From Methylotenera sp. (lineage in GTDB: Bacteria > Pseudomonadota > Gammaproteobacteria > Burkholderiales > Methylophilaceae), in the NCBI GenBank assembly GCA_040079935.1, contig JBEBJI010000006.1, positions 17,077 through 81,076 of the forward strand: a stretch of 64,000 bases of DNA. The letters run 5' to 3'. How positions within the stretch are numbered: the first letter of the stretch is position 1; each line of letters opens with the position of its first letter. The notes below the pieces were generated by a model. The model did no database searches and was not told the DNA's origin. It was given only the letters and a program-made list of their open reading frames with translations. The position numbers were made by a program, and so were the translations under genes. Shown here in pieces: positions 1-64,000 of the stretch.

Positions 1-276
1 CGCAACAATATGCAGGCAAGCATAAAAAAACATAAACAAGCCCAATATTCTGCGCAATTGAATTTGCCACACCTGCCCTGTCAGCAAGCGAATTGGCGCC
101 ATGCTGAGTGTTAGTAGCAGAAAAACCAGCGCCCATGTACCAGTTGAATGCTCGACGAACTCAATTGGATTTGCGCCTAAATCTTCGTGAACCCCCAGCC
201 ATATTAAGCGTGCTAGCGGCATTAAAGCCAAAATCCATACCGCAACTTTAATGTAAATAATTTGCTGTTTATTCAT
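1..276 (-). CDS. msrQ: Heme-binding membrane subunit MsrQ (partial, runs off window start)
   Basis: Manual translation [63 protein letters not shown]...RRILGLFMFFYACLH; ATG overlaps the msrP stop (TAATG). Confidence 0.92.
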   Translation of the reverse strand, partial: MNKQQIIYIKVAVWILALMPLARLIWLGVHEDLGANPIEFVEHSTGTWALVFLLLTLSMAPIRLLTGQVWQIQLRRILGLFMFFYACLHIVA

Positions 277-1343
277 TAGAAATTGTTGAATAAATCCATG
301 CCAGCGTACATTTGCCCTACTTGCTCGGTATAACCATTGAACATTTTTGTTTTAATGCGACCGCCGAATAATCCAGCGCCTATTGGTTTTTCAGACGATT
401 GCGACCAACGAGGATGATCGACTACTGGATTTACATTGGCATAAAACCCGTATTCGCTAGGACCAGCTTTCACCCAAGTCGTTAGCGGTATTTTTTCTAC
501 GAAACGAATTTTAACAATAGATTTTCCGCCTTTAAAGCCATATTTCCACGGCACCACCAAGCGCACAGGCGCGCCATTTTGATTCGGCAATACTTCGCCA
601 TACAAGCCAACAGCCAGCATAGTTAGAGGATTGTTTGCTTCATCCATACGCAAGCCTTCTGTGTAAGGCCAGTCTAAAATAGGCGAACGCACACCAGGCA
701 TGGTTTTCGGGTCATTAGCAGTAATAAATTCTATGTATTTGGCATTGCCAGTCGGCTCAGCCCATTTAACTAGGCTCGCTAAAGGCAAGCCTATCCACGG
801 AATCACCATCGACCATGCCTCTACGCAACGATGGCGATAGATACGCTCTTCAAGCGGAGCAAGTTTCATCAACTCTTCGATGCTAATTGTTTTAGCTTTT
901 TTGACTTCGCCCTCAATGCTAATCGTCCAAGGACGTGGCTTAAATAGCACCGCCTCGCGTGCTGGATCAGATTTATCGGTGCCGAATTCATAGTAATTGT
1001 TATAAGTCGTCACATCTTGATATTTGGTCAGTTTTTCGCCCGCGCCGTAAGGTGTTTTAGTGTAGCTTGTGATTTTTTGGTGCGCGGAAGTGCTTGGTTT
1101 GGCAAGTTTTTCTGCTTTGGCAGGCGCATTGGCGCGCCCTACCAGCCTCGCGTCGCCTTCAGTTGTGCCGCCTGCAATATTGGCCGCGCGCGCTTTGGCA
1201 GACAATAACAGCGCTGAACCCGTAGCCAAACCAAAGCCAGCCGCTTTAATAAACTCGCGTCGGTTTTCAAAAACATCGCGTGATGTGATTTCAGATGGTT
1301 GAATACTGCTGGGATTGGTGGCAGATTTATTGGTAATAATCAC
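276..1343 (-). CDS. msrP: Methionine-sulfoxide reductase catalytic molybdoenzyme MsrP (YedY)
   Basis: Tat signal RREFIK; [45 protein letters not shown] motifs. Confidence 0.97.
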
Positions 1344-1416
1344 GGGAATGCGCCTTTTGTAAAAGTATCTGTATGACTTAGTCGTCTATTTAGCACAAAC
1401 CTTACAGATAAATATG

Positions 1417-2334
1417 CTAATTATTCAGTTTTTTAATTGAAGTTTCAATTTCAGTGGCCAAGTCACCCTCACCCGTATTTTTTGCTATTTTCAGCGCATC
1501 TGTCAGCAACACCTTAGCGTTTGCTGTATCACCGCTCAAGGCTTTAATTTGCGCCAACTCATAACTGGCTTTTGCTTCGTAATAAGCGCCGCCATTATCT
1601 TTGGCAAATTGGATGAACTTGGTGTAAATTTTTTCGGCGTTCGCATATTCCTTAGCTTTTTCATAAACTTTGCCCAAAGCCAAACTGGCATTGGCATATT
1701 GGTCTAACGTGCCAGATTTTTGCTGCATCAACATACCTTTAAGTTGATATTCAATGGCTAAATCATGTTGACCAAGCGCGCTATACGTCGTACCTAAGCG
1801 TTCAAAACTATCAGCACGCTCATTATCATTCTTCGTTAGCTTAGAGCCTGCTAAATAGCTGGCTAGTGCGGCATTTAAATCTTTGTTTTGTGCATGCGCC
1901 TCGCCGATTAAATTGTGATTTATCAACATAAATTTATTATTATTTTCAGATTCGCTAATCTTTAAGCTTTTTTCATAACTAGCAATCGCATCCATATATT
2001 TTTTGTTATCTAAGTGCAAATTGCCGATTAGCAAATACGCAATAATGGCATCAAAACTAGGCTTTGATTGCTTGGCAGCCAGCTCCAGCGTGCTTAAAGC
2101 CTCGTTATACTTACCTTGCGCGCCCAACGCCCTGCCCTTGCATAGCAAAGCATTGTGATTATTGGACTCTTGCTTCAAAATTTCATCAGCTATTACAATC
2201 GCGTTGGTGATATTGCCTTTATCTAACGCTAAATTACAAGCGGCATTTTTTTCAGAAAAGTCTTGTGCGTTTGCATTAAAACTGATAAAAAACAATACAG
2301 TAAATAGTTTTATTAAAGTAATTTCTTGTTTCAT
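1417..2334 (-). CDS. Secreted TPR-repeat protein
   Basis: Signal peptide ending ANA-Q; repeated TPR-like helices (GRALGAQGKYNEA, GNLHLDNKKYMDA, GTTYSALGQHDLA). Confidence 0.8.
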   Translation of the reverse strand: MKQEITLIKLFTVLFFISFNANAQDFSEKNAACNLALDKGNITNAIVIADEILKQESNNHNALLCKGRALGAQGKYNEALSTLELAAKQSKPSFDAIIAYLLIGNLHLDNKKYMDAIASYEKSLKISESENNNKFMLINHNLIGEAHAQNKDLNAALASYLAGSKLTKNDNERADSFERLGTTYSALGQHDLAIEYQLKGMLMQQKSGTLDQYANASLALGKVYEKAKEYANAEKIYTKFIQFAKDNGGAYYEAKASYELAQIKALSGDTANAKVLLTDALKIAKNTGEGDLATEIETSIKKLNN

Positions 2335-2358
2335 TTTTAACCTATTCTAAAAGTGTTG

Positions 2359-4431
<2,073 letters not shown>

Positions 4432-4436
4432 CTAAA

Positions 4437-5726
4437 TTAGTTGAAAAGGCGCATGCTACTTGGGCTGCCAGGCATAATGCCGCGCGCAACCATGGTGGCA
4501 TGAATCACTTTGAGTTGTTGCCGAATTTTTTCGATTTGCAAATCGCCAAGCGGTTTTTGATTATCATCCACCAAGCTAGCATTTAAGCTAGAAGCCATTT
4601 TCTGTGCAATTGCTATCATCTGGTTAAACACTTGCTCGCAATTGCTAACCTTGGGAATTTCAATTTGAAAAGTGACACTTTTTAGCACATTGCTACGCAA
4701 ACTATCGGCAGTGAATGGCACATTGTTGGTATCAATCGCGCTAAATAAGGGCACTTCGTTGCTGTAAAAATGAAATTTTCCGTCTTCTTTCAGTGTCATG
4801 CCACTGGCTTCAGCCAAGCCTTTGAATTTTGTGCCATGAATCGGCGCTTCGCCTTGCGCGACATGCACGCTAATCATTTGATCAACTTCAATACAAAACT
4901 GATCCAGCTCAATCGCGCGCTGAAGCGCATCGCCACTGCCCTGCCACTCGACGTGAGCATTTAACTCTAAGCCTGCATCTTCTACTGCAAATTGAAATTT
5001 ATTCAGCAAGTTTTTTGCAATCGGCCCGCCTCTGTCGGCAAGCTGGACGCTGCATGCCACTTGTTTAAAAGTGGTAGCAGCGTTTTCATTCACTAAATGC
5101 CATTTATCTTGGTTATCCATGCCATGCAGCATAATCGGCAAGTTAATTCCCGCCAATGACGTGCTAAGCGCAGCTAAATCCTTAGCTGCAATATTTTTGG
5201 TGAGATAAAAAATCGCGCTTAAATCAATTTGTGGGTGCGTAACTTCAGGTAAATTGACCTGCATGTGCTGAATTTGTTCGTGCAACACCGCTTTAATGAT
5301 GGGTTCTGCGACAATTTTAGGTTCTGGGCTTGGTTCTGATTTCAGTTCGGCCTGCGCCGCATACTCTGCATCAGCTACTTCTCTGGATTGGCGCGCGCTG
5401 GCTTCTTGCGCCTCGACGGCTTTGGTAAAAACATCGCTGTTAAAGTCTTTTGTCTTCGGCTCAACGATGGTAGGCACATCAAAAGCTTTGGCAGCACTTG
5501 CATGTTCAGTTTGGTTGAATTTTTCGGTAACTTCTGCAAGCTCCCTATCCACCATATAAGCGTCGGCATTGATATGAAAATCATCTGCCAACACGTCTTT
5601 TTGCGGCACAATAAATTCATTGTTGACTTCATGGCGCAACTTTCTTTCTTGCATCCAGTTGTAAACCACAACTCCTGCAATTATAAATCCGCCTAAAATG
5701 ATCAGCCCTACTTGTAAATCTGACAT
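4437..5726 (-). CDS. zipA: Cell division protein ZipA-like (N-terminal anchor, C-terminal FtsZ-binding domain)
   Basis: N-terminal TM, acidic/Pro linker, C-terminal LVDDNQKPL; smc-zipA-ligA synteny. Confidence 0.8.
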   Translation of the reverse strand: MSDLQVGLIILGGFIIAGVVVYNWMQERKLRHEVNNEFIVPQKDVLADDFHINADAYMVDRELAEVTEKFNQTEHASAAKAFDVPTIVEPKTKDFNSDVFTKAVEAQEASARQSREVADAEYAAQAELKSEPSPEPKIVAEPIIKAVLHEQIQHMQVNLPEVTHPQIDLSAIFYLTKNIAAKDLAALSTSLAGINLPIMLHGMDNQDKWHLVNENAATTFKQVACSVQLADRGGPIAKNLLNKFQFAVEDAGLELNAHVEWQGSGDALQRAIELDQFCIEVDQMISVHVAQGEAPIHGTKFKGLAEASGMTLKEDGKFHFYSNEVPLFSAIDTNNVPFTADSLRSNVLKSVTFQIEIPKVSNCEQVFNQMIAIAQKMASSLNASLVDDNQKPLGDLQIEKIRQQLKVIHATMVARGIMPGSPSSMRLFN

Positions 5727-5820
5727 ATTCTTTTTATTTTACTTCTAAATGTAATAAATTTTCATTTTTTCGATTTTTTAACTTGTTTACTCAACAAAAT
5801 CAAGCATGCCCAGTTTTTAT

Positions 5821-8800
5821 TCACAAATGTATGGCCATTGCAGCTTCAATATCCACATCAACAATGCGCGACACGCCAGATTCTTGCATAGTAACACCAA
5901 TGAGCTGTTGCGCCATTTCCATGGTGATTTTATTGTGCGAAACAAACAAAAATTGCGTTTTTTCGGACATTTTTTTTACCATATTGCAAAAACGCTCCGT
6001 GTTGCTGTCATCCAGCGGCGCATCTACTTCGTCCATCAAGCAGAATGGTGCTGGGTTTAGCTTAAACAGTGCGAACACCAACGCCAGCGCGGTTAACGCT
6101 TTTTCGCCGCCACTTAACAGTTGAATCGTCGTGTTCTTTTTGCCTGGCGGTTGCGCAAAAACTTGCAAACCAGTATCTAAAATCTCGTCGCCAAGCAATT
6201 CCAGCTTGCCTTGGCCGCCGCCAAACAGCGTGCTAAAAAGCTCGCCAAAATGTTGATTCACCGTGTTAAATGTTTGCATCAGCTTGTCGCGCGTTTCGCG
6301 GTCAATCTTCTTAATCGCATCTTCCAAGGTTTCAGTCGCCTGCACCAAATCCAACATCTGACTATCTAAATAAACTTTTCGTTCCGATTCTGTGGCCAGC
6401 TCTTGTATTGCGGCCATATTCACTGGACCGATTTCCTCAATTTGCTGCTGTAATTGGTTAGTTTTGCGCAATAATTCGCTAGTTTTTGCGTTCTCTGCCA
6501 AGCCCTGTGCCAACTCTTGCTCATTCACACCGTTTTCCTGCAAGCCAGCTTGGCATTGCTCAAAATGCAGACGCGCCTCTTGCTCGTTTAAGCGGCTTTG
6601 CTCTACGCTATCGCGCATTGGGTGCAATTGCTGCTCATTCTGCATCCGCACACGCTCAAGCGCTTGCATGACAGTTTCTGCGCCAGCCAAATGGTTGCGT
6701 GCTTCTGCCAGCGCGGTTTCGCGCAATTGCTTGGCGTTAATCGCCTCGCCAAGATTGGTTTTTAGGGTTTCCATCGGCGTCAGTTTCAAGGTTTGTTCGG
6801 CTTCTGATTGACGCAACAAAAATACAGTTTTTTCTTCACTATTTACATTAATTTTATTATTTAATTCATTGATATTATTATTAATTATTTTTGAATTAAA
6901 GTTTTCTTCTTGATATATTTTTTCTGCTTGTTGTATGGAATCGCGCAACGCTGAATAAACAACTTCGGCTTGTTGTTTAGCAGTTAAATCATCATTTTTA
7001 GCTAATTCTAGTGGCTCAAGAAGTGTCGAAACTGCTTGCAAAGCCGCTTGTTTATTAGCTTCTTCGTTGGTAAGTTGTGTTAATTTTGTGTTTGTTGCCG
7101 CAATCTCCGCCTTAATACTGGCTTCGCGTTCCAACGCTGATTGTTGTGCATGTTGCAAACGCGCCAATTCCAACTGTTGTTGATAATGCAAACTAGACGC
7201 AGTTTTAAGTTGCGTATTTTCCTGCTGTTGTTGCGCTCTCACCGCATGGATATTGGTCTCTGCAGTAGTTAAAGCTTCAGTTAATTTGCTTAAATTCTCT
7301 TGTAGTTTAGGTAAGTTTCTCTGCAATTTTTCTAGTTGTTGCTGACGTTCCAACACGCCATGCAAGCTAGAATTTTCGCCGTGATACGTAACGCTGTGAC
7401 GACTAAAAATGTCGCCTTGCGCATTCACCAAGATTTCACCTAAATTAAGATGATTAACAGCTTTTTCAGGAGCATCGCCGGGAGCCAATATCCATGAGCC
7501 TTCCAGCCAATCGGCTAAAATCGGTTTTAAATCTGCATCGCACTCTTTAATCACGCTTATCAATGGTGTTAAATGTGCGTTTTGTGAAGATTTAGCACTT
7601 TCAGAGGATGCCCTGTAGCCCAATACCAGCGCGGCTGGTGGACGTGCTCCTAAATCACCTTTTTCTGAAATCAGGGCATTCAATTTTGCGCCCAGTACCG
7701 CTTCCAGCGCCACGCTCCAAGTTTCATCAATTTTAATTTTTTGCCACAAACGTGCGTTATTTTTTAAACCCTTGCTGGAAAGCCAATCGCTCAGTTTTCC
7801 CTCAGAATTGACAGATTGTTGCAGTTTTTGAAGCGAATGAATCTCTGCATCGGCTTGATTTAACGCGCGTTGCGCTTGATTTTGCTGCTCGCGCAGTTCG
7901 CTAATTTTAGTTTGCAATGCTGTTTCGTCTACACGCTGTTTTTGCACTGCAGTTTCAATGTTAGAAACGGCCTGTGCAGCTTGTTTTAAAGCGTTTTCGC
8001 TGGTTTTTAGTTGCGCTGCATCTGGTAGCGACAAATTCGCCAAATCGGTCTGCAGGCCTGCAATGCGTTGTTTATTCTCGGCAATGCTTTGCGCGATAAA
8101 GTTGAGGTTGCTGGTTTCTATTTGAATGTGCTGATTCGCCTCCACCAGTGCATGCTGGCTGCTTTGCGCGCGTTCAGTCGCGGTTTGCAGTGCCTGCGCT
8201 TTTTCTGGCAACTTTTGTTTAAGCGCTTCTAATGCTGTTTTTGCTTGCAGTTCAGCCTGCGTTGCGGTTTCTAGTTCTGCTTGTTTTTGCACTAAACTCT
8301 GCTGAAAGTCCGCGCCAAAGCTAGCATTGCGCTCAAGTGATTGTGTGAGTTGCGCCAATTGTTGCGCCATGCGTTCGCGTGCCTCGGTGTTTTGTTTTAC
8401 TTGATTTTCTAAGTTAGAAACTTCCGCATTCGCCTCGTAATAAGCGGCTTGCGCGGTATTAATACCCTCGCTGGCCGCATAATGTGCTTGGCGACTTTGT
8501 TCAAGCTCAGCTTCGCTTTTGCGCAATTCTGCCGTTTGCGCTTCCAAGGCGTTCACCAATTTATCGACTTGCGCTTTGGTTTTCTCCCAATCTCGGCTGG
8601 CATCCCGTTTTTTTAATAACCAAAGTTGCCCATCCGCCAGCTTATAAGCGGCTTGTAGGGCATGAAATTGCTGCGTCACAACAGCTTGCGATTCTAATTT
8701 GGTGATTTGTTTTTGCAGCTCACGGCAAATATCTTCTACGCGCACCAAGTTTTCGCGCGTATCACGCAGGCGCAGTTCGGTTTCACGACGACGCTCTTTA

Positions 8801-9318
8801 TATTTGCTAATGCCCGCGGCTTCTTCTAAAAACACGCGCAGCTCTTCTGGCTTCGCTTCGACAATTCTGCCGATGGTATTTTGGCCGATAATCGCGTAGG
8901 CACGGCCACCCAAGCCAGTTCCCATGAATAAATCTGAAATGTCGCGACGTCTTACTGCGGTATTGTTGATGTAATAAGTTGAGCCTTTTTCGCGCTCAAT
9001 GACGCGTTTAACGCTAATCTCCGCGTATTGGCTCCATTCGCCAGCAGCGCCGCCGAGGCTGTTATCAAAAATAAGCTCTACAGAAGCTCTAGATATAGGT
9101 TTGCGATTGCTTGAACCATTAAAAATCACCGCATCCATCGCGTCTGCGCGCATTTCTTTGGCGGAAGATTCACCCAACACCCAGCGTACCGATTCCATGA
9201 CGTTGGATTTACCGCAACCATTTGGCCCCACAACGCCCACGCGCTGACCGTGCAGGTGAATGGTGGTGGGATCTACAAACGATTTAAAGCCGGCAAGTTT
9301 TAAGTGAGTTAAGCGCAA
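5821..9318 (-). CDS. smc: Chromosome segregation protein SMC
   Basis: GPNGCGKS Walker A, coiled coils and hinge, LSGGEK signature, LMDEVDAPLD. Confidence 0.99.
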   Translation of the reverse strand: MRLTHLKLAGFKSFVDPTTIHLHGQRVGVVGPNGCGKSNVMESVRWVLGESSAKEMRADAMDAVIFNGSSNRKPISRASVELIFDNSLGGAAGEWSQYAEISVKRVIEREKGSTYYINNTAVRRRDISDLFMGTGLGGRAYAIIGQNTIGRIVEAKPEELRVFLEEAAGISKYKERRRETELRLRDTRENLVRVEDICRELQKQITKLESQAVVTQQFHALQAAYKLADGQLWLLKKRDASRDWEKTKAQVDKLVNALEAQTAELRKSEAELEQSRQAHYAASEGINTAQAAYYEANAEVSNLENQVKQNTEARERMAQQLAQLTQSLERNASFGADFQQSLVQKQAELETATQAELQAKTALEALKQKLPEKAQALQTATERAQSSQHALVEANQHIQIETSNLNFIAQSIAENKQRIAGLQTDLANLSLPDAAQLKTSENALKQAAQAVSNIETAVQKQRVDETALQTKISELREQQNQAQRALNQADAEIHSLQKLQQSVNSEGKLSDWLSSKGLKNNARLWQKIKIDETWSVALEAVLGAKLNALISEKGDLGARPPAALVLGYRASSESAKSSQNAHLTPLISVIKECDADLKPILADWLEGSWILAPGDAPEKAVNHLNLGEILVNAQGDIFSRHSVTYHGENSSLHGVLERQQQLEKLQRNLPKLQENLSKLTEALTTAETNIHAVRAQQQQENTQLKTASSLHYQQQLELARLQHAQQSALEREASIKAEIAATNTKLTQLTNEEANKQAALQAVSTLLEPLELAKNDDLTAKQQAEVVYSALRDSIQQAEKIYQEENFNSKIINNNINELNNKINVNSEEKTVFLLRQSEAEQTLKLTPMETLKTNLGEAINAKQLRETALAEARNHLAGAETVMQALERVRMQNEQQLHPMRDSVEQSRLNEQEARLHFEQCQAGLQENGVNEQELAQGLAENAKTSELLRKTNQLQQQIEEIGPVNMAAIQELATESERKVYLDSQMLDLVQATETLEDAIKKIDRETRDKLMQTFNTVNQHFGELFSTLFGGGQGKLELLGDEILDTGLQVFAQPPGKKNTTIQLLSGGEKALTALALVFALFKLNPAPFCLMDEVDAPLDDSNTERFCNMVKKMSEKTQFLFVSHNKITMEMAQQLIGVTMQESGVSRIVDVDIEAAMAIHL
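7230..7268 (+). repeat. 39-bp repeat, core-intact copy inside smc
   Basis: ...CACC GCATGGATATT GGTCTCTGCAG (ETNIHAV). Confidence 0.65.
7473..7511 (-). repeat. 39-bp repeat, copy inside smc
   Basis: CATCGCCGGGAGCC AATATCCATGA GCCTTCCAGCCAAT (GSWILAPGDA). Confidence 0.65.
7608..7646 (-). repeat. 39-bp repeat, arm-intact copy inside smc
   Basis: ATGCCCTGTAGCCC AATACCAGCGC GGCTGG (AALVLGYRA). Confidence 0.6.
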
Positions 9319-9393
9319 ATTTAATGAGTCGAATTAGGTTTAGATTTTTAAGCGTTATAATAACGTTTTTTTAAGCCAAAAACCGCATTTACT

Positions 9394-9843
9394 ATGACCA
9401 ATTCGCAAACTTTAGGCGCAAAACCCACTGCGCAACCCAGCAAAGATTTAGAAACTTTCCCCAACCCAGCGCCTACGCGCGATTTTCATATTCACATGGA
9501 AATCCCCGAGTTTACTTGCTTGTGCCCCAAAACTGGCCAGCCAGATTTTGCCACCATTTATTTAGATTACATTCCCGATGCGCTTTGCGTAGAGTTAAAA
9601 AGTTTAAAGCTATATATTTGGAGCTTTCGCGATGAAGGTTGCTTTCACGAAGCAGTCACCAACCAAATTTTGGATGATTTAGTCGCGGCAACAAGCCCTA
9701 AATTTATGCGCGTGACAGCCAAGTTTTTTGTACGCGGCGGCATATTCACCAATGTAGTTGCAGAACACCGCAAAACAGGCTGGCAACCGCAAACACGCGT
9801 CGATTTAACACAGTTTGAATCGCAAAAGAATACGCGCGGCTAA
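9394..9843 (+). CDS. queF: NADPH-dependent preQ0 reductase (short type)
   Basis: [15 protein letters not shown] and VELKSLKLY motifs. Confidence 0.97.
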
Positions 9844-9847
9844 CGCT

Positions 9848-9916
9848 TGTCATTGCGGGCTAGACCCGCAATCTGAAGGTTGAATTTATTAGATTCTGAC
9901 TTTCGTCAGAATGACA
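9848..9916. repeat. Inverted pair of GTCATT-headed (CGTC-class) REP-like palindromes
   Basis: TGTCATTGCGGGCTAGACCCGCAATC (9848-9873) and reverse-oriented GATTCTGACTTTCGTCAGAATGACA (9892-9916), just after the queF stop. Confidence 0.7.
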
Positions 9917-9957
9917 GAATGAGGGCTTAATTAAGCTCGCTAGCGCGCAGAATTTAA

Positions 9958-9992
9958 TTGACTTTTGCCCTGCTCGTCATTAATATTGCGCC
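9958..9992 (+). promoter_or_regulatory. sigma70 promoter of tRNA-Ala with GC-rich discriminator
   Basis: TTGACT-17 nt-TAATAT followed by TGCGCC. Confidence 0.75.
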
Positions 9993-10039
9993 TTCTCGAA
10001 TTGTTGCCAATTTAAGAATCTGAATTTTAGTAGGTAAAC

Positions 10040-10115
<76 letters not shown>

Positions 10116-10218
10116 ATTTTGGCACCAAATTGGCAATGATTTCGTTAGAGAAAATGCAGTAAATGGTGTAAAATACGCCCTGTTTTATGTAGCAAGCAGT
10201 ATCGGTTTAAATTCCAAG

Positions 10219-10294
10219 GTCCCCATCGTCTAGAGGCCTAGGACACCTCCCTTTCACGGAGGCGACCGGGGTTCGAATCCCCGTGGGGACGCCA
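10219..10294 (+). tRNA. tRNA-Glu(TTC)
   Basis: 76 nt GTCCCCATCGTCTAGAGG...GGGGACGCCA, anticodon TTC. Confidence 0.98.
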
Positions 10295-10305
10295 AAAACT
10301 AAAAC

Positions 10306-10332
10306 GCCACCGCAAGGTGGCTTTTTCGTTTT
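10306..10332 (+). terminator. Intrinsic terminator after tRNA-Glu
   Basis: GCCACC-GCAA-GGTGGC then T-tract. Confidence 0.8.
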
Positions 10333-10586
10333 TGTGGCTTCGCCACGAGGTACTTCGAGAAACCTGATGGGTTCGACTAAGCAATCACTGATTGCTTGGA
10401 CGCGTAGCATAGCGAGGCGGTCTTGAGCGGCAGCGAAAGATGACAGAATCGCTTAATGCGAGACTGACACAGAACCCCGCAGGTCGCGTGCGAATAAGGG
10501 GCTTCAGCACCTATATTCCATGGTGAAGACACTTGCGGTCTATTCAACTAAGCAATACCAGATTGAGTTTGCTAAACTTGGAAAGG

Positions 10587-11123
10587 CTAGCCAATATTAG
10601 TTAAATCATGATTTATCAGTGTCGTTTCAATCAAATTTAAACGATACTCAATAAGAACTACTACTTGCCGACCCAGCATTTGAAGCGCGCTACGTTGTTC
10701 AAATGTTAAATGTCTTGGGGTAGTGTCAATTACACACAGTGTACCGAAAGCATATCCATCCTTTGTGATAAGTGGCATGCCAGCATAAAAACGAATTTGG
10801 GGTTCGCTGGCAACTAAAGGATTCTTGCGAAATCGTTCATCATTTAACGCATCAGGTATTTCGAATAGTTTACTTTCTAAAATTGCATGAGTACAAAATG
10901 AGTCTTTACGAGGTGTTTCAGAAACATTTAGACCGATATTACTTTTAAACCACTGACGGGTATCATCTAAAAGCGTAATAAGCGCAATCGGAGTTTCGCA
11001 GATTTGCGAAGCAAGTTTGGTAAAGTCGTCAAAAACTTCCTCAGACGAAGTGTCTAATAGTCTGGATCGTTTTAAAGCTGCGAGGCGCTGAATCTCGTTT
11101 ATAGGAACGATAGGTGATTCCAT
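10587..11123 (-). CDS. Stand-alone GAF-domain protein
   Basis: NEIQRLAAL...FDDFTKLASQIC...RQWFKS...SFCTHAI...RFYAGMPL...GTLCVID. Confidence 0.88.
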   Translation of the reverse strand: MESPIVPINEIQRLAALKRSRLLDTSSEEVFDDFTKLASQICETPIALITLLDDTRQWFKSNIGLNVSETPRKDSFCTHAILESKLFEIPDALNDERFRKNPLVASEPQIRFYAGMPLITKDGYAFGTLCVIDTTPRHLTFEQRSALQMLGRQVVVLIEYRLNLIETTLINHDLTNIG

Positions 11124-11365
11124 AGTTACCTTATTTGTCTAAAAATTTTAGAACTAGTGAGTCAAAATATGCTTATATATTTAATATGTCAACTATAAAA
11201 TTACCTGTCGGTATATTAATCATCGTTTGTTACAAAACTGTATCCAGTTTGTAGAAATTATTCTTTGAATAATAAGCATTTAAAGATGGCTTATGATGCT
11301 CAAATTAAGCACTAAGTCTAACCGCGTAAGGCGTAATACGCCGTATGGCTTACTTGCTGATTTCT

Positions 11366-11400
11366 CATGCGGCGCATTGGGTAAACTAATACGCCCTACA
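11366..11400 (-). repeat. GTAG-class REP-like palindrome
   Basis: Minus strand reads TGTAGGGCGTATTAGTTTACCCAATGCGCC; related GTAAGGCGTAATACGCC on plus strand at 11326-11342. Confidence 0.45.
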
Positions 11401-11526
11401 AATTCAAAAAACCTGCCCTGCGAGTCGCATAGATATTGCCTTCCAGAGCATCTTTTTTTAGCGCTGGTAAATACTATTATATAATTCCACTCTCTAAAAT
11501 TACCAAGCCAAAACATTAGGACAACC

Positions 11527-11820
11527 ATGATCGCAGCCACTAACATTAATCTAAAAGTTCCATTTAACGAGAAAGACCAAGCTAAATCGCTGGGTGCGCG
11601 TTGGAATGCGGAGGCTAAGCTTTGGTATGTGCCGCAGGGCGTGGATGCGGCGCCTTTTGAAAAGTGGGTGACTTCTGCCACCAATTCAGCGCCAAATATT
11701 TCACCTAAGCAAGCTGCCGTTAAACCTGCAATGCAAGAAAATACGCCGTTAGGCGATGATATAGACGCCATTAACGCTAGGCTGCGCGATGCTTATGAGT
11801 CAAATGAGGATGCGTTTTAG
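11527..11820 (+). CDS. DUF5710-like domain protein
   Basis: LKVPFNEKDQAKSLGARWNAEAKLWYVP resembles the DUF5710 pattern. Confidence 0.75.
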   Translation: MIAATNINLKVPFNEKDQAKSLGARWNAEAKLWYVPQGVDAAPFEKWVTSATNSAPNISPKQAAVKPAMQENTPLGDDIDAINARLRDAYESNEDAF

Positions 11821-11826
11821 TATTGC

Positions 11827-12153
11827 ATGGCGCGACGTAAGCATCACAACGTGTATGTGATTGAGCTATCGAAAGATGTACTTTTTGAGGGCAAGTTTAA
11901 AAAGTGTAACCCGAATTACATAAGTGGAAAGCCCTGCGTGTATGTGGGCATGACGGGTTTAGACCCCGATGTGCGTTTTGATAAGCACAAGGCGGGCATT
12001 CAATCTAACCGTTACGTAATGCAATATGGCCTGCGCCTGCTGCCTGATTTGTATGAAGGTTTTAACCCCATGACGTATGACGAAGCGGTTGCCATGGAAA
12101 TTGAAATTGGCATTGATTTGCGTAGCGCGGGCTTTGGCGTTTGGCAAGCATAA
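11827..12153 (+). CDS. Small GIY-YIG-like nuclease-fold protein
   Basis: VYVIEL...CVYVGMT, RFDKHKAG and a C-terminal Glu helix (EAVAMEIE). Confidence 0.65.
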   Translation: MARRKHHNVYVIELSKDVLFEGKFKKCNPNYISGKPCVYVGMTGLDPDVRFDKHKAGIQSNRYVMQYGLRLLPDLYEGFNPMTYDEAVAMEIEIGIDLRSAGFGVWQA

Positions 12154-12171
12154 GTTTGCAGGCTTAATTAA

Positions 12172-12429
12172 TTACTTTTTTGCTTTTTCTTCGTCTTTTG
12201 CTTTTTGTTTTTCTAGTTTTTCGTTCAATTTGCGTCTTTCTTCGCGCCATTCTGCTAACTGTTCATCTTCCAGCTCCAGCTGAATCGCCAGCGCTTCTAG
12301 CTCTGTGATTTTTTCATCCTCTGCTCTACGTGAGAGCTTATTACGCATGCGGCTGTGCAGGCGCTCTACTTGCTCCTTACTTAGTTTTTTTACTTTTTCC
12401 AGGTACTGGTCGTCCGCCTTTTTTTTCAT
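12172..12429 (-). CDS. Hypothetical charged coiled-coil protein
   Basis: 85 aa ORF, E/K/R-rich, preceded by a GAGGGGA RBS. Confidence 0.7.
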   Translation of the reverse strand: MKKKADDQYLEKVKKLSKEQVERLHSRMRNKLSRRAEDEKITELEALAIQLELEDEQLAEWREERRKLNEKLEKQKAKDEEKAKK

Positions 12430-12627
12430 TTTCCATATCCCCTCAACTTTTTTATAGGTAAAAATTTACAGCGAAAAATTATTGCAAGTATAGGCGATAG
12501 AAAGTTTATTTGTGTGACAGTTTTGTGACAAAGAACTAGTTGTTAATTACTTGAATTAAATCATAATTAACGTATGATTAAACGGTTTATACGGTTTTAA
12601 TTTAAGTTTTATATTTTGGGGCAAAGC

Positions 12628-13233
12628 ATGAAAAATATTTTAATCGCCAACCCAAAAGGCGGTAGCGGAAAAAGCACGCTGGCGACTAACTTGGCTGGCT
12701 ATTTTGCCATGCGCGGCAAACAGGTATTGCTGGAAGATTTAGACCGTCAGCAATCGTCAGCCAATTGGCTGGAGCGCCGCCCCGCCGATGCGCCGCAAAT
12801 TTATTCCAACAGTAAAAAAGCGGAAAAGTTAGATTGGGTTATTACCGATTCACCCGCTGGCTTGCGCGATGACAAGCTGACCGATGCAGTGAAAGCCGCC
12901 GATTGCGTGATTGTGCCAATTCAGCCTTCTGCGTTTGATATTGGCGCCACCAGCGATTTTTTGCAGGTACTGGCGGCAGAAAAAAGCATACGCAAAAATA
13001 AGACTTTTGTGGCGCTGGTTGGCATGCGGGTTAGTATGCGCACGAATTCTGCAGTAAAACTGGCAGAATTTATGCAACAGGCTGATTTACCTGTGTTGGC
13101 TTATCTGCGTAACACGCAAGTGTATGTAACTGCCGCTGAGCAAGGCCTGAGCCTATTTGATATGCGCCCTTCGCTGGTGGAACAAGAGATTGCACAGTGG
13201 AAGCGCCTGCTGCAATGGGTTGCAAAAATTTAA
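12628..13233 (+). CDS. Orphan ParA-family ATPase
   Basis: NPKGGSGKST deviant Walker A, DLDRQQS, DSPAG; ATG at 12628 preferred. Confidence 0.9.
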   Translation: MKNILIANPKGGSGKSTLATNLAGYFAMRGKQVLLEDLDRQQSSANWLERRPADAPQIYSNSKKAEKLDWVITDSPAGLRDDKLTDAVKAADCVIVPIQPSAFDIGATSDFLQVLAAEKSIRKNKTFVALVGMRVSMRTNSAVKLAEFMQQADLPVLAYLRNTQVYVTAAEQGLSLFDMRPSLVEQEIAQWKRLLQWVAKI

Positions 13234-13268
13234 CGCGAATTTAAATTTAGATTTAATCTTAAAAACTC

Positions 13269-13307
13269 CTGCCCTGTAGCCCGCATGGAGATTGCCTCTC
13301 AGGGCAT
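13269..13307 (+). repeat. 39-bp palindromic repeat, intergenic copy
   Basis: CTGCCCTGTAGCCC GCATGGAGATT GCCTCTCAGGGCAT. Confidence 0.85.
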
Positions 13308-13354
13308 TATTCCAGCTTCTTAAAGTCATTAAAATCAATATAAATCGGTGCATT

Positions 13355-13371
13355 TGCACCTAATCTGTGCG
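13355..13371. promoter_or_regulatory. NtrC-like enhancer site
   Basis: TGCACCTAATCTGTGCG vs consensus TGCACCAWWWTGGTGCA, about 90 bp upstream of a sigma54 promoter. Confidence 0.6.
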
Positions 13372-13459
13372 CGCTTTGTGCAGTTTATTCACTTTGTAAA
13401 AATGGTAAATAATCAATTTTATTATTTAAATTCAATTGGTTATCTATCTAATCTATCTT

Positions 13460-13475
13460 TGGCACAGCCTTTGCT
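13460..13475 (+). promoter_or_regulatory. sigma54 (-24/-12) promoter
   Basis: TGGCAC-AGCCT-TTGCT. Confidence 0.85.
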
Positions 13476-13513
13476 AAGCTAATTATGATTCGCTTGAATT
13501 GATGGGATGCGAT

Positions 13514-13681
13514 ATGGCAATTTACCAAGTACTAGATGAAAACAATTACTTTTTGAAACAGTTTCAGGAACATGAAGCGGCAATAAAATGTTCTGAAATA
13601 TTAACTGAGCTTTTTCCTAATCACCAATATCATATTGAAGAGCTGGTTTGGGATGAGCCTAAATATGCAGAACAGAGCTGA
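13514..13681 (+). CDS. Small hypothetical protein (55 aa)
   Basis: First ORF after the sigma54 promoter, MAIYQVLDENNYFLKQF...; start codon choice uncertain. Confidence 0.6.
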   Translation: MAIYQVLDENNYFLKQFQEHEAAIKCSEILTELFPNHQYHIEELVWDEPKYAEQS

Positions 13682-13702
13682 ACGAAAAAAATAAGGAACA
13701 AA

Positions 13703-14128
13703 TTGATGTTATTGAATATGTTTGCAAGTAAATTTATCGAAGATGCAGAAGCTAAGCCAGAAGCCGCACCTGCGCTAGACCTTAAGCATGCGCTGGAGAT
13801 TCACCATGTGTTGAATGACAAGCTGCAGAAAGTACTGGAAGGTAATAAAGATGTTAATTTGGATGTGGCTTTGGTATCGCAAGATCACTTATGCACGATA
13901 GGCAAATGGCTTTATGGTGAAGGTAAAAGTTTATATGCACATTTGCCTGAATATGAATCTATGCGCAAAGTGCATGCAGAGTTGCATTCATGTGCTGGCG
14001 AGGTGCTGGCGGAACACCAAATTGGTAATATAGATTATGCGGAAGTGTTGTTTAAAACCAAATTCCGCACAGTTTCTAACAAGAACAAAATGGAATTTAC
14101 ACGTTTATTTAGAGCCGCCAACCGCTAA
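13703..14128 (+). CDS. Stand-alone CZB (chemoreceptor zinc-binding) domain protein
   Basis: DHLCTIGKWLY and HAELH motifs; AAGGA RBS favours ATG at 13706. Confidence 0.85.
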   Translation: MMLLNMFASKFIEDAEAKPEAAPALDLKHALEIHHVLNDKLQKVLEGNKDVNLDVALVSQDHLCTIGKWLYGEGKSLYAHLPEYESMRKVHAELHSCAGEVLAEHQIGNIDYAEVLFKTKFRTVSNKNKMEFTRLFRAANR

Positions 14129-14377
14129 TTAACGATGCTTTAATTTTAGATAAAGCACGGCGCAAGAAAGCACAAAAGTTACCACGTTTGCCAGAATAAT
14201 CGGCCAACTCATAATCATAAAGCCATAGACAATCCAACCCGCTACACCCAAGCTGAATATGCCGTACATGGGCAGTGAGACGCCTGATAAATCGCGGGTT
14301 TTCCACGAATGATAGGCTTGCGGCACAAATGCAAACGTGGTTAAAAATGCTGAAAAAAAGCCTATCGTTTCTGTCAT
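14129..14377 (-). CDS. SemiSWEET/PQ-loop transporter
   Basis: 82 aa, three TM helices, TTFAFVPQ, KTRDLSGVS, ANVVT. Confidence 0.9.
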   Translation of the reverse strand: MTETIGFFSAFLTTFAFVPQAYHSWKTRDLSGVSLPMYGIFSLGVAGWIVYGFMIMSWPIILANVVTFVLSCAVLYLKLKHR

Positions 14378-14413
14378 GCCTAATATCCTAATGAATGTAT
14401 CCTAAAGACGCCA

Positions 14414-15238
14414 TTAATGATGAAAAGTAATCCAATCGGTGTGTATCTTATCCCAATCTTGCAAGCTTAAACCAAGCGTAGTAAATAGTTCTCGAATCTG
14501 TTGCGATTCCCATTTCAGTACATCTTCCAAAATCGGCACTAACACGCTAACTGCGTTATCACTCAGCACGGTTCTATTGGCAATGCGGCCGATAGATTTG
14601 GTCTCTGAAACAGCAATAGTATGGCCGTCGCGGCTGTTCAAATCGTGCATGACATAAAGGTCTGAGCTGCCATCACCAATATAAATGACGCGATCGGAGC
14701 TCATTTGCAGTTTAAGTTCTAGCTCTTGCAGCACCGCCACCTTGCCGCTGCCTGCTGGCACGTGCAGCACGGCGCAAATCTCGCCTGTATTGGCATCAAA
14801 TTCGAACTCAGAACCAAAGATATTTTCAGGGGGAAAAATGCCTTCTAACGCCGAGCGCACTACTTCGCGCGGACCTGCAGAAATCACGAAAAACTGAAAG
14901 TGATAGCCATCTAAACCTGCTTTTAAAATCTCTGCGAGTAATTTCACATTGTCTTTAAGGCGAACGCGCTTGCCAGTTTCTATTAAGTGCTCAAGCCGAA
15001 CGCCCCGAAACGCAGGGTCGTGCCTTAGCAAATAAGCCAACTCTGCGCCCTGCTTAACAAAGTTAGAGCGCGCAAGACCAGCGACTTTGTCTTCAAAATC
15101 GGCAATGCCCATCATCTCTGCCAATACTGCGCCTGAATCGTTGAAGCTTAAAGTCTGATCAAAGTCGCTGGCAACCAAGTAATCAATGGTGGTTTCATGT
15201 TTGGCCATATTCAGCTTCATGTCTTTTATGCCTGTCAA
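14414..15238 (-). CDS. HAD-family hydrolase/phosphatase
   Basis: DFDQTL motif I, ISAG motif II, GK, YIGDGSSD motif IV. Confidence 0.85.
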   Translation of the reverse strand: MTGIKDMKLNMAKHETTIDYLVASDFDQTLSFNDSGAVLAEMMGIADFEDKVAGLARSNFVKQGAELAYLLRHDPAFRGVRLEHLIETGKRVRLKDNVKLLAEILKAGLDGYHFQFFVISAGPREVVRSALEGIFPPENIFGSEFEFDANTGEICAVLHVPAGSGKVAVLQELELKLQMSSDRVIYIGDGSSDLYVMHDLNSRDGHTIAVSETKSIGRIANRTVLSDNAVSVLVPILEDVLKWESQQIRELFTTLGLSLQDWDKIHTDWITFHH

Positions 15239-15281
15239 ATGAAATGAATTTACTCACTTTAAAAATACTTAAGAACATATC

Positions 15282-15298
15282 AGCACAAGTTGTGCCAA
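15282..15298 (-). promoter_or_regulatory. sigma54 promoter for the HAD gene
   Basis: Minus strand TTGGCAC-AACTT-GTGCT, GG-N10-GC spacing kept, non-canonical GTGC at -12. Confidence 0.6.
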
Positions 15299-15396
15299 CC
15301 TTAATTTTAAAAATTAAATAGCCACAAACCCTTTTTAAATAAAGGCTTTCAGCTTAGTTTAACGTTTAAATTTTACTGTTGTGTGACAAAAAATTA

Positions 15397-15480
15397 CGCA
15401 TACTTGATGTGCATGGGCAGTAAAACGGTGCATTGGCTAAAGTGACTACTAATTTAGTGCGTCCGCACTTATTTTGTGCA
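15397..15480. promoter_or_regulatory. Array of four NtrC-like sites
   Basis: 17-mers CGCATACTTGATGTGCA (15397), GGCAGTAAAACGGTGCA (15416), ACTACTAATTTAGTGCG (15445), CGCACTTATTTTGTGCA (15464). Confidence 0.7.
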
Positions 15481-15536
15481 GACGCGTCTTGTTTATTTAA
15501 GTGCTGGCGTAATTAAATTGTTAATATTTAATTATA

Positions 15537-15549
15537 AATCAATTGCTTA
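15537..15549 (+). promoter_or_regulatory. IHF site
   Basis: AATCAATTGCTTA is an exact WATCAANNNNTTR match between enhancer and sigma54 promoter. Confidence 0.7.
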
Positions 15550-15566
15550 GTATGAAATTTTATACA

Positions 15567-15582
15567 TGGCACAGCGCTTGCT
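15567..15582 (+). promoter_or_regulatory. sigma54 promoter of nasT
   Basis: TGGCAC-AGCGC-TTGCT. Confidence 0.85.
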
Positions 15583-15593
15583 AAGGCTATCCT

Positions 15594-16172
15594 ATGCTTA
15601 AAGTGATGATTGTCGATAATGATATAAAACGTAGCAAACCCTTAAAGCAATCGTTAATTGACAATGGGTTTGATGTAGTGGCACATGTTGAGAATGACAT
15701 CCACTTACAAGCCAAGTGTTGCGAGATTCAACCAGATGTGGTGATTATTGATACCGAATCGCCGAGCCGTGACACGCTAGAGAATATTTGTGTAATGAGT
15801 ATGCATGACCCACGCCCAATTGTGATGTTTACGCATGATGGCGATAAAGAAAAAATTAAGTCTGCTACGCAAGCGGGAGTAAGCGCTTATGTGGTGGGGA
15901 CGATTCCGAATGAAAGGTTAACACCAGTGATTGATGCAGCAATAGCGAGGTTTGAAGAATTTAAACATTTACGCAACGAGTTGGCTTTAACTAAAAATAA
16001 ATTGGATGAACGCAAAGTGGTTGAGCGCGCGAAGGGTTTGCTGATGAAACAACGTGGCTTAGATGAAGATGCGGCTTATGAGATGTTGCGTAATATGGCG
16101 ATGAAAAGGAATATGAAGTTGGCGGACTTATCGAGCCAGTTAATGGATGCAGCGAAATTGTTGATAATTTAA
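15594..16172 (+). CDS. nasT: ANTAR-domain antiterminator NasT
   Basis: REC-like N-terminus and C-terminal ANTAR (ERKVVERAKGLLM...AYEMLRNMAM); heads the nitrate cluster. Confidence 0.92.
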   Translation: MLKVMIVDNDIKRSKPLKQSLIDNGFDVVAHVENDIHLQAKCCEIQPDVVIIDTESPSRDTLENICVMSMHDPRPIVMFTHDGDKEKIKSATQAGVSAYVVGTIPNERLTPVIDAAIARFEEFKHLRNELALTKNKLDERKVVERAKGLLMKQRGLDEDAAYEMLRNMAMKRNMKLADLSSQLMDAAKLLII

Positions 16173-16193
16173 AAGATTTAGAATGCTAGCTTG

Positions 16194-16324
16194 CGTCCAA
16201 TGGCGGATGTAATCCTAGCGAGCAAATGTTAGAACAAGCGCATCAACGTTGATGCGCCGTAAGTAAATAAGACAAAGGCGTCTTAATTGTAGGGATATTT
16301 CCTTACTTTTAAGGCGCTTTTTTT
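16194..16324 (+). promoter_or_regulatory. ANTAR leader: three hexaloop hairpins and overlapping terminator
   Basis: CGTCC-AATGGC-GGATG, GCGCATC-AACGTT-GATGCGC, AAGAC-AAAGGC-GTCTT (all loops A1/G4); the third overlaps the AAGGCGTCTTAA...TTAAGGCGCTT-T-tract terminator. Confidence 0.88.
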
Positions 16325-16363
16325 ATGGGTAGCTTTTTAGTGTATTTTTAATAGGAGTTAAGA

Positions 16364-17659
16364 ATGAGTAAAGAAACCAAAGGGAAAACAATAGCAAACA
16401 CTGCAGAAGTAATGGTGGACGCGAGTCGCCGCAATTTTTTCAAACACAGTATTGCAGGTGCTTTTGGTGCAGCTGCGATGATGAATATATTACCCGCAGG
16501 AGTGAGAAGTATGGCTTACGCAGCAGGTTCAGACGCACCTGAAATCACCGAAGTTAAGATTGGCTTTATTCCACTGACTGACTGCGCGCCGATTATCGTG
16601 GCGGCCGAAATGGGTTTCGACAAAAAATATGGTATCAAAATTGTGCCAAGCAAAGAGGCCAGCTGGGCGGCGATTCGCGATAAAACAGTAAATGGCGAGC
16701 TACATGCCGCGCACGTACTATATGGCTTGATATATGGCGTGCAGCTTGGTATTGGCGGCCAGCAAAAAGATATGTCAGTACTAATGACTTTAAACCATAA
16801 CGGTCAGGGTATTACGCTTTCTAATCAGCTAAAAGATAAAGGCGTAAAAGATGGTAAATCTCTTAAACGCGTGATGGCGAACGAAAATCGTGACTTTACT
16901 TTCGCACAGACTTTTCCCACAGGTACGCACGCGATGTGGCTTAACTACTGGCTTGCAGCCAATGGTATCGACCCAGTTAAAGATGTAAAAAATATCGTTG
17001 TACCACCACCGCAAATGGTCGCCAATATGCGTATTGGCAATATGGATGGCTACTGCGTGGGTGAGCCGTGGAATGCGCGGGCGATTTACGACAAAATTGG
17101 CTACACCGTTGCGACATCGCAAGATATTTGGGTAGATCATCCGGAAAAAGTATTAGGTGCCACCGCTGAATTCGTAGCAAAAAATCCAAATACAGCGCGC
17201 GCCATGATGATGGCTATTTTAGAAGCCAGCAAGTTTATTGATGCAACTGCAAACCGCGCCAAAGTGGCGGAATTAATCTCTGGTAAAGCCTATGTAAATG
17301 CACCAAAAGACGTGATTTTAGGCCGCTTCTTGGGTGATTATGACAACGGTAACGGCAAAAAATGGAAAGACCCTAACTTCATGAAGTTTTACGACGATGG
17401 CAAAGTGCCCTTCCCTTACCTGTCAGACGGCATGTGGTTCTTAACGCAGCACAAACGTTGGGGCATGTTGAAATCTGACCCTGATTATTTAGGCATTGCC
17501 AAAAAAGTAAACCAAATTGAGCTTTACAGTCAAGCTGCAAGCCAAGTTGGGGTAAGCGTACCGAAAGACCCAATGCGCAGCTCTAAACTAATGGACGGCA
17601 TTGTGTGGGATGGCAGCAATCCTGCGGCTTACGCGGCTGGATTCAAAATTAAAGCCTAA
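16364..17659 (+). CDS. nrtA: Nitrate/nitrite ABC transporter substrate-binding protein (NrtA/NasF)
   Basis: Tat motif SRRNFFK; GFIPLTDCAP, TFPTGTHAMWL, GYCVGEPWN. Confidence 0.93.
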   Translation: MSKETKGKTIANTAEVMVDASRRNFFKHSIAGAFGAAAMMNILPAGVRSMAYAAGSDAPEITEVKIGFIPLTDCAPIIVAAEMGFDKKYGIKIVPSKEASWAAIRDKTVNGELHAAHVLYGLIYGVQLGIGGQQKDMSVLMTLNHNGQGITLSNQLKDKGVKDGKSLKRVMANENRDFTFAQTFPTGTHAMWLNYWLAANGIDPVKDVKNIVVPPPQMVANMRIGNMDGYCVGEPWNARAIYDKIGYTVATSQDIWVDHPEKVLGATAEFVAKNPNTARAMMMAILEASKFIDATANRAKVAELISGKAYVNAPKDVILGRFLGDYDNGNGKKWKDPNFMKFYDDGKVPFPYLSDGMWFLTQHKRWGMLKSDPDYLGIAKKVNQIELYSQAASQVGVSVPKDPMRSSKLMDGIVWDGSNPAAYAAGFKIKA

Positions 17660-17688
17660 ATTTAAGCTTAAGTTAAGAGGAACCAAAA

Positions 17689-18681
17689 ATGAGCGCAGCT
17701 AGTATTGAAAAAGCCAGTATTCAAATAGAAAGTTTGGTGAGCACGATGGACGACATAAAACCTAATGTGAGCAAGGTGAGTAGCTTAGTGCCGCGCATTA
17801 AAAAAACCTATTCAGCTTTTGAAAAGGAATTGAAAATTAAGCGCGAAAACGATGCACAAGGCAAACCATCGTATGAAAACATTGTTCAACGAGATCCAAC
17901 CAAGCTAGAAATGCATACTAAAGCATTTTTTCAATGGTTTCTGCCACCGTTGTTTGGCTTATTGCTGTTGCTTGCGGTTTGGACCTTGATTTCACATCAA
18001 TCGCAAAATTTACCAGGGCCAATATCTACCTTCAATTCAGCGGTGATTTTGTTTAGCGATCCGTTTTATGTGAATGGTCCGAACGACCAAGGCATCGGGT
18101 GGAATATTGTTGCCTCTTTAAAACGAGTTGGCTTAGGCTTTGGTTTAGCGGCTCTAATCGGCATTCCGCTTGGCTTCTTAATTGGTCGCTTCCATTTTGT
18201 ATCCAATATGATGGCGCCCATTATCGGCATTTTAAAACCCGTTTCACCATTGGCTTGGTTGCCGATAGGTTTGCTGGTGTTTAAAGCTGCTAACCCTGCG
18301 GCTATTTGGGTGATTTTTATCTCTGCCGTGTGGCCATTGATTATTAATACTGCGGTGGGCGTTGCTAAAGTACCGCAGGATTATATGAACGTGGCTAAAG
18401 TGCTTAATTTAAGCGAGTGGAAAATTGCAACCAAGATACTGCTGCCTTTTGCGCTACCTTTTATCATGACTGGCGTGCGTCTTTCAATCGGTGTGGCTTG
18501 GCTGGTGATTGTTGCGGCAGAAATGCTCACAGGTGGTGTGGGTATTGGCTTCTGGGTGTGGGATGAATGGAATAACTTGAATGTTGAACACATCATTATT
18601 GCGATTGTTTTAGTGGGGATTATCGGCTTACTGTTAGAAACAATATTGACGCAACTTGCCAAAAAATTTAGCCATGAATAA
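17689..18681 (+). CDS. nrtB: Nitrate ABC transporter permease
   Basis: DNGPNDQGIG-like loop (VNGPNDQGIG), LKPVSPLAWLP, FWVWDEWN. Confidence 0.93.
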   Translation: MSAASIEKASIQIESLVSTMDDIKPNVSKVSSLVPRIKKTYSAFEKELKIKRENDAQGKPSYENIVQRDPTKLEMHTKAFFQWFLPPLFGLLLLLAVWTLISHQSQNLPGPISTFNSAVILFSDPFYVNGPNDQGIGWNIVASLKRVGLGFGLAALIGIPLGFLIGRFHFVSNMMAPIIGILKPVSPLAWLPIGLLVFKAANPAAIWVIFISAVWPLIINTAVGVAKVPQDYMNVAKVLNLSEWKIATKILLPFALPFIMTGVRLSIGVAWLVIVAAEMLTGGVGIGFWVWDEWNNLNVEHIIIAIVLVGIIGLLLETILTQLAKKFSHE

Positions 18682-18732
18682 GTCGATCACGAATAAGCAA
18701 TCTCAAATTAAAGAAATTTAGCTTAAGGAAAA

Positions 18733-19548
18733 ATGATGCAAAAAAATTCTAGAAATAACAATGAGCGCTACGTGCAATTAGAAAATGTCGGCATGCGCTT
18801 TGCCACTAAAAAAGGCGTATTTGAAGCCCTTAGAAACATTAACCTCAATATTAAACAAGGGGAGTTTGTCTCGATCATTGGGCATTCAGGTTGCGGGAAA
18901 TCTACCGTGCTTAATTTAATTGCTGGCTTGTTAGAACCGACCAGCGGCCACTTGTTTTGTGCTGGACGTGAGATTCACAAGCCAGGCCCAGAGCGCGCGG
19001 TGGTGTTTCAAAATCACTCACTCTTACCTTGGCTGACCTGCTTTGAGAACGTACATTTGGCGGTTGAGCGTGTGTTTAGCGACGAAACACAAGTGCAACA
19101 AGATTTACGTGCGATAGATGCGCTGGCGCTAGTGGGGTTGTCGCACGCCACAGATAAACGTCCAAGCGAAATTTCAGGAGGCATGAAGCAACGTGTAGGC
19201 ATTGCCAGAGCATTAGCGATGGAGCCCAAAGTCTTACTGCTGGATGAGCCATTTGGCGCACTGGATGCACTCACCCGCGCCAATCTGCAAGATGAGCTGA
19301 TGGCGATTATGGCCAAATCTGGCGCTACAGCAGTGATGGTGACGCACGACGTGGATGAAGCCGTGTTGCTATCTGACCGAATCGTAATGATGACCAACGG
19401 ACCAAGCGCTGAGATTGGTGAGATTTTAACGGTCGATTTGCCCAAACCGCGCAATCGCTTAGCACTGGCCGAAGATAAAGATTACAACCACTTACGCAGC
19501 GAGGTATTGCGCTTTTTATATGAGCGCCATGCCAAAAAAGTCGCTTAA
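18733..19548 (+). CDS. nrtD: Nitrate ABC transporter ATPase
   Basis: GHSGCGKST, ISGGMKQR, LLDEPFGALD, THDVDEA. Confidence 0.93.
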   Translation: MMQKNSRNNNERYVQLENVGMRFATKKGVFEALRNINLNIKQGEFVSIIGHSGCGKSTVLNLIAGLLEPTSGHLFCAGREIHKPGPERAVVFQNHSLLPWLTCFENVHLAVERVFSDETQVQQDLRAIDALALVGLSHATDKRPSEISGGMKQRVGIARALAMEPKVLLLDEPFGALDALTRANLQDELMAIMAKSGATAVMVTHDVDEAVLLSDRIVMMTNGPSAEIGEILTVDLPKPRNRLALAEDKDYNHLRSEVLRFLYERHAKKVA

Positions 19549-19572
19549 TTATTAAAAAATCATAAGGGAAAC

Positions 19573-21051
19573 ATGATGAAAAAAACACTTAATTTAAAAC
19601 CAAAATTTAACTTAAAACTAAGCACGTATGTTGCACTACTCGCCTTGTCTGGTGCGACTTGCAGCGCTACTGCTGAAGAGGCGCCAGTGGCTGAAGATGA
19701 ATACACGTTTATGGATTCAGTGAAAGAAGGCAGGAGCTTAACCAGTTTTAGATTACGTTATGAAAATGTCGATCAAGATGGCGCTCAACCAGGTATTTTT
19801 GCAAATGGCAGCGCCAACCCCACCGCTACTCAAGAACTCAAAGATGCCGATTCCTTAACGCTACGCAGTTTAATTGGCTGGCAAACCGCGCCATACAACA
19901 ACTTTGGCTTTGCAGCACAACTGATTAGCGTGACAAAAATAATGGATGACTATAATGACAGTACCAACAATATACTCGTGAATGGCGCATCCAACCAAAG
20001 CAGAAATATTGAATATGCCAAAGTGGTTGATCCTTCCTACTTAGGTTTAAACCAATTATATATTGATTGGACTGGGTTCAAAAACACGCGCTTCCGCCTA
20101 GGGCGCCAACAAGTCAATTTGGACAATGTGCGTTTTATTGGCGATATTGGCTTTAGACAAGTGATGCAGGTATTTGATGGGGTTTCCGTACTCAATAAAA
20201 GTTTACCTGACACCGAAATCTTTGCTGCACATTTTGAAAAAATCACGCAAATCACTACAGAACAACGTGATGGTAATTTAGAAATCGCCAATATCCGCTA
20301 TCGCATCTCTCCTACCGAATTTTTAGTGGGTTATGGCTACTTATCCAATATTGATGATTTAGGCTTCGGTAATGCATGGTTTGGTGGCGCTTCACTTAAC
20401 AATCCTGGCAAGCTGAACATTAATGCAGACCAATCGAATAAAATATTTGGTTTGCGCTTAGATGGCACACATCCTTTCAACCCTAACTTTAGAGCGCACT
20501 ACACCGCTGAATACGCCAAACAAAGCGACTATGCAGATGGCGACAAGCGCATAGATGCGCATTATTACAAGCTGGGCGGCGGCTTGGGCTTTGATAATTT
20601 CAATATGCGTATCGATCAGGAATTGTTATCTAGCAACGACAGCAAATATGCTTTTCAAACGCCGTTTGGCACCAATCACTTGTTTCAAGGCTGGGTGGAC
20701 AAATTTTTAGCTACACCGCGCCAAGGTATTCAAGATACTTTTATCACAGCAACTTACAAGTATGATGATTTCCTATTTTTTGCTGATTATCACCTCATTA
20801 ATTCGGATGAAGATTTTAATACCATTGGCGGAGGTGCCGCAACGAGAGGCGACAAATATGGTACTGAATGGAACGTGGCAGCGACTTGGAATATCGACAA
20901 AAACTGGATGACCAAATTGGAATACGGTAAATTTAGCGAAGATGATCACTACGCGGCAACAGCAGCTACTTCAGCTAACACCATTCCCAATAATCGTGGC
21001 CGTTATCACGATACCGAAAAGCTTTGGGTAACGGCAATGTACACATTTTAA
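19573..21051 (+). CDS. Outer-membrane beta-barrel, alginate-export-family-like
   Basis: Signal peptide, RLRYENVDQ, GRQQVNLDNVRFIG, FQTPFGTNHLFQGW, terminal YTF. Confidence 0.75.
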   Translation: MMKKTLNLKPKFNLKLSTYVALLALSGATCSATAEEAPVAEDEYTFMDSVKEGRSLTSFRLRYENVDQDGAQPGIFANGSANPTATQELKDADSLTLRSLIGWQTAPYNNFGFAAQLISVTKIMDDYNDSTNNILVNGASNQSRNIEYAKVVDPSYLGLNQLYIDWTGFKNTRFRLGRQQVNLDNVRFIGDIGFRQVMQVFDGVSVLNKSLPDTEIFAAHFEKITQITTEQRDGNLEIANIRYRISPTEFLVGYGYLSNIDDLGFGNAWFGGASLNNPGKLNINADQSNKIFGLRLDGTHPFNPNFRAHYTAEYAKQSDYADGDKRIDAHYYKLGGGLGFDNFNMRIDQELLSSNDSKYAFQTPFGTNHLFQGWVDKFLATPRQGIQDTFITATYKYDDFLFFADYHLINSDEDFNTIGGGAATRGDKYGTEWNVAATWNIDKNWMTKLEYGKFSEDDHYAATAATSANTIPNNRGRYHDTEKLWVTAMYTF

Positions 21052-21061
21052 TTTGACAAGC

Positions 21062-21100
21062 ATGCCCTGTAAGCCGCATGGATATTGGTCTGCAGAGCAT
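21062..21100 (+). repeat. 39-bp palindromic repeat, intergenic copy
   Basis: ATGCCCTGTAAGCC GCATGGATATT GGTCTGCAGAGCAT. Confidence 0.92.
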
Positions 21101-21146
21101 GTTAATTGGAAATGTAACGTCGTGTTTATTTAAGTGATGTAAAAAT

Positions 21147-23573
21147 ATGCAAAAAATGAAACTCGTGGTGGTAGGCAACGGCATGGCGGGCATGCGCGTT
21201 GTGGAAGAGCTGCTGAAAATTGCGCCCGACATTTACGACATTACCGTGTTTGGCGACGAGCCCTACCCCAATTACAACCGCATTATGCTCTCACCCGTGT
21301 TGGCGAATGAGCAAACCATTAACGATATTATTTTGAATACACGTGAATGGTACGCCGAGCACAATATTACGCTGCACACCAGCGCACGCGTCAACAAAAT
21401 TGACCGCAAAAATCGCGTGGTCACCGCCGAAGGTGGCACAAGCGCGGAATATGATCGCCTCTTATTAGCAACTGGTTCTAAGCCTTTTATGTTGCCAATT
21501 GAAGGCGCAAATTTAAAGGGTGTGATTGGTTATCGCGACATTAAAGATACCAACGACATGATAGAAACTGCGAAAAAATACAAACACGCAGTAGTCATTG
21601 GCGGAGGCCTGCTTGGTTTGGAAGCCGCCAACGGTCTGAAGATTCAAGGCATGGACGTGACGGTGATTCACCGAAATGAGTGGCTGCTAGAGCGCCAATT
21701 AGATAAAAGCGCAGGCAAAATGCTGCAAAAAAGCTTAGAGGCAAAAGGCCTTAAGTTTCAGTTAAAACAAAACACCAAAGCGCTGTTTGGTAAAGACGGT
21801 CGCGTCACAACCATTCACTTTACTGATGGTAGTAGCTTGCCTGCCGAATTGGTGGTGATGGCAATTGGTATTCGACCGAATTTTGCACTGGCAGAATCGG
21901 CTGGCATTCATTGCGATAAAGGCATTGTAGTCAACGACACCATGCAAACTTACGATCCACGCGTGTATGCTGTGGGCGAATGCGTTGCGCATCGCGGTAT
22001 TTCATACGGCTTAGTTGCGCCATTATTTGAGATGGCCAAAGTATGCGCCACTCACTTGGCCAACTTTGGCATTGGCTTGTATAAAGGCTCCGTCACATCC
22101 ACCAAGCTTAAAGTCACTGGTATCGATTTATTCAGTGCGGGCGATTTTAGCGGCGGCGAAGGCACAGAAGAAATTGTTTTACATGACGCAGTTGGTGGAG
22201 TTTACAAAAAACTCGTGATTCAAGATGACAAAATCATCGGCGCTGTGCTGTATGGCGACACAGCGGATGGCGCGTGGTACTTCCAGATGCTTCGTGACGG
22301 CAAGGCGATTCACGAAATTCGCGATAATTTAATGTTCGGCCAAGATTCGCTCGGCAACACTGGCCATCAAGGTCAAGACAAAGCAGCAGCCATGACTAAC
22401 GAAATGGAAGTATGTGGCTGTAATGGCGTATGTAAAGGCACGATTGTGAAAGCCATTCAAGACCAAGGTTTATTCACCATCGACGATGTAAAAAAACAAA
22501 CTAAAGCTGGCTCTAGCTGCGGCAGTTGCGTAGGTTTGGTGGAACAAATTTTAGCTTCGACACTAGGCGGCGGCTATGCGCCCCCTTCTACCAGTAAATC
22601 AATTTGCGGTTGCTCAGATAAAAATCACGAAGAAGTCCGTGAGGAAATTCGCAAAAACAAACACCTCAATATTCCCGATGCGATGCGCGGCATGGCTTGG
22701 CGCACGCCCAATGGCTGTGCGAGTTGCAGACCCGCGCTAAATTATTACCTACTTTCAACTTGGCCACACGAAGCGGTGGATGATCCACAGTCACGTTTTA
22801 TTAATGAGCGTGTGCATGCCAACATTCAGAAAGACGGCACTTATTCTGTGATTCCGCGTATGTATGGTGGTGTCACCACACCAGACCAGCTGCGCAAAAT
22901 TGCCGATGTAGCCGACAAATACGCCGTACCAATGGTAAAAGTCACTGGTGGTCAGCGTATCGATTTGCTTGGCGTGAAGAAAGAGGACTTAGTGGGCATG
23001 TGGAAAGATTTGGACATGCCTTCAGGCTACGCATATGCCAAAGGCATTCGCACTGTGAAAACCTGCGTGGGTTCTGAGTTCTGTCGTTTTGGTACGCAAA
23101 ATTCTACGCAGATGGGCATTGATATCGAAAAAGCCTTCGACCATATGTGGGCGCCACATAAAGTAAAATTTGCGGTATCTGGTTGTCCTAGAAATTGCGC
23201 AGAATCAGGCATTAAAGACGTTGGTATTATCGGCGTAGATTCTGGCTGGGAGATTTACGTAGGCGGCAACGGTGGCATTAAAACAGAAGTTGCTCAATTT
23301 TTGTGCAAAGTAAAAACGCACGATGAAGTGCTGGAATACTCTGGCGCATTCATTCAAATTTATCGCGAAGAAGCACGCTATTTAGACCGCACCGTACACT
23401 GGATTGAGCGCGTAGGTCTGGAATACGTAAAGCAACGCGTTTTAGAAGATGCAGAAGGTCGCAAAGCAGCCTATGAGCGCTTGTTATATGCCTTACAGGG
23501 CGCAGTTAACCCGTGGGCTGAGCGTGTTGAAAATAGGGAAAAACATAAAGAATTTGAGACTATTACCATATAA
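21147..23573 (+). CDS. nirB: Assimilatory NAD(P)H nitrite reductase large subunit
   Basis: VVGNGMAG, GGGLLGLE, two BFD-like Cys clusters, siroheme CVGSEFC and SGCPRNC. Confidence 0.97.
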   Translation: MQKMKLVVVGNGMAGMRVVEELLKIAPDIYDITVFGDEPYPNYNRIMLSPVLANEQTINDIILNTREWYAEHNITLHTSARVNKIDRKNRVVTAEGGTSAEYDRLLLATGSKPFMLPIEGANLKGVIGYRDIKDTNDMIETAKKYKHAVVIGGGLLGLEAANGLKIQGMDVTVIHRNEWLLERQLDKSAGKMLQKSLEAKGLKFQLKQNTKALFGKDGRVTTIHFTDGSSLPAELVVMAIGIRPNFALAESAGIHCDKGIVVNDTMQTYDPRVYAVGECVAHRGISYGLVAPLFEMAKVCATHLANFGIGLYKGSVTSTKLKVTGIDLFSAGDFSGGEGTEEIVLHDAVGGVYKKLVIQDDKIIGAVLYGDTADGAWYFQMLRDGKAIHEIRDNLMFGQDSLGNTGHQGQDKAAAMTNEMEVCGCNGVCKGTIVKAIQDQGLFTIDDVKKQTKAGSSCGSCVGLVEQILASTLGGGYAPPSTSKSICGCSDKNHEEVREEIRKNKHLNIPDAMRGMAWRTPNGCASCRPALNYYLLSTWPHEAVDDPQSRFINERVHANIQKDGTYSVIPRMYGGVTTPDQLRKIADVADKYAVPMVKVTGGQRIDLLGVKKEDLVGMWKDLDMPSGYAYAKGIRTVKTCVGSEFCRFGTQNSTQMGIDIEKAFDHMWAPHKVKFAVSGCPRNCAESGIKDVGIIGVDSGWEIYVGGNGGIKTEVAQFLCKVKTHDEVLEYSGAFIQIYREEARYLDRTVHWIERVGLEYVKQRVLEDAEGRKAAYERLLYALQGAVNPWAERVENREKHKEFETITI

Positions 23574-23612
23574 CCATTGAGTCCTATTTCATTAATTTTT
23601 TGAAAGATAAGT

Positions 23613-23924
23613 ATGATGCAATGGATTAAAATCGCACCATTTGATGAAATTCCAAAGCTAGGCGCGCGCGTAGTGCGTACAAAAGACATCGATATTGGCG
23701 TATTCCGCACTGAAGATGACCGAATTTTTGCCATTAACAATAGTTGCCCGCACAAGGGTGGGCCTTTGTCGCAAGGCATTGTCTATGGCGACAAAGTGGC
23801 TTGCCCTTTGCATTCGTGGAAAATCAGCTTGGTGGATGGTAGAGCAGAAGAACCAGATGAGGGCGAAACCGCGTGTTTTAACACTAAAATTGAAGATGGT
23901 TTTGTCTATTTAGAGCTTAAATGA
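23613..23924 (+). CDS. nirD: Nitrite reductase small (Rieske) subunit
   Basis: CPHKG...CPLH. Confidence 0.95.
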   Translation: MMQWIKIAPFDEIPKLGARVVRTKDIDIGVFRTEDDRIFAINNSCPHKGGPLSQGIVYGDKVACPLHSWKISLVDGRAEEPDEGETACFNTKIEDGFVYLELK

Positions 23925-26656
23925 TCAAAGAAACCAAAAGCACTTGTTGCTACTGTGGCGTGGGTTGCGGCGTGATTATTGAGTCGCAAAATGAAAAAAT
24001 TATTCACGTAAAGGGCGATCCTGATCATCCAGCTAACTTTGGCCGCTTATGTACCAAAGGCGCAACGCTGCACTTAAGTGCCAAAATGGATAATCGCGCA
24101 CTATATCCCGAAATTCGACTAAGTCGCGAGTCAAGCAGGAAGCGGGTTTCATGGGATATTTCACTCGATTATTTAACCGAAAAGTTCGCACAAACTATAG
24201 AAGAACATGGGTCAGATTCGGTTGCGTTTTATATTTCAGGTCAATTAATGACCGAAGATTATTATGTATTTAACAAACTCGCCAAGGGTTTGATTGGCAC
24301 CAATAATGTCGATACCAATTCGCGGCTGTGTATGTCTTCCGCCGTGACGGGTTACAAAGCCACGCTAGGCGCAGACGCCCCACCCGCTTGCTACGAAGAT
24401 ATCGACCACACTAATTGTTTGTTTATTGCGGGTAGCAACACCGCGTTTGCGCATCCTGTGATATTTAGGCGCATTGAAGACGCGAAAGCCAAAAATCCAA
24501 ACTTAAAAATCATCGTGGTCGATCCGCGCAAAACTGATACTGCACAGGCTTCCGATTTGCACCTCGCTATTTTACCTGGCACAGATGTCGCTCTATTTAA
24601 TGGACTTTTGCACGTGATGCTGTGGGAAGGTTTGCTGGACATGGCTTTTATACAAGCGCATACCAACGGTTTTGAAGCGCTGAAAGACACTGTGCGCGAA
24701 TATACGCCCAAAATGGTTGCGGATATTTGCGGCATTAAAGAAAGCGATATTATCCAAGCCGCCAAATGGTTTGGCAAAGGGCCGACCTTAAGCATGTATT
24801 GCATGGGTTTAAATCAAAGTATTCATGGCACGGATAAGAATGCCGCACTTATTAACTTGCATCTAGCCACTGGACAAATAGGCAAGCCTGGCGCAGGACC
24901 ATTCTCACTCACAGGTCAGCCAAATGCCATGGGCGGTCGCGAAGTGGGTGGCATGGCAAATTTGCTCTCAGCGCATCGAGATTTAAATAATCCACAGCAT
25001 CGTGCAGAAATAGCCAAATTCTGGGGCGTACAGGATGTGCCAGCAACTGCGGGTAAAACTGCGGTAGAAATGTTTGATGCAGTTAAAAGTGGCGAAATTA
25101 AAGCTATTTGGATTGCTTGTACCAATCCTGCGCAATCGATGCCTGATTTGAATAATGTGCTAGAGGCCTTAAATACGGCTGAATTTGTTGTGGTGCAAGA
25201 TGCGTTTAACAACACCAGTACTAGCCCTTATGCAGATGTATTGCTGCCAGCCAGCACTTGGGGCGAAAAAGAAGGTACTGTCACTAACTCGGAACGTCGC
25301 ATTACTCGCGTCAATCCAGCCGTAGCGCCACCTGCAGAGGCGCGACACGATTGGGCGATTATGGTGGATTTTGCACAGCGCTTAGAGAAACGGCTAGCGA
25401 AAAATAGCAATTTATTTCCATACACCAGCACTGAAGAAATCTTTAACGAGCATCGCGAAACCACGCGTGGTCGCGATTTGGATATTACTGGCTTAAGTTT
25501 TAAATTATTAAATGAAAAAGGTCCGCAACAATGGCCTTTTAAACAAGGCCAAGAACACGGAGCGACGCGGCTTTACGAAGATGGTATTTTTCAAAAACCA
25601 GACGGTCGTGCGCAATTTGTCAACGCCACCTACAAGCCGCAAGCCGATAAAACCGACGCGCGGCATCCACTACACTTGCTTACTGGCCGCTTGCGTGACC
25701 AATGGCACGGCATGAGCCGCACCGCTAACGTCGCGCAGCTGTTTAACCATGCAGAAGAACCCGTCATTCAAATCAGCGCTGATGACATGATGCGCCGCAA
25801 CTTAAAAAATGGCGATATTGTCAAAGTGAGCAACAAACGTGGTAGTTTGGTGTTGCCAGCGCAAACATCGGACGAAGTACAACCCGCGCAGACGTTTATC
25901 GCCATGCATTGGGGTAGCAAGTTTATGCATGGCTTGGGCGTGAACGCACTGATGCCGCCAAATTTTGATAAAACCTCGAAACAGCCAGAGCTAAAGCATA
26001 CCGCGATTAAGCTGGAAAAACTAGAACTGCCTTGGCGCATGACGATTATGCATAGCTGCCAAGATTTAACTTTGTTGGAAAAAGTACGTGCGCTGATGCC
26101 GCAATTTACCTATGCAAGTTGTGGTTTATTTGGGCGCGAAACTGAAAGCAATAAAGCGGGTCTGTTGATTTTACGTGCTGCTAATGAAGCCTCACCAGCG
26201 CTTGAGTTGATAGAACAAATTGACGAAATTTTAGGCATGACAGAAGACTCGCCCTGCCTGAATTATAACGATGCTAAGCGCGCCATTAGCAAACGTATTT
26301 TGGTTGAAAATAATGCGATTAGCGGCAAGCCAGAAGTAACTGGCGTGCGCTTGATGGGCGAAACGCTGGCGGCAGAATGGCTAAAAGAAGTGATGACAGA
26401 AGGCACATTCACTGATGAGTTGCGGCGCTGGGCGCTAGCACCTTTATCCGCGCCACCTTCAGGCCAAGTGGGGCGCGGAAAAATTGTGTGTAACTGCCTA
26501 GATATTTCGCAAAATGAAATTATAGAAAACATTGAATTGGGCGCAGACTTAATTACGCTGCAAAACAAACTGAAATGCGGTACTGAGTGTGGTTCTTGTG
26601 TACCAGAGCTAAAACGGCTAGTGCATACACACAGCAAGATTTTTGTTGTCAATTAA
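23921..26656 (+). CDS. nasA: Assimilatory nitrate reductase catalytic subunit
   Basis: CCYCGVGC...LCTKG, SRLCMSS, GQPNAMGGRE, C-terminal CNC...CGTECGSC. Confidence 0.97.
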   Translation: MIKETKSTCCYCGVGCGVIIESQNEKIIHVKGDPDHPANFGRLCTKGATLHLSAKMDNRALYPEIRLSRESSRKRVSWDISLDYLTEKFAQTIEEHGSDSVAFYISGQLMTEDYYVFNKLAKGLIGTNNVDTNSRLCMSSAVTGYKATLGADAPPACYEDIDHTNCLFIAGSNTAFAHPVIFRRIEDAKAKNPNLKIIVVDPRKTDTAQASDLHLAILPGTDVALFNGLLHVMLWEGLLDMAFIQAHTNGFEALKDTVREYTPKMVADICGIKESDIIQAAKWFGKGPTLSMYCMGLNQSIHGTDKNAALINLHLATGQIGKPGAGPFSLTGQPNAMGGREVGGMANLLSAHRDLNNPQHRAEIAKFWGVQDVPATAGKTAVEMFDAVKSGEIKAIWIACTNPAQSMPDLNNVLEALNTAEFVVVQDAFNNTSTSPYADVLLPASTWGEKEGTVTNSERRITRVNPAVAPPAEARHDWAIMVDFAQRLEKRLAKNSNLFPYTSTEEIFNEHRETTRGRDLDITGLSFKLLNEKGPQQWPFKQGQEHGATRLYEDGIFQKPDGRAQFVNATYKPQADKTDARHPLHLLTGRLRDQWHGMSRTANVAQLFNHAEEPVIQISADDMMRRNLKNGDIVKVSNKRGSLVLPAQTSDEVQPAQTFIAMHWGSKFMHGLGVNALMPPNFDKTSKQPELKHTAIKLEKLELPWRMTIMHSCQDLTLLEKVRALMPQFTYASCGLFGRETESNKAGLLILRAANEASPALELIEQIDEILGMTEDSPCLNYNDAKRAISKRILVENNAISGKPEVTGVRLMGETLAAEWLKEVMTEGTFTDELRRWALAPLSAPPSGQVGRGKIVCNCLDISQNEIIENIELGADLITLQNKLKCGTECGSCVPELKRLVHTHSKIFVVN

Positions 26657-26668
26657 ACTTTAAAATAA

Positions 26669-26707
26669 GTGCTCTGTAACCCACATGGATATTGGCCTAC
26701 AGGCCAG
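26669..26707 (+). repeat. 39-bp palindromic repeat, intergenic copy between convergent genes
   Basis: GTGCTCTGTAACCC ACATGGATATT GGCCTACAGGCCAG. Confidence 0.88.
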
Positions 26708-26715
26708 TATTAAAT

Positions 26716-27786
26716 TCATCTATTACATTGATTCATGGCTATTTCCGCCTGTGAACATTTGCGCTCCGAGCCATTGGTAACACTTTCTTTGACGGTTTCC
26801 CAACCTGATTTTTCACCAGTTGCAGCTTTTTCCAGTTTTGGTTCGGCAGGTTTTGTTGCAATGCTTATTGCAGCTTTTTCAGGTTTATTTGCAGTTGCTT
26901 GCTCTTCAACTGTAGTTTTTTTCTGAAGCTGCTTCCTTACCACTTTAACTTTTGGCTCTTCTGTTTTTTCTTCGTTTTCAATGATTTCATCTTCAGTTGG
27001 TTTAGCTTCTTCAACTAGCTTGGTCACTACAGCTGGCGTTACATCTGGTTTTGAGGGCGTTTTCACCGCCACAGGTGGCTCCATCGTAATCGTCGGTTCA
27101 GTGGGCGATGAAACTAATTTCCCTAATATAAAAAAACCTGCCAGCGCCAAAAAACCAAGGCCAATATAATTCCAATTGATTTTACTTGCAAAGGTTTGTC
27201 CCACTTCTACATCGGCAATATCGGTAGGAATAGATGGAGCCTCTTCTGCTGCCGCCCCCTTCAGTAAACGCACGGCATAAATATCATGCTCATGCGCGTG
27301 CATTTCGTATTTCTCAAACATCTGCGCCATTTCTTGAGTCAATTTTGAGGCCATATCAAAATAGCCTTGAGAAACCAAAATTTGATTCGGTTCAGCAAAG
27401 CTCATAATACTTTGCGCCTCATCTATGCCTTCGCCAACCAAGCCTTTTTTAAGTGTGCGCACCGCACCCAAATTGATGCCAAACTGCACGTATAAAGGCG
27501 TTGCACCGTGTGTATTGTTTTTTAAAATCTCATCGCGAATGGTAATTGAGATAAAAAGTGCGTCTTCCAACGCATCTTCTAGTGGGCCGGTACAAGCAAT
27601 GTGCACTCCATTAGCTGTTTCAACAATCTCGCGATCCTCTTGCGGCACGTCAATCACCGCATTCTGAATAAAGCTATTCAACAGATTTTTAAGTTCTGTT
27701 TGTTCGGACTCGGTTTTTTTAGAATAATCAATAATCTCTAAAGCAACTACGTTGCAAATCGACGCCTTCTTAAGTTTGTCATTCAT
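26716..27786 (-). CDS. Class III nucleotide-cyclase-like domain, TM helix and low-complexity tail (degenerate active site)
   Basis: VALEIIDYSK, VQFGINLGAV, VGEGIDEAQSIMSFAEPNQILVS resemble the cyclase fold; TM at NYIGLGFLALAGFFILG. Confidence 0.7.
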   Translation of the reverse strand: MNDKLKKASICNVVALEIIDYSKKTESEQTELKNLLNSFIQNAVIDVPQEDREIVETANGVHIACTGPLEDALEDALFISITIRDEILKNNTHGATPLYVQFGINLGAVRTLKKGLVGEGIDEAQSIMSFAEPNQILVSQGYFDMASKLTQEMAQMFEKYEMHAHEHDIYAVRLLKGAAAEEAPSIPTDIADVEVGQTFASKINWNYIGLGFLALAGFFILGKLVSSPTEPTITMEPPVAVKTPSKPDVTPAVVTKLVEEAKPTEDEIIENEEKTEEPKVKVVRKQLQKKTTVEEQATANKPEKAAISIATKPAEPKLEKAATGEKSGWETVKESVTNGSERKCSQAEIAMNQCNR

Positions 27787-28071
27787 AATATTATGCTATT
27801 TCCTGACCACGGACATCTATATTAATCACAAAAACTTAATATTTCAATAGTTTAGATTTTTTCGCTAAACTAAATTATAGAATAATATAAGGCTGAATTC
27901 GTACTAAATTACACTGCAAGATATGCGTTAGTGTGCCAGAATTGAAAACCTCGATTCCATCACAAGGTAAAAAATGAGAATTAGCACTATAAGGATAAAC
28001 AGACAATATTTTATGCAAGACTGATAATGCATTTTCCACTGCCAATAACAAAAATGAGTTGGGCTTATAGG

Positions 28072-29223
28072 TTAAACTTCTTTAATGATTTTCTGGTAAA
28101 TTTCAACGGCTTTAGTTTCGACTAATGCAACATCATCAAATTGCACAGCTTGGCCAGGCTCAATATCTCTGACGACAGGTGTGTTTTGTAGTAAGCAAAT
28201 AGGTACTGCATTTAGGTTATCTTTCAATTGCACAGCAACTCCACGCACATCAAAACCACCTGCACCACGCTCTATTGTTTCACCTTTTAGAATTTTTCTC
28301 TTAGCCACAGCAGAAACGGTAAGTGTTGGATTAGAAGAGTTGTTTAACAACATGCCTTCGCCAGCAACCACTCTACGCAAGGTGTTAAGGGCTTCTAAAT
28401 GGCACAAATGGTAAGGCCGCAATAAAATATAACCTAGTTTTTCTTTGGTTTTTAATGGGCCAACAATGTAGTTGCCTAACCTATCCGCTTGTTTGTTTTT
28501 TGCTACGATAAGCTCACCTGGAGGCGCGCCTTTACATAAAACAAAATCACTAATAGGCTGTTTAGCTTCTTCAGAAGCTCTAATTAAATAGTCCAAATCA
28601 TTTAAGGTTTCAACTGTTTTACCAAACATACCACCCGGTGGGATAGTTGCGCCTAAACCATTTGCAACGAAAGCCTGTTCAATTTGTAATTTAGAACCAT
28701 CAGTAAATGAAACCACTTGTTCTAATCTGATGCCTTGCTGCTCAGACCAGTATTCCATGTCTTTACGAATTGGGTTTAAATTAATAAACCCTTTAATGTT
28801 AACGTAGGCACAGGGCTCAAAACCCATACCTTCAATTTCAGTTTTAAGTCGCGCTAAACATCCAGGTTGATCGCCATCTGCATCTGTCACATACGCGCCT
28901 TGCTTAACAAAGTAAGAGCCTGTAGTGACATGAAACTCTGCATTGAGTGTGACCACTTTTTTATTCGCTTTAACCGCGGCTAACACCACTTCAGTGGCGT
29001 GCATAACATCACCAGAGCATTCAAACACAATGTCTGATTCGTCAATGAGTTGATTTAGCGAGTAAGTAAGATATTCGCTTGGAATATCTTTTACAGTATC
29101 GATAGGCCTGCGAGTAAGCACTTTGGATACTTTAAAGTCGCTAGCTTCAGAAATTAATGCGAATAAGCCATTTGCTATAAAGCCAGTGCCTACGATGCCA
29201 ACAGAAGTTTTCTGATGATTCAA
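28072..29223 (-). CDS. NAD(P)-binding oxidoreductase with C-terminal SAF domain (homoserine-dehydrogenase-like)
   Basis: VGIVGTGFIA Rossmann motif, ADGDQPG, DGSKLQIEQ, YILLRPYHL, VAKRKILKGE; TTG at 29223 has an AAGGA RBS. Confidence 0.8.
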   Translation of the reverse strand: MNHQKTSVGIVGTGFIANGLFALISEASDFKVSKVLTRRPIDTVKDIPSEYLTYSLNQLIDESDIVFECSGDVMHATEVVLAAVKANKKVVTLNAEFHVTTGSYFVKQGAYVTDADGDQPGCLARLKTEIEGMGFEPCAYVNIKGFINLNPIRKDMEYWSEQQGIRLEQVVSFTDGSKLQIEQAFVANGLGATIPPGGMFGKTVETLNDLDYLIRASEEAKQPISDFVLCKGAPPGELIVAKNKQADRLGNYIVGPLKTKEKLGYILLRPYHLCHLEALNTLRRVVAGEGMLLNNSSNPTLTVSAVAKRKILKGETIERGAGGFDVRGVAVQLKDNLNAVPICLLQNTPVVRDIEPGQAVQFDDVALVETKAVEIYQKIIKEV

Positions 29224-29429
29224 CTTTGTTCCTTGATGTTTAGCTGGTGCATTATTCTTAAATGAGCAAGTAAAAGTAATTAAAACCAACCAGTCTAGCT
29301 GTGATTTTAAAATCAGATACCATAATAAATTATAACCTAACATGGTGAATCAGAGATAAGTTCTTACATGAGGCTAAATTTAGCTGAGGAACATGAAAAT
29401 CCATGTCAACTCAAGTGACTTTAGAATAA

Positions 29430-29468
29430 AGGCCTTAGAACTCTCATGGATATTGAGCCGAAGACCCG
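29430..29468 (+). repeat. 39-bp palindromic repeat, degenerate intergenic copy
   Basis: AGGCCTTAGAACTC TCATGGATATT GAGCCGAAGACCCG. Confidence 0.6.
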
Positions 29469-29589
29469 TTCTGGAACGTTTCAGTCCAGCGGCATATGAA
29501 TTTAAATACTTTTAGCTAGTCCTTATTTTTACAATCACTTTGAATAGATACATAGCTTTATCAAAAAAATTATGCATTTAATATTCAAT

Positions 29590-29979
29590 TTAACTAGCTG
29601 CATTCCAAACATGTGAACTTATTTGCCATTTACCATCGCCACCTTACTCTAGCACGCTCATGGTGATGCCACCAAAAGAGGGCTTCTTTCCATCTGTTTC
29701 TGCGCCGTGTGCGTTCCATCTGGAGTCTTGGTATATCACTTTATCACCGCCGCCGGTTTTAATGATTTCTAAGGTGTGGTCATGCACGCCATTTTTTATA
29801 AACCAATTAAATAAGTGCTCGATTTCAATACGCCCAACGAGTTCCTTACCATCTCCAGCAGAAAGTATTGCATTTTCTGCATACAGCTTTGCCAACCCTT
29901 TAATATTGCCAGTATTTAGTGCATGATTCCAAGCTGAATTGCCTGCCTCAATGATCGAATTAATATCGTTGTTATTCAT
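29590..29979 (-). pseudogene. NTF2/SnoaL-like (DUF4440/YybH) gene with in-frame stop
   Basis: SVLE-TAA(29644-29646)-GGDGKWQISSHVWNAAS-stop; the family-like C-terminus continues in the same frame. Confidence 0.8.
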
Positions 29980-30055
29980 TTCAACTGCTCCTAGTAAGTG
30001 TTATTCAAAATATTGTTTTTCTTTCAAGCGCACCACTTCATTCAAGCTAAAGCGT

Positions 30056-31501
30056 TTAACGCCAATCTGTTTGACCAAAACCATCATGACCTAAAAATGT
30101 ATAGTAGATGCCTAGCGTGCCCGTTGACTGTTTTCTATCGCCAAGTTCGGGGAACGTCGCATCACGCTGATTCCACTGGTATTTAAACGAAACTGCGTGT
30201 TTTTCAAAGACGCGGTAAGTGAAGGCAATATCCGCCCGAACGATATTGTCATGCCCGCTACTGTGTGCGTTATCGACATCACTGACAAAATATTCGCGAC
30301 CAGTGATATCAATAGAAGCTTGTTTACCGTAAATAACACGCAAAGCGGCCAAGGCTTGTGGCGCCAAGCCGTAATGATAATCGCGTTCTGTCTTTCCATT
30401 ATTGGTGCCAACCGCAGCGTACCCTAGGCCTGCCATTATCGAGCTTTGTAGTGCAACAGATTCGCTTAACCATAATTGACCAGTGGTGCCGAGTGACAAG
30501 GCCGTGGTGGAAATGCGGAAAGTTTGTGGAGAAATATAGTCATAACTACCATATAAACCCCACAGCCCTCGATAGCTTTCCCCTACTTGATAATCGGTTC
30601 CATAAAGCAGACCACGGGTCATCACATTTTCGAACACATTGGCGCTTGAAGCTGTGCTTTGAAACACGAAATAATCGAAGGGTCTTGTATATGAGTAACC
30701 AGGTTTACCTGGCAGACCATAGCCAAGTAAAAAATCTAATTGCACATCATTTTTCTTGATCTCGTCAGCCGTACCTGGGTTGCCACTAATGGTATTACTG
30801 AGGCCGAACTGTAGGCGACTGTAATAGCTTGCATCATTACTCGCAAAAACTGAATCGAACCTATCGCCAAATGCATGACGGTTAAATCCTGCTGCTGGTG
30901 AGATTAATGCCGCACTTGTCTCACGCCAAAGACCTGGCTTGCTGCCACCTTTTTCCAGTACAAGGCTCGACATTCTAAATAGTGCTTCACCAAGGAACGT
31001 ACCACCAATACCAGTTGAAATCATATCGTTTTTAGAGGGCGGTACTTTTTCGCCAGCAATTTCCCAAAAGGCACTGCCTGCTAAAGTATAACCTAACGAT
31101 TCCCAATAATTGAGGCCAGCTGACCTCGCAAAACCATGATAAATAGAACCCTGATATGGATGACCTAGCTGATTAATATTGAAGGGATCACGGTCGTCAT
31201 TCCAACTACTAGTAAGGTTGCGCCTAATACTAGTTAGGTTTGAATCGTAATCTGAAATGCCACTGTAGCGACGATTAAACTGATTTAAAAGAAAATCAAA
31301 TCCAATAATTTCAACTGCTGGAATCAGATAACTTTTATTGGCTTGCGTATCAACTGAAAAGTCTACGTCAGTATTGCCTGCCGTTGATTCTGTTGAAGAT
31401 TTGGCAACTACTGCAGATTCATCGGCAAATGTCGAGGTGGTTGTAGTGGCAAATAATGTGACTAAAACATTGATGACAGCAATTTTTATCAGGCTAGGCA
31501 T
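30056..31501 (-). CDS. DUF3943-like exported/outer-membrane protein
   Basis: Signal peptide; WNDDRDPFNINQLGHPYQGSIY...SAFWEIAGE...PSKND. Confidence 0.7.
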   Translation of the reverse strand: MPSLIKIAVINVLVTLFATTTTSTFADESAVVAKSSTESTAGNTDVDFSVDTQANKSYLIPAVEIIGFDFLLNQFNRRYSGISDYDSNLTSIRRNLTSSWNDDRDPFNINQLGHPYQGSIYHGFARSAGLNYWESLGYTLAGSAFWEIAGEKVPPSKNDMISTGIGGTFLGEALFRMSSLVLEKGGSKPGLWRETSAALISPAAGFNRHAFGDRFDSVFASNDASYYSRLQFGLSNTISGNPGTADEIKKNDVQLDFLLGYGLPGKPGYSYTRPFDYFVFQSTASSANVFENVMTRGLLYGTDYQVGESYRGLWGLYGSYDYISPQTFRISTTALSLGTTGQLWLSESVALQSSIMAGLGYAAVGTNNGKTERDYHYGLAPQALAALRVIYGKQASIDITGREYFVSDVDNAHSSGHDNIVRADIAFTYRVFEKHAVSFKYQWNQRDATFPELGDRKQSTGTLGIYYTFLGHDGFGQTDWR

Positions 31502-31717
31502 TGTTGTCTATGGATCCAATGGTTGATATCGCCGAGCTTGATTTTCATAATCTTAGCTTTCTTGCGAAGGTTAGCCATCATTCCATTTCATTCGGGGATA
31601 GTCTGTACGCTGACACACATAGGCGACAAGCCAACTTTTAGTGAGCTAACTAAAGGGAAATAAAGATTTTAGTGCGCTTATTTCTTGTAAGAATCAACAC
31701 TGAAACTACAAAAATAG

Positions 31718-31756
31718 ATGCTCTGTAACCCAATATCCATGCGGGTTGCAGAGCAT
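31718..31756 (-). repeat. 39-bp palindromic repeat, best-formed intergenic copy
   Basis: ATGCTCTGTAACCC AATATCCATGC GGGTTGCAGAGCAT; arms 13/14 complementary; 20 bp past the pntB stop. Confidence 0.93.
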
Positions 31757-31775
31757 GTTATGGAATGATTTTAAA

Positions 31776-33146
31776 TTAATCGATTGCTTTTACAATCGCT
31801 TCAACCACATGTTTCGCATCGCCAAACACCATCATAGTTTTATCGAGGTAAAACAGCTCATTATCAAGCCCAGCATAGCCCGCGGCCATGCTGCGTTTAT
31901 TCACAATAATCGTTTTTGCTTTGTATGCCTCTAAAATCGGCATGCCGTAAATGGAGCTGCCAGTTTTTTTTGCGGCGGGGTTCACCACATCGTTCGCGCC
32001 AATCACAAACACTACGTCTGTCTGGCCAAATTCATTGTTCACATCTTCCATCTCCACCACTTGCTCGTAAGGTACGTCGGCTTCGGCTAAAAGCACGTTC
32101 ATATGCCCTGGCATGCGCCCTGCGACTGGGTGAATGGCATATTTCACATTCACCCCTTTGGCGATTAATTTGGTGGTGAGCTCTTGCAAAGCATGCTGTG
32201 CGCGAGATACCGCCAAGCCATAGCCTGGCACAATGATTACCGTATCTGCATTGCCCATTAAAAACGCGACATCGTCTGCCGAGCCTGATTTCACGGCTTT
32301 TTGTTCACCGCCAGCGTCGCCCACCGCCACTTCAGCGCCAAATCCGCCGAGCATGACGGCGATAATCGAGCGGTTCATGGCCTTGCACATAATATAAGAC
32401 AAAATCGCACCAGACGAACCTACGCAAGCGCCAGCGATAATTAGCACCGAATTATTGAGCGTAAAGCCAATGCCCGCCGCCGCCCAACCAGAATAACTAT
32501 TAAGCATGGAAACCACCACCGGCATATCCGCCCCACCAATGGGGATGATGAGCGTTATGCCTAGCACTAGCGCTAAGCCGCACATAATTAAAAATGCGGT
32601 TTGGCTACTTTGTAAATAGAACAAAATACCAAAACCTAGCATGAGCAAGGCGAGCACAAGATTTAACAAATGCTGACCTTTAAAAATGGCGGGCTTGGAG
32701 CCAAATTTGCCTGAAAGTTTGCCGAAAGCGACTACAGAAGCAGTAAACGTAATCGCACCAATAAACGCACCGATAAAGAGCTCAACACGTTGAACACTTG
32801 TGTGGCTTTCTGCAGTGTTAAATACTGCAGCAATAGCGATTAGCACCGCCGATAAGCCCACAAACGAGTGCATCAGCGCTACCAGCTCGGGCATTTTGGT
32901 CATCTGCACGCGTTTTGCAGCCAGTGTGCCGACAATTGCCCCTAACACAATCGCGCCCGTAATTAGCGGAACAATCAGGTTATGCCCAACAAAAAATGTA
33001 GTTGCCACGGCAATTGCCATACCGACCATACCCAGCGCATTGCCCAAGCGCGCGCTGGTAGGAGAAGCTAACCCTTTGAGTGAAAAAATGAATAAAATCG
33101 CAGAGATTAAATATGCAGCTGTCGTGAAATTAGGGTTAACGGTCAT
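31776..33146 (-). CDS. pntB: NAD(P) transhydrogenase beta subunit
   Basis: MPELVALMHSFVG, GGADMPV, HPVAGRMPGHMNVLLAEA, GANDVVNP. Confidence 0.97.
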   Translation of the reverse strand: MTVNPNFTTAAYLISAILFIFSLKGLASPTSARLGNALGMVGMAIAVATTFFVGHNLIVPLITGAIVLGAIVGTLAAKRVQMTKMPELVALMHSFVGLSAVLIAIAAVFNTAESHTSVQRVELFIGAFIGAITFTASVVAFGKLSGKFGSKPAIFKGQHLLNLVLALLMLGFGILFYLQSSQTAFLIMCGLALVLGITLIIPIGGADMPVVVSMLNSYSGWAAAGIGFTLNNSVLIIAGACVGSSGAILSYIMCKAMNRSIIAVMLGGFGAEVAVGDAGGEQKAVKSGSADDVAFLMGNADTVIIVPGYGLAVSRAQHALQELTTKLIAKGVNVKYAIHPVAGRMPGHMNVLLAEADVPYEQVVEMEDVNNEFGQTDVVFVIGANDVVNPAAKKTGSSIYGMPILEAYKAKTIIVNKRSMAAGYAGLDNELFYLDKTMMVFGDAKHVVEAIVKAID

Positions 33147-33466
33147 TAGTGGCTGACCTCTTTAACTTTAGCTTCTTTCTTTTTAAACATCTCCAGCATT
33201 CTGCGCGTCACCATAAAACCGCCGAAAATATTAATCGACGTTAAAAACACCGCAATTGCGCCTAAAATACTAGTTAGATTTAATGTGTTGCTGTCAATAT
33301 TCACCGTTTGCAGCATCGCGCCGACAATCACAATGCCCGAAATTGCGTTGGTAACAGACATCAGCGGCGTATGTAATGCGGGTGTCACCGTCCAAACCAC
33401 GTGGTAACCGACAAAAATGGCTAATACGAAAATAGTGATATTTTGCATGGTGAGTAAGTCAGTCAT
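33146..33466 (-). CDS. pntA: NAD(P) transhydrogenase alpha subunit, membrane part (PntAb)
   Basis: [30 protein letters not shown]. Confidence 0.95.
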
Positions 33467-33492
33467 CGCTTCTTCCCTATTTCTTCTGTTGT

Positions 33493-34617
33493 CTATTTGT
33501 TAATAACTTGACCGTCTTTGCACATCAAACTGGCGGTCACTAATTCGTCATCGGATGGAATGTTAAATTTGCCATCTCGAACTAATAGCTTCAAAAACTC
33601 CAAAATATTGCGTGCATAAAATGCGGAAGCATCCGCTGCTACCAAACTGGGCAAATTGGTATAGCCGACAATCGTCACACCGTGTTTATTCACTACTTTA
33701 TTCGCTTCTGTCAGCGGACAATTGCCTGCGCCCGTTTTGCTTGTGCCTGCCGCCATGTCGATAATCACCGAGCCTGGCTTCATCAAAGCAATCGTTTCAG
33801 CATGAATTAAAGTGGGTGGCTCACGGCCAGGAATGAGTGCAGAAGAAATCACAATATCAGCCTCAGCAGCGCGCTGGGCAACGAGTGCAGCCTGGCGCTG
33901 CATCCAAGAAGTGGGCATGGGTCGCGCGTATCCGCCCACGCCAGTCGCGCATTCTTTTTCTTCTTCGCTTTCATAAGGCACGTCCAAAAACTTAGCGCCT
34001 AATGATTCAATTTGTTCTTTCACCGCTGGCCGCACGTCGGAGGCTTCGACCACAGCACCTAATCTTTTGGCCGTAGCGATCGCCTGCAAGCCTGCAACCC
34101 CTGCTCCAAGAACCAGTACCCGCGCGGCTTTCACCGTGCCTGCAGAAGTCATTAACATCGGCATAAAACGTTGATAAAAATGGCTGCCGAGTAGCACCGC
34201 CTTGTAACCCGCCACATTGGCTTGTGATGACAACACGTCCATACTTTGTGCACGGCTATTCCGCGGCAAAGCTTCAAGTGAGAATGCTGTCAAACCTTGA
34301 TCTGCCATCGCTTTAAGTTGCGTTTGGTTAAATGGCTCGAGCAGGCCGATTAATACGGTGTCTGCCTGCATCGCCTTTATTTCTGAGGCTTCTGGCGCAC
34401 GTACTTTTAAAATTACATCAGCTTTAAATATCTCTTTAGCAGAAACAAGCTCTGCACCAGCGGTTTTGTATGCTTCGTCGGTAATACTGGCGAGCTCACC
34501 AGCGCCTTTTTGCACCAAGACTTGGCAACCCAAAGCGATGATTTTCTTAATGGTTTCTGGCGTCGCTGCCACGCGACATTCATGCTCTTTAATTTCGGTA
34601 GGAACGCCTATTTTCAT
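33493..34617 (-). CDS. pntA: NAD(P) transhydrogenase alpha subunit, NAD-binding part (PntAa)
   Basis: [36 protein letters not shown]. Confidence 0.95.
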
Positions 34618-34632
34618 TTTATGACTTGTACC

Positions 34633-35388
34633 TTATTGATTAGCCTGTTTGCAGATTTCCACGAAAGCTTTGGCGTCCAGTGAGCATCGTCCCACCAATC
34701 CGCCATCGATATCAGGCATAGCGAACAACGCTACTGCATTGTATGGATTTAAACTGCCACCGTAGAGAATGCGTACATTTTTTGCAATTTGTTTATTACA
34801 TCTGGCAACGCGGTTACGAATAAACTTATGTACCTGTTGTGCCTGATCTGGCGTAGCCGGAACATCCGTGCCAACGGCCCAAAGTGGTTCGTAAGCCAGT
34901 ACTGCCTTCTCTAATACTTCAGCGCCATAGCGCCTAATGATTGAGTCTAATTGGCGGCCAACTATATATTCCGTCCAATCTGATTCTCGCTCTTCTTTAG
35001 ACTCCCCCATGCAAAAAATAGGTGTTAATCCAGCCTCTTCTGCCGCGTTAAACCTTGTCGCAGCAGTGTCGTCGGTTTCATGAAACTGAATACGTCGTTC
35101 TGAATGACCGACAATCACATACCTACATCCGTAATCGGCTAGCATAAAAGCAGATACTGCACCTGTGAGCGCAACATTCTCATTTGCACACAGGTTTTGT
35201 GCACCCCATTGCACATTAGTTTCTTTTAACAAGGCCTGTGCTTGAGCAAGATATGGATACGGCACACAAACAACGAAATCTGCTCGATGCAAATCGCGCG
35301 TACCACTAATTAGGCTTTGCAATAAGGCCTGATTTTGTGCAATACGGCCATTCATTTTCCAATTACCCACTACAAGCTTACGTCTCAT
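34633..35388 (-). CDS. tpiA: Triosephosphate isomerase (cbb-operon copy)
   Basis: GNWKMN, VGHSERR, AYEPLWAVG, LYGGS, DGGLVG. Confidence 0.95.
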   Translation of the reverse strand: MRRKLVVGNWKMNGRIAQNQALLQSLISGTRDLHRADFVVCVPYPYLAQAQALLKETNVQWGAQNLCANENVALTGAVSAFMLADYGCRYVIVGHSERRIQFHETDDTAATRFNAAEEAGLTPIFCMGESKEERESDWTEYIVGRQLDSIIRRYGAEVLEKAVLAYEPLWAVGTDVPATPDQAQQVHKFIRNRVARCNKQIAKNVRILYGGSLNPYNAVALFAMPDIDGGLVGRCSLDAKAFVEICKQANQ

Positions 35389-35489
35389 TTTGTTATTTTA
35401 CCTTACAACTTATCTAACCACTGGAGCTAGGCATTTGTGTTCTAGCAACTATCTAAGCGATATTAGCACCACTTTGTTTGCTTTTCCGA

Positions 35490-36353
35490 TCATTTTTTAC
35501 TATCTTCCATCAGCTGTAAGACTCTAGGTGTAAAAATAAATTGCAATGCTAAGCCCATTTTCCCTCCAGGTACAACAATCGTATTTGGCCGCGTAATCAT
35601 TGAGCCATGTAGCATGCTGAGTAGATATTGAAAATCCACTCCTTTGGAATCAGCAAAACGTATGACCAAAATACTTTCGTCAGGGCTAGGTATGTCTTTA
35701 GCGATGAATGGATTAGAGGTGTCTACGGTTGGTACGCGCTGAAAATTGATATGCGTGCGCGAAAACTGTGGGCAAATATGATGGATATAATCCGGCATTC
35801 TATTCAAGATGGTATCAATTACCGCTTCCGATGAATAACCACGCATTTTTTGGTCGCGATGTAGCTTTTGTATCCATTCTAAATTGATAATTGGTACTAC
35901 GCCTACCAATAAATCCACATGTTTTGCAACGTCTGCATCAGGCCCAACATAGCCACCATGCAAGCCTTCATAAAATAAAATGTCAGATTCTGCATCCTCC
36001 CACGGGGTCATGGTGCCGGCTTTTTGAGAGTAAGGACGCCCTTCTTCATCACTGTGAACATATTTTCTTGTTTTGCATTTGCCAGTTTTGCCGAAAGTTT
36101 CAAATGTTTTGGCGAGTTCTCCCAAAATATTCGCTTCTGGGCCAAAATGGCTAAAATTTGCGCCAGACACAATGTCGCGTTGCTTTATCAGCGCGTCCAT
36201 TTCAGTGCGCTCGTAGCGATGGTATGAATCGCCCTCAATTACTGTAGCATTGATTTTTTCCCGCTTAAATATATGCTGAAAACTCTGCCTAACTGTAGTT
36301 GTTCCAGAACCAGATGAACCAGTAATTGCTATAATTGGAAATTTTTTGGACAT
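35490..36353 (-). CDS. prkB: Phosphoribulokinase (proteobacterial type)
   Basis: ITGSSGSGTT, EGDSYHRY, HFGPEAN, FYEGLHG, FQRVPTVDTSNPF; ATG at 36353. Confidence 0.95.
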   Translation of the reverse strand: MSKKFPIIAITGSSGSGTTTVRQSFQHIFKREKINATVIEGDSYHRYERTEMDALIKQRDIVSGANFSHFGPEANILGELAKTFETFGKTGKCKTRKYVHSDEEGRPYSQKAGTMTPWEDAESDILFYEGLHGGYVGPDADVAKHVDLLVGVVPIINLEWIQKLHRDQKMRGYSSEAVIDTILNRMPDYIHHICPQFSRTHINFQRVPTVDTSNPFIAKDIPSPDESILVIRFADSKGVDFQYLLSMLHGSMITRPNTIVVPGGKMGLALQFIFTPRVLQLMEDSKK

Positions 36354-36399
36354 ACTCCACCCTCTTAGCACGTTATTTATTTATGAATATTAAGGTTTT

Positions 36400-37305
36400 T
36401 TAGGTTTGCTTGGCATCAAGTCCGCCGCTAAACACGCGAGAAGCGCGAATATCGGCCTCAGTAATTAATGACAAATCTTCTGCTGTTGTTTCTTTTTTAT
36501 GCTTAATTGCGTCATTAAACAATCGGTTCGCTTGCCGCAATCTAGCACGATCTAGTGCATTTCTAATCGAACGTGCATTGGCAAAATGCGGCTGCTGTTT
36601 ACGCCTCAGAATGTAATCTTGCATGGCCTTTAGGGCAGATTTGTCCAAATCATAATGCATAGAATCCGCCATTAACTTTGTGATTTCCAGCAGCTCATTT
36701 TCATCATAATCAGGGAAATCCACATGATGCGCGATGCGCGACGACATGCCTGGGTTCGATTTAAAGAACGTGCCCATGCGGTCTTGATAACCCGCCAAAA
36801 TCACTACTAAATCATCTCTGTGGTTTTCCATGGTTTGCAATAAAATTTCGATAGACTCTTGCCCGTAATCGCGCTCATTTTCTGGCTTGTAAAGGTAATA
36901 AGCCTCATCAATAAACAGCACGCCGCCCATAGCCTTTTTAATGACTTCTTTGGTTTTTGGCGCAGTATGGCCGATATATTGCCCTACCAAGTCATCGCGC
37001 GTCACGCTCACCACATGATTCTGCCGAATGTAGCCTAAACGATGCAAAATATCAGCCATTTTAAGCGCAACTGTTGTTTTGCCTGTGCCTGGGTTGCCTG
37101 TAAAACACATGTGTAAGCTAGGTTTCGTAGCTTCAATGCCTAATTGCAGCCGCGCTTTGGTAATGAGCAAATAGGCCGCAATCTCGCGTATGCGCTGCTT
37201 CACAGGTACTAAACCGACTAAATCTTGATCAAGCTTATCCAGCACCTCATTAATGTGAGATTCTTCTAGTAGCGCTTGAATATCGATTTTGTCGGTTTTA
37301 GCCAT
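36400..37305 (-). CDS. cbbX: Red-type RuBisCO activase CbbX
   Basis: [39 protein letters not shown]. Confidence 0.97.
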
Positions 37306-37739
37306 TAATAACGTTCGCCTTCTGGCTTATCAGTCGCATAAGAATGAATAGTATAGCGGATGTTGCGGCCATTGGTTTCTTGACGCACCAAGCCAAATCC
37401 TGGTTCATTTTTAGGGCGGTTTACAATATAAGACATAGTCGGACTTTCCACACCACGCACCGAGCTAAAAGCCATGACGCGGATGTAATGATTGGGGAAC
37501 GTTTTGCGGCAATTGTTAATTTCCAGCAAAATGCCAGCAGGATCTTTCAAATCGAACATCGGCGCGCCGTACATCTCCCAATAAGTATTGCGCGGATGCG
37601 GATCATCGGTATATTCCACTGAAAGCGCCCAGCCTTTGCCCAGCGCATACTTAATTTGCGCAGTGATTTGCACGTCTGTTAGCGGCGGCAGAAAAGAAAA
37701 CTGCCCTTGCGTTACGATTCCATTTGGGTTGGTCATCAT
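37305..37739 (-). CDS. cbbS: RuBisCO small subunit, red type
   Basis: [27 protein letters not shown]-terminal YTIHSY hairpin extension. Confidence 0.97.
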
Positions 37740-37776
37740 GGTTAAATTCTCCTTGAATTCTTAAAAGCTAGAATAT

Positions 37777-39276
<1,500 letters not shown>

Positions 39277-39330
39277 TCACCCTTCCAGTTAAAGAATAGT
39301 TTCGATACGCTACTTTATTAAACTTTAAAG

Positions 39331-39377
39331 TTAAGTTATATTAATAAATTCTTTACATAAGATTAAGCATTGCTTAA
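39331..39377. promoter_or_regulatory. CbbR (LysR) operator motifs
   Basis: TNA-N7-TNA at 39331, 39353 and 39364; the last is within the palindrome TTAAGCATTGCTTAA. Confidence 0.6.
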
Positions 39378-39417
39378 CCATGCTTATATTTATGCCAATT
39401 TTTTTGAGAAAATTTTT

Positions 39418-40338
39418 TTGAAAAACCTTACTTTGCGTCAAATCAGAATATTTATAAGTGCAGCAAAGCACTTAAGCTTTACCCGCGCGGCAGAAGAATT
39501 GCACATTTCAGCACCCGCTATTTCCTTGCAAATCAAGGAGATGGAAGAAGATATTGGCGTGAGTTTATTCACGCGCGAAAACCGAAAAGTCGCACTGACA
39601 TCTGCAGGCGAATATTTTTTACTTTATGCGCGCCGAGTTTCTAGCACACTCAACGAAGCCAATACCATGATGGAGCGCTTTCGCGGCACGCAATTTAGGC
39701 ACTTAAAAATTGGCGTGGTGAGCACGGCGAAGTATTTTTTACCGCATTTGTTGGTGGAATTTAAAAAAGATTACCCTAACTTGCAAATTAAAATTGAAGC
39801 GCGTAACCGCCAACAATTAGTAGAATTGCTACGCGATGGCGAGATTGACATCGCAATTATGGGCTTGCCGCCTAAGGAAATTGACACTCGAGTTGAATCG
39901 TTTGCTAACCACCCGCACGTATTTATTGCCAGTCCAAACAACCTGCTGGCGAACAAGCTCAACATTCCGCCAGATGCGCTCACGCAATATGAAATGATTA
40001 CGCGTGAACCTGGCTCTGGTACGCGCGCGATCATGGAAAAATACTTTGCCGAGCATGGTATTGCGCCGATTGTTAGCATGGAAATGTCCAGTAACGAGAC
40101 GATTAAACAAGCGGTAATGGCTGATTTGGGCATCTCTTTCGTGTCTTTGCACACCATCGGCAGCGAGCTTGCAACTAAGCAAATCGCTATTTTGGATATT
40201 CAAGATACGCCCATCATCCGCACCTGGCATGTGGTTGCGCTGAATAAACGCAACGCAAGTCAAGCGGCAGAAGCGTTTAGATATTTTGTACTAGAAAAAG
40301 GTGGGGAGATTTTAACCAGCATGTTTGCTGAAATTTAG
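39418..40338 (+). CDS. cbbR: LysR regulator CbbR
   Basis: LTLRQ...SFTRAAEELH HTH, REPGSGTR, SNETIKQAVMA; divergent from cbbL; TTG start at 39418 assumed. Confidence 0.92.
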   Translation: MKNLTLRQIRIFISAAKHLSFTRAAEELHISAPAISLQIKEMEEDIGVSLFTRENRKVALTSAGEYFLLYARRVSSTLNEANTMMERFRGTQFRHLKIGVVSTAKYFLPHLLVEFKKDYPNLQIKIEARNRQQLVELLRDGEIDIAIMGLPPKEIDTRVESFANHPHVFIASPNNLLANKLNIPPDALTQYEMITREPGSGTRAIMEKYFAEHGIAPIVSMEMSSNETIKQAVMADLGISFVSLHTIGSELATKQIAILDIQDTPIIRTWHVVALNKRNASQAAEAFRYFVLEKGGEILTSMFAEI

Positions 40339-40382
40339 CACGCTTCCATTACAATATTGTTCAAACTCAATTAGGACTTTAC

Positions 40383-41039
40383 ATGCAAACCACTATCGGT
40401 TTTTTTAAGCGCTATCCCTTCGCCATGCTGCTTTGCGTGCAATTGTTAAGCGTTTTATTTTACGGCTTTATGACCGATTCAAAAACCAGTCATCTCATTT
40501 TTAATTGCTTGGGTTTAATCGTACCTATTTTAGCTGTGTGGACAGTTTATCGCTCGCCCGCCACCAACTGGATTGGCTTTGTATTAGTCACCGCGTCTAT
40601 CAGCACCTCGCTGCTCGCCTTATTCGGCGGGCAATCTCAATTACTCGTTTGGGCGCACGCATTCGAAAGTCTGCTGTATTTTTACGCTGCCATCAGCTTG
40701 GTGATGTACATGTTCAAAGATGACATTGTGACTTTAGATGAGCTTTATGCGGCAGGTGCAACATTTACCTTGTTAGTTTGGGGCTTCGCGCTGGTGTATT
40801 CCGTTTGCCAGCAAATTTACCCAAACAGCATTATTGGCGGCGCGCCTGCCACGCAACTTCGCAGCTGGATAGAATTGCTATTTTTTAGCTTTAGCGTGCA
40901 ATCTGGCACTGGGCTGAGCGATTTATTACCTGTCAGCCCGCAATCGCGCGCCATTGCATCGCTACAAATGTTCAGCGGCGTGATGTACATTACCATTGTG
41001 GTTTCGCACTTAGTCGGCTTGGCCGCACACAAAAAATAA
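40383..41039 (+). CDS. Ion-channel-family (Ion_trans_2-like) membrane protein
   Basis: Multiple TM helices, FFSFSVQSGTGLSDLLP pore-like segment with non-canonical filter. Confidence 0.7.
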   Translation: MQTTIGFFKRYPFAMLLCVQLLSVLFYGFMTDSKTSHLIFNCLGLIVPILAVWTVYRSPATNWIGFVLVTASISTSLLALFGGQSQLLVWAHAFESLLYFYAAISLVMYMFKDDIVTLDELYAAGATFTLLVWGFALVYSVCQQIYPNSIIGGAPATQLRSWIELLFFSFSVQSGTGLSDLLPVSPQSRAIASLQMFSGVMYITIVVSHLVGLAAHKK

Positions 41040-41100
41040 GTAGGACTTGCTGCGAGCAAAAAAGCAAAATAGTTAAAATGCTTTTAATTACTAAAAATAC

Positions 41101-41139
41101 ATGCCCTGCAAGGCGTATGGATATTGGCTTGCAGAGCAC
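41101..41139 (+). repeat. 39-bp palindromic repeat, intergenic copy between convergent genes
   Basis: ATGCCCTGCAAGGC GTATGGATATT GGCTTGCAGAGCAC. Confidence 0.92.
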
Positions 41140-41160
41140 TTTTTTTAAAGCCTAAGTTGC

Positions 41161-42933
41161 CTATTTTGGTAGTGCATAAACCAATAAAGCATCGCCTTGT
41201 TTGTAACCAAATATCGAGCTACCGCCACTCGCCACTGCGATATATTGCACGCCGTCTATGGTGTAAGTAATCGGTGGCGCGTTCACGCCAAACTCTGATT
41301 TCGCTTGCCACAACAATTCGCCAGTTTGGCTGTTATAAGCGTTAAAGTGACCGTCGCCCTCACCCATAAATACCAATCCACCTGCGGTTGCAAGCACGCC
41401 ACCAATCAACGGTTGCGCAGTTTTAGTTTGCCAAGCAATTTTTCCCGAGTTCAAATCAATGCTCGAGAGTAAGCCCCAGCGCGGGTCTTGCGTCGGCTCA
41501 CTGGCCGCATATCTAATGGCTGGAGCACCATCTTTGCTGGGCGTTTCGTGTAAGGTATATTTAATCGGGGCATGAATTGCCGCGACAAATACGCGCTGAT
41601 TGGCTTCATCCACGCTCACGGGTGACCAATTTGCGCCGCCCAAAATGCCTGGGTAACCCACCATGCCTTCAAAGGTGGCTTTTTTAAACATGTTTTGTTG
41701 CGGCACAAAGGCATCTGATTTTTTCAGCAATTTACTTGTAGCTCTATCATGAATATAGAACCAACCTGTTTTACTGGCCTGACCAACGGCGGCAATGGTT
41801 TTGCCACCTTGCTGATAATTAAATAGTACGGGTGGACTGGCTAAATCGTAGCCCCACAAATCGTGCGGCACTTGCTGATAATGCCATTTAAGCGCACCAG
41901 TGTTGACATCCAGCGCAACTAAAGACACTGTATAAAGATTATCACCTGGGCGAGAAATATCGTTCATCTGCGGACTTGGATTGCCTGTGCCAAAATAGAG
42001 CGTATCGCTTTCGCTATCTATCGCAGGCGTGCTCCAAGCCGATCCACCACCAAAGCGCGCAGAGTCTGCATATTTGGCTGCATCAGCTTTTTCTTGCGCC
42101 ACATCGCGGTTCAAGTTGATGCCATCTTCGGTTGTCTCGGTAAATTTGCCTTCCCAACCTGCATCTGGAATCGTGTCAAATTGCCACACACGCTTGCCGT
42201 TTTGCACATCGTACGCTGCCAAAAACCCTGGTCGACCAAAGCGTCCAGCCACGCCGATAACCGCGCCTAGCGGCGCATCTGCTGTCGGGTTATCAATATG
42301 CAAGCCATAACCCACGCCCGTAATACCAACAATGACTTTGCCTTTGTACACCACTGGCGCCATGGCGATGCCAATGCCCGTGCCGCCAGTCACTTTGCGC
42401 GCGCTGTTCGGGTCATCTTTATTCAACGCATCTTGACCTTCGGTAACAATTGCGCCCTCCACCACGTCAATATCCCACTCTTTCGCGCCAGTGCTCGCGT
42501 TGAGCGCAATCAAGCGTGCATCTACCGTACCAATAAATACTCTACCATTGCTAACTGCAACGCCCCTATTCGCTGGGCCACAGCACATTTTCCAATCTTT
42601 TCTGCGGTCATGCTCATAACGCCAAAGCTGCTTACCGGTTTTTGCATTCAACGCGACGACATGATTGAAAGGTAACGATAAATACATCACGCCATTTTGC
42701 ACAATCGGCGTGGCTTGGAAGCTAGCTGTGATGCCGCTTTTGTACACCCAAGCTTGCGTCAAATCTTTCACATTTTTAGTGTTTATTTGTGTGGCGGATG
42801 AAAAACGTTTGCTAGAATAATCTTGCCCGTAGCTCGGCCAGTCTTGGTTTTTAGCGCTATTTTGTTGTGTTATTTGCGTGCATGCTGTCAGCAAAGCGAA
42901 AGCGGCAATCAGTAAAGTTCTTAAACGTTTCAT
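41161..42933 (-). CDS. PQQ-dependent dehydrogenase-family lipoprotein, atypical active site
   Basis: Lipobox LTAC; WPSYG, FQATP, CCGPANRG, GTGNP, GGANW, W-motif propeller repeats; ATG at 42933. Confidence 0.9.
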   Translation of the reverse strand: MKRLRTLLIAAFALLTACTQITQQNSAKNQDWPSYGQDYSSKRFSSATQINTKNVKDLTQAWVYKSGITASFQATPIVQNGVMYLSLPFNHVVALNAKTGKQLWRYEHDRRKDWKMCCGPANRGVAVSNGRVFIGTVDARLIALNASTGAKEWDIDVVEGAIVTEGQDALNKDDPNSARKVTGGTGIGIAMAPVVYKGKVIVGITGVGYGLHIDNPTADAPLGAVIGVAGRFGRPGFLAAYDVQNGKRVWQFDTIPDAGWEGKFTETTEDGINLNRDVAQEKADAAKYADSARFGGGSAWSTPAIDSESDTLYFGTGNPSPQMNDISRPGDNLYTVSLVALDVNTGALKWHYQQVPHDLWGYDLASPPVLFNYQQGGKTIAAVGQASKTGWFYIHDRATSKLLKKSDAFVPQQNMFKKATFEGMVGYPGILGGANWSPVSVDEANQRVFVAAIHAPIKYTLHETPSKDGAPAIRYAASEPTQDPRWGLLSSIDLNSGKIAWQTKTAQPLIGGVLATAGGLVFMGEGDGHFNAYNSQTGELLWQAKSEFGVNAPPITYTIDGVQYIAVASGGSSIFGYKQGDALLVYALPK

Positions 42934-43050
42934 CGAGGATTCCAATCAATTTACTATACAAGTTAGTATATACCGAGTATGTTAAAGTTTCCAAGCGGTT
43001 TCAAGCTAAAATATGCATTACTTACTAAAATAAATCATTCGCTAAGTCAC

Positions 43051-43746
43051 ATGCAATATTCATCTATAAAATGGATTAATAATCAACCATATTCAATTGA
43101 TTTTAATGATATTTATTTTAATTCAGAAGATGGTTTAGCAGAAACTGAATACGTATTTGTTGAAAAAAATCAGCTCAAACAACGTTTTGCCATGCTTAAT
43201 AATAAAACTTTCACCATCATTGAAACTGGCTTTGGTACAGGCTTAAATTTTTTAGCAGTTGCCGCTCACTGGCTAGCATTGGCGCCACCTAATGCCATTT
43301 TGCATTACATCAGTATCGAAAAATTTCCGCTAAATTTGGACGATTTACGTCGCGCGCACGCAACTTGGCCGCAGTTTGCAGAAATTTCACATGAGTTTTT
43401 GCAACATTATACCAATTTAAAAGCTGGAAATAACCAAATAAGCATGCCTGAAATCCGCATGGATATTAGCTTGCAGGTCGGCGATGTTTTAACTGTTTTA
43501 AAAAAAATACAAAGCAAAGCAGACGCTTGGTTGTTAGATGGTTTTGCGCCCGCAAAGAATGCTGATATGTGGTCGCCAGAGGTATTTGCGCAAATGGCAA
43601 GATTATCAAAAAACCGCACAACATTTGCCACATTCACGAGCGCTGGCGATGTGCGCAGAGGTTTGGAGAATGCAGGATTTAAGATTGAAAAGCACGCGGG
43701 TTTTGGCAAAAAACGTGAAATGCTAAGTGGGAAATTTTTAGGGTGA
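43051..43746 (+). CDS. mnmD: tRNA mnm5s2U methyltransferase (MnmD / MnmC N-half)
   Basis: FNDIYFN, ETGFGTGLNF, DAWLLDGFAP, GFGKKREML. Confidence 0.92.
   Translation: MQYSSIKWINNQPYSIDFNDIYFNSEDGLAETEYVFVEKNQLKQRFAMLNNKTFTIIETGFGTGLNFLAVAAHWLALAPPNAILHYISIEKFPLNLDDLRRAHATWPQFAEISHEFLQHYTNLKAGNNQISMPEIRMDISLQVGDVLTVLKKIQSKADAWLLDGFAPAKNADMWSPEVFAQMARLSKNRTTFATFTSAGDVRRGLENAGFKIEKHAGFGKKREMLSGKFLG
43443..43481 (+). repeat. 39-bp repeat, copy inside mnmD
   Basis: CATGCCTGAAATCC GCATGGATATT AGCTTGCAGGTCGG (MPEIRMDISLQV). Confidence 0.75.
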
Positions 43747-44915
43747 AAACAGCGATTGTCATCGGCGGCGGCATCGCGGGTTGCAGCACTGCTTATTTTC
43801 TCTCTCAGCGCGGCGTCCCAGTGACACTCGTCGAACGTCACGAAAATCTAGCGCAGGAAGCATCGGGCAACCCTATTGCAGTGCTTTACCCTAAATTTAG
43901 CACCAAGCCAGATGCCTCAACTTTATTGGCGTTGCAAGGTTTTGAGTTCACTTTAAACTTGCTTAAAAACCTGCCAAATTCTACCGATTTTTTTAATGCC
44001 TGCGGCATCATTCAACTGGCTTTTAACGCACGCGAGCAAGCTCGTCAGTTAGCGCTTGGCGACAATCAATATGCGAAATTAATTGATGCAAATGCAGCAA
44101 CAAAAATCGCGGGTATTGTCTTGAAAACGGGTGGTTTATATTTTCCACAAGCAGGTTGGGTTAAGCCGCAAGCCTTATGCGAAAAGCTTTGCAACCATGC
44201 GCTGATTACAAAAATGACTTCTACTAGCGCATTGACTATTAAAAAAAGCGAATTAGGATGGCAAGTGAATGATGTGCTTTTGGCAGATATTGTGGTGATT
44301 TGCAACGCCAACGATGTGCAGCAATTTGCGCAGTATAGAAGCGCGAAAATCACGCCTATGCGTGGGCAAGTCAACTTTTTTGCAGAAAATGCGCAAAGCA
44401 AAAATATCAAGACAATTATTTGCAGCGATCACTACCTAAGCCCCGCGGTTGCTGGTTGGCACGCGATTGGCACCAGTTACGCGCCGAACGATTTAAACCA
44501 GAATATTAGTGAGTCTGATACGCGCGAAAATTTAAATGCATTGCGCAAAATGGCGCCCGAAATTGCCGAAGGTTTAGCCATAGACACCATAAAAAGTCGC
44601 GTTGCTTGGCGTAGCCAAACCCTAGATTACATACCACTTGCAGGGCGATTAATTAATGAAGAAATATTACGCAACAATCCACCACGCTTTAACGTTAATC
44701 CTGCCGATTTGCCTTGGTATGACGGCTTGTATGTGAATGCGGGGCATGGCTCTAAAGGCATGATTACCGCGCCGATTTGCGGCGAATTGATTGCCAGTTT
44801 AGCCACTAACAGCGATTTACCAATTGAGCCAAAACTCGCATCTAAGTTAAACCCCAGTCGATTCTTGTTGCGCGAATTTGGCGCAAAACTGTTAGCAAAT
44901 TCGCTGTACAAATAG
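43743..44915 (+). CDS. mnmC: FAD-dependent cmnm5s2U oxidoreductase (MnmC C-half)
   Basis: IVIGGGIAG, EASGNP, RGQV, GHGSKG; 4-nt overlap with mnmD. Confidence 0.9.
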   Translation: MKTAIVIGGGIAGCSTAYFLSQRGVPVTLVERHENLAQEASGNPIAVLYPKFSTKPDASTLLALQGFEFTLNLLKNLPNSTDFFNACGIIQLAFNAREQARQLALGDNQYAKLIDANAATKIAGIVLKTGGLYFPQAGWVKPQALCEKLCNHALITKMTSTSALTIKKSELGWQVNDVLLADIVVICNANDVQQFAQYRSAKITPMRGQVNFFAENAQSKNIKTIICSDHYLSPAVAGWHAIGTSYAPNDLNQNISESDTRENLNALRKMAPEIAEGLAIDTIKSRVAWRSQTLDYIPLAGRLINEEILRNNPPRFNVNPADLPWYDGLYVNAGHGSKGMITAPICGELIASLATNSDLPIEPKLASKLNPSRFLLREFGAKLLANSLYK

Positions 44916-44928
44916 TTTAAAATGCACC

Positions 44929-46818
44929 ATGCAGAATGTGAATGAACTCTTAGCCAAAGCAAAACAAGACGAGTTGCAAGGCAACATCCATGCAGCTCTT
45001 GGCGCATATCAACAAGTGCTTCTACAACATCCTGACGAGCTTAATTTGCACGCCATTTGTGGCAACTTGTGTGTGCAACTGCAGCAATTTGAAGAAGCTG
45101 CAGGTTATTTTCGGCGCATTTTTAGCGCAGATAATAAAAATCTCGACGTACGCAATGCCTTGTGTTTTTCACTACAAGCACTTGGAAATCAAGCACATAG
45201 CACAGGAAATTTTGCGTTAGCCGAGGCGTGCTTTCATGAGGCTACGCAGCATCAGCTTGGCAATGCAGTTTATTGGTACAACTTGGGCAATGCGCAGCGC
45301 GAGCTGGGCAAGCCCGAAAAAGCGCTAGCCAGCTTTACTCAATCACTAAAATTTGACGCAAACGATGCCGATGCACACAATAATTTAGGGAATGTGCAAC
45401 GCGAGCTTGGCCAATTAGACAAGGCAATTGCCAGCTACAAAATCGCCCTGCAGCTCAACCCCCGCCTGCATCACGCGCTGGCGCACTTGGTGCATCAAAA
45501 GCAACATATTTGCGATTGGGAAGATTTAGATGCGCAAATTTTGCAACTGCGAAACCTAGTCAAAATCGAGCCGAGCGCGCAGATTTCGCCGTTTGCTTTT
45601 CTCGCCATGTCAGGCACAACGGCGCAAGAGCAAAAACAATGCGCCAGTAATTATGCAAATAATACTTTAAAAGCATGGCCTGTAAGCCGCATGGATATTG
45701 GCTCGCAGGGCATAAAAAATAGAAACTATAAACTTAAAGTTGGTTATTTTTCGGCTGATTTTAGGCTGCATCCGCTGGCTTTTTTAATCACCGAGTTGAT
45801 AGAAAAACACGATCGAAACCAATTTAAAATCTTCGCCTACTCTTACGGAAAAAATGACAAAACTCCAACGCGCAAGCGGCTTGAGAAGGCATTTGACCAC
45901 TTTATCGACATCACGAATTTGAACGATGTTGAAGCCGTGAAAAAAATTCGCAACGACGAAATTGATATTTTGATTGATTTAACGGGTTACACGCAAAGCA
46001 GCCGCAGCGGTATCGTCGCGCTTAAACCAGCGCATATTCACATCAATTGGCTGGGCTTTCCCGGAACGATGGGCGAGCTAGCTGGCAAGCCACTATTTGA
46101 TTACTTGCTGGCCGATGAGAGTGTCGCGCCGAATGCTAAAGATTTTAGCGAAAAATTATTATATATACGTTGTTATCAACCGAACGATAGTATTCGGCCA
46201 ACTAGCAAGCCTGCAACCCGCATGGATATTGGGTTACAAGGCAATGATTTTGTATTTTGTTGCTTTAACCAAACTTTTAAAATTACCGCAGAAGTGTTTG
46301 CCGCGTGGATGCGCATTTTAAAACAAACGCCAAACGGCGTGCTTTGGCTGCTTGAATGTAACCAATGGGCAAAAGCCAATCTGCAAGCGGCCGCCGAGCG
46401 TGCAGGCGTTAATAAAAATCGCTTAATTTTTGCGCCACGCGTGCCAATCGCCGAACATTTAGCGCGCCATGTTCACGCGGATTTATTCCTCGACACCCTG
46501 CCCTACAATGCCCACACCACGGCTAGCGACGCGCTTTTTATGCGCTTGCCTCTGCTCACTTGCATGGGTGAAACGTTTGCCAGCCGCGTGGCGGCGAGCT
46601 TGTTGCAAAGCGTGAATATGCCTGAACTCATCACGCAGGATTTGGCAGAATACGAAACCAAAGCGCTAGATTTAGTGCAAAACCCTAAGAAATTAGCACA
46701 ATTAAAACTGAAATTAAATATCGAAATTGAAAAATCCAACTTATTTAATCCAACGCAATTTGCGCGCGATTTGGAGAGTATATTTTTAGATGTGGTTAAT
46801 AAACAAAAGACTATGTAA
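44929..46818 (+). CDS. TPR-containing GT41 (O-GlcNAc transferase/SPINDLY-like) glycosyltransferase
   Basis: TPRs, VGYFSADFRLHP, IDLTGYT, FCCFNQTFK, LFLDTLPYNAHTTASDAL. Confidence 0.92.
   Translation: MQNVNELLAKAKQDELQGNIHAALGAYQQVLLQHPDELNLHAICGNLCVQLQQFEEAAGYFRRIFSADNKNLDVRNALCFSLQALGNQAHSTGNFALAEACFHEATQHQLGNAVYWYNLGNAQRELGKPEKALASFTQSLKFDANDADAHNNLGNVQRELGQLDKAIASYKIALQLNPRLHHALAHLVHQKQHICDWEDLDAQILQLRNLVKIEPSAQISPFAFLAMSGTTAQEQKQCASNYANNTLKAWPVSRMDIGSQGIKNRNYKLKVGYFSADFRLHPLAFLITELIEKHDRNQFKIFAYSYGKNDKTPTRKRLEKAFDHFIDITNLNDVEAVKKIRNDEIDILIDLTGYTQSSRSGIVALKPAHIHINWLGFPGTMGELAGKPLFDYLLADESVAPNAKDFSEKLLYIRCYQPNDSIRPTSKPATRMDIGLQGNDFVFCCFNQTFKITAEVFAAWMRILKQTPNGVLWLLECNQWAKANLQAAAERAGVNKNRLIFAPRVPIAEHLARHVHADLFLDTLPYNAHTTASDALFMRLPLLTCMGETFASRVAASLLQSVNMPELITQDLAEYETKALDLVQNPKKLAQLKLKLNIEIEKSNLFNPTQFARDLESIFLDVVNKQKTM
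45675..45713 (+). repeat. 39-bp repeat, near-perfect copy inside GT41 gene
   Basis: ATGGCCTGTAAGCC GCATGGATATT GGCTCGCAGGGCAT (WPVSRMDIGSQG). Confidence 0.9.
46206..46244 (+). repeat. 39-bp repeat, second copy inside GT41 gene
   Basis: CAAGCCTGCAACCC GCATGGATATT GGGTTACAAGGCAA (KPATRMDIGLQG). Confidence 0.85.
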
Positions 46819-46870
46819 CATTTCTAAAGTTTGTGATAAAGTAAAACAACGTTGAACGATAGGAAAACTC

Positions 46871-47965
46871 ATGGCTGCAATTGATATTACCCCAGTGTTG
46901 AAATACATGACCGATAAAGGTGGTTCAGACCTATTTTTCAGTACAGCGGCGGCGATTCACATGGAGATTGAGGGCGAAACCACACCCGTTAATAGTCAGA
47001 TTATGATGCCAGGCATGATTAAAGAAATCGCTTATTCGATTATGTCGCCCGCGCAAATCGCAGAATTTGAAGAAACCTTAGAGTGTAACTTTGCTATCGG
47101 ACGTAAAGATATTGGTCGTTTCCGCATTAACATTTTCAGGCAACGCGGCGAAGTTGGTATGGTGATTCGCCATATTAAAACCGAGATTCCAGATTTTGAT
47201 ATGCTGGGATTGCCGAATATTCTGCACGATTTAATTATGCGCAAACGTGGGCTGGTGCTTGTTGTTGGCGCGACTGGCTCGGGCAAGTCGACTACACTGG
47301 CCTCGATGATTGATTATCGCAATGCCAACGAAAGCGGACACATTATCACCATTGAAGACCCGATTGAATTTGTCTATCAACATAAAAAATCGGTTGTGGA
47401 TCAGCGCGAGGTCGGCATAGACACGCACTCTTTCGAAAATGCTTTAAAAAACGCCATGCGCCAAGCGCCAGACGTTATTTTGATTGGCGAAGTGCGCGAT
47501 ATGCATGGTATGCAACAAGCGCTGGCCTACGCTGAAACAGGTCATTTGTGCCTCGCCACTTTGCATGCAAATAACGCCAATCAGGCGTTGGAACGCATTA
47601 TTTCGTTCTTCCCCACTGAGGCCAAACATGGCTTGTTACTTGGCATTTCGCTCAATTTAGTTGGCATTGTCTCGCAACGATTAATTCCAGGAAAAATACA
47701 AAAGCGCGTTGCTGCGGTGGAAGTGATGATTAATACGCCGTACGTTGCCGAGTTGATACAAAAACAAAAGCTAGGCGAGATGAAAGAGATTATGGCCGAC
47801 AACAATGACATCGGCATGAACACCTTTGATCAAGCCTTATTTAGATTGTTTAGCAACGGCAAAATTGATGAAGAAAACGCGCTTGCAAATGCCGATTCGC
47901 GTAACGATTTGTCGCTAAAAATGCGTTTTGCCTCAGAAGGTGCGGCTGGCGGTTTCGGCGGCTAG
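46871..47965 (+). CDS. pilU: Type IV pilus retraction ATPase, PilU-like
   Basis: GATGSGKST, TIEDPIE, QREVGIDT, IGEVRD, TLHANNA. Confidence 0.85.
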   Translation: MAAIDITPVLKYMTDKGGSDLFFSTAAAIHMEIEGETTPVNSQIMMPGMIKEIAYSIMSPAQIAEFEETLECNFAIGRKDIGRFRINIFRQRGEVGMVIRHIKTEIPDFDMLGLPNILHDLIMRKRGLVLVVGATGSGKSTTLASMIDYRNANESGHIITIEDPIEFVYQHKKSVVDQREVGIDTHSFENALKNAMRQAPDVILIGEVRDMHGMQQALAYAETGHLCLATLHANNANQALERIISFFPTEAKHGLLLGISLNLVGIVSQRLIPGKIQKRVAAVEVMINTPYVAELIQKQKLGEMKEIMADNNDIGMNTFDQALFRLFSNGKIDEENALANADSRNDLSLKMRFASEGAAGGFGG

Positions 47966-47979
47966 CGTTTAGTTAATTT

Positions 47980-48861
47980 TTAGTCTTTGTGATTAAACGC
48001 AGCAATTAACGCCGCCGCAATAATCAGGCTGCCGCCTATCCATTCATTTAAGCTCATCACCTCGTGCGCCAAATAGTACGAGGCAAATGCAGCGACTACT
48101 AGCTCAAACAAAAACAACACAGAAGCGCGAATAGCGGTGAGCTGCGTCAAGCCAAACTGCACAGAAATCGTCACCATGAATAAAAATATGGCGACCAAGC
48201 CCATCATCAACCAACTATCTAAACTAATTTGGTTGGGATTAGGAAAGCTACTGGTTAAGAATGGCGTAAAAATCAAGGCCACGCTCATCACGCCAATCCA
48301 TGTTGCAAACGATTTGGCGCGAATGGTTAAATGATTCGATTTTCGCGTAATGATATTGGCAAAAGCAAATCCTATGCCGGCCGACAATGCGAGCCACTCA
48401 GCCGAATTTTGTGGAATTGGCCAGCGATTCGCAATATCACTAAAAGGCCCAGCAAGCATAATATATGCGCCTGTCAGAGCAATCGAAATCGAAATATAGC
48501 CAACTCTGGTAATCGGTTCCTTCAGCCAAAAGCGCGCTAACAGCAGCGTCCACAGCGGCGATAGATAAAACAGCAACATGATGCGCATCACTTCGCCATC
48601 AATCACAGATATCACATAACTAATATTGGCCCAGCCCGCAGCCAAACTTAGCCAGAAAATGCTTTTTGGTTGCGCAAAAATTCCGCGCCAATGCTTGCCA
48701 AAATAGATGACACCAATCACCAAGGCCATGCCGTAGGTGTAAAAGCTAGAAGCGGCGCCAGAAACGCCTGCTTCGGCCAGCAAGCGATAGGGATACCAAA
48801 TCACGCCCCAGGCTGAGGCGCCAAATAGCAAGCCAAATATTGCCAAAAAGTTTCTATTCAC
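47980..48861 (-). CDS. EamA/DMT-family transporter
   Basis: About 10 TM helices in two repeats; LLFYLSPLW, LFELVVA. Confidence 0.85.
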   Translation of the reverse strand: MNRNFLAIFGLLFGASAWGVIWYPYRLLAEAGVSGAASSFYTYGMALVIGVIYFGKHWRGIFAQPKSIFWLSLAAGWANISYVISVIDGEVMRIMLLFYLSPLWTLLLARFWLKEPITRVGYISISIALTGAYIMLAGPFSDIANRWPIPQNSAEWLALSAGIGFAFANIITRKSNHLTIRAKSFATWIGVMSVALIFTPFLTSSFPNPNQISLDSWLMMGLVAIFLFMVTISVQFGLTQLTAIRASVLFLFELVVAAFASYYLAHEVMSLNEWIGGSLIIAAALIAAFNHKD

Positions 48862-48879
48862 ACGACTTCCTAAATTATA

Positions 48880-50070
48880 ATGTGGCCTATGAATCCAAAT
48901 CTCAATCTACTACAGGCCTACCCGTTTCAACGCCTGCGCGAATTATTTGCAGGCATTACGCCAAATCCTGCTTATTCTGCCATTAACCTATCCATTGGTG
49001 AGCCTAAACACGCCACGCCACAGCTGATTAAAGACGCGCTGACACAGAATTTAGCAGGTTTGGCTACATACCCCACAACTATCGGCAGTTTGGCGCTTAG
49101 AGAGGCCATTTCAGCGTGGATTGCACGTCGTTACAATATTGCCGCGCCGAATCCTGAAAACGCGATTTTACCAGTGAATGGCAGTCGCGAGGCGCTATTT
49201 GCGTTTGCGCAGGTAGTGATTGATAGCACAAAGCCGAATCCAATCGTCATTTCGCCTAATCCTTTTTACCAAATTTACGAAGGCGCAGCGTTTTTGGCAG
49301 GCGCCCAGCCCTACTTTTTAAATACTTCGCCTGAAAATAATCACGCGATGGATTTTGAAAGCGTGCCAGTAGATATATTAAAGCGCGCGCAACTGGTATA
49401 TGTATGTAGCCCTGGCAACCCGTCTGGCAAGGTGATGAGCCTTGCACAGTGGAAAACGCTATTTGAATTATCAGACAAATATGGCTTTGTGATTGCGGCA
49501 GACGAATGTTATTCAGAAATTTATTTTGACGAAAATAACCCACCATTAGGTGCCCTGCAGGCCGCATCCCTATTGGCTCGCAGTCATGCCAATTTAATCG
49601 TTTTTGGCTCGCTTTCCAAGCGTTCCAACGTGCCAGGTATGCGCTCCGGCTTTGTGGCGGGCGATGAAAGAATCATCGAGAAATTCACGTTGTACCGCAC
49701 CTATCACGGTTGCGCGATGAGCCCGACCGTGCAAGCTGCGTCAATCGCCGCATGGAACGATGAAGCGCACGTGATTGAAAATCGCCGACTTTACGCAGAA
49801 AAATTTAACGCCGTAACGCCAATGTTAAGTAAAGTTTTGGAAGTTGAAATGCCTGATGCAGCATTTTATTTGTGGGCGCGCAGCAAAGAAAGCGACACAG
49901 CACTTGCAGTAAAACTTTATCGTGACTTCAATATTACCGTGCTACCCGGCAGCTATTTGGCGCGCGAGGCGCATGGCGAAAACCCAGGTAAAAATTTCAT
50001 CCGCATGGCACTGGTTGCGAGCTTGGAAGAATGCGCTGAAGCCGCCAATAGAATTAATAAATTACTTTAA
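48880..50070 (+). CDS. dapC: Succinyldiaminopimelate transaminase
   Basis: SIGEPKH, NGSREAL, CSPGNP, ADECYSE, SLSKRS. Confidence 0.93.
   Translation: MWPMNPNLNLLQAYPFQRLRELFAGITPNPAYSAINLSIGEPKHATPQLIKDALTQNLAGLATYPTTIGSLALREAISAWIARRYNIAAPNPENAILPVNGSREALFAFAQVVIDSTKPNPIVISPNPFYQIYEGAAFLAGAQPYFLNTSPENNHAMDFESVPVDILKRAQLVYVCSPGNPSGKVMSLAQWKTLFELSDKYGFVIAADECYSEIYFDENNPPLGALQAASLLARSHANLIVFGSLSKRSNVPGMRSGFVAGDERIIEKFTLYRTYHGCAMSPTVQAASIAAWNDEAHVIENRRLYAEKFNAVTPMLSKVLEVEMPDAAFYLWARSKESDTALAVKLYRDFNITVLPGSYLAREAHGENPGKNFIRMALVASLEECAEAANRINKLL
49550..49588 (+). repeat. 39-bp repeat, copy inside dapC
   Basis: GTGCCCTGCAGGCC GCATCCCTATT GGCTCGCAGTCATG (ALQAASLLARS). Confidence 0.7.
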
Positions 50071-50084
50071 CTATTATTTTTAAG

Positions 50085-51017
50085 TTATTGTTTAATATAT
50101 TTATTATTTAATCTTACCGCAAGCGAGCTCACGCCAATCAAGGCGATGCCAATAATCACTAATGCAATAGGCCAGCCAACAGCATTAGCAAAATGCTCTG
50201 CCGTGTAATAACCGATGTAACCTAGCATCGACAGCGTGCCGACAATCAATAGCGCGCGGCTTCGCACATGCGTGCTCAAAAATATCAACAAGGCCGATAA
50301 GCCAAGGAAAGCAAGTTCTAGCGGCGAGTTTTTCACCGCATCAAACACCGACCACATTAAAATAACACCGCCGACAAAGTACCAAAATGACGCGATGGCG
50401 GCGTGTTTGGATTGCTGTAGCGCGTAGGCGATGCAGATGAGCGACGTGCCAATGATGAAACCATTAAAATTGCCGTCCCAATCCCAAATATCAAACAAAG
50501 TCCCCAGCCCAATTGCACCAAACAAAACTGTGCCAAAAGCAAGCACCGTAAGGCGTTTAGCCCAAAAAGTTGCCGCTTGCTGCACCAACATCACGCCCGC
50601 CATAAATAACAAGCCGTGACGCGCGTCACCGCCCGATGCGTATTCTTGCAGCATCACCAATATGCCTGTGGGTTGCAGCCACATGGCGCCTAAAAACAAA
50701 GGTGTAGCCGCCTTCTCGAAGCGCTTGTCAGTTAAACAGGTCAACGCCATGATAAACATCGCAAAACCTATGCCCAGCGTGACAATAACTCGCGCGGCAG
50801 AGCCGAAGTCATCCCAAAACATACTAATGAATACGCCGATGCCCGCGAATACGAATATGCCGCCAATATAAGCAAATAACTTAGAAAGTACGCTAGAAGA
50901 TGGCTTGGAAGCCAATATTGGTGCGGCCTGCAGGGCATGCTTAATTTCATCCAAGCTAATATTATTATTTTTAGCGAGTGAAATAATATCTTGCAATGCT
51001 TCTTCTTTTTGCGACAT
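50085..51017 (-). CDS. Polytopic membrane protein, DUF2157-like
   Basis: Short soluble N-terminus then about 9 TM helices, YIGGIFVFAG. Confidence 0.65.
   Translation of the reverse strand: MSQKEEALQDIISLAKNNNISLDEIKHALQAAPILASKPSSSVLSKLFAYIGGIFVFAGIGVFISMFWDDFGSAARVIVTLGIGFAMFIMALTCLTDKRFEKAATPLFLGAMWLQPTGILVMLQEYASGGDARHGLLFMAGVMLVQQAATFWAKRLTVLAFGTVLFGAIGLGTLFDIWDWDGNFNGFIIGTSLICIAYALQQSKHAAIASFWYFVGGVILMWSVFDAVKNSPLELAFLGLSALLIFLSTHVRSRALLIVGTLSMLGYIGYYTAEHFANAVGWPIALVIIGIALIGVSSLAVRLNNKYIKQ
50900..50938 (-). repeat. 39-bp repeat, copy inside DUF2157-like gene
   Basis: ATGGCTTGGAAGCC AATATTGGTGC GGCCTGCAGGGCAT (HALQAAPILASKP). Confidence 0.7.
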
Positions 51018-51041
51018 GGCTTGCTCCCTATTTCTACACGC

Positions 51042-51623
51042 TTATTTTTTAATCACCCAGCCGATGAATTTCAAATCTGCATAGTAGTAATCGGGCTGAT
51101 GTTGCGGTACTTTGTAGCCAACATTACCCTTTTTAATGCGAAAGCCGCTATTGCGGTAACCCCCGCCAAATAAACCGCCTAGTAAGCCACTACTGTTGTA
51201 ATTAGGGCCTTCCAGCGCATATCCATCGGGAGAAGTCAAAGAAGTATCGAGTTCCATATTTTTCGTTTCTTCTAACACCACTTCCACACCATCGCTCAAC
51301 TTACTTTCATCCACCGCAATCTCGCGCACCGTCTCGGTTTTAGCGTCATACGCCATCAACCTGTGCGAGCCCGAACTGTAATTGTTTTTATCATCGCTCT
51401 TTTTAGCTTTTACCATTAACTGTTTGTTTTTTACATTAAAATCAAGCACATATTCAGGTTTATTTTGATAATCATATTTTGTGGTGGTAAACAACATTTC
51501 ATATTGCGGTGGTGTGCCAAACGATTTTGGCAGCACCGTCGCCACAAAAAACAGCACAATCAGCAAAACTGGTAACGCCAAACCAATTAGTAATACGAGA
51601 TTTTCTTTCATCCAATTTTTCAT
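51042..51623 (-). CDS. Hypothetical membrane-anchored protein
   Basis: N-terminal TM followed by a soluble domain. Confidence 0.7.
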   Translation of the reverse strand: MKNWMKENLVLLIGLALPVLLIVLFFVATVLPKSFGTPPQYEMLFTTTKYDYQNKPEYVLDFNVKNKQLMVKAKKSDDKNNYSSGSHRLMAYDAKTETVREIAVDESKLSDGVEVVLEETKNMELDTSLTSPDGYALEGPNYNSSGLLGGLFGGGYRNSGFRIKKGNVGYKVPQHQPDYYYADLKFIGWVIKK

Positions 51624-51635
51624 GGCACCATATCC

Positions 51636-52598
51636 TCAATCCTTAGCTTTAATAAACTGTTCTATTTCGCGCAATACTACGCTATTCAAGTCGGGATTCA
51701 AACAATCTAACTCTATCGTATCATCCATGCCACGTGACATACTTCTCAACCATGTGAGCTGCCTTTTGGCGAGTTGGCGCGTGGCGAATATGCCTCTGTC
51801 ACGTAATTCTGCAGCATCATAATCACCGCGTAAATGTTCTAAAGTTTGTCGATAGCCCACGCAGCGCATAGATGTTGATTCTGGCGTTAAACTTGGGTAT
51901 TTCGCAATCAGCGCCCTCACCTCGTCCAGCAAGCCATCTTTTAACATTTGCTCAAATCGCGCTTCAATACGCGCATGCAGCACTTTTCGGTTACTGGGGA
52001 CTAGTGCAATTTTAAGTACTTTATAAGGCAAAACGTCAGAAGTTTGCTTAGCAAACAGGCTAGACATGGTTTCGCCTGTAATTGCATACACCTCCAACGC
52101 ACGCTGAATGCGCTGCATATCGTTAGGCATTAAGCGCGCGGCAGTTTCTGGGTCGATGCTCGCAAGCTTACTGTGCATGGCTGGCCAGCCTATTTGCGCG
52201 GCTTCTGCGTCGAGTTTCGCGCGAACTTCTTGGTTGGCCTCTGGCAAACCACTTAAACCGCCCTCTAGCGCCTTAAAATACAACATCGTGCCGCCAACCA
52301 ATAAAGGGATTTTGCTGCGCGCAATAATCTCTGCCATCAAACGCAAGGCATCACTTCTAAAATTCGCCGCAGAATACGCCTCGGTTGGCGGAATCATATC
52401 AATCAGATGATGCGGTGCGCTTGCTAGCGTTGCCGCATCTGGCTTGGCGGTGCCAATGTTCATGTCTTTAAACACCAATGCAGAATCCACACTGATGATT
52501 TCAACCGGAAATTTGGAATGCAAATAAACCGCCGCACCAGTCTTACCGCTGGCGGTTGGACCCATGAGGAATATCGCTTTTTTGTTCAAATCTATCAC
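51636..52598 (-). CDS. miaA: tRNA dimethylallyltransferase
   Basis: GPTASGKT, SVDSALVF, GTAKP, GGTMLY, TRQLAKRQLTW. Confidence 0.98.
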   Translation of the reverse strand: MIDLNKKAIFLMGPTASGKTGAAVYLHSKFPVEIISVDSALVFKDMNIGTAKPDAATLASAPHHLIDMIPPTEAYSAANFRSDALRLMAEIIARSKIPLLVGGTMLYFKALEGGLSGLPEANQEVRAKLDAEAAQIGWPAMHSKLASIDPETAARLMPNDMQRIQRALEVYAITGETMSSLFAKQTSDVLPYKVLKIALVPSNRKVLHARIEARFEQMLKDGLLDEVRALIAKYPSLTPESTSMRCVGYRQTLEHLRGDYDAAELRDRGIFATRQLAKRQLTWLRSMSRGMDDTIELDCLNPDLNSVVLREIEQFIKAKD

Positions 52599-53380
52599 GA
52601 ATCAGCCCCTGTGCCCCGTTCGTTAAGTTTCAACATATTGGCATCAAAAGCAACGAGACCTACAACATAGAAGGACATTCGAAAATAAATACCATACATT
52701 CCCAAATGGCCGTCTTCTGAAATCTGAACGCTATAGGAAAATTGCTTATTGAGGCTTACATTGTCTCTTTTAAGTTGGACATCCTCTCTTACTAACCCAT
52801 TAAGTTCTTTAGGAAACTTCCCAGCCATAAAATCTGCATTTGACCACCATTTAGTTTTTATTGCAGAGTTATGTGGGACAATTTTTCCTGTATGCTTGTA
52901 ATGCAATGCTTTGATAATCTTAATATTTACAATATCAATTGCCTGATTCCAGCCACTAGGTACACTAACAAGAGGTAGCTCGCCGTAGGTCTGGCCTTGG
53001 CCAATTTGTAATCCGTGCTTCTTAGCCAACCTTCTTTTCTGATTCGCGCTTAAAATTATACTGCCCGCCTCATCTGGATAAAGCTCAATATATGCTTTAA
53101 TAAGTTTTTCTGTTTCGCGAGAAACCACCTCAGACTCTTTTTCGGAAGGATTTATTCTTGAAACCATAGCAAAGATGCTGTCATCTTTACTAGAATCATT
53201 ATTACATTTTGAACATGCTGGGAAAACGTATCCTATAGGCCATTTTTTACTATCGAAAACACTTTTAGGGGGCAAATGGTCTTGGGTCGTAGCTTTTTCT
53301 ATTCCTCCACAAAAACAGCAGATAGGATGAGAAGATAAAAATCTCGTAAGTCCATTTAACCTACTTTTCTTTTTACCCAA
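52595..53380 (-). CDS. HNH-like zinc-finger protein inserted between mutL and miaA
   Basis: CCFCG...TQDHLPPKSVF...PACSKCNN; AT-richer than flanks; TTG start. Confidence 0.65.
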   Translation of the reverse strand: MGKKKSRLNGLTRFLSSHPICCFCGGIEKATTQDHLPPKSVFDSKKWPIGYVFPACSKCNNDSSKDDSIFAMVSRINPSEKESEVVSRETEKLIKAYIELYPDEAGSIILSANQKRRLAKKHGLQIGQGQTYGELPLVSVPSGWNQAIDIVNIKIIKALHYKHTGKIVPHNSAIKTKWWSNADFMAGKFPKELNGLVREDVQLKRDNVSLNKQFSYSVQISEDGHLGMYGIYFRMSFYVVGLVAFDANMLKLNERGTGADS

Positions 53381-53381
53381 A

Positions 53382-55178
53382 CTATTTACCCCGCATAAAC
53401 ATTTTGTCTAAATCGGTCATGGATACCTGAAACCAAGTCGGGCGGCCGTGATTACACATACCACTGCGTTCTGTCGCTTCCATATCGCGAAGCAAGGCGT
53501 TCATTTCGGGAATAGTGAGGCTACGATTCGCACGCACAGCCGCGTGGCAAGCCATGGTGCCTAATAACTCATTACGACGCTCCGTGAGCGCACGGCTGGC
53601 ACCGTATTCGCGTAAATCTTTCAATACGTCTCTGGCTAATTGCACGGCGTCTGCATTTTGTAGCATGGTGGGCACTGCGCGAACTGCTAATGTAGAAGGC
53701 GAAAGCACGGCAATATCAAACCCCAATTGCCGCAGATTATCCGCGCCGCTTGCCAGCTCTTCGTTAACGGCTGCCACTTCTAGCCTATCTGCATTAAAGC
53801 TCACGGGAATGAGCAATGGTTGCATACTAACCGCGTTATCATCGAGTGCGTTTTTAAGTTGCTCGTACATAATGCGCTCGTGTGCGGCGTGCATATCGAC
53901 CACCACCAAGCCTTGCGCGTTTTGTGCCAGCACGTATATGCCGTGAATTTGCGCAACGGCAAAGCCTAAAGGAAACGTATGTGTGTTTTCAGCATTTAAA
54001 ATGGCATCGCCAGCAACCGCATGGATATTGGCTTGCAGAGCATCTGTTTTCGCGATATTTTGAGTGCTGCCGAATAAAGTTTCATAAAAATTGGTGGGTT
54101 GCTGTGCGCCTAAATTGATTTGAGATTGATATTGCGGATAAGCTGCGAATGGATTATGTGCGGCTTGATTGGCCGTTACTGCATTTGAAACGCCCGTTGG
54201 CGTGGCCAAACTTTTATTCAGCGCGTGAAAAATAAAGCGGTGAATCGCTTGTCCATCGCGAAAACGCACCTCGGTTTTTGCTGGATGCACGTTCACATCG
54301 ACAAGATTAGGATCAAGCTCTAAAAACAGCACAAAAGCTGGGTGGCGGTCGTGATGCAGCACATCTTGATAGGCTTGGCGAATGGCGTGCGCAATGAGTT
54401 TGTCGCGCACAAAACGACCGTTAACATAGACATATTGCGTATCGCGGCTGTTGCGGTTAAACGTCGGTTTCGCTGCCATTCCCCACAATTTTAGGCCTGC
54501 AGCTTCTTCGCTAATTTCGATAGATTCGGCTGCAAATTCCGCGCCTAACACCTCGCTGAAGCGCTTATTTGCGTGACTCGCACTATAACGACTTAAAACG
54601 CGACCATTATGCTGTAGCGTAAACGTGACATCGGGGCGAGAAAGCGCGACGCGACTAAACGCTTCTTCGCAATGACCGAATTCGGTGGCTTCAGTTTTTA
54701 AAAACTTGCGCCTCGCCGGTGTGTTGAAATATAAATCATTGACTTCGACGATTGTGCCAACATCCAATCCAATTGGCTCGAGATGCGCTATTTCACTTCC
54801 TTCCGAGGCAATACGCCATGCGTGTTTAGTTTCAACTGCACGGCTTGAAATCTGCGTGCGCGAAACAGATGCTATACTCGCCAACGCCTCACCACGAAAA
54901 CCTAAACTGGCGACAGATTCCAAATCTTCCAGCGTGGCAATTTTACTCGTGGCATGGCGTGTCAGCGCCATAGCTAAGTCATCTTGTGCAATGCCGTTGC
55001 CGTTATCAGTGACTTTTAGTTGCTTAACTCCGCCTTGCAAAAGTGAAACTTGAATATCGCTAGAACCCGCGTCCAGGCTATTTTCCAGCAATTCTTTCAA
55101 TGCTGAGGCAGGCCGTTCCACGACCTCGCCAGCGGCGATTTGACTGATGAGTTGATTGGGTAAAAGTTGGATGCGCAT
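53382..55178 (-). CDS. mutL: DNA mismatch repair protein MutL
   Basis: IAAGEVVERP, KELLENSLDAG, GFRGEAL, DMHAAHERI, CNHGRP; true start MRIQLL at 55178. Confidence 0.98.
   Translation of the reverse strand: MRIQLLPNQLISQIAAGEVVERPASALKELLENSLDAGSSDIQVSLLQGGVKQLKVTDNGNGIAQDDLAMALTRHATSKIATLEDLESVASLGFRGEALASIASVSRTQISSRAVETKHAWRIASEGSEIAHLEPIGLDVGTIVEVNDLYFNTPARRKFLKTEATEFGHCEEAFSRVALSRPDVTFTLQHNGRVLSRYSASHANKRFSEVLGAEFAAESIEISEEAAGLKLWGMAAKPTFNRNSRDTQYVYVNGRFVRDKLIAHAIRQAYQDVLHHDRHPAFVLFLELDPNLVDVNVHPAKTEVRFRDGQAIHRFIFHALNKSLATPTGVSNAVTANQAAHNPFAAYPQYQSQINLGAQQPTNFYETLFGSTQNIAKTDALQANIHAVAGDAILNAENTHTFPLGFAVAQIHGIYVLAQNAQGLVVVDMHAAHERIMYEQLKNALDDNAVSMQPLLIPVSFNADRLEVAAVNEELASGADNLRQLGFDIAVLSPSTLAVRAVPTMLQNADAVQLARDVLKDLREYGASRALTERRNELLGTMACHAAVRANRSLTIPEMNALLRDMEATERSGMCNHGRPTWFQVSMTDLDKMFMRGK
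54005..54043 (+). repeat. 39-bp repeat, copy inside mutL linker
   Basis: CATCGCCAGCAACC GCATGGATATT GGCTTGCAGAGCAT (DALQANIHAVAGDA). Confidence 0.85.
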
Positions 55179-55251
55179 AGGCAGTATTCTACTTTGATTT
55201 CGCCCGAAAGGGCCTATTGGAAATGCCGCAATTTTGCGCTTAGAAAAGGTG

Positions 55252-56583
55252 CTAATCTTTGGCGATTTTGGTTTTTGCCAACGCAGGATTGCTGGCGAAA
55301 TACTTTTTAATACCATTTAAAATAGAATCTACCAATTTATCTTGGTAAGCCTCATCATTTAATCTTTTTTCTTCATCCGGGTTGCTGATAAATGCCGTCT
55401 CAACCAATATCGACGGGATATCTGGCGATTTTAATACTGCAAAACCCGCTTGTTCGACATGATTTTTATGTAATTTATTAATCTCACCAATATGCCCAAG
55501 CACGGCTTTGCCAAGTTTCAAACTATCGTTAATCGTCGCGGTTTGTGATAAATCTAACAAGGTTTTAGCTAGCACGGGATCGCGACCTCCAAGACTCACG
55601 CCCCCAATCAAATCCGATTCATTTTCCTTTTTCGCCAAATATCTAGCCGAGGCACTTGTCGCGCCTTTTTCTGACAGCGCGAACACCGAAGAGCCGCGCG
55701 CAGCGGGGTTGGTAAAAGCATCGGCGTGAATCGAGATGAACAAATCAGCCTTAAATTTACGCGCCTTGACTACGCGCGTACCAAGCGGCACAAAATAATC
55801 GCCATCGCGCGTTAACATGGCGCGCATATTGGGTTCTTCATCAATTTTTGCCTTTAGTTTTTTGGCAATATTTAATGTAATATCTTTCTCGCGACTACCA
55901 TTGGCACCGCGAGCACCTGGGTCTTCGCCACCGTGGCCAGCATCAATCGCGATGGTAATTAAACGCTCGTCATCTTTACTGGCTATAGTTGTTTCTTCTT
56001 TTTTATCGGCAGGTACAGCGTCTGGGGCTGGCTCAGCTGTTGCTTCTGAAGTTACTTCGTCTGGCCCGCCAGTGCTAGGCGGTAGCGGCTCTATCACTGG
56101 TTTTGTGGTATCTGTCTCGGTCGACTTTTTATCTTCACTACTTTTTTTACCTAGCATGGCCATTAATTCATCTTGCAGCGGGTAAATATCCAACACTAAT
56201 CGATGTTTATAATCACCAGCGGGGGCCAGCGCGAACAAGTTCGATTTCACCTCGCCTTTTAAATCCACCGCAATGCGCACTACGCCAGGTTTAAACTTGG
56301 CTACACGCACTTGTTTGATATACGGATCGCCCGACAAAATTTTGTCCGAAAGTGAAGTGAGCGCGTTGGTCAGCTCTAAATCTTCAATATCCAGTACCAA
56401 TCTATCAGGATTTTTTAAAATTATGAGCTGATATTTGATGGGCGCGGAAGATTCAAATGCAATACGCGTATATTCCTGCGCAGGCCATACGCGCGCAGCT
56501 GTGATGGTATTTGCGGCATAAGCAATTGAATTTATTAGAAATAAACTTGCTAACAGAAAGTAAGTTAAAACGCTTTTAAACAT
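55252..56583 (-). CDS. amiC: N-acetylmuramoyl-L-alanine amidase with AMIN domain
   Basis: AMIN N-terminus, DAGHGGEDPGA, SIHAD, SILVETAFISN. Confidence 0.93.
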   Translation of the reverse strand: MFKSVLTYFLLASLFLINSIAYAANTITAARVWPAQEYTRIAFESSAPIKYQLIILKNPDRLVLDIEDLELTNALTSLSDKILSGDPYIKQVRVAKFKPGVVRIAVDLKGEVKSNLFALAPAGDYKHRLVLDIYPLQDELMAMLGKKSSEDKKSTETDTTKPVIEPLPPSTGGPDEVTSEATAEPAPDAVPADKKEETTIASKDDERLITIAIDAGHGGEDPGARGANGSREKDITLNIAKKLKAKIDEEPNMRAMLTRDGDYFVPLGTRVVKARKFKADLFISIHADAFTNPAARGSSVFALSEKGATSASARYLAKKENESDLIGGVSLGGRDPVLAKTLLDLSQTATINDSLKLGKAVLGHIGEINKLHKNHVEQAGFAVLKSPDIPSILVETAFISNPDEEKRLNDEAYQDKLVDSILNGIKKYFASNPALAKTKIAKD

Positions 56584-57044
56584 GCTTTACCTAGTGATGA
56601 ACTTGCTGAAAATTGAATTTTTCGGCCATGTGTATTTTGGTCTAACTTAAACATTGAAAGTTTCACATGAATATCTGGCTCTGGCAACACGTGTGCGGCT
56701 TTTTCTGGCCATTCGATCAAGCAAATACTTTGCGGATTAAAATAATCTCTAAAGCCTGCCGCATCCCATTCCTCTTCGCTATTAAATCTATATAAATCAA
56801 AATGATAAACTTGATATCTCGAAACAGTATAAGGTTCAACCAATGTATATGTCGGGCTTTTAACTTTGCCAACATGGCCTAAACCATGCAAAACACCTCG
56901 TACAAAAGTGGTTTTTCCCGCGCCTAGGTCGCCATGCAAGTAAATATTTAACCCTGACACCAAAATACTAGAAAATCGCTCACCGCAAGCCAATGTTGCT
57001 GCTTCATTATCTAATGTTAATGTAATATCATTGCCGCTATGCAT
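56565..57044 (-). CDS. tsaE: t6A biosynthesis ATPase
   Basis: GDLGAGKT, KSPTYTLVE, HFDLYR, IEWP. Confidence 0.96.
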   Translation of the reverse strand: MHSGNDITLTLDNEAATLACGERFSSILVSGLNIYLHGDLGAGKTTFVRGVLHGLGHVGKVKSPTYTLVEPYTVSRYQVYHFDLYRFNSEEEWDAAGFRDYFNPQSICLIEWPEKAAHVLPEPDIHVKLSMFKLDQNTHGRKIQFSASSSLGKACLKAF

Positions 57045-58100
57045 TTAAACACTTCTAACGATTATGCGAGCCTTGCGGCTGACATCAAGCGCTGGGGCCG
57101 TGAGCTGGGCTTTGCGGAGATTGGCATCGCCGATATTGATTTGTCGCGCGCAGAAATTGAGCACCAAGCGTGGATTAAAAAAGGCTTTCATGGTGACATG
57201 GATTATATGGCAAAACATGGCACAAAACGCACGCGCCCTGCCGATTTAGTGCCAAATACTATGCGCGTGATTTCCGCCAGATTGGATTATTTGCCGCCCA
57301 AAGTGCGCGATAGCTGGAATGTAATGGAAAACGGTGAGCGAGCATTTATTTCGCGCTATGCGCTTGGCCGCGATTATCACAAAGTAATGCGCAATAAACT
57401 ACAAAAATTGTGCGATAAAATCTCAGAGAATGTAAAAGAATTTGAATTCAGAGTCTTTACAGATAGCGCGCCAGTGCTAGAAGTGGCGCTGGCAGAGAAA
57501 GCTGGCTTGGGTTGGCGCGGCAAACATACTTTACTGATTAATAAAGAACATGGCTCATGGTTTTTTCTGGGTGAAATTTACACCAATTTACCGTTGCCGA
57601 CAGATGAAAAAGCCTCTAACCATTGCGGCACGTGCTCGGCTTGCATCGACATCTGCCCTACTCATGCCATTACTGCGCCTTACGAAGTAGATGCGCGGCG
57701 CTGCATTTCATATTTAACTATCGAGCTGAAAGGCTCTATACCATTAGAGTTCAGACCATTAATAGGCAATAGAGTGTATGGCTGTGACGATTGCCAACTC
57801 GTATGCCCGTGGAATAAATTTGCAGAGATTACGCAAGAGCTAGATTTTAATGTGCGCAACGGTTTAGATGACATCAGCTTAATTGAATGTTTTGGCTGGA
57901 GTGAAGCAGAATTCAACCAAAAAATGGCGGGTAGTGCGATTTATAGAATCGGTTACGCGCAATGGCTACGCAATATCGCAGTAGGTTTAGGCAATGCGCC
58001 TAGCTCACCCGAAGTACTTAGCGCATTAAAAGCGCGCGCAAATGACAGCAGTGAGTTGCTGCGAGAGCACGTAGAATGGGCATTGCAGAGGCATCAATAA
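57039..58100 (+). CDS. queG: Epoxyqueuosine reductase
   Basis: YALGRDYH, FTDSAPVLE, CGTCSACIDICP, YGCDDCQLVCPWN. Confidence 0.97.
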   Translation: MHLNTSNDYASLAADIKRWGRELGFAEIGIADIDLSRAEIEHQAWIKKGFHGDMDYMAKHGTKRTRPADLVPNTMRVISARLDYLPPKVRDSWNVMENGERAFISRYALGRDYHKVMRNKLQKLCDKISENVKEFEFRVFTDSAPVLEVALAEKAGLGWRGKHTLLINKEHGSWFFLGEIYTNLPLPTDEKASNHCGTCSACIDICPTHAITAPYEVDARRCISYLTIELKGSIPLEFRPLIGNRVYGCDDCQLVCPWNKFAEITQELDFNVRNGLDDISLIECFGWSEAEFNQKMAGSAIYRIGYAQWLRNIAVGLGNAPSSPEVLSALKARANDSSELLREHVEWALQRHQ

Positions 58101-58101
58101 A

Positions 58102-58674
58102 CTACTCAACATTTTTCTGCAATTCCATTTCAGGCTCGAAAACTGGATTGCGCTCCAACACAATCCCAGTACCGTTGCTGCTTGAGCTTTCTTTGGCATC
58201 TAACATAGGTGCCTCGTTGCTTGGGGCGCTTTCAACGCCAATCTCTTCAGCTTTCACTGGGTAAATATCCAAGGCTAAGCGATGCTGATATCCGCCTGCA
58301 GGCTTGTAGGTGCTCAACTTTGGGGCGGCCGCAGTTTTTAAATCCACCACTACGCGTGTGACGCCTTGCTTAAAATTGGCCACTCGCACTTTTTTAATGT
58401 AAAAATCTTCTGGCAAAACATTGCTTGTAAGTGCTTTCAGCGATTGATTTATCGCGACGTTTTTCAAATCCAGCACCACGCGATCAGGTTTTTTAAGTAT
58501 CAGCATCGCATGCACAATAGCTTGGTCAGATTCAATAGTAATACGCGTATATTCGCTGACAGGCAATACGCTAGCAGCAATAACCGTTGCAGCGTAGCTA
58601 GATATATTTGCTAATGAAAAAGCGCTAACAAACAGAAATTTGGCAAAAAAATTATTCACTCGCGAAACATACAA
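58102..58674 (-). CDS. Stand-alone AMIN-domain protein
   Basis: Signal peptide; YTRITIES, PDRVVLDL, RVVVDLK, HRLALDIYP, parallel to the AmiC N-terminus. Confidence 0.85.
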   Translation of the reverse strand: MYVSRVNNFFAKFLFVSAFSLANISSYAATVIAASVLPVSEYTRITIESDQAIVHAMLILKKPDRVVLDLKNVAINQSLKALTSNVLPEDFYIKKVRVANFKQGVTRVVVDLKTAAAPKLSTYKPAGGYQHRLALDIYPVKAEEIGVESAPSNEAPMLDAKESSSSNGTGIVLERNPVFEPEMELQKNVE

Positions 58675-58679
58675 ACTAA

Positions 58680-59612
58680 TTAAGCTAGAGTCAACTTTGC
58701 CGAACTTAACATGGCAGCCCCCAACATACCTGCGGTATCATTGGTAGTGGAAATTTTAACGGTGATTTTGTCGCGCAATACGGGGATTAAATCGGCTTCA
58801 AACCTTGCATCGAAAGCGCTTTTCATCAAAAGCCAAGCGCCACTCATGCCGCCACCAATCACAACGGTTTGCGCATCCACCACCTTCAAAATGCTCGCAA
58901 GCGCTTGTGCTAAAGCATTTGCAGCCAGTTCGTAAGCCTCGATTGCCGCTTTATCACCTTTATGTGCAAGTTCAGCAATTTGATGTGCGGTAAGTTGTTT
59001 TTGTATGGCGTTAAAATAGCTAATGGCGACGCCAGTGGCCGAAGCATAGGCTTCCATGCAGCCTTTGTTGCCACAACCACATTGTCGGCCGTTTGATTCA
59101 ACGATGATGTGCCCAACTTCCATCGCACAGCCATGTTGTCCGCTAACTATTTTGCTATCTAAAATTAAACCTCCGCCCACGCCCGTGCCAAGTCCCATGT
59201 AAATCAGCCCGCCTTCCGGCTTGCCTGCTAAACTATATTCACCAAAAGCAGCTGCATTGGCATCGTTTTCTAACGCAACTGGTAAATTGATGGCTTTCGA
59301 CAATTGCGCGCTCAAATCAAAATCTTTCAAATGCGGCAAATTGGGCGATTGCATTATTTTTTTTGTTGTTGGGTCAATAAAACCTGGGAAACCGACACCA
59401 ACTGCTTGAATTGCGAGATATTTTTTTTGCAGCGCGTGAATTTCTGTAAATAAAATTCTTATTACTTCTACAGGCGCAGTTTCAAAAGTAAGCGCCCGGC
59501 AGACCCCACCAATATTGACTTCCAGGCGTGTTATTTCGACTAATTTTTTGCCTTCAAACACACCAAATCGAATATTAGTGCCGCCAACATCGATGCCAAT
59601 CGTTAATGCCAC
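58680..59612 (-). CDS. ROK-family sugar kinase (glucokinase-like)
   Basis: GIDVGGT, ENDANAAA, GTGVGGG, EVGH, CGCGNKGCME. Confidence 0.92.
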   Translation of the reverse strand: MALTIGIDVGGTNIRFGVFEGKKLVEITRLEVNIGGVCRALTFETAPVEVIRILFTEIHALQKKYLAIQAVGVGFPGFIDPTTKKIMQSPNLPHLKDFDLSAQLSKAINLPVALENDANAAAFGEYSLAGKPEGGLIYMGLGTGVGGGLILDSKIVSGQHGCAMEVGHIIVESNGRQCGCGNKGCMEAYASATGVAISYFNAIQKQLTAHQIAELAHKGDKAAIEAYELAANALAQALASILKVVDAQTVVIGGGMSGAWLLMKSAFDARFEADLIPVLRDKITVKISTTNDTAGMLGAAMLSSAKLTLA

Positions 59613-61057
59613 TAATGTACCCTATTCGACTGCTGAATAGCCTGTTTAATGCCATCAATGTGTTCTGTTTTTAGCGCATCCCAATCAAATCGCCATTGCC
59701 AATTGCCGCCCATGGTGCCAGGAACATTCATGCGATGCTTCGCATCCAAGCCCAAAATGTCCTGCATAGGAATAATGGCAATATTGGCTTTTGTTTCAAG
59801 CGCCAATTGCACCAAGGCTTGCGGCATATTAGGTTGCGCGCTTTTTAGCACGGCATGCAGATGATTTTTTGCGCGTTCATCCAAGGCTTGATACCAACCC
59901 AGCGTGGTGTCATTATCGTGCGTACCTGTGTAAACCACACTATTTTCCTGAATATTCTGTGGAAGATACGGATTTTTATCATCGCCGCCAAAGGCAAATT
60001 GTAAGATTTTCATGCCTGGCAGATTATATTTTTCGCGTAAAGCATCAACTTCTGTAGTAATAATGCCCAAATCTTCTGCAATCAAACTTAAATGCGGAAA
60101 ATGTCCTTTAATAGTTTTTAATAAAGCATCGCCAGGAGCCAATACCCATGAGCCTTGCACGGCAGTCTCAGAGGTAGCTGGAACTTCCCAAGCAGATTCT
60201 AAACCGCGAAAATGGTCAATGCGCAACATGTCGAACATACGATTTTGCGTGCGCATACGCCCTAGCCACCAGCTAAACCCATTGCGCTGCATGGCGGGCC
60301 AGTTGTAATGCGGGTTGCCCCAGCGCTGGCCAGTCTCGCTAAAATAATCAGGTGGTACGCCCGCCACCACTTGCATATTTTTTGCAGAATCCAGCTTAAA
60401 TAAATGCGGTTTTGCCCACACATCAGCGCTGTCGAACGCCACAAAGAGTGGAATATCGCCAAACATCGCAATGTTGCGCTTATTTGCATATTTTTTAAGC
60501 GCTTGCCATTGCCGAAAAAACAAAAACTGCGTGAATTTAATCACGCCAATTTCATGCGCGTGGCGTTTTTTCACTTTCGCCATTACGGCTGCTTGTTTAT
60601 TTTTGTAGGCAGTTGGCCAAGTGTTCCAACTGGTATGTTTAAACTTTTCGCGCAGCACCAAAAAGAGTGCGAAATCGCCCAGCCAAGCCAAGTTTTCGCG
60701 GCAAAAATGGACGAACTCTTGTTGTAATTTTAAATTTTTATGTTGTTTATAATGTACATAGGCATCGCCAAGAGCCGCATGGATATTACCTTGCAGAGCA
60801 TCTCGTTTTATTAGTTTTTGCTCAACTAATTGCTCTAAACTAATAAATTTAGGATTGCCCGCATGGGCGCTTAAACATTGATATGGAGAACCATCATCGT
60901 GCGGCATATTCAGCGGCAAAGTTTGCCAAACGTGCGCACCAATGTCAGCTAAAAAATCGACAAACTTTTGCGCATCCGCACCAAAATCACCCGCTGGTAG
61001 CGAGCTGACGTGCAGTAAAACGCCTGCGCAACGTGCTTGATTTGAATTTTGTGACAT
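59612..61057 (-). CDS. malQ: 4-alpha-glucanotransferase (amylomaltase)
   Basis: GVPPDYFSETGQRWGNP, RIDHFRG, AEDLG, YTGTHDNDT. Confidence 0.96.
   Translation of the reverse strand: MSQNSNQARCAGVLLHVSSLPAGDFGADAQKFVDFLADIGAHVWQTLPLNMPHDDGSPYQCLSAHAGNPKFISLEQLVEQKLIKRDALQGNIHAALGDAYVHYKQHKNLKLQQEFVHFCRENLAWLGDFALFLVLREKFKHTSWNTWPTAYKNKQAAVMAKVKKRHAHEIGVIKFTQFLFFRQWQALKKYANKRNIAMFGDIPLFVAFDSADVWAKPHLFKLDSAKNMQVVAGVPPDYFSETGQRWGNPHYNWPAMQRNGFSWWLGRMRTQNRMFDMLRIDHFRGLESAWEVPATSETAVQGSWVLAPGDALLKTIKGHFPHLSLIAEDLGIITTEVDALREKYNLPGMKILQFAFGGDDKNPYLPQNIQENSVVYTGTHDNDTTLGWYQALDERAKNHLHAVLKSAQPNMPQALVQLALETKANIAIIPMQDILGLDAKHRMNVPGTMGGNWQWRFDWDALKTEHIDGIKQAIQQSNRVH
60127..60165 (-). repeat. 39-bp repeat, copy inside malQ
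   Basis: CATCGCCAGGAGCC AATACCCATGA GCCTTGCACGGCAG (VQGSWVLAPGDA). Confidence 0.6.
60763..60801 (+). repeat. 39-bp repeat, second copy inside malQ
   Basis: CATCGCCAAGAGCC GCATGGATATT ACCTTGCAGAGCAT (DALQGNIHAALGDA). Confidence 0.82.
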
Positions 61058-62808
61058 TAATTTTCTTGCCCGCGTTTCATGGTACCGCTTGAAACCGTGT
61101 CATTTATTATTCGCTCTGATTCGTTGACACTTATTGGTGTTAATAATCTGGCTGGCACGGGTTGTTTTAGCAGAGTGTAAAGATTACTCAAATTGCGGCG
61201 ATACAACCTATCAAAGCTGCTGGCGCTGGATGCGGGGTTATAATCGCCCAACCACCAAAACCAATCTGAACCTTCACACACCGAGAGTTGATCTTCACAA
61301 TTTTTTTGTTCTTTTGCGCTTAATGTGCCCGCTTGCATGACTTTGTCATACACTTTTTTCGCATCGCATAAAAAATCCCAACCTACGTTTTTATCTTTAT
61401 TGCCAATCCAAGTGCTTAAAGTGCCGTAAACCCAGCTACCAGCAGCGATTTCAGGCAAATTGCCACAGAAAACTTTATATGGACTTTCTTCAGGAGCCCG
61501 TACAGCTTGCAATATTTCAGATTGCGTCACCATCTCAATATTTGGATGATTTGCCAGTGCCTGATATAACTCAGTTAAAAAATAATAGCCGTTGTAGGGG
61601 TAATACTCCCATGCGTTTTCACCGTCTAAAATCACGCTTACCACAGGATTCTCTGGTCTTTGAAAAGTAGCATGAATATGCTCCAGCTGACCAATAAAAT
61701 CGCGCACTGCATCGGTGCTGTGCAATTTGGCGTACTCAAACCCAATTCTGTCCGAGAGTCTGTCGTCCCTGAAAAAACAGACGATCTCATCTTTTTTATC
61801 GCTCACTTTATACGGTCTATATAAGTATTCATGACGTGAAACCAGCGCTTTGCTTGGGTTGGACTTCAGCAAGCTGTGAGTTAATACGCCCTCGCCAGAG
61901 GCCGCCCATTGCACGCCTTGTTGCGCCATTAGCAATAGACTTTCCTTTGAAACAGCACCCTCTGCAGGCCACATGCCTATTGGCTTTACGCCGAATCTCT
62001 GCTGATGCGAAATTTGCGCGTCTTTGATGTGATTAATCGCCCTCGCCTCACCTCCATTGTATTGTGCATTTACTGGCAAGGCAGCGTCTGGCATAGCATC
62101 CAAGGTGCTTTTAAAATCCAATAGCAAAGGTAATATCGGGTGTTGATGCGGCGTGCTAGAAATCTCAATCTGACCGCGTTGTTGCAAAGCTTTGTAGCGC
62201 GGAATTAAACCTGCAACCACTTCGCCTATCAAATCAAATAAAGCGCGTCGATCTTGATAACTAAAATGGCTGCCTTTTATCATCAACAATTGCACCAATT
62301 TGTTATCACGTCTAATGCTTTCACCCATCCATGCCAAATGGTACCAAACCAGTAAATCTGCTTTGTACTGACCTGAAAAATATTGCAAATTAATATCGTC
62401 GCCCGATTGGCTAGCCACCTGATAAAGATTATACAAGCGCTGATATTGCGCATAAGGCGCCAACATTTTTTCATGATGACTTTTGAAGCAGCTATCTACG
62501 ATCAATTGACATTGATCTGCTGCAAGACCATCTAAACTTTGCTTGCCTAGCAAATCCAATAGCGGATCACGCATTTTATTCGCTTTAAACTGCGCGACGT
62601 AATCTTCCAACTGATCCAATAAAATTGGCACAAAATTAAAGCTCACACGTGCTTTCACATTTTTTTCAAGGTGATACGCCATGTCAGAATAATCTTTTAT
62701 GGCGTGTAAATATGTCCAAGGAAGCACGTACTCACCTGAAATAGAATCGCGATAATCAGGCTGATGCATGTGCCAATACAGGGAGATTAAAAGCTTAGGA
62801 GGTGTCAT
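61057..62808 (-). CDS. Glycoside hydrolase family 57
   Basis: HMHQP, GMWPAEG, LDGENAWE, EGSDWFWW. Confidence 0.93.
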   Translation of the reverse strand: MTPPKLLISLYWHMHQPDYRDSISGEYVLPWTYLHAIKDYSDMAYHLEKNVKARVSFNFVPILLDQLEDYVAQFKANKMRDPLLDLLGKQSLDGLAADQCQLIVDSCFKSHHEKMLAPYAQYQRLYNLYQVASQSGDDINLQYFSGQYKADLLVWYHLAWMGESIRRDNKLVQLLMIKGSHFSYQDRRALFDLIGEVVAGLIPRYKALQQRGQIEISSTPHQHPILPLLLDFKSTLDAMPDAALPVNAQYNGGEARAINHIKDAQISHQQRFGVKPIGMWPAEGAVSKESLLLMAQQGVQWAASGEGVLTHSLLKSNPSKALVSRHEYLYRPYKVSDKKDEIVCFFRDDRLSDRIGFEYAKLHSTDAVRDFIGQLEHIHATFQRPENPVVSVILDGENAWEYYPYNGYYFLTELYQALANHPNIEMVTQSEILQAVRAPEESPYKVFCGNLPEIAAGSWVYGTLSTWIGNKDKNVGWDFLCDAKKVYDKVMQAGTLSAKEQKNCEDQLSVCEGSDWFWWLGDYNPASSASSFDRLYRRNLSNLYTLLKQPVPARLLTPISVNESERIINDTVSSGTMKRGQEN

Positions 62809-62846
62809 TTTAATTATACTTAACTACAAATTTAGAGATTCGCGAA

Positions 62847-64000
62847 TTATTTAGTTCCGTAAGTGACTGGACGAAATTGACCTAGCATCTCGCGCGTGAC
62901 CAAAACCGTGCCTTTCTCTGAAACATAAAAACGTTTTTTATCGGCTTCCGCATCAAAGCCAATAACCATGCCTTCAGGAATATGCACGCCCTTGTCAACA
63001 ACCACATTATTAAGTTTAACATGTCGATTAATCACCGCGTTTGGCAAAATCACCGCACCTTCAATTTTACAAAAACTATGTACGCGTACGTTAGAAAACA
63101 GTACCGAGCTAATAACGGATGAGCCACTAATTAAGCAACCGCCTGAAACTAGAGAGTCAACTGCCTCACCCCTTCTGTCATCATCATTAAACACAAATTT
63201 AGCAGGCGGCAATTGTTCTTGGTAGGTCCATATCGGCCATAAATTATCGTACATATTTAGCTCTGGAATTACGCGCGTGAGTTCCATATTGGCCTGCCAA
63301 TATGCATCAACCGTTCCGACATCACGCCAATAGTGGAAACCATTTCTTGCGCCTACACAGCTATCTGCAAAGCGGTGTGCATAAACGCGCGCATTAGAAA
63401 TCAAGTGGGGAATAATGTCGCCACCAAAATCATGTGTAGAGCTCTCATCTTCCGCATCACGCATCAGCTGTTCGTATAGAAAGCCTGCGTTAAACACGTA
63501 AATACCCATACTAGCCAAGGCTTGAGTATTGTCGCCAGGCATGTGTTTTGGTTTTGCAGGTTTTTCGGCGAATTCGACAATCTTATCTTCATCATCCACT
63601 GCCATCACGCCAAAGCCTTTTGCCTCTTCAAGCGGCACATTAATGCAAGCTACTGTCATATCAGCATTATTTTTCACATGACAAGCCAACATTTGTCCAT
63701 AATCCATTTTATAAATGTGGTCACCAGCCAATATCACTACATATTCAGCTTGGCTTGCACGTAAAATATCCAAATTCTGAAATACCGCATCCGCAGTACC
63801 TTTGTACCAATCCTCGGTATCGCGCTGTTGCGAAGCAGGCAACAAATCCACATACTCATTAAACTCACCGCGCAAAAAGCCCCAACCGCGCTGTATATGG
63901 CGCATCAGGCTGTGTGATTTGTATTGTGTGACTACGCCCACGCGGCGAATGCCCGAGTTAATGCAATTAGATAATGGAAAATCGATAATGCGGAATTTTC
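62847..64000 (-). CDS. glgC: Glucose-1-phosphate adenylyltransferase (5-prime part outside window)
   Basis: Frame open to window end ([16 protein letters not shown]); [35 protein letters not shown]. Confidence 0.97.

Follow-up and report, generated by a model that had tools for sequence, protein, structure and literature searches.

A red-type cbb operon with tpiA and pntAB in Methylotenera sp., a probable family-specific module for CO2 fixation alongside the RuMP cycle

Results

Gene content of the cbb cluster

The analysed window, a stretch of 64,000 nucleotides from Methylotenera sp., harbors a minus-strand gene cluster in the order cbbL-cbbS-cbbX-prk-tpiA-pntAA-pntAB-pntB, with cbbR located divergently on the plus strand. 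Gene identities were assigned with Pfam and NCBIfam profiles. The gene cbbL (37777..39270, minus strand) codes for the large subunit of a red-type form I RuBisCO (NCBIfam; Pfam RuBisCO_large, 437 bits), and the best solved relatives of the protein are the red-lineage enzymes 1BWV, 4F0H, 8BDB, 1BXN and 5NV3. It is followed on the same strand by cbbS for the small subunit (37305..37739; PF00101, 124 bits) and by cbbX (36400..37305) for the red-type RuBisCO activase, an AAA+ protein (TIGR02880, 494 bits, above the cut-off of 459) that matched the Rhodobacter sphaeroides CbbX structures 3SYL/3ZUH with an E value of 1e-127. The phosphoribulokinase gene prk (cbbP; 35490..36353, minus strand; NF011997, 463 bits, cut-off 362) starts where originally predicted, with an ATG at 36353 that has a strong Shine-Dalgarno sequence and is preceded by AGAGGGTGGAG. 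No cbbF lies upstream of prk in the window, whereas relatives carry it between cbbX and prk. Downstream of prk, a 101-bp spacer (35389..35489) occupies the site of cbbA, with or without cbbZ, in related operons.

The next gene, tpiA (34633..35388, minus strand; PF00121 (TIM), 287 bits), encodes a cbb-linked triose-phosphate isomerase paralog with the catalytic Asn/Lys, His and Glu residues retained. It belongs to a clade of its own (support 100/99), separate from the housekeeping tpiA beside secG. The three transhydrogenase genes, pntAB when taken as a unit, complete the minus-strand cluster: pntAA for the NAD(H)-binding alpha-1 subunit, dI (33493..34617; AlaDh_PNT_N and AlaDh_PNT_C; NF006942, 404 bits), pntAB for the alpha-2 subunit, a membrane part with four transmembrane segments (33146..33466; PF12769, 127 bits), and pntB for the beta subunit with a membrane part and the NADP(H)-binding dIII (31776..33146; PF02233 (PNTB), 616 bits). 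A single tblastn match in the whole genome identified pntB as the only copy. The divergent cbbR (39370..40338, plus strand) encodes a LysR-type regulator with HTH_1 and LysR_substrate domains, which scored 283.6 bits against the NCBIfam CbbR profile NF045990, below the cut-off of 450. The profiles thus bear out the predicted inventory of a cbb cluster with triose-phosphate isomerase and transhydrogenase; genes for fructose bisphosphatase (FBPase), transketolase, aldolase, GAPDH and PGK were absent from the cluster, and genome-wide searches with tblastn and HMMs located them on other contigs.

Control region and transcriptional unit

The predicted short gaps were recovered, with distances over the operon between -1 and 101 bp: cbbL-cbbS 37 bp, cbbS-cbbX -1, cbbX-prk 46, prk-tpiA 101, tpiA-pntAA 15, pntAA-pntAB 26 and pntAB-pntB -1. 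The region between cbbR and cbbL (39271..39377) includes the Shine-Dalgarno sequence GGAAGGG of cbbL, a palindrome AACTTTAAAGTT at 39321-39332 and an inverted repeat TTAAGCAATGCTTAA at 39363-39377. In an alignment, a conserved core of approximately 65 bp was shared by 18 related operons. This conserved control region, a candidate CbbR operator or promoter, is present only upstream of cbbL. The predicted TTG start of cbbR is probably placed too far upstream, since it falls inside the conserved palindrome.

On the 3' side of pntB, a terminator-like element (31709..31756, minus strand) consists of a hairpin with a 14-bp stem followed by UAUUUUU. The hairpin (dG -22.3 kcal/mol, z -2.2) is a copy of a 39-bp palindrome dispersed in the genome. 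The prk-tpiA spacer contained neither a terminator nor a stable structure (z +0.41) nor a T-run, and blastn revealed no conservation of it among relatives. More than 25 species-level genomes from at least four genera share the gene order, although dS is saturated. Together, the tight gaps, the unstructured spacer, the hairpin with T-run after pntB and the conserved order make co-transcription of cbb, tpiA and pntAB plausible; the genes may form a single transcript, and CbbR may also control pntAB.

Operon reduction within the genus

Twenty operon-region loci were retrieved, of which 16 belonged to the same genus, for which a set of 47 genomes was compared. The gene cbbF was present in 14 of the loci, 13 of these also contained cbbA and some cbbZ, and all loci that extended far enough ended in tpiA-pntAB or pntAB. 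The comparison across the genus identifies cbbLSX-cbbF-prk-(cbbZ)-cbbA-tpiA-pntAB as the ancestral operon. According to blastn, the window is collinear with full operons, with cbbF and cbbA cleanly absent, and the collinearity breaks exactly at the prk-tpiA spacer. In a tree of six proteins the reduced operons were scattered among full ones, all outgroups had full operons, and the window was sister to a full operon (support 93.5/96). The present layout is accordingly secondary, reduced from a longer operon with cbbF, cbbA and sometimes cbbZ, and one of six reduced derivatives produced by about three independent losses. Three further genomes (G311, G312 and G304; loci L125, L129 and L132) have the same reduced layout, and two others (loci L126 and L130) have lost tpiA as well.

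Throughout the genus, a genome contains approximately a single FBPase, of class I, and a single fructose-bisphosphate aldolase (FBA), of class II. The sole copies are the operon genes in genomes with a full operon, and those of a native fba-(tpi)-fbp cluster in all six genomes with a reduced operon. Retention of the native pair, on contig C29 in our genome, would explain why cbbF and cbbA could be lost from the operon. The remaining genes are under purifying selection: dN/dS was 0.02-0.09 for all computable operon genes (all but tpiA) and about 0.03 for cbbL, values that are rough owing to saturated dS.

Association of pntAB with RuBisCO

PntB was detected in 20 of the 22 RuBisCO-positive genomes of the genus, and in the other two the contigs end inside pnt; the link is thus conserved across all 22. 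Just 5 of the 25 RuBisCO-negative genomes encoded PntB (Fisher p = 1e-6). After each deletion, pnt again abuts the upstream cbb gene. This genus-wide association and the retained adjacency substantiate the proposed bond between pntAB and the cbb genes. Outside the Methylophilaceae the link was found in none of 79 PRK-centred and none of 80 PntB-centred loci. Within the family, many RuBisCO-positive members of other genera lack pntAB, and RuBisCO-less streamlined members carry it free-standing (genera g2 and g33; loci L161 and L162), which indicates that pntAB is not intrinsically a Calvin-cycle gene.

Calvin-cycle genes elsewhere in the genome

Completeness of the genome was 99.86% and contamination 2.1%. 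Single copies of tkt, gap and pgk form a cluster on contig C27, while the native fba (32970-34034, plus strand) and fbp (34040-35035, minus strand) lie on C29, rpe-gph on C45 and rpiA on C18; rpe and rpiA are single-copy genes. The RuMP cycle is represented by a single-copy tal, which lies together with one hps on C39 (the other hps is on C21), and by zwf on C5, gnd on C6 and edd-eda on C79. RuBisCO, prk and pntAB each occur once. The search for additional copies was positive for tpiA, with two more (on C70 beside secG, and on C35) giving three in total, and negative for pntAB. With regard to the bifunctional FBP/SBPase considered earlier, the genome contained one class I FBPase, which falls in the native clade, and no GlpX was found; should this FBPase not act on sedoheptulose bisphosphate, transaldolase could bypass that step.

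In addition to the RuMP cycle, the genome thus encodes all enzymes of the Calvin cycle, and gene absence in the operon does not mean that the cycle is incomplete. The missing genes are supplied, but by housekeeping copies and not by a second cbb cluster. The suggestion that ribulose 5-phosphate (Ru5P) regeneration is borrowed from RuMP enzymes is borne out by tkt, tal, rpe and rpiA being single-copy genes common to the RuMP cycle and by the presence of two hps. The genome also encodes XoxF-type methanol dehydrogenases and an Fdh alpha subunit; neither a NiFe hydrogenase nor SoxB was found in it.

Discussion

Classical red-type (form IC) operons, as in Cupriavidus necator H16 and R. sphaeroides, include cbbF, cbbT (tkt), cbbA and often cbbG, cbbK, cbbE and cbbZ. 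The operon in the window resembles them in its divergent LysR regulator, in the combination of cbbL-cbbS-cbbX and prk in one operon and in a red-lineage RuBisCO with the activase CbbX (matches to 1BXN, 5NV3 and 3SYL). In contrast to them, it lacks cbbF, cbbT, cbbA, cbbG and cbbK and contains tpiA and pntAB. Among the 80 PRK loci in public genomes nearest to that of the window, FBPase was encoded beside prk in 76 and tkt in 46, as expected for typical cbb operons with cbbF and cbbT, while FBA was present in 31, gap in 8, pgk in 6 and tpi in 2; pntAB occurred only in the one Methylophilaceae locus. The closest counterparts are full Methylophilaceae operons (for example MAG S06.Bin152, contig JAABQZ010000010.1, loci L001/L137; genus-mates L123-L139), which have the divergent cbbR, the gene order and the conserved control region in common with the window. 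Identities to them are 94-98% for CbbL, 92-96% for PntB and 77-88% for the cbb-type TPI. What the window lacks relative to them is cbbF and cbbA, and cbbZ too when type A operons are the reference.

We consider it probable that the cluster is a CbbR-controlled red-type operon, trimmed from this family-specific design, in which pntAB supplies the cofactor for facultative or mixotrophic CO2 fixation powered by C1 oxidation. The host, a Methylotenera-like lake bacterium that uses methanol, is a RuMP methylotroph. Single-copy housekeeping genes already provide it with transketolase, transaldolase, Ru5P epimerase and isomerase, GAPDH and PGK, so that an acquired module would need only four things: carboxylation by RuBisCO with its activase, PRK, the block from triose phosphate to fructose 6-phosphate (TPI, aldolase and FBPase) and a cofactor supply. 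A KDPG/transaldolase-type RuMP cycle would have no high-flux need for this block. In the window lineage, cbbF and cbbA would then have been deleted and the native fba/fbp pair kept. PntAB, the sole transhydrogenase that the genome encodes, would draw on the proton gradient for reducing NADP+ with NADH that stems from the oxidation of formate and other C1 compounds. This NADPH would matter when carbon enters as CO2 through RuBisCO, because the oxidative RuMP route to NADPH via glucose 6-phosphate and 6-phosphogluconate dehydrogenases would burn fixed carbon. Supply of NADPH during carbon entry through RuBisCO is most likely the role of pntAB, in the direction and for the purpose given here.

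A role for the transhydrogenase in autotrophy has been demonstrated in Hydrogenophaga pseudoflava, where a pntAB deletion mutant grew less on CO2/H2, and after a lag, but normally on fructose, so that this membrane enzyme is needed specifically for Calvin-cycle carbon (PMC13725076). Its pntAB was not reported within a cbb operon (PMC13725076), whereas in the family studied here it is physically part of the operon.

It is conceivable, if rather doubtful, that PRK and RuBisCO instead form a non-cyclic bypass which draws Ru5P from the RuMP cycle while the organism grows methylotrophically, and that it never grows autotrophically. The bypass would either recapture the CO2 released by formaldehyde oxidation or sink electrons, and PntAB would keep NADH and NADPH in balance. 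The intact RuMP genes and the genome without hydrogenase or SoxB would suit such a shunt. A precedent is Methylococcus capsulatus Bath, a gammaproteobacterial methanotroph with a RuBisCO operon of the green-type cbbLSQ. This C1 oxidizer likewise combines the RuMP cycle with RuBisCO and PRK and with regeneration enzymes common to the pentose-phosphate and RuMP pathways; its RuBisCO is essential, as established by experiment, and a non-canonical cycle there takes the oxidative pentose phosphate route (PMC8388818). No transhydrogenase linkage was reported for M. capsulatus (PMC8388818). Against a one-way shunt, the complete cycle is encoded, and the ancestral operon contains the triose-to-hexose block cbbF-cbbA-tpiA, which flow to 3-phosphoglycerate would not need. 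The idea was drawn from gene absence in the operon, which redundancy with native copies explains. Moreover, it does not exclude the trimmed CO2 fixation module, as a complete cycle can run mixotrophically.

That tpiA and pntAB are mere neighbours of the cbb genes, with promoters of their own and a functionally meaningless adjacency, seems very unlikely. The 101-bp spacer has room for a promoter, a consensus scan yielded an uninformative 9 promoter-like sites versus 14.5 expected, and other Methylophilaceae possess free-standing pntAB; yet the spacer is unconserved, tpiA and pntAA lie just 15 bp apart, and the order persists across genera at saturated synonymous sites. Where cbbA or tpiA has been deleted independently, pntAA again follows the preceding cbb gene at 15-50 bp, and pntAB is nearly confined to RuBisCO-positive genomes of the genus. 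A decaying remnant, in which the loss of cbbF and cbbA was the first step in losing an unused Calvin module, is highly improbable: RuBisCO-less relatives with cbbR<>cbbF-cbbA-tpiA (L002) or cbbF-cbbA-tpiA-pntAB (G297) exist and tpiA is the fastest-evolving operon gene (dN 0.14-0.18), but all eight ORFs are intact, the dN/dS values are low if rough, CbbL is highly conserved, the TPI catalytic residues are retained and the reduced layout persists in four species, each with the native fba/fbp pair.

The CO2 fixation module favored here extends earlier reports on the same family and genus, in which lake-water Methylotenera of clade LW2 and further MAGs of the Methylophilaceae carry RuBisCO and PRK beside cbbR, a combination taken there as facultative autotrophy (PMC11978286; bioRxiv 10.1101/2024.03.08.584096), and lake Methylotenera with both enzymes were called facultative autotrophs (PMC11978286). 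Neither text mentions transhydrogenase, and no discussion of tpiA or of reciprocal FBPase/FBA loss was found in them. The RuBisCO of Methylotenera is thus already published, and what is new is the design of the operon. Given a genome without hydrogenase and SoxB, CO2 fixation in this organism is most likely powered by the oxidation of methanol, formate or other C1 compounds, and would be a facultative or mixotrophic process, not lithoautotrophy of the classical kind.

Organization of the cbb operon

The operon is a shortened form of a red-type cbb operon variant that is specific to the Methylophilaceae. On the minus strand it comprises cbbL (37777-39270), cbbS (37305-37739), cbbX (36400-37305), prk (35490-36353), tpiA (34633-35388), pntAA (33493-34617), pntAB (33146-33466) and pntB (31776-33146), all identified with Pfam and NCBIfam models, and a LysR-type cbbR (39370-40338) is divergent from cbbL. 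The intergenic gaps range from -1 to 101 bp. The adjacent genes for the form I RuBisCO subunits (PF00016/PF02788 and PF00101; NF003252, 770 bits, cut-off 438) encode a red-type enzyme, the best solved relatives being those of red algae, diatoms, Cupriavidus and Rhodobacter. The CbbX activase encoded directly downstream of cbbS (TIGR02880, 494 bits, cut-off 459) matches Rhodobacter 3SYL (1e-127). The prk gene (NF011997, 463 bits, cut-off 362) follows cbbX after 46 bp on the same strand and starts at the ATG at 36353, which is preceded by a strong ribosome-binding site.

The transhydrogenase is of the three-polypeptide type, with a dI subunit (PF05222 and PF01262), a four-TM alpha-2 subunit (PF12769) and a beta subunit containing dIII (PF02233, 616 bits). 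Its score against the E. coli-type equivalog NF006974 (547 bits) lies below the cut-off of 689, so membership is at the family and not at the equivalog level. The triosephosphate isomerase (TPI; PF00121, 287 bits; TIGR00419, 194 bits, cut-off 130.6) is the fastest-evolving protein of the operon, but nonetheless retains the catalytic Asn/Lys (GNWK), His (GHSERR) and Glu (YEPxWA) motifs. Its loop-6 GTG is changed to GTD, as it is in the sole-copy TPIs of Methylopumilus. The dN/dS ratios ranged from 0.02 to 0.09 for all operon genes except tpiA, for which dS was saturated, and the genes with a computable ratio are thus under purifying selection. A ratio of 0.95 for prk against one related locus (L125) was set aside, as it was an artefact of how the HSP had been selected automatically.

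The gene content, order and short gaps agree in every detail with the original prediction, as confirmed by the Pfam and NCBIfam matches, the gap lengths and the prk start codon. The operon in the window has no cbbF immediately upstream of prk and no tkt or aldolase gene downstream; cbbF is present in 76 of the 80 nearest PRK loci of public genomes and in most genus-mates.

Control region and transcript signals

The cbbR product is a LysR-family protein encoded at the expected place, and it scored 283.6 bits against the CbbR equivalog model, below the cut-off of 450. Across 18 related operons the cbbR-cbbL intergenic core was the only conserved non-coding stretch. This core contains a perfect inverted repeat, TTAAGCAATGCTTAA (39363-39377), which is kept among relatives and is probably a LysR box. 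The predicted TTG start of cbbR coincides with the centre of this repeat, and residue 18 is the first one covered by the NCBIfam match; the true start probably lies further downstream.

Neither notable structure (z +0.4) nor a T-run was seen in the 101-bp prk-tpiA spacer. A hairpin with a 14-bp stem (dG -22 kcal/mol) lies directly 3' of pntB and is followed by UAUUUUU; the hairpin is a copy of a palindrome dispersed in the genome. A consensus promoter and terminator scan was uninformative: promoter-like sites were fewer than in shuffled sequences, and the terminator hits were intragenic. That the operon is read as one transcript is an inference.

Calvin-cycle enzymes elsewhere in the genome

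The closest public relatives of the window are Methylophilaceae MAGs. The source genome (2.4 Mb; 99.86% complete, 2.1% contamination), in which the window occupies positions 17077-81076 of contig C67, was inventoried by tblastn with E. coli proteins and by HMM searches. A tkt-gap-pgk cluster is located on contig C27, native class II fba (32970-34034) and class I fbp (34040-35035) genes lie convergently on contig C29, and rpe-gph, rpiA and tal were found on contigs C45, C18 and C39. The tal gene adjoins hps, and a second hps is located on contig C21; zwf, gnd and edd-eda are encoded as well. The class II aldolase was missed by tblastn with E. coli FbaA due to a lack of sensitivity and was recovered by a Pfam search.

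With these genes on other contigs, all eleven Calvin-cycle activities are encoded, provided that the SBPase step is counted as SBPase or transaldolase. The proposal that ribulose-5-phosphate regeneration is borrowed from the RuMP enzymes holds, since the regeneration half is shared with the RuMP cycle. The FBPase encoded elsewhere in the genome is the class I fbp; GlpX and PfkA were not found by the tblastn and HMM searches of the whole genome. Further copies were confirmed for tpiA, with a housekeeping tpiA-secG on contig C70 and a solitary divergent gene on contig C35 in addition to the operon gene, but not for pntAB, which is single, as are RuBisCO and prk.

At least two TPIs were present in almost every genome of the genus. 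The solitary paralog (C35, 4523-5293) has a long branch, reads ANRKMNG instead of GNWKMNG and is flanked by an ion-channel gene and a GGDEF/EAL gene. Genes similar to it occur in five further genomes (G304, G311, G312, G313 and G298), exactly those with reduced cbb operons.

Reduced operons and a single FBPase and aldolase per genome

At the species level, 361 Methylophilaceae genomes were compared, of which 76 carry RuBisCO; the genus is represented by 47 genomes, 22 of them RuBisCO-positive. In the 20 operon regions that were fetched and gene-mapped, the prevailing order was cbbR, divergent from cbbL-S-X-cbbF-prk-(cbbZ)-cbbA-tpiA-pntAA-AB-B, an arrangement shared with other genera (loci L139, L158-L160). 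Four genomes, including the present one, carry cbbLSX-prk-tpiA-pntAB, and two carry cbbLSX-prk-pntAB. The window aligns collinearly with the full operons, with cbbF and cbbA cleanly absent. In a tree of six concatenated proteins the reduced operons were scattered among full ones, the outgroups were all full and the window was sister to a full operon (support 93.5/96); the TPI tree gave the same picture. Because of this distribution the short operon is placed as derived, through approximately three independent losses.

The losses correspond to a reciprocal pattern in the remainder of the genome. Nearly every genome of the genus contains exactly one class I FBPase and exactly one class II aldolase. 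In genomes with a full operon the sole copies are the operon genes, including G299 and G320, which are 98-99% complete, and in all six genomes with a reduced operon they belong to a native fba-(tpi)-fbp cluster that is also present in RuBisCO-less genus-mates. The FBPase of the present genome falls in the native clade. This reciprocal retention shows that either copy serves both pathways and that the redundancy was resolved one way or the other. Two RuBisCO-less remnants were also found, cbbF-cbbA-tpiA divergent from cbbR (L002, MAG JAZJYS010000070.1) and cbbF-cbbA-tpiA-pntAB (L143, contig C18 of G297), in which former Calvin-cycle genes are now apparently the sole FBPase and aldolase of the genome.

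A relocated cbbF as the source of the C29 FBPase was ruled out by its grouping with native FBPases. The assignment of contig C29 to this genome is supported by the single-copy state of its FBPase and aldolase and by the presence of this native cluster in other members of the genus; the dispersed 39-bp palindrome, with just 39 copies under a strict pattern, was of no use for this verification.

Further variation was observed among the loci. Two operon types occur in the genus (L123, L131, L133, L135 and L136 versus L124, L127, L128 and L137), between which cbbF is about 52% and prk about 73% identical, whereas cbbL, cbbS, cbbX, cbbA and pntB are 90-98% identical. This contrast suggests that the cbbF-prk segment was replaced as a cassette by recombination. 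In two loci of another genus of the family, g5 (L140 and L142), cbbLSX with a divergent cbbR is separated by a few kb from tkt-gap-pgk, the housekeeping cluster, and a prk homolog, tpiA and pntAB were not detected in the fetched stretches.

Linkage of pntAB to RuBisCO

Within the genus, PntB was present in 20 of 22 genomes with RuBisCO, and in the remaining two the contigs stop inside pnt. Among the 25 genomes lacking RuBisCO it was found in five, three of which represent operon fragments at contig ends (Fisher p = 1e-6 for the association). Whichever genes are deleted, pntAA stays a few tens of bases after the preceding cbb gene. Among the 80 nearest PRK loci of public genomes, pntAB was seen only in the sole Methylophilaceae locus, and none of the 80 nearest PntB loci had cbb genes within 9 kb. 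The linkage is family-specific. The transhydrogenase is not exclusive to the Calvin module: pntAB is free-standing in streamlined pelagic genera of the Methylophilaceae, and it is missing from many RuBisCO-containing genomes of the family's other genera.

Energy supply and reducing power

In the KDPG-aldolase/transaldolase type of RuMP cycle, hexose phosphate is formed straight from formaldehyde, little flux through TPI, aldolase and FBPase is needed, and NADPH is provided by glucose-6-phosphate and 6-phosphogluconate dehydrogenases. If carbon entered as CO2, a strong triose-to-hexose block would be needed, together with a source of NADPH that does not decarboxylate fixed carbon. The first need would explain why the ancestral operon contained cbbF, cbbA and tpiA, and the second would explain pntAB. 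A role of pntAB in NADPH supply fits the phenotype of a Hydrogenophaga pseudoflava ΔpntAB mutant, in which only autotrophic growth was defective (PMC13725076).

The genome encodes XoxF-type methanol dehydrogenases and an Fdh-alpha formate dehydrogenase subunit; a NiFe hydrogenase was not found by tblastn with HyaA/HyaB or a PF00374 search of the genome, nor was SoxB in the genome search. From this combination, CO2 fixation is more likely to be C1-powered or mixotrophic than classically lithoautotrophic. The DYD signature is found in three XoxF-like genes (contigs C27, C73 and C39), of which the C27 copy was scanned and scored about 620 bits. In the window, a PQQ dehydrogenase gene near cbbR (41161-42945, minus strand) reached 414 bits with the methanol/ethanol dehydrogenase family model, below the cut-off of 480. 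Downstream of the operon, at a distance of about 5 kb, the plus strand (23921-26656) encodes a molybdopterin oxidoreductase that has a BFD-like 2Fe-2S tail and resembles assimilatory nitrate reductase.

The original prediction regarded the operon as a RuBisCO shunt on the RuMP cycle, and this interpretation is partly supported. Two matches above the TIGR03128 cut-off for hps occur in the same genome as cbbLS and prk, in line with a hybrid RuMP-RuBisCO design. Methylococcus capsulatus is a precedent for such hybrids (PMC8388818), likewise combining the RuMP key enzyme with RuBisCO and PRK. The present genome differs from a shunt of that type in that a complete reductive regeneration route is encoded. 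As to energy mode, the shunt and the complete-cycle readings shade into one another.

The sole GAPDH of the genome (C27, 64458-65453; L166/L250) lacks the aspartate (Asp32) which normally enforces NAD specificity. All GAPDHs detected across the 47 genus genomes (L251-L299) lack it as well, with VAVN-S/C/G instead of IND, the Asn-Asp being replaced by Asn-Ser, Asn-Cys or Asn-Gly. The aspartate is kept in the GAPDHs of another Methylophilaceae genus and in CbbG proteins of other taxa. These substitutions suggest that GAPDH accepts NADP(H) across the genus. A coupling of the Asp32 loss to RuBisCO or pntAB was ruled out, as RuBisCO-less genomes of the genus lack the residue too. In two loci (L126 in G313, L144 in G307) and in G316 (C5, 12894-13892), the operon is followed directly by a second GAPDH gene, in convergent orientation to pntB.

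Since the NAD-enforcing residue is missing, the reductive step may run on NADPH made by PntAB. It is a speculative and rather unlikely extension that in the Methylophilaceae Calvin module PntAB is hard-wired under CbbR, with NADPH as the bottleneck in the switch from RuMP to CO2 and the GAPDH step drawing on PntAB-made NADPH. If true, this would be a Calvin cycle with reducing power delivered via the membrane potential, and abundant lake methylotrophs could thereby live autotrophically with formate or methanol as the energy source.

Implications for the Methylophilaceae

The Calvin cycle was stated to be absent from the Methylophilaceae (Salcher et al. 2019; PMC6794327). More recent papers from 2024-2025 described RuBisCO and PRK in MAGs of lake Methylotenera and others, which were called facultative autotrophs (PMC11978286; bioRxiv 10.1101/2024.03.08.584096); the word transhydrogenase is absent from both. 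In full-text literature searches, no discussion was found of tpiA as part of these operons, nor of the reciprocal FBPase/aldolase pattern. The operon design is well supported and apparently undescribed, but the system as such is of a known kind.

The reciprocal retention is a clean natural example of an acquired pathway merging with a resident one, in which the module is pared down to a cofactor converter and those steps that do not overlap. It bears on the role of RuBisCO in RuMP organisms, a question raised by the M. capsulatus work. For engineering the Calvin cycle into methylotrophs or other hosts, the guidance would be to co-express PntAB and the TPI/FBA/FBPase block. Methylophilaceae are among the commonest freshwater and coastal methylotrophs, and estimates of dark CO2 fixation in lakes would be affected.

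What the first reader, a model, noticed from the sequence alone, without database searches (positions are those of the whole stretch)
41161..42933. Lipoprotein PQQ dehydrogenase with W-G-Y-D in place of W-D-x-D and no evident metal-binding Glu
It keeps the vicinal disulfide (CCG) and GTGNP Asn of methanol/alcohol dehydrogenases. The catalytic-Asp position (MxaF WDYA, XoxF WDYD) is Gly (41845-41856 encodes WGYD), while the +2 Asp diagnostic of lanthanide enzymes is present. The region normally carrying the metal-ligand Glu (GAE-x-GVRG) reads GITGVGYGLH plus an insertion of about 20 aa before GRPGFLAAYD. This suggests a different metal geometry, mechanism or substrate. No cytochrome or mxaJ-like partner is adjacent.
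Basis: partly seen in the sequence, partly recalled or inferred. Interest (0 to 1): 0.62.

Follow-up and report, generated by a model that had tools for sequence, protein, structure and literature searches.

The report
Orphan quinoprotein lacking catalytic Asp and metal Glu
This gene encodes a well-conserved relative of the PQQ-dependent alcohol and methanol dehydrogenases that has lost the two acidic residues these enzymes use for catalysis and metal binding; nearly all Methylophilaceae methylotrophs keep it, and its function is unknown.

Summary
The minus-strand gene 41161-42933 encodes a 590-aa lipoprotein with an 8-bladed PQQ-dehydrogenase fold. It keeps the vicinal Cys-Cys, the stacking Trp, the GTGNPS Asn, the ADH-type Lys and the "+2" Asp. 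Gly replaces the catalytic Asp (WGYD). It has no metal-ligand Glu: profile alignment puts Arg235 at that position, after a 24-aa insertion.

This is not a one-off degenerate copy. It belongs to a monophyletic clade under strong purifying selection (dN/dS about 0.05). The clade is present in 103 of 117 good Methylophilaceae genomes, including 1.2-1.4 Mb streamlined ones, and in about 12% of sampled Burkholderiales. Outside Methylophilaceae, 49 of 50 carrier genomes also encode pqqC, against a base rate of 16% for all sampled genomes of the class. No cytochrome or other partner gene is conserved next to it.

My best reading is a functional PQQ protein, probably an oxidoreductase, with a rebuilt, much less acidic active site, so with different metal use, base or substrate. 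I found no characterised member and no paper describing the clade.

The parts
41161..42933 (-). CDS of the orphan PQQ-propeller protein (590 aa from the ATG). Residue numbers used in this report are those of P0001, which starts 4 codons upstream at the TTG at 42945.
   Evidence: 100% identical 590-aa protein; PF01011, 4.4e-96; AF2 pLDDT 88.7; Foldseek best matches 1kb0 and PedH
42880..42933 (-). Signal peptide with lipobox: MKRLRTLLIAAFALL-TAC (Cys22).
   Evidence: A lipobox-like motif occurs in 186 of 335 clade members by a crude regex.
42706..42723 (-). SFQATP. Gln77 stands where canonical enzymes have the PQQ-pocket Glu (MxaF Glu55).
   Evidence: canonical set Glu 83%; clade Gln or Pro
42610..42624 (-). 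WRYEH. His112 is a clade-specific invariant at the start of the loop that leads to the Cys-Cys.
   Evidence: His 100% in the clade, 16% in the canonical set; 329 of 335
42562..42585 (-). CCGPANRG: the vicinal Cys121-Cys122 and Arg127, both retained.
   Evidence: 324 of 335
42379..42450 (-). Clade-specific insertion 1 (residues 166-189) in blade 2.
   Evidence: (unaligned against canonical profiles)
42244..42315 (-). Clade-specific insertion 2 (residues 211-234, VGYGLHIDNPTADAPLGAVIGVAG). It lies between the PQQ-contacting GxTG and the position of the metal Glu, and carries the conserved GYGLH-x-D/E motif.
   Evidence: AF2 predicts a small hairpin (E215-217 / E228-230) at pLDDT 63-71. Nonsynonymous change is lower than the gene average in all but the L088 comparison.
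42223..42243 (-). RFGRPGF. Arg235 aligns with the canonical metal-ligand Glu (E-x-G-V-R-G).
   Evidence: Arg in 199 of 234 clade sequences
42034..42051 (-). GGGSAW. Trp304 is the PQQ-stacking aromatic residue; it is Tyr in the gammaproteobacterial sub-clade.
41974..41991 (-). GTGNPS. Asn322, the metal-ligand Asn, is retained.
   Evidence: 335 of 335
41845..41856 (-). WGYD. Gly365 replaces the catalytic and metal-binding Asp. Asp367 is the '+2' lanthanide-type Asp.
   Evidence: 120 of 121; Gly 100% in the clade, Asp 100% in the canonical set
41761..41781 (-). QASKTGW. Lys392 is the ADH-type counterpart of MxaF Arg331 and is retained.

Best explanation
The gene encodes a functional, PQQ-binding periplasmic lipoprotein. 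It is most likely still an oxidoreductase, and it belongs to a distinct, uncharacterised clade of the type I PQQ alcohol-dehydrogenase superfamily whose active site has been rebuilt.

Shown:
- The 8-bladed fold is present.
- The residues that sandwich and hold PQQ are retained: Cys121-Cys122, Trp304, Arg127, Lys392, Asn439-Trp440, and Thr209-Gly210 in the GxTG turn.
- Two of the four protein metal ligands of XoxF are retained: Asn322 and Asp367.
- Three acidic residues are lost together: MxaF Glu55 to Gln, Glu177 to Arg, and Asp303 to Gly.
- A conserved 24-aa insertion sits exactly between the PQQ-contacting turn and the former Glu.
- The gene is under strong purifying selection and is tightly coupled to PQQ biosynthesis across genomes.

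Inferred:
- PQQ binds in the usual pocket.
- The cation site is either weakened or rebuilt, using Asn322, Asp367 and possibly the insertion's His216/Asp218. It suits at most a divalent ion.
- Asp367 or a clade-specific residue such as His112 or Glu265 acts as the proton acceptor.
- The far less negative pocket accepts a substrate that canonical enzymes do not, for example an anionic or otherwise non-alcohol one.
- Electrons leave to a periplasmic carrier encoded elsewhere.
For: - Fold and family: PF01011 at 4.4e-96; AF2 pLDDT 88.7, pTM 0.89; Foldseek best matches are quinohemoprotein ADH 1kb0 and PedH 6zcv, E about 1e-45; phmmer against 1kb0 gives 3.7e-80.
- Retained PQQ-pocket and ligand positions, and the changed ones, were measured on 61 clade against 63 canonical sequences and on 335 clade sequences.
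- The clade is monophyletic in a tree of 104 representatives.
- Purifying selection: dN/dS 0.05-0.08. The insertion has pN 0-0.03 against 0.09-0.11 gene-wide in the four closest comparisons.
- Retention: 103 of 117 high-quality Methylophilaceae genomes and 28 of 29 genera, including 1.2-1.4 Mb genomes; 47 of 397 Burkholderiales; 12 of 396 across the class.
- Link to PQQ: in the class sample, pqqC is present in 11 of 12 carriers (this genome included) against 65 of 400 genomes overall, Fisher p = 1e-8, and in 39 of 39 non-Methylophilaceae Burkholderiales carriers. This genome has pqqB and pqqC.
- The vicinal disulfide is not needed simply to hold PQQ, as far as I know (PQQ glucose dehydrogenases lack it). 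It is kept in 324 of 335 members, whereas visibly degenerate side branches (P0127, P0131, P0138) have lost it.
Against: - The residue regarded as the catalytic base in every characterised family member is Gly, and the bidentate metal Glu is missing. The XoxF1 La3+ site uses Glu192, Asn276, Asp318 and Asp320 (doi 10.1101/2020.02.25.964783).
- No redox partner gene is conserved nearby.
- One complete carrier genome (G316) has neither pqqB nor pqqC, and no other PQQ dehydrogenase.
- The protein scores below the curated TIGR03075 cut-off: 413.9 against 480.
- No activity, cofactor or metal data exist, and I could not inspect the model's active-site geometry.
Confidence: 0.5

Rival explanations
1. 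It is a non-catalytic PQQ-binding protein. The lipoprotein holds, buffers, senses or hands over PQQ in the periplasm, for example for XoxF maturation. It kept the cofactor pocket but dispensed with the catalytic base and the metal site.
For: The loss is selective: the base Asp and the metal Glu are gone while the PQQ-contacting residues remain. The gene is almost perfectly coupled to pqq genes. It is near-universal in XoxF-dependent Methylophilaceae, including minimal genomes. No redox partner is adjacent. The probable Methylovorus orthologue Msip34_1311 shows low, condition-independent transcript levels (the orthology rests only on a shared ECF-sigma neighbour).
Against: The vicinal disulfide, Lys392, Asn322 and Asp367 are strictly retained, and they matter for redox chemistry rather than for simple binding. 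The top-face loops, including a new insertion, are very strongly conserved, which looks like a substrate site. G316 keeps the gene without any PQQ synthesis or other PQQ enzyme to serve. No precedent for such a protein is known to me.
Confidence: 0.25
2. It is an ordinary Ca2+- or Ln3+-dependent alcohol dehydrogenase whose catalytic residues have moved in sequence but not in space. Asp367 takes the place of the base Asp, helped by the flexible Gly365. The insertion's Asp/Glu218 supplies the carboxylate that Glu177 normally gives.
For: An acidic residue is conserved in the insertion: GYGLH-x-D/E in 210 of 324 sequences matched, and [DE]AE in the other sub-clade. Asp367 is invariant. The ancestor was of D-Y-D type. 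In XoxF the side chains of residues i and i+2 of this loop both point at the metal.
Against: Arg, not a neutral residue, sits at the old Glu position in 85% of members. Glu55 and Thr159 are also changed. The insertion is modelled as a protruding hairpin at only moderate confidence. The whole clade falls below the curated family cut-off.
Confidence: 0.15
3. It is a PQQ-independent beta-propeller with a structural or binding role, analogous to BamB or other PQQ-repeat proteins.
For: It is a lipoprotein with an 8-bladed propeller and gives weak hits to BamB models. G316 carries it without PQQ synthesis.
Against: The BamB equivalog score of 95.8 is far below the cut-off of 285, and a separate BamB-like gene exists on contig C50. 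Retention of the Cys-Cys and the other PQQ-pocket residues, and the 49 of 50 co-occurrence with pqqC outside Methylophilaceae, would be unexplained.
Confidence: 0.05

Closest known systems
Type II quinohemoprotein and type I quinoprotein alcohol dehydrogenases (Comamonas QH-ADH 1kb0; P. putida PedH 6zcv; P. aeruginosa ExaA 1flg)
   Same: 8-bladed PQQ propeller; about 30% identity; best sequence and fold matches. Shares the vicinal Cys-Cys, the stacking Trp, the GxGNP Asn, Lys in place of MxaF Arg331, and, like PedH, Asp at +2.
   Different: Gly instead of the catalytic Asp. Arg instead of the metal Glu, preceded by a 24-aa insertion. Gln instead of the pocket Glu, and Ala instead of the pocket Thr. 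No haem domain, a lipoprotein anchor, and no ped/exa-type neighbours.
XoxF4 lanthanide methanol dehydrogenases of the same genome (contigs C27, C73, C39)
   Same: Same superfamily, same organism and same PQQ supply; both carry Asp at the +2 position.
   Different: Only 32% identical. XoxF4 has the full Glu/Asn/Asp/Asp ligand set (SGAEFGVRC, HDEWDYDG). Published Methylophilaceae genomes put one xoxF copy in a conserved xoxFJGG cluster (PMC4109929); I did not check this in this genome. This protein has two of the four ligands and no partner genes.
Sister clade of D-Y-D quinoproteins, e.g. representative P0126 with a C-terminal cupredoxin-like domain
   Same: Nearest relatives in the tree. They share the WEG...R..E loop of blade 3 and the +2 Asp.
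   Different: The sister sequences keep the pocket Glu, the metal Glu and the catalytic Asp, lack both insertions, and P0126 carries its own putative electron-acceptor domain.
TIGR04528 'acido-empty-quinoprotein group A'
   Same: Quinoprotein homologues of uncertain cofactor status; second-best NCBIfam hit.
   Different: Score 320.6 against a cut-off of 650, so not a member. By its family name, that family occurs in genomes without PQQ synthesis, whereas this clade tracks pqqC.

Membership tests
[quoted passage not shown] | 8-bladed beta-propeller built of PQQ repeats | tested here: met
   PF01011 4.4e-96; AF2 model pTM 0.89; Foldseek matches 1kb0, 6zcv, 1flg and 4mae at E 1e-40 to 1e-45
[quoted passage not shown] | Score at or above the curated family cut-off | tested here: not met
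   413.9 bits against a cut-off of 480.05. Clade members in 11 other genomes also fall below it, while their canonical paralogues pass.
[quoted passage not shown] | Vicinal Cys-Cys over the PQQ ring and a stacking aromatic residue beneath it | tested here: met
   Cys121-Cys122 and Trp304 by alignment; 324 of 335 clade members keep the CC...NRG motif
[quoted passage not shown] | Catalytic Asp (MxaF Asp303) in W-D-[YF]-x | tested here: not met
   Gly365; Gly in 100% of the clade against Asp in 100% of 63 canonical sequences
[quoted passage not shown] | Metal-ligand Glu (MxaF Glu177) in G-A-E-x-G-V-R-G | tested here: not met
   Arg235 by HMMER and hhalign, Gly212 by MAFFT; no conserved Glu in either register
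[quoted passage not shown] | Metal-ligand Asn in G-x-G-N-P | tested here: met
   Asn322 in GTGNPS; 335 of 335
[quoted passage not shown] | PQQ available and bound; dehydrogenase activity | not testable with these tools
   The genome encodes pqqB and pqqC, and outside Methylophilaceae 49 of 50 carriers have pqqC. Binding and activity need biochemistry.
Lanthanide-dependent ADH/MDH (XoxF, ExaF, PedH) | Extra Asp two residues after the catalytic Asp | tested here: met
   Asp367, invariant in the clade
Lanthanide-dependent ADH/MDH (XoxF, ExaF, PedH) | Complete Glu/Asn/Asp/Asp ligand set, as in XoxF1 (Glu192, Asn276, Asp318, Asp320) | tested here: not met
   Only the Asn and the +2 Asp remain (ligand set from doi 10.1101/2020.02.25.964783)
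Lanthanide-dependent ADH/MDH (XoxF, ExaF, PedH) | Adjacent xoxG/xoxJ-type or cytochrome partner genes | tested here: not met
   Neighbours are an ion-channel-like protein, split mnmC genes and a TPR glycosyltransferase. No neighbour is conserved across 92 loci, and the 12 distant loci have no nearby CxxCH protein: the only one found is a 91-aa ORF about 7 kb away in one locus.
BamB (outer-membrane assembly lipoprotein) | Match to the BamB equivalog model above its cut-off | tested here: not met
   TIGR03300 95.8 bits against 285.2; NF008351 74.5 against 423. A separate BamB-like ORF lies on contig C50.
TIGR04528 acido-empty-quinoprotein group A | Score at or above the curated cut-off | tested here: not met
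   320.6 against 650

The most novel reading that the evidence does not exclude
This would be a cation-independent PQQ enzyme. The guanidinium of Arg235, which sits where every characterised relative has the metal-binding Glu, together with the loss of two further carboxylates, would replace Ca2+/Ln3+ as the positive charge that polarises the PQQ C5 carbonyl. That would give the first metal-free PQQ dehydrogenase, acting on an anionic substrate, and it would be a near-core enzyme of the most abundant freshwater and coastal methylotrophs.
Probability: 0.1. Interest if true: 0.85.

Novelty: new variant of a known kind. Interest (0 to 1): 0.62.

Why it matters
1. The general-base Asp and the metal Glu are treated as defining features of PQQ alcohol and methanol dehydrogenases. 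A large clade under strong selection that lacks both, yet tracks PQQ biosynthesis, either uses PQQ by different chemistry or has a new PQQ-related role.

2. The gene is close to core in Methylophilaceae. It survives in what the locus titles suggest are LD28/OM43-type genomes of 1.2-1.4 Mb, where little dispensable is kept. I found no mention of it in the papers I checked on these organisms.

3. Surveys that call lanthanide dependence from the +2 Asp alone would score this clade as lanthanide enzymes, although half of the protein ligands are missing. The rule needs the other ligands to be checked too.

4. The question can be tested directly. Genetics exist for Methylotenera mobilis JLW8, and the protein should be easy to express without its lipobox.

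Tried and rejected
- **Active-site geometry.** The AF2 job returns only confidence values and secondary structure. No coordinates reach the Python box, so I could not measure distances from Asp367, Asp218, His216, His112, Glu265 or Arg235 to the PQQ site.
- **Expression.** The only indirect data are published transcript tables. Msip34_1311 ('Pyrrolo-quinoline quinone', next to an ECF sigma factor, as in locus L117) is low and constitutive. Mmol_1214 could not be confirmed as the orthologue because its neighbours differ.
- **Operon or partner search.** Clustering the neighbours in 80 close and 12 distant loci found only local synteny: mnmC and a TPR glycosyltransferase, or a methyltransferase-like gene I read as a CFA synthase plus an ECF sigma/anti-sigma pair. 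All of these are on the opposite strand. No nearby cytochrome candidate turned up either: the only CxxCH ORF within about 8 kb of the 12 distant loci is one 91-aa ORF about 7 kb away.
- **Literature.** There is no paper with 'WGYD' and PQQ. The XoxF4/XoxF5 survey of Methylophilaceae (PMC6028718) mentions only a few 'divergent' sequences and evidently did not capture this family. The ocean and weathered-rock PQQ surveys do not describe it. The Keltjens 2014 classification was not available to read.
- **Pseudogene or artefact: rejected.** The frames are intact, with no internal stops, in all matches, and dN/dS is about 0.05.
- **BamB and TIGR04528 membership: rejected** on scores.
- **Functional link to the adjacent RuBisCO island: rejected.** None of 80 orthologous loci has it.
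Full report
**What is there.** The finding lies on the minus strand. The ORF runs 41161..42945 from a TTG, but the ATG at 42933 (MKRLR...) is the likely start, because a database protein 100% identical to it has 590 residues. I use the numbering of P0001, which begins at the TTG and so runs 4 residues ahead. The N-terminus, MKRLRTLLIAAFALLTAC, is a signal peptide ending in a lipobox, with Cys22 as the lipidated residue. Pfam gives PF01011 (PQQ propeller) at 4.4e-96. The methanol/ethanol-family model TIGR03075 scores 413.9 bits, below its curated cut-off of 480, and no NCBIfam model is passed. The best solved relatives are the quinohemoprotein ADH 1kb0 (3.7e-80), PedH 6zcv/6zcw and ExaA 1flg; XoxF and MxaF are more distant. 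An AlphaFold2 model built on 61 clade sequences is confident (pLDDT 88.7, pTM 0.89), and Foldseek returns the same structures.

- Three independent alignments place Gly365 at the catalytic Asp and Asp367 at the +2 position that marks lanthanide enzymes. These are the alignment to the genome's own XoxF4 (HDEWDYDG), to 1kb0 (PGDNWDYT) and clade profile against canonical profile (hhalign).
- MAFFT aligns the metal-ligand Glu to Gly212 (GITGVGYG against GCSGAEFG). HMMER and hhalign align it to Arg235 (RFGRPGF against EYGIRGY), after a 24-residue insertion, VGYGLHIDNPTADAPLGAVIGVAG.
- The two segments resemble each other, which is why the methods differ. There is no Glu in either register.
- Across 234 clade sequences the position is Arg in 199, Leu in 16, and Glu once.
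- A second insertion of about 24 residues (166-189) lies in blade 2.

**It is a clade, not an accident.**
- The search of 50%-identity representatives returned several representatives with WGYD, the same insertions, and Gln (or Pro) at the pocket Glu. In a tree of 104 representatives they form one branch.
- Their sisters read WDYDA or WDYDT with the normal Glu residues. One of them, P0126, ends in a cupredoxin-like domain. The +2 Asp is therefore most simply inherited from a D-Y-D ancestor.
- I compared 61 clade sequences, down to 40% identity, with 63 canonical ones. The positions conserved in canonical enzymes but changed here are:
  - MxaF Glu55 to Gln or Pro;
  - Thr159 to Ala or Asn;
  - Glu177, lost;
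  - Asp303 to Gly, in 100% of the clade;
  - Trp243, which stays Trp or becomes Tyr.
- Kept in both groups are Cys121, Cys122, Arg127, Asn322, Asp362 and Asp367 (Lys392 and Trp440 are invariant within the clade).
- Clade-specific invariants are His112, Glu265, Arg280, Glu285 and Asn555. Asp158 and His458 are nearly invariant.
- Glu265, Arg280 and Glu285 (the WEG...R..E loop) are shared with the sister P0126.
- Inside the insertion the motif GYGLH-x-[DE] is conserved in two sub-clades. The third has GY[ST]...[DE]AE.

**Selection and distribution.**
- Against orthologues of 80-88% identity, dN/dS is 0.05-0.08, with dS near saturation. The insertion is more constrained than the rest of the gene: pN 0-0.03 against 0.09-0.11 in the four closest comparisons.
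- The gene is present, with no internal stops, in 103 of 117 high-quality Methylophilaceae genomes and 28 of 29 genera. This includes all sampled genomes of one 1.2-1.4 Mb genus and most of another. Locus titles include Candidatus Methylopumilus and OM43.
- It occurs in 47 of 397 Burkholderiales genomes and 12 of 396 genomes across the class. The pattern scan confirmed 598 related stretches across the species collection, though one of the two patterns is not specific to the clade.

**Link to PQQ.**
- In the class sample, 11 of 12 carriers have pqqC, against 65 of 400 overall (Fisher p = 1e-8).
- All 39 non-Methylophilaceae Burkholderiales carriers have pqqC. This genome has pqqB and pqqC.
- The coupling is partly confounded, because a paralogue of PQQ enzymes is expected to arise in PQQ-using lineages.
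- There is one clear exception. G316 is a 100%-complete genome with no pqqB, no pqqC and no other PQQ dehydrogenase, yet it has a fully conserved clade member. Its congener G452 has the pqq genes beside three canonical dehydrogenase genes.

**Context.**
- In the window the gene stands alone between an ion-channel-like membrane protein on the opposite strand and the divergently transcribed, split mnmC genes, followed by a TPR glycosyltransferase.
- Neighbour clustering over 80 close loci shows only lineage-level synteny, always on the opposite strand.
- Twelve distant loci share no neighbour family. The only CxxCH ORF within about 8 kb is one 91-aa ORF about 7 kb away in one locus.
- The RuBisCO/PRK/CbbX/CbbR island next door is unrelated. 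None of the 80 orthologous loci has it.

**How it probably works.**
- Shown: the fold, the retained PQQ pocket, the selective loss of three carboxylates with an Arg gained, the constrained insertion at the heart of the site, and the PQQ coupling.
- The XoxF1 La3+ site uses Glu192 (bidentate), Asn276, Asp318 and Asp320, plus three PQQ atoms (doi 10.1101/2020.02.25.964783). Here only the Asn and the last Asp remain.
- Inferred: PQQ still binds, and the cation site is weakened or rebuilt. With at most Asp367 and perhaps Asp218 as carboxylates, charge balance argues against a trivalent ion. The proton acceptor would be Asp367 or a clade-specific residue, and the much less negative pocket implies a different substrate class.
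- From propeller topology, the B-C and D-A loops form the cofactor face. His112, both insertions, the WEG loop and Asn555 all lie in such loops. This is an inference, not a measurement.
- The strict retention of the vicinal disulfide is my main reason to prefer a redox-active protein over a mere binder. As far as I know the disulfide is dispensable for PQQ binding, since PQQ glucose dehydrogenases lack it. It is also lost in the visibly degenerate side branches.
- I put about 0.5 on an active quinoprotein with a non-canonical site, 0.25 on a non-catalytic PQQ-binding role, 0.15 on a canonical geometry restored by relocated residues, and 0.05 on a PQQ-independent propeller.

**What is known.** No solved structure exceeds about 31% identity. 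Sources name the protein only generically: 'PQQ-binding-like beta-propeller repeat protein', 'pyrroloquinoline quinone-dependent dehydrogenase', and 'glucose dehydrogenase' in JGI. I found no paper on it. The Methylophilaceae XoxF survey reports that minimal genomes encode a single enzyme, XoxF4-1 (PMC6028718). By that account this family was overlooked, probably because it falls near the survey's 31% identity threshold. Other first-stage notes of this scan flag the same WGYD pattern in at least seven other genomes, and none has a follow-up.

**Limits.** The mechanism is therefore inference. The anatomy, phylogeny, selection and PQQ coupling are measured.

**Verdict.** This is a real, well-conserved and uncharacterised variant of the PQQ dehydrogenase family with a rebuilt active site. 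It is interesting to specialists and directly testable.

Noticed in passing
window 35490-40338: A form I RuBisCO island (cbbR divergent from cbbL-cbbS-cbbX-prk), followed by tpi and pntAB-like genes, lies next to the quinoprotein gene in a RuMP-type methylotroph. None of the 80 orthologous loci has it at this place. RuBisCO large subunit is present in 25 of 117 good Methylophilaceae genomes, and in 3 of the 12 sampled genomes of this genus (this genome included).
   Followed up: partly
protein P0126 (sister-clade representative), residues about 600-752: The nearest canonical (WDYDA, Glu-containing) relative carries a C-terminal domain with a type-1-copper-like motif (LCGVPGHAISGM). This suggests a quinoprotein fused to its own cupredoxin electron acceptor.
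   Followed up: no
genome G316 (locus L103 / L115): A 100%-complete genome keeps a fully conserved WGYD-clade gene but has no pqqB, no pqqC and no other PQQ dehydrogenase. Its congener G452 has pqqBC beside three tandem canonical dehydrogenase genes.
   Followed up: partly
L117 6501-7759 (G019) and 7 other loci: An ECF sigma factor and anti-sigma pair is divergently adjacent to the orthologue in 8 of 80 loci. The same arrangement appears in Methylovorus (Msip34_1310/1311) in published tables. I do not know whether it regulates the gene.
   Followed up: no
window 42979-44915: The mnmC function is split into two genes that overlap by 4 bases: a Methyltransf_30 protein (42979-43746) and a DAO/FAD oxidoreductase (43743-44915). 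In E. coli they form one bifunctional protein.
   Followed up: no
genome contigs C27, C73, C39: There are three XoxF4-type genes with the full lanthanide ligand set. The copy on C39 runs off the contig end. I did not look for an mxaF-type gene.
   Followed up: partly

Follow-up and report, generated by a model that had tools for sequence, protein, structure and literature searches.

The closest described counterparts of the 39-bp motif of Methylotenera sp. are DNA uptake sequences, USS in the Pasteurellaceae and DUS in the Neisseriaceae, whose features are taken here from Findlay and Redfield (2009; PMC2817400). Like them, the motif occurs in hundreds of evenly spread copies in both orientations, most of which lie in ORFs and were made by substitution, and it shows a reading-frame bias, sits at poorly conserved residues, appears scarce in acquired DNA and is restricted to a lineage (PMC2817400). 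In both cases intergenic copies build terminator-like structures with dyad symmetry at the ends of genes (PMC2817400) and, as in hosts of uptake sequences, the Methylotenera genome has genes for ComEC and a ComP_DUS-family pilin. Unlike the 9-12-bp cores of USS and DUS, the motif spans 39 bp with dyad arms and a conserved asymmetric centre; it also occurs less densely, in an environmental methylotroph without known competence, and an uptake bias has not been shown. The motif arm ATGCCCTGCAA has only CCTGCA in common with one DUS dialect, which is no more than a lead.

Cyanobacterial HIP1 (GCGATCGC) is likewise a palindromic word that is hyper-abundant genome-wide, coding regions included, and it is kept by DNA-level selection or drive and not by transposition (PMC5861425, PMC4390886). 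HIP1 is, however, an 8-bp word tied to methyltransferases, whereas the 39-bp motif has no evident link to methylation and is found only in part of a single genus. With the RAYT-mobilised REP/REPIN elements the motif shares an imperfect palindrome of 20-40 nt, its abundance and an enrichment at gene 3' ends, above all between convergent genes, and one RAYT is encoded in the genome. In contrast to REPs, it has no GTAG or CGTC head, its stems lack covariation and 57-73% of its copies are intragenic; moreover, the RAYT of the genome has its own GTAG-headed REPs and the distribution of RAYTs does not track the motif. Known intragenic REPs have been described as insertions (PMC3733652). Rickettsia palindromic elements (RPEs) are also palindromic repeats within protein-coding genes that leave the frame intact, but they add residues by in-frame insertion, while the alignments of orthologues made here show no gain of 13 residues.

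The element, ATGCCCTGCAAGCC-GCATGGATATT-GGCTTGCAGGGCAT, consists of two dyad-symmetric arms of 14 bp, separated by a centre of 11 nt that is conserved but asymmetric, and A/T runs lengthen intergenic copies to about 59 bp. A 39-nt PWM yielded 714 non-overlapping matches of ≥12 bits in the 2.4 Mb Methylotenera genome (G000), compared to 4 in the reversed-sequence control at the same cut-off, and every one of the commonest 10-mers and 12-mers of the genome is derived from the element. In the window, the stretch of 64,000 nucleotides analysed here, the 15-nt core was found 26 times with up to three mismatches against 1.7 expected, a count reached by 0 of 100 shuffles. Genome-wide, copies occur about once per 3.4 kb, in both orientations equally often and with near-Poisson spacing, and no replication-strand bias (GC skew) was seen. 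The intragenic share is 57-73%, reaching about 73% for sites of ≥12 bits (n=714). The motif is depleted in DNA that was likely acquired: the longest gaps without a copy span 34 kb, in a stretch encoding a type IV secretion coupling protein, and 29 kb, in a polysaccharide cluster of low GC content.

What is conserved is the DNA sequence, neither a peptide nor a hairpin. Covariation was tested in the stems of the arms and not found, and the folding of genic copies does not surpass that of shuffled sequences; hence sequence rather than structure is conserved. Intergenic copies are near-perfect palindromes with a 24-bp stem. The consensus itself, read directly, is open in all six frames without a stop codon. 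A preliminary description of the window had proposed that one and the same element is translated in different frames, and this held: the 468 intragenic copies of ≥14 bits use all six, with a strong imbalance (ALQANIHA 226, ALQAAWILA 96, RMDIGLQG 72, PISMRLA 46 and the remaining two 15 and 13). The copies it had located between 43443 and 49588 were confirmed by PWM scores. Its inference of selection or drive acting on DNA and not on a peptide is supported as well, although the data cannot separate drive from selection. Host genes were verified with Pfam (Methyltransf_30, FAD oxidoreductase, GT41 with TPR, aminotransferase, DUF2157, LigA, SMC, MutL and MalQ). Strong sites coincide with poorly conserved residues, where identity between two outgroups is 0.36-0.59 compared to a background of 0.82.

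Host proteins were aligned to orthologues from motif-free congeners, with 16-19 species for GT41, MnmD and DapC. In the GT41/TPR gene (44929-46818), the linker contains a near-perfect copy at 45675-45713 (plus strand, 53.8 bits; peptide SRMDIGSQG, read AWPVSRMDIGSQGI) that aligns without a gap to four motif-free orthologues (G021, G023, G001, G019). Two motif-free genomes have KLIKQHTGFDFTHL and KLIQQHAGFDFNQL where G000 has AWPVSRMDIGSQGI; they agree with each other at 10 of 14 residues and with G000 at none of the 14; the G022 orthologue scores only 28.9 bits. A further copy at 46206-46244 (plus, 40.7 bits; TRMDIGLQGN, read SKPATRMDIGLQGN) lies in the catalytic domain right before FVFCCFN and is gap-free against TK..HNLPEN in 15/15 other species (alignment A1); two nearer relatives (L041 and L044) also carry the motif at this site, with 4 additional residues beside it. 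Near the N-terminus, the copy at 44969-45007 (minus, 26.7 bits; QGNIHAALG, read DELQGNIHAALGAY) is gap-free against QGNPGLALQ, QGSASSALH and the like in nearer congeners, the alignment of more distant orthologues starting only at a later residue. The weak match at 46364-46402 (minus, 13.1 bits; read QWAKANLQAAAERA) reflects pre-existing similarity, its residues being mostly conserved in motif-free orthologues.

Graded series toward the consensus, synonymous changes included, could be followed over 19 species at two sites. The MnmD-type methyltransferase gene (42979-43746) has a copy at 43443-43481 (plus, 38.0 bits; IRMDISLQ, read SMPEIRMDISLQVG) that is gap-free in the 19-congener alignment (A3), and the series runs from motif-free LFDNRVQLTILVG through MAGGRIQLALQV and MAVSRIDIGLWL to G000. 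In the class I/II aminotransferase gene ('dapC', 48880-50070), the copy at 49550-49588 (plus, 32.4 bits; read GALQAASLLARSHA) is likewise without a gap in 19 congeners (A2); of the 39 consensus nucleotides, motif-free species match 18-21, and the number increases through 22-27 to 28 in G000; the changes include a synonymous Arg AGA to CGC.

Elsewhere in the window, a copy at 54005-54043 (plus, 45.1 bits; read DALQANIHAVAGDA) lies in the linker of MutL (53382-55316, minus strand), which measures 31 residues between conserved anchors, compared to 31, 30 and 29 in G023, G021 and G022. MalQ (59612-61057) has a gap-free copy at 60127-60165 (minus, 33.5 bits; read TAVQGSWVLAPGDA) with an intermediate in G022 (TAINGQWVLAPGDE) and TAINGKWQVAPGNL in motif-free genomes. 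Its second copy, at 60763-60801 (plus, 39.6 bits; read DALQGNIHAALGDA), aligns to G023 and G022 without a gap at the motif in a four-genome MAFFT alignment, in which G021 has its own 6-residue insertion, and in the pairwise 44-residue window G000 is 8 residues shorter than G023 just upstream of the motif; under neither alignment is this copy an insertion. Both SMC copies (gene 5821-9318), at 7473-7511 (minus, 37.7 bits; read DWLEGSWILAPGDA) and 7608-7646 (30.5 bits), are gap-free with G022 intermediates of 22.0 and 25.4 bits. No gap against G023, G021 and G022 was seen either for the three copies in LigA (2359-4428) at 3211-3249 (plus, 28.0 bits), 2787-2825 (23.3 bits) and 3930-3968 (23.0 bits). 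For the copy at 50900-50938 (minus, 43.0 bits; read HALQAAPILASKPS) in the DUF2157 gene (50085-51017), no orthologue was found among the sampled relatives and no indel call could be made. Weak copies of 12-20 bits, such as those at 2547, 8625, 48444 and 61957, consist mostly of codons also found in motif-free orthologues and are pre-existing look-alikes, not sites that were rewritten. The one at 48444-48482 (minus, 18.0 bits), which belongs to an EamA transporter gene (47980-48861) and has 11/14 residues as in motif-free orthologues, is such a pre-existing similarity.

Lengths were compared in 44-residue windows around copies of ≥30 bits, in 87 comparisons with G023, G021 and G022. No difference was found in 14/32, 16/30 and 16/25 cases, respectively, and a signature of +11 to +15 residues occurred in 1/87, where the gap lies beside the motif and not over it and is ambiguous. 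Non-zero differences were more frequent than in control windows (about 36-56%, depending on the relative, versus 8-11%) and symmetric in sign. Some copies have small indels of 2-8 residues, some of 8 residues overlapping the motif, and they carry them because they are located in length-variable linkers. The genic motif was thus not inserted; it was assembled by nucleotide substitutions and occasional small indels, at positions that were already somewhat motif-like and where the protein tolerates change. This supports, the one ambiguous case apart, the view of the preliminary description that intragenic copies overwrite existing codons and that several of them lie where homologues have alignable residues (GT41, DapC, MnmD), the alignments being gap-free at the motif. 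The two copies it had left open as in-frame insertions, at 45675 and in the mutL linker, are not 13-codon insertions. Neither finding that would have refuted it was made: motif-free organisms do not share the codons of strong sites, though they mostly do those of weak copies, and the sites are not clean 39-bp insertions. In its contrast between Rickettsia-type elements that insert and uptake sequences that substitute, genic copies side with substitution. A count of 104 changes toward the consensus and 19 to another base is circular, as the sites were picked for their match to it.

The motif is limited to part of the genus Methylotenera. G000 has 222 core copies and 16 congeners have 135 to 12, while none was found in G001, G011, G021 and G023, two of which are single-contig genomes. 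Other families gave 5 single near-matches to the core in all, at most one per genome, and an exact 20-mer is almost confined to Methylotenera/Methylophilaceae MAGs. At G000 motif sites, G022 scores form a continuum from -56 to +30 bits, and motif-free outgroups, which have proto-sites there, average -18, the background being -40 (sd 11). Ten of the 11 mapped genic copies of G022 are common to G000, whose copy scores higher in 8; copies in G000 are held or pushed closer to the consensus than in the sister species.

Intergenic copies are found at 41101-41139 (plus, 48.7 bits), between convergent genes and flanked by an A-run and a T-run, at 11413, 13269, 21062, 26669 and 31718 (42-50 bits) and at 29430 (20.1 bits). 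Convergent intergenic regions hold 80 of the 153 assignable strong intergenic copies, and 31% of these regions have one. The G021 orthologue of the 41101 region is shorter and, generally, regions with a strong copy exceed their orthologues by a median of 64-76 bp. Unlike genic copies, strong intergenic ones seem to add about 65-75 bp, but only long regions can hold a copy, and this selection bias remains uncorrected. In one region the element is oriented oppositely in G000 and G022.

Chance, or convergence on a favoured peptide under protein-level selection, is all but excluded, and for strong copies refuted. Matches of 12-20 bits do often consist of codons also present in motif-free orthologues, but the 714 matches against 4 in the control, the six reading frames in use, intergenic copies with the same consensus, synonymous changes toward it and four congeners without the motif all speak against this reading. 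In-frame insertion of 39 bp, as for RPEs or intragenic REPs, is very unlikely. The element equals exactly 13 codons with six open frames, and strong copies sit in indel-prone linkers; yet the expected signature was seen once, beside the motif, length differences are symmetric and the 45675 and MutL copies brought no gain in length.

A dimeric DNA-binding protein acting, for example, in nucleoid organisation, cohesion or termination could have the copies as binding sites that natural selection for chromosome function creates and maintains without drive. The dyad symmetry, a distance of some two helical turns between half-sites, even spacing without strand bias, conservation of sequence rather than hairpin and the closer fit of G000 than G022 copies to the consensus agree with this. 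It is nevertheless unlikely: zero copies in four congeners, two of them single-contig genomes, and about 12-222 core copies among sisters would be hard to explain if the chromosome needed the sites, coding sequence was made to accept hundreds of them with the loss of otherwise conserved residues (NLPEN in GT41), depletion in acquired DNA suits time-dependent accumulation and no candidate protein was identified. Also unlikely is a mobile palindrome of about 60 bp, similar to REPs or MITEs, that enters intergenic DNA and leaves genic copies as length-keeping by-products of short-patch ectopic gene conversion or templated repair. It would account for the longer copy-bearing regions, the near-perfect intergenic copies with their stems, the opposite orientations in G000 and G022, genic copies at sites of prior similarity and the 8-residue indels overlapping some. 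On the other hand, no cognate transposase was found, a search of the genome revealed no reverse transcriptase and no target-site duplication was seen at copies. The length excess lacks correction, 39 bp is short for RecA-dependent conversion and multi-species graded series with single synonymous steps favour gradual change. The sole RAYT of the genome was considered as mobiliser and rejected, as REPs of its own, with a GTAG head, lie immediately on its flanks; its homologues are absent from the motif-rich G013, G007, G003 and G022, and those of G015, G016 and G017 do not have the motif next to them.

The best reading, a DNA-level drive of the uptake-sequence kind, is inferred without uptake data and may as easily prove wrong as right. 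The driving force would be a bias as for DNA uptake sequences: the competence machinery (type IV pilus and ComEC) would preferentially import better-matching fragments, which would then recombine with the chromosome, so that motif-improving mutations spread through molecular drive. Purifying selection on proteins would restrict the sites and frames in which such mutations persist, and intergenic copies, free of coding constraint, would become near-perfect palindromes at gene 3' ends that may also act as bidirectional terminators. The genome encodes an intact ComEC and, in an operon of ComP/FimT-like/PilW/PilX type, a minor pilin of the ComP_DUS family; the window adds an ATPase of the T2SSE family (type II/IV secretion) that may be PilT-like. 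Motif-free congeners have ComEC and the ComP-family pilin just as well, so that no receptor explains the distribution of the motif, and the literature searched contained no uptake or transformation data for this clade. Some observations weigh against uptake. Known USS/DUS cores, at 9-12 bp, are much shorter than the motif and carry far less information, and pilin receptors are not known to read a dyad-symmetric signal with an asymmetric centre. Its density lies below that of Haemophilus or Neisseria, and the uncorrected intergenic excess looks more like insertion of a discrete module of about 60 bp. If the uptake reading is true, the motif may represent a new case of an uptake signal, in an environmental methylotroph.

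The genome under study (G000), from a Methylotenera species of the family Methylophilaceae, is a draft of 2.4 Mb in 81 contigs, in which the window corresponds to C67:17077-81076; the relatives of one window protein are almost exclusively Methylotenera MAGs. A repeat search returned a family of imperfect palindromes of about 39 nt, whose consensus reads in succession ATGCCCTGCAAGCC, GCATGGATATT and GGCTTGCAGGGCAT and which are bordered in many copies by TTAAAAA and, at the opposite end, by TTTTTAA. A 15-nt core occurs 26 times in the window with up to three mismatches, compared to 1.7 expected occurrences, and 222 times in the whole genome with at most one mismatch. The commonest 10- and 12-mers genome-wide are all derived from this element, the top one being its centre (CAATATCCAT, 247 copies). 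Scanning with a 39-column position-weight matrix yielded 714 non-overlapping matches of at least 12 bits in G000 versus 4 in a reversed-sequence control, and 390 of the 714 reach 30 bits or more. The information is distributed across the 39 bp, with enrichment in every 11-mer sub-segment and without a short core of 9-12 bp. Copies are balanced between the strands (332 on the plus and 329 on the minus strand at 14 bits or more) and their density is near-Poisson (5.7 +/- 2.6 per 20 kb). A replication-oriented signal of the Chi or KOPS type was rejected, since the G000 copies show no GC-skew bias.

According to our ORF-based gene calls, which are an approximation (coding fraction 0.91), 518 of the 714 copies lie within genes, and 424 of 2292 genes (about 18%) carry at least one. 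Pfam-confirmed hosts include a Methyltransf_30 (MnmD-type) protein, an FAD oxidoreductase, GT41 with TPR, a T2SSE ATPase, EamA, a class I/II aminotransferase, DUF2157, LigA, SMC, MutL, MalQ, ROK and GH57. By direct inspection, all six frames of the consensus are free of stop codons. Frame use is nevertheless markedly uneven among the 468 copies in genes that score 14 bits or more: ALQANIHA, read on the opposite strand, accounts for 226 copies, ALQAAWILA and RMDIGLQG on the same strand for 96 and 72, PISMRLA on the opposite strand for 46, and the remaining two frames for 15 and 13. The preliminary description had proposed that the same DNA is read as different peptides in several frames; this held, and its peptides match the readings tallied here. 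The conserved entity is not a peptide, because all six frames are used, the intergenic consensus is identical and synonymous changes go toward the consensus. As a separate observation, two pairs of 51-57-nt segments with 75-78% identity, both offset by 2079 nt, connect window positions 56167-56499 and 58246-58578; they probably represent diverged paralogous genes, and the gene caller made no call at 55317-56564.

Genic copies were made by substitution and not by insertion. This had been claimed in the preliminary description, which left in-frame insertion open for the near-perfect copy at 45675 and for the copy in the MutL linker. Both exceptions failed. The GT41 segment that holds the copy at 45675 is a variable linker, of identical length in motif-free orthologues (..LIQQH.GFDF....), and the position holds partial motifs in four congeners (G022, G004, G013 and G008). 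The MutL linker between conserved anchors measures 31 residues in G000 versus 31, 30 and 29 in the relatives. In a GT41 alignment of 16 congeners (A1), TRMDIGLQGND at 46206 stands gap-free against TK..HNLPEN.FVFCCFN in 15/15 other species, and the third GT41 copy, at 44969, shows no gap against the nearer species. The nearest relatives found, L041 and L044, share the motif in the 3' part of GT41 (equivalent to window 46206-46260) and carry 4 additional residues between it and FVFCCFN (..GLQGMSTNKDFVF versus ..GLQGNDFVF in G000), a small adjoining indel.

At the genome scale, orthologues were aligned from samples of two motif-free congeners (400 kb each of G023 and G021) and of the motif-bearing G022 (380 kb). 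None of the 132 genic sites with a G023 orthologue carries a clean 13-residue insertion. Comparison of 44-residue windows around genic copies scoring 30 bits or more revealed no length difference in 14/32, 16/30 and 16/25 cases for the three relatives (46 of 87 in total), and the non-zero differences form a symmetric scatter from -27 to +13. The signature of an inserted element, +11 to +15 residues, appeared once in the 87 comparisons (+13), and its gap falls in a poorly aligned tail next to the motif. Copies of 12-20 bits left the length unchanged in 67 of 74 comparisons. Strong copies occupy indel-prone, weakly conserved segments, where the identity between the outgroups G021 and G023 is 0.36-0.59 versus 0.82 elsewhere. 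At 45675, 46206, 43443 (the MnmD-type methyltransferase) and 49550 (the aminotransferase) the outgroups agree with each other and G000 is rewritten; at 45675, the outgroups share 10 of 14 residues between them and 0 of 14 with G000. Small indels do contribute occasionally, because in two copies the motif is partly overlapped by an insertion of 8 residues. Outside the window, at C67:5992-6922, a 38-bit copy (NDLQANIHAGHSLG) runs right up to a G-H-S-L-G that is conserved in all relatives. This G-H-S-L-G resembles the nucleophile elbow of alpha/beta hydrolases; should it be one, copies of the motif can adjoin catalytic residues.

Intermediate states can be found among the congeners. The aminotransferase site, which aligns across 19 congeners (A2) without a gap at the motif, forms a graded series from GALQAA(H/Y)QLGRDYK in motif-free species through ..YLLGRGHA and ..SLLGRSHA to ..SLLARSHA in G000, during which the DNA-level match to the consensus rises from 18-21 of 39 positions to 22-27 and then 28; the series includes a synonymous arginine change, AGA to CGC. 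The MnmD site behaves in the same graded way across 19 congeners (A3). The 39-mers of motif-free genomes that are orthologous to G000 sites score a mean of -18 bits compared to a background of -40 (sd 11), and copies therefore grow at sites with pre-existing similarity. G022 scores at G000 motif sites are continuous, from -56 to +30. Conversely, 10 of the 11 mapped G022 genic copies are shared with G000, and 8 score higher there. G000 is roughly equidistant from G022, G023 and G021, with median protein identities of 80, 77 and 77%, respectively; because of this asymmetry in score despite near-equal distances, copies must be actively held or improved in G000 and not merely decaying. The preliminary description had also proposed looking for an excess of nonsynonymous change toward the consensus. 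Where the two outgroups concur on a non-consensus base, within sites scoring 30 bits or more, G000 has the consensus base at 104 positions, yet another base at 19 and the outgroup base at 55; the background change rate is 17%. This count is circular, as the sites were chosen for their consensus match, and gauges only the amount of rewriting needed. A codon-position test gave a weak excess of third-position matches (0.86 versus 0.83). The nearest relatives found have 80-83% DNA identity to G000, and those compared have 75-85% protein identity, too distant to time single mutational steps.

Among the intergenic copies of at least 30 bits, 80 of the 153 that could be assigned are flanked by convergent gene pairs. 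A strong copy is present in 31% of convergent intergenic regions versus 3-5% of tandem or divergent ones, and its orientation with respect to the flanking genes is random. Motif-bearing intergenic regions exceed their orthologues by a median of 64-76 bp (n = 7-11 per relative); intergenic regions that lack a strong copy show no such excess. A selection bias remains uncorrected here, since only long intergenic regions can hold a copy and there was no length-matched control. The boundaries of these regions are unalignable, and no target-site duplication, which together with terminal inverted repeats marks MITE or Correia-like insertions, was seen in them. In two orthologous regions (C24:5277-5356 and C24:51711-51974), the element has opposite orientations in G000 and G022, which might reflect an asymmetric centre flipped between the arms or two independent gains. 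Two more types of short intergenic repeat, palindromes of the form GTCATTCC(C/G)...GGAATGAC and the sequence GGAATATATGCGCTAAA(A/G)CGCATTATTC, were observed at C5:94902-95060, C24:5821-6095, C24:51711-51974 and C39:24806-24938. Of the motif-free gaps, only the longest were inspected. The top one (C70:1-34020, 34 kb) encodes NirK (a copper nitrite reductase with a fused cytochrome c) along with a coupling protein of type IV secretion, and the second (C41:11291-40231, 29 kb) a polysaccharide biosynthesis cluster with 39.4% GC. Both are likely to be acquired or exchanged DNA, and known uptake sequences are scarce in DNA of recent acquisition; there is no independent evidence of recent acquisition.

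The consensus with its flanks folds into a 24-bp stem with an 11-nt loop (-27.2 kcal/mol, z = -10) and includes an A-run and a T-run, which together with the presence in convergent regions are traits like those of an intrinsic, bidirectional terminator; transcript data are lacking. Stem covariation is absent, as stem positions that depart from the consensus form Watson-Crick pairs as often as column frequencies predict (79 versus 69.9 expected in intergenic and 141 versus 177.9 expected in genic copies). Genic copies fold no better than shuffled sequences (z = -1.9 at 45675, +0.3 at 46206 and +0.1 at 43443). No Rfam family corresponds to the motif, and in the window only two tRNA genes, at 10040-10112 and 10219-10291 on the plus strand, reach the gathering score. 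A function as RNA or single-stranded DNA hairpin is thus unsupported, given the missing covariation, the shuffle-like folding of genic copies, the random orientation and the lack of an Rfam match.

Across the genus, core counts range from 222 in G000 through 135, 115, 68 and 61 down to 12, and the core is absent from four congeners (G001, G011, G021 and G023) that are 94-100% complete, the last two being single-contig assemblies. G022 has the identical consensus at roughly one third of the G000 density. Other families of the order yielded only five near-matches, each in a different genome. An alternative 'dialect' of the motif in motif-free congeners was not found, 400 kb of G023 being without a comparable over-represented word. 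The species collection contains at least 113 stretches with an exact 20-mer of the motif, almost all of them labelled Methylotenera or Methylophilaceae. The 20-mer is also present in four MAGs (L203, L204, L209 and L213) labelled Gallionella, Nitrosomonadales or 'Betaproteobacteria NC_groundwater_329', in two of these cases at most 90 nt from a contig end; mis-binning, transfer or a wider distribution are all possible.

Two mobile or copying systems could be rejected. G000 has a single gene for a RAYT-type Y1 transposase (C58:26958-27485, 175 aa; outside the window), with classical GTAG-headed REPs adjoining it on either side (TGTAGGGCGCAATA...TATTGCGCC; C58:26830-28300). These REPs are a separate family of a handful of copies, and their sequence is unlike the motif. 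RAYT homologues are absent from the motif-rich congeners G013, G007, G003 and G022, and one is present in G017, which has one motif copy; the motif does not flank the RAYT homologues of G015, G016 and G017. On both counts, the separate REPs of the RAYT and the mismatch between the distributions of RAYT and motif, a REP-RAYT system was rejected. The MAG L214 also has a motif copy immediately 3' of its RAYT homologue; by synteny this is the position seen in G000, and the case is hence not independent evidence. One GTAG-headed REP lies in the window on the minus strand, at about 11360-11400, adjoining a 39-nt copy at 11413. Templated overwriting by a reverse transcriptase of the DGR or retron type was rejected as well, since an RVT_1 domain is absent from G000 and from most motif-bearing genomes.

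Known uptake sequences lie mostly in ORFs, where they arise by substitution, with a frame bias and at poorly conserved residues; they are absent from genes without homologues in relatives, and their dyad-symmetric intergenic copies sit at gene ends (PMC2817400). The G000 motif resembles such USS/DUS in its hundreds of copies in both orientations along the chromosome and in its genic copies, which arose by substitution at weakly conserved residues with a reading-frame bias. It differs in length: the known core comprises 9-12 bp, whereas the motif distributes its information across 39 bp and exceeds every known uptake signal by far. HIP1 of cyanobacteria is similar in principle (PMC5861425, PMC4390886). 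Intragenic REPs in the literature are reported to be insertions (PMC3733652), and the motif departs from REP/REPIN-RAYT systems in having no cognate RAYT flanked by it, 518 of 714 copies in genes and no compensatory stem changes. Nor does it add in-frame residues as Rickettsia-type palindromic elements do. The literature searched describes neither this motif nor any uptake signal in Methylophilaceae.

We favour an uptake-signal-like molecular drive, which would be filtered by protein constraint, because the pattern matches the documented traits of uptake sequences and because competence-type genes are encoded. The latter comprise ComEC and a minor pilin of the ComP_DUS family that heads a ComP/FimT-like/PilW/PilX operon, in which the ComP-family and FimT-like minor pilins are encoded at C6:44101-45095, and the window encodes a T2SSE-family (type II/IV secretion) ATPase, possibly PilT-like. 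This reading may as well prove wrong as right: the uptake mechanism is inferred, without uptake or transformation data, and against it stand a motif length beyond known uptake signals, the equal presence of the competence genes in motif-free congeners, the lack of competence data for the genus in the literature searched and the inserted look of the intergenic copies.

The rivals fare worse. Chance can be practically dismissed in view of the reversed-sequence control, and so can in-frame insertion of 39 bp, which was rejected by pairwise, three-way and 16-19-species alignments. It is doubtful that selection keeps the copies as sites bound by a dimeric protein. A mobile palindrome of about 60 bp, combined with length-preserving ectopic conversion into look-alike sites, also appears unlikely; the longer motif-bearing intergenic regions and the kept gene lengths are as it would have them, and no target-site duplication was seen. 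Still less probable is an undescribed sequence-specific bias of conversion or repair that rewrites DNA, coding regions included, toward the 39-bp consensus while keeping its length, a process distinct from uptake bias, transposition and reverse transcription. In one conceivable form, a motif-binding or motif-nicking protein would bias repair toward the consensus.

Even without uptake, a DNA word here overrides residues on which all other congeners agree, which makes these residues a clear example of conflict between protein selection and DNA-level forces. Annotation and phylogenetics are affected, as about 18% of the genes carry a copy and motif segments evolve convergently. Only two bacterial families provide textbook cases of sequence-specific uptake signals that shape genomes and proteomes. 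Should uptake-like drive be confirmed, Methylotenera would add a third independent case, in free-living freshwater methylotrophs and with a long dyad-symmetric signal, and DNA-level drive would be more widespread than thought. With zero to about 700 copies in species of similar protein divergence (median identity of 77-80% in the three relatives compared), the genus offers a natural series for studying the birth of a signal and the identity of its reader.

Follow-up and report, generated by a model that had tools for sequence, protein, structure and literature searches.

Copies of a dispersed palindrome of ~42 nt lie in frame within mutL and malQ of Methylotenera and share a coding-only variant arm

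The unrelated genes mutL and malQ of Methylotenera sp. match over 43 bases because a genome-wide palindromic repeat is present in each of them, read in the same frame. Both genes are located in the window, which here denotes the whole 64,000-nt stretch of DNA that was analyzed. Each stretch is an independent copy, inside a gene, of a single dispersed palindrome of ~42 nt, and each is read in the most used of the six frames open in it (xALQANIHA...). The copies and host genes considered below are as follows, in window coordinates.

53382..55316, minus strand: mutL gene (likely true start at the internal Met, residue 47)
54003..54045, minus strand: intragenic copy in mutL, 37.2 bits, encoding DALQANIHAVAGDA in the interdomain linker
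59612..61057, minus strand: malQ gene, GH77 4-alpha-glucanotransferase
60761..60803, minus strand: malQ copy 1, 28.7 bits, encoding DALQGNIHAALGDA, with the variant 3′ arm CTT GGC GAT GCC
60125..60166, minus strand: malQ copy 2, weaker (19.5 bits), core in the opposite orientation, encoding TAVQGSWVLAPGDA
7471..7512, minus strand: copy with a mirrored variant arm in the 1165-residue ORF 5821-9318, encoding DWLEGSWILAPGDA
44967..45008, plus strand: weak third copy (15.5 bits; 82% over 44 nt) at the N-terminus of a TPR/GT41 protein, encoding DELQGNIHAALGAY
21061..21102, plus strand: canonical intergenic copy, 41.7 bits, exemplifying the consensus hairpin immediately downstream of a gene
31716..31757, minus strand: canonical intergenic copy, 40.7 bits
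41100..41141, plus strand: canonical intergenic copy, 38.1 bits

The letters at 54003-54045 are GGCATCGCCAGCAACCGCATGGATATTGGCTTGCAGAGCATCT and those at 60761-60803 are GGCATCGCCAAGAGCCGCATGGATATTACCTTGCAGAGCATCT, both antisense relative to their host genes. As the initial annotation had claimed, they are identical at 38 of 43 nucleotides, with five mismatches; no match of such quality is expected in a shuffled window. Translation gave the same two 14-residue peptides, DALQANIHAVAGDA (MutL residues 424-437) and DALQGNIHAALGDA (MalQ residues 85-98), and the identities of MutL and of the GH77 enzyme MalQ were confirmed. The mutL copy, whose sense-strand 3′ arm is the variant GCT GGC GAT GCC, occupies a linker between the DNA_mis_repair (255-370) and MutL_C (454-600) domains. 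malQ copy 1 falls in a variable, indel-rich segment, of which the shortest version is the window's own protein, and MalQ orthologues display homologous LQANRHAxLxKAY-type sequence at this site. malQ copy 2 bears the mirrored variant, CCT GGC GAT GCT. No indel was found at this second site in any orthologue compared, and W..APG(D/N) persists there down to orthologues with 43-45% identity; the arm at copy 2 therefore represents ancestral codons. The weak copy at 44967-45008 has LQGNIHAALG in common with MalQ, and its arm is GGC GCA TA, not GGC GAT GC.

The repeat consensus (39-42 nt) reads ATGCCCTGCAAGC-CGCATGGATATTGG-CTTGCAGGGCAT and has a 13-nt inverted arm on either side of one asymmetric 14-nt core. 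Its fuller layout runs from an A-rich flank through ATGCCCTGCAAGC, the asymmetric core CGCATGGATATTGG and GCTTGCAGGGCAT to a T-rich flank. Model searches of the 2.4-Mb Methylotenera genome recovered 345 copies at E<=1e-3 and 418 at E<=0.1, a density of ~175 copies per Mb. With a crude gene prediction built from ORFs and codon scores, 234 of 417 copies (56%) are intragenic and 167 intergenic. The consensus is open in all six frames, which the intragenic copies use 134, 40, 34, 17, 5 and 4 times; the frame used 134 times is that of ALQANIHA, and the ranking tracks codon scores only roughly. About 170 proteins of this genome bear an xALQ(A/G)(NIH/AWI)... peptide. Exact cores number 123 in this genome, 0-61 in congeners and 0 in the 16 further genera of the order that were sampled. 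The repeat is lacking in some Methylotenera species and is restricted to a sub-clade; G023, a near element-free congener, yields only 5 model matches at E<0.1. Species "dialects" of the core were considered and rejected: the MutL and MalQ sites of relatives read CCAATAGGGACGCG or CCAATAGGCACGCG, yet these words occur in 0-2 copies per genome.

Copies are distributed unevenly among genes. Among the host ORFs, 199 of 212 have a homologue in G023, and ORFs with such a homologue carry 1.28 copies per 10 kb versus 0.30 in those without (p=1.5e-11). By gene conservation, copies are densest where identity is 60-70%, with a density of 0.23 where it is >=90%, and this distribution parallels the one described in PMC2817400. 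No replication-strand bias was detected, the orientation of copies relative to GC skew being 136:143, which rules out a polar Chi- or KOPS-like function.

Comparison with G023 bears directly on how the copies arose. Among 203 copies with an orthologue in that genome, net length change is 0 in 107 and +14 in only one, with no peak at +13 or +14. The MutL linker segment measures 31 residues in element-bearing and element-free species alike, and the copy at 7471-7512 has the same length as its G023 orthologue (LVDWLQGTYLLGSDDDPE). Orthologous sites exhibit partial, graded states rather than block replacement. These alignments, in which ancestral states are read mainly from one outgroup genome, show that the copies occupy pre-existing codons: they arose within the Methylotenera sub-clade through base substitution, accompanied in some cases by small indels, and were not inserted. 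It is therefore very improbable that a small mobile palindrome (RPE-like, a MITE, or a REP/REPIN moved by a RAYT) was inserted in frame and added 14 residues to mutL and malQ. In favor of such an element are a consensus open in every frame and a length of ~42 nt, equal to 14 codons, and the genome does encode one RAYT with two element copies less than 1 kb away. However, RPE- or MITE-like insertion is ruled out by the length comparison across the whole G023 genome together with the MutL and MalQ alignments, the MutL segment being unchanged in length by the element, and a family with 56% of its copies inside genes does not fit either. The REP/RAYT system is likewise ruled out: the hairpin directly flanking the sole RAYT is a distinct REP of its own, of the GTAG type and with a copy number of only about 6, and RAYT presence does not follow element load between species (no correlation in 24 congeners, some of them MAGs that are possibly incomplete). 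Insertion can thus be regarded as largely refuted already.

Beyond the consensus, the mutL and malQ copies share a non-consensus arm. In the 42-nt model they are closer to each other (37/42) than to the consensus (32 and 31/42), as was originally noted, and the pair ranks in the top 0.34% among all copy pairs. This arm, GCATCGCCA, forms the left arm of 14 copies, and its mirror, GGCGATGC, the right arm of 5. All 19 are intragenic, versus 0 of the 167 intergenic copies (Fisher p=4e-5). GCATCGCCA is the commonest distal left arm of intragenic copies (14/234), and the variant never occupies both arms of one copy. In 18 of the 19 cases it forms the 3′ arm of the sense strand, where it reads GGC-GAT-GCY (Gly-Asp-Ala); the exception, C38:23208, carries it on the 5′ side and in another frame. 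GDA is also the commonest distal tripeptide (17/168). The codons behind the arm are nearly invariant, with GGC GAT in 20/20 and GCY in 16/17. Given genomic codon usage (GGC 51%, GAT 70%, AGG 4%, AGA 10%) and a Cys content of 0.8% of residues, the variant (sense CTGGCGATGCY) replaces Cys-Arg in rare codons with major Gly and Asp codons. A chance meeting of a common coding 10-mer with the core is rejected: this genome has 48 occurrences of GCATCGCCAG and G023 has 8, and ~34 of the genome-wide copies are background versus 14 at one fixed offset. The genomes of 7 further species that bear the element have the variant arm too; most of these occurrences are at orthologous sites, and some of those sites are canonical in this genome. 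The arm is found with the core in either orientation and with at least 8 distinct inner arms.

The initial annotation had offered a sub-family, gene conversion between the two copies or a second preferred arm as readings of this similarity; that the copies overwrite codons instead of being inserted had escaped it. The last of these readings is supported by the 14+5 intragenic occurrences, the 0/167 between genes, the fixed codons and the presence in other species; further copies with the GCATCGCCA arm do exist genome-wide. Recurrence, intragenic restriction, fixation at the DNA level and alternation at orthologous sites thus identify a second preferred, coding-only state of the 3′ arm, alternating with the canonical one, and not mutL-malQ conversion. 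The mutL copy has five neighbors elsewhere in the genome at least as close as malQ (e.g., C27:40367-40408 at 40/42). In addition, each arm is common to orthologues in other species, and both the mutL and malQ arms are therefore old. A sub-family by descent fares only partly better: in the core and the opposite arm, variant copies do resemble one another slightly more than matched controls (21.3 versus 20.4 of 28 nt, a value reached by 0.7% of the controls), but the variant occurs with the core in either orientation and is interchanged with the canonical arm at orthologous sites, so that it defines a lineage at most weakly.

A more general form of exchange also deserves consideration. Short-patch ectopic gene conversion between dispersed copies would produce an in-place pattern as well, with arm variants spreading as linked blocks, possibly between mutL-like and malQ-like copies. 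The excess similarity of variant copies is in line with this proposal, as are a core variant, C at position 25, in 5/13 variant copies versus 13% of others, and the homogeneity of the whole family within the genome. The reading is nevertheless rather unlikely. The arm joins many combinations of core and inner arm, it was already present in orthologous copies elsewhere, and orthologues are graded or partial instead of replaced in blocks. RecA-dependent recombination and conversion require 20-30 nt of homology, which new sites would lack. Some copying between copies may still have occurred, given the slight resemblance of variant copies outside the arm.

It is more improbable still, and by far, that the shared peptide is a selected functional module of 14 residues, such as a helix or an interaction tag, on which MutL and MalQ converged. 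The use of one frame in 134 proteins and the prevalence of GDA as C-terminal tripeptide would agree with a protein motif. Yet the same DNA word stands in 167 copies between genes, five other frames are also in use, the host proteins are unrelated, and the peptide falls within a disordered linker or a variable segment. Synonymous positions are fixed as well, both in GGC GAT and through a CAC to CAT change toward the consensus at the malQ site. These fixed synonymous codons rule out protein-level selection alone for Gly-Asp-Ala.

The two arm states differ in their predicted folding. Mean MFE is -16.2 for intergenic, -12.3 for intragenic and -10.7 for variant-arm copies; the consensus folds at -29.9, the mutL copy at -10.7 and the malQ copy at -9.8. 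Convergent gaps hold 0.45 copies per gap versus 0.047 in divergent ones, and the median distance from a gene 3′ end to an intergenic copy is 15.5 nt. In silico, intergenic copies resemble intrinsic terminators: a GC-rich hairpin precedes a T-run, close behind the 3′ ends of genes. They are predicted to form strong hairpins, positioned like bidirectional terminators. Inside genes, the 5′ arm and core are retained but the stem is weakened.

Taken as a whole, the data are probably best explained by independent in-place copies of a dispersed palindrome with a coding-only second arm, maintained by a sequence-specific drive. Such a drive would act genome-wide and favor mutations that improve the match to the word. 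Its most likely form, by analogy with USS and DUS, would be biased uptake and recombination of word-carrying DNA, with the 3′ arm then shaped by protein-level selection and by selection against hairpins within genes. The genomic signature resembles that of DNA uptake sequences in its frame bias, its depletion in non-core genes and its terminator-like intergenic copies. A bolder and tentative proposal is that an environmental methylotroph, belonging to neither the Neisseriaceae nor the Pasteurellaceae, uses the repeat as a previously unrecognized kind of signal for DNA uptake or recombination. This candidate signal would be a 40-nt palindrome read by a machinery that accepts two arm states, one terminator-forming between genes and one codon-friendly, hairpin-breaking and confined to genes; the acceptance of both would have allowed the word to be written into over 200 proteins, MutL and MalQ among them. 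No paper linking Methylotenera or Methylophilaceae to natural transformation, biased uptake or uptake sequences was found. ComEC is encoded here, but it is near-universal in the order, element-free relatives included, and does not discriminate.

If a sequence-specific drive does write the word into genes, Methylotenera would constitute a new free-living model for the coevolution of an uptake-signal-like sequence with the proteome, and the ~170 peptide-bearing proteins would carry it without a protein-level reason. The coding-only arm illustrates how such a drive could be reconciled with translation and with the avoidance of terminators inside genes, and the canonical and GGCGATGCY arms offer a concrete experimental handle. 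For annotators, short peptide or DNA identity between unrelated proteins of this clade does not demonstrate domain sharing or recent transfer.

Several known repeats share some of these features. RPE are palindromic repeats inside unrelated coding genes that are open in frame and add a shared peptide (PMC10969869). The Methylotenera palindrome likewise lies in frame inside unrelated genes, as do in-frame MITEs, but RPE are insertions of ~150 bp that lengthen the host protein, whereas this element of ~42 nt replaces codons with no net length change. Like REP, BIME and REPIN sequences, it is a short imperfect palindrome with hundreds of copies, the intergenic ones just after genes as potential terminators or stabilizers. 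In contrast to REPs, which are extragenic by definition, begin with 5′ GTAG and flank a RAYT, its copies are mostly intragenic and lack GTAG, and the RAYT is accompanied by another REP. HIP1 (GCGATCGC) of cyanobacteria is a palindromic 8-mer that is over-represented in coding regions and maintained in place, not by transposition. The Methylotenera word is also palindromic and in place inside coding regions; however, it is five times longer and has an asymmetric core and terminator-like intergenic copies.

The closest parallels are with the USS of Pasteurellaceae and the DUS of Neisseriaceae. Shared traits include hundreds of copies on both strands without replication-strand bias, many intragenic copies laid over codons without length change, and a strong reading-frame bias, with preferred codons (GGC, GAT) in the variant arm. 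Likewise, the word is scarce both in highly conserved genes and in those for which relatives have no homologue, its intergenic copies form terminator-like hairpins, and it is lineage-specific. USS and DUS reach densities several-fold above that of the Methylotenera repeat, and we know of no coding-only alternative arm described for either. Their 9-12-nt core contrasts with a word of 39-42 nt in which inverted arms of 13 nt enclose one asymmetric 14-nt core, and a 40-nt palindrome built around one asymmetric core differs from the known uptake signals.

Each of the 43-bp stretches of mutL and malQ is a copy, formed in place, of a palindromic word of about 42 nt that is dispersed through the genome, and the two have in common an alternative arm confined to coding sequence. 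Their likeness and that of the encoded peptides, noticed in the initial annotation, are real: 54003-54045 and 60761-60803 of the window differ at 5 of 43 positions, and shuffled sequence yields no equivalent match. malQ holds a further copy.

Copies of the word in mutL and malQ (window coordinates)
mutL copy: 54003-54045, antisense inside a minus-strand gene, peptide DALQANIHAVAGDA, MutL aa 424-437
malQ copy 1: 60761-60803, antisense inside a minus-strand gene, peptide DALQGNIHAALGDA, MalQ aa 85-98
malQ copy 2: 60125-60166, reads GSWVLAPGDA

MutL is encoded by the ORF at 53382-55316 (domains HATPase, DNA_mis_repair and MutL_C), and its peptide sits in an interdomain linker, the preceding domain stopping at 370 and the next beginning at 454. 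The ORF at 59612-61057 encodes MalQ, a GH77 4-alpha-glucanotransferase.

The family was defined by a repeat search of the window and then a scan of the entire assembly (2.415 Mb in 81 contigs, 44.1% GC; the window is C67:17077-81076, Cn denoting contig n). Its layout is an A-rich flank, ATGCCCTGCAAGC, the asymmetric and almost invariant core CGCATGGATATTGG, GCTTGCAGGGCAT and, last, a T-rich flank. Searching with a profile of 264 copies recovers 345 at E<=1e-3, rising to 418 at E<=0.1. With genes called by our own ORF and codon-score method, 417 copies divide into 234 inside ORFs, 167 intergenic and 16 at gene edges. The host ORFs are real genes, since 199 of 212 have a homologue in another species. 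All six frames of the word consensus are open and are used very unequally: xALQANIHAA.., the mutL/malQ frame, by 134 copies, ..RMDIGLQG by 40, ALQAAWILA.. by 34, and the remaining three by 17, 5 and 4.

The exact core, with 123 copies in this genome, has 0-61 in 24 congeners, seven of them having none, and none was found in the 16 other genera of the order that were sampled; it is abundant only in one sub-clade of one genus. The congener G023 (complete, 2,126,250 bp), which lacks the exact core, gives just five weak model matches. Species-specific core dialects were tested and refuted. REP/RAYT was also rejected: the one RAYT of this genome has GTAG-type hairpins of its own on its flanks, and RAYT presence does not track element load across species. 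This REP-associated tyrosine transposase gene (C58:26920-27605, beyond the window; 175 aa; NF047646 at 196 bits) is directly bordered by the hairpins GTAGGGCGCAATA..TATTGCGCC, of which there are about six here and none in G023; gene and hairpins look like a separate, tiny REP/RAYT system.

Net length differences were taken within +/-12 residues around the 203 intragenic copies that have a G023 orthologue. They are zero at 107 sites and elsewhere scatter about zero, and a +14-residue difference is found at a single site. A secondary peak comprises 25 copies with four or five additional residues, a class for which whole-element insertion does not account. The MutL linker from FYETLFG to FPLGF spans 31 aa, as it does in the element-free G001, G017, G019 and G023 and several named MAGs. 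malQ copy 1 lies in an indel-rich segment of which this genome has the shortest version, and its orthologues are homologous there with partial matches (e.g. DALQANRHAMLAKAY, GLQANREAALGDSY, VKANIHALAGMAY). At malQ copy 2 no orthologue has an indel, and W..APG(D/N) is kept in orthologues down to 43% identity. The lengths in the G023 comparison and in the MutL and MalQ orthologues show that the copies were written over pre-existing codons, and the same comparisons exclude in-frame insertion in the manner of Rickettsia palindromic elements. In many Methylotenera and Methylophilus MutL loci (e.g. L174, L185, L193, L228) the place that the word holds in this genome's clade is taken by a conserved motif of the linker, (E)RQFASPVCYA(D/E)EF. 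Just upstream of the element site, the MalQ orthologues L017 (G016), L020 (G020), L021 (G007) and L022 (G015) carry 20-40 additional residues, for example LQPHGLSPQNIPAEAGYSC, near-identical in two species; a different small repeat may truly have inserted in frame there.

The arm shared by the mutL and malQ copies, GCATCGCCA, is the most frequent distal left arm among intragenic copies (14 of 234), and its mirror GGCGATGC is the right arm of five further ones. Neither occurs in any of the 167 intergenic copies (Fisher p=4e-5), and no copy has the variant form on both arms. On the sense strand the variant lies 3' in 18 of the 19 copies that have it, for either core direction, and there reads GGC GAT GCN (Gly-Asp-Ala). 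Among the 168 copies in its frame GDA is the most frequent distal tripeptide (17), with canonical RAS in 10 and GAS in 7. Inspected by eye, the variant corresponds to the canonical arm shifted one base coreward with three substitutions. The canonical arm reads Cys/Ser-Arg-Ala in this frame, with seldom-used codons (AGG makes up 4% of Arg codons, AGA 10%, and TCC 6% of Ser codons) and a rare residue (Cys, 0.8%); Gly and Asp of the variant are encoded by major codons. GGC GAT is used in all 20 Gly-Asp copies, where codon usage predicts 36% (p=1e-9), and 16 of 17 continue with GCT or GCC (p=1e-5). This fixed choice places the arm preference at the DNA level. The 10-mer GCATCGCCAG occurs 48 times here and 8 times in G023. 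The sole exception to 3' placement, C38:23208-23249, has GCATCGCCAG 5' on the sense strand in another frame (IASTRMDIG), which argues that the arm word is favoured as DNA and not merely as Gly-Asp-Ala. A second, minor core type, CGCACC(A/G)GTATTGG (window 50898-50939, also contigs C5, C7, C71 and C79), encodes ..ANTGA.. where the usual core gives ..ANIHA.. and is frequently paired with the GGCGATGC arm, as in ANTGAASGDA.

The likeness of the mutL and malQ copies had been ascribed to a sub-family, to gene conversion or to a second preferred arm. The closest relatives of the mutL copy lie elsewhere in the genome (40/42 and 39/42), the malQ copy ranking sixth, and both arms are present in orthologues: that of mutL as GCTTCTGGCGATGCT in two species, GCTTCTGGCGACGCT in one and AAGDA in a 91%-identical MAG, that of malQ in one congener. 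We conclude against a recent mutL-malQ conversion. A sub-family gains something from the rest of the element, in which variant copies are marginally more alike than matched controls; the arm nevertheless occurs in combination with eight or more distinct inner arms and both core orientations, and would mark a lineage at most weakly. Seven other element-bearing species have a correctly spaced variant arm, most of these copies falling on orthologues of element sites in this genome; the congeners without the core have none. Some orthologous sites have the canonical arm in one species and the variant in another (e.g. C33:22592, C18:1813). The outgroup is already GD at MalQ copy 2, C5:51843 (GDAEPF) and C13:4125 (RGDV), and lacks GD at MutL, C27:31503 and C42:22128. 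We conclude that the variant is a second preferred 3'-arm state of coding context.

Intergenic copies number 0.45 per convergent gap versus 0.047 per divergent gap, lie a median of 15.5 nt from a gene 3' end and have one A-rich and one T-rich flank. Their mean folding energy is -16.2 kcal/mol, versus -12.3 for intragenic copies. In placement, flanks and predicted folding they appear to behave like bidirectional intrinsic terminators. The variant arm abolishes the hairpin (mutL -10.7 and malQ -9.8 versus -29.9 kcal/mol for the consensus).

Likeness to uptake signal sequences (USS) leads us to favour a genome-wide drive that would fix mutations raising the match to the word, most likely through biased uptake and recombination. 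The 3' arm would then be moulded by codon selection and by selection against intragenic hairpins. Short-patch ectopic conversion among copies is a live alternative form of the drive. ComEC is encoded here but is near-universal in the order, and a literature search turned up no paper on competence, or on uptake signals, for Methylotenera or Methylophilaceae. The ComEC gene itself has a copy near its N-terminus (C70:131042-131083, PALQAAWILAPS, aa 22).

The word differs from Rickettsia palindromic elements (PMC10969869), which are in-frame insertions, in occupying overwritten codons. It resembles USS (PMC2817400) in its in-place origin with graded orthologue states, its reading-frame bias, its terminator-like intergenic copies and its lack of replication-strand polarity. 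As with USS, it is 4.3-fold rarer in ORFs without a G023 homologue (p=1.5e-11), densest in moderately conserved genes and scarcest in highly conserved ones.
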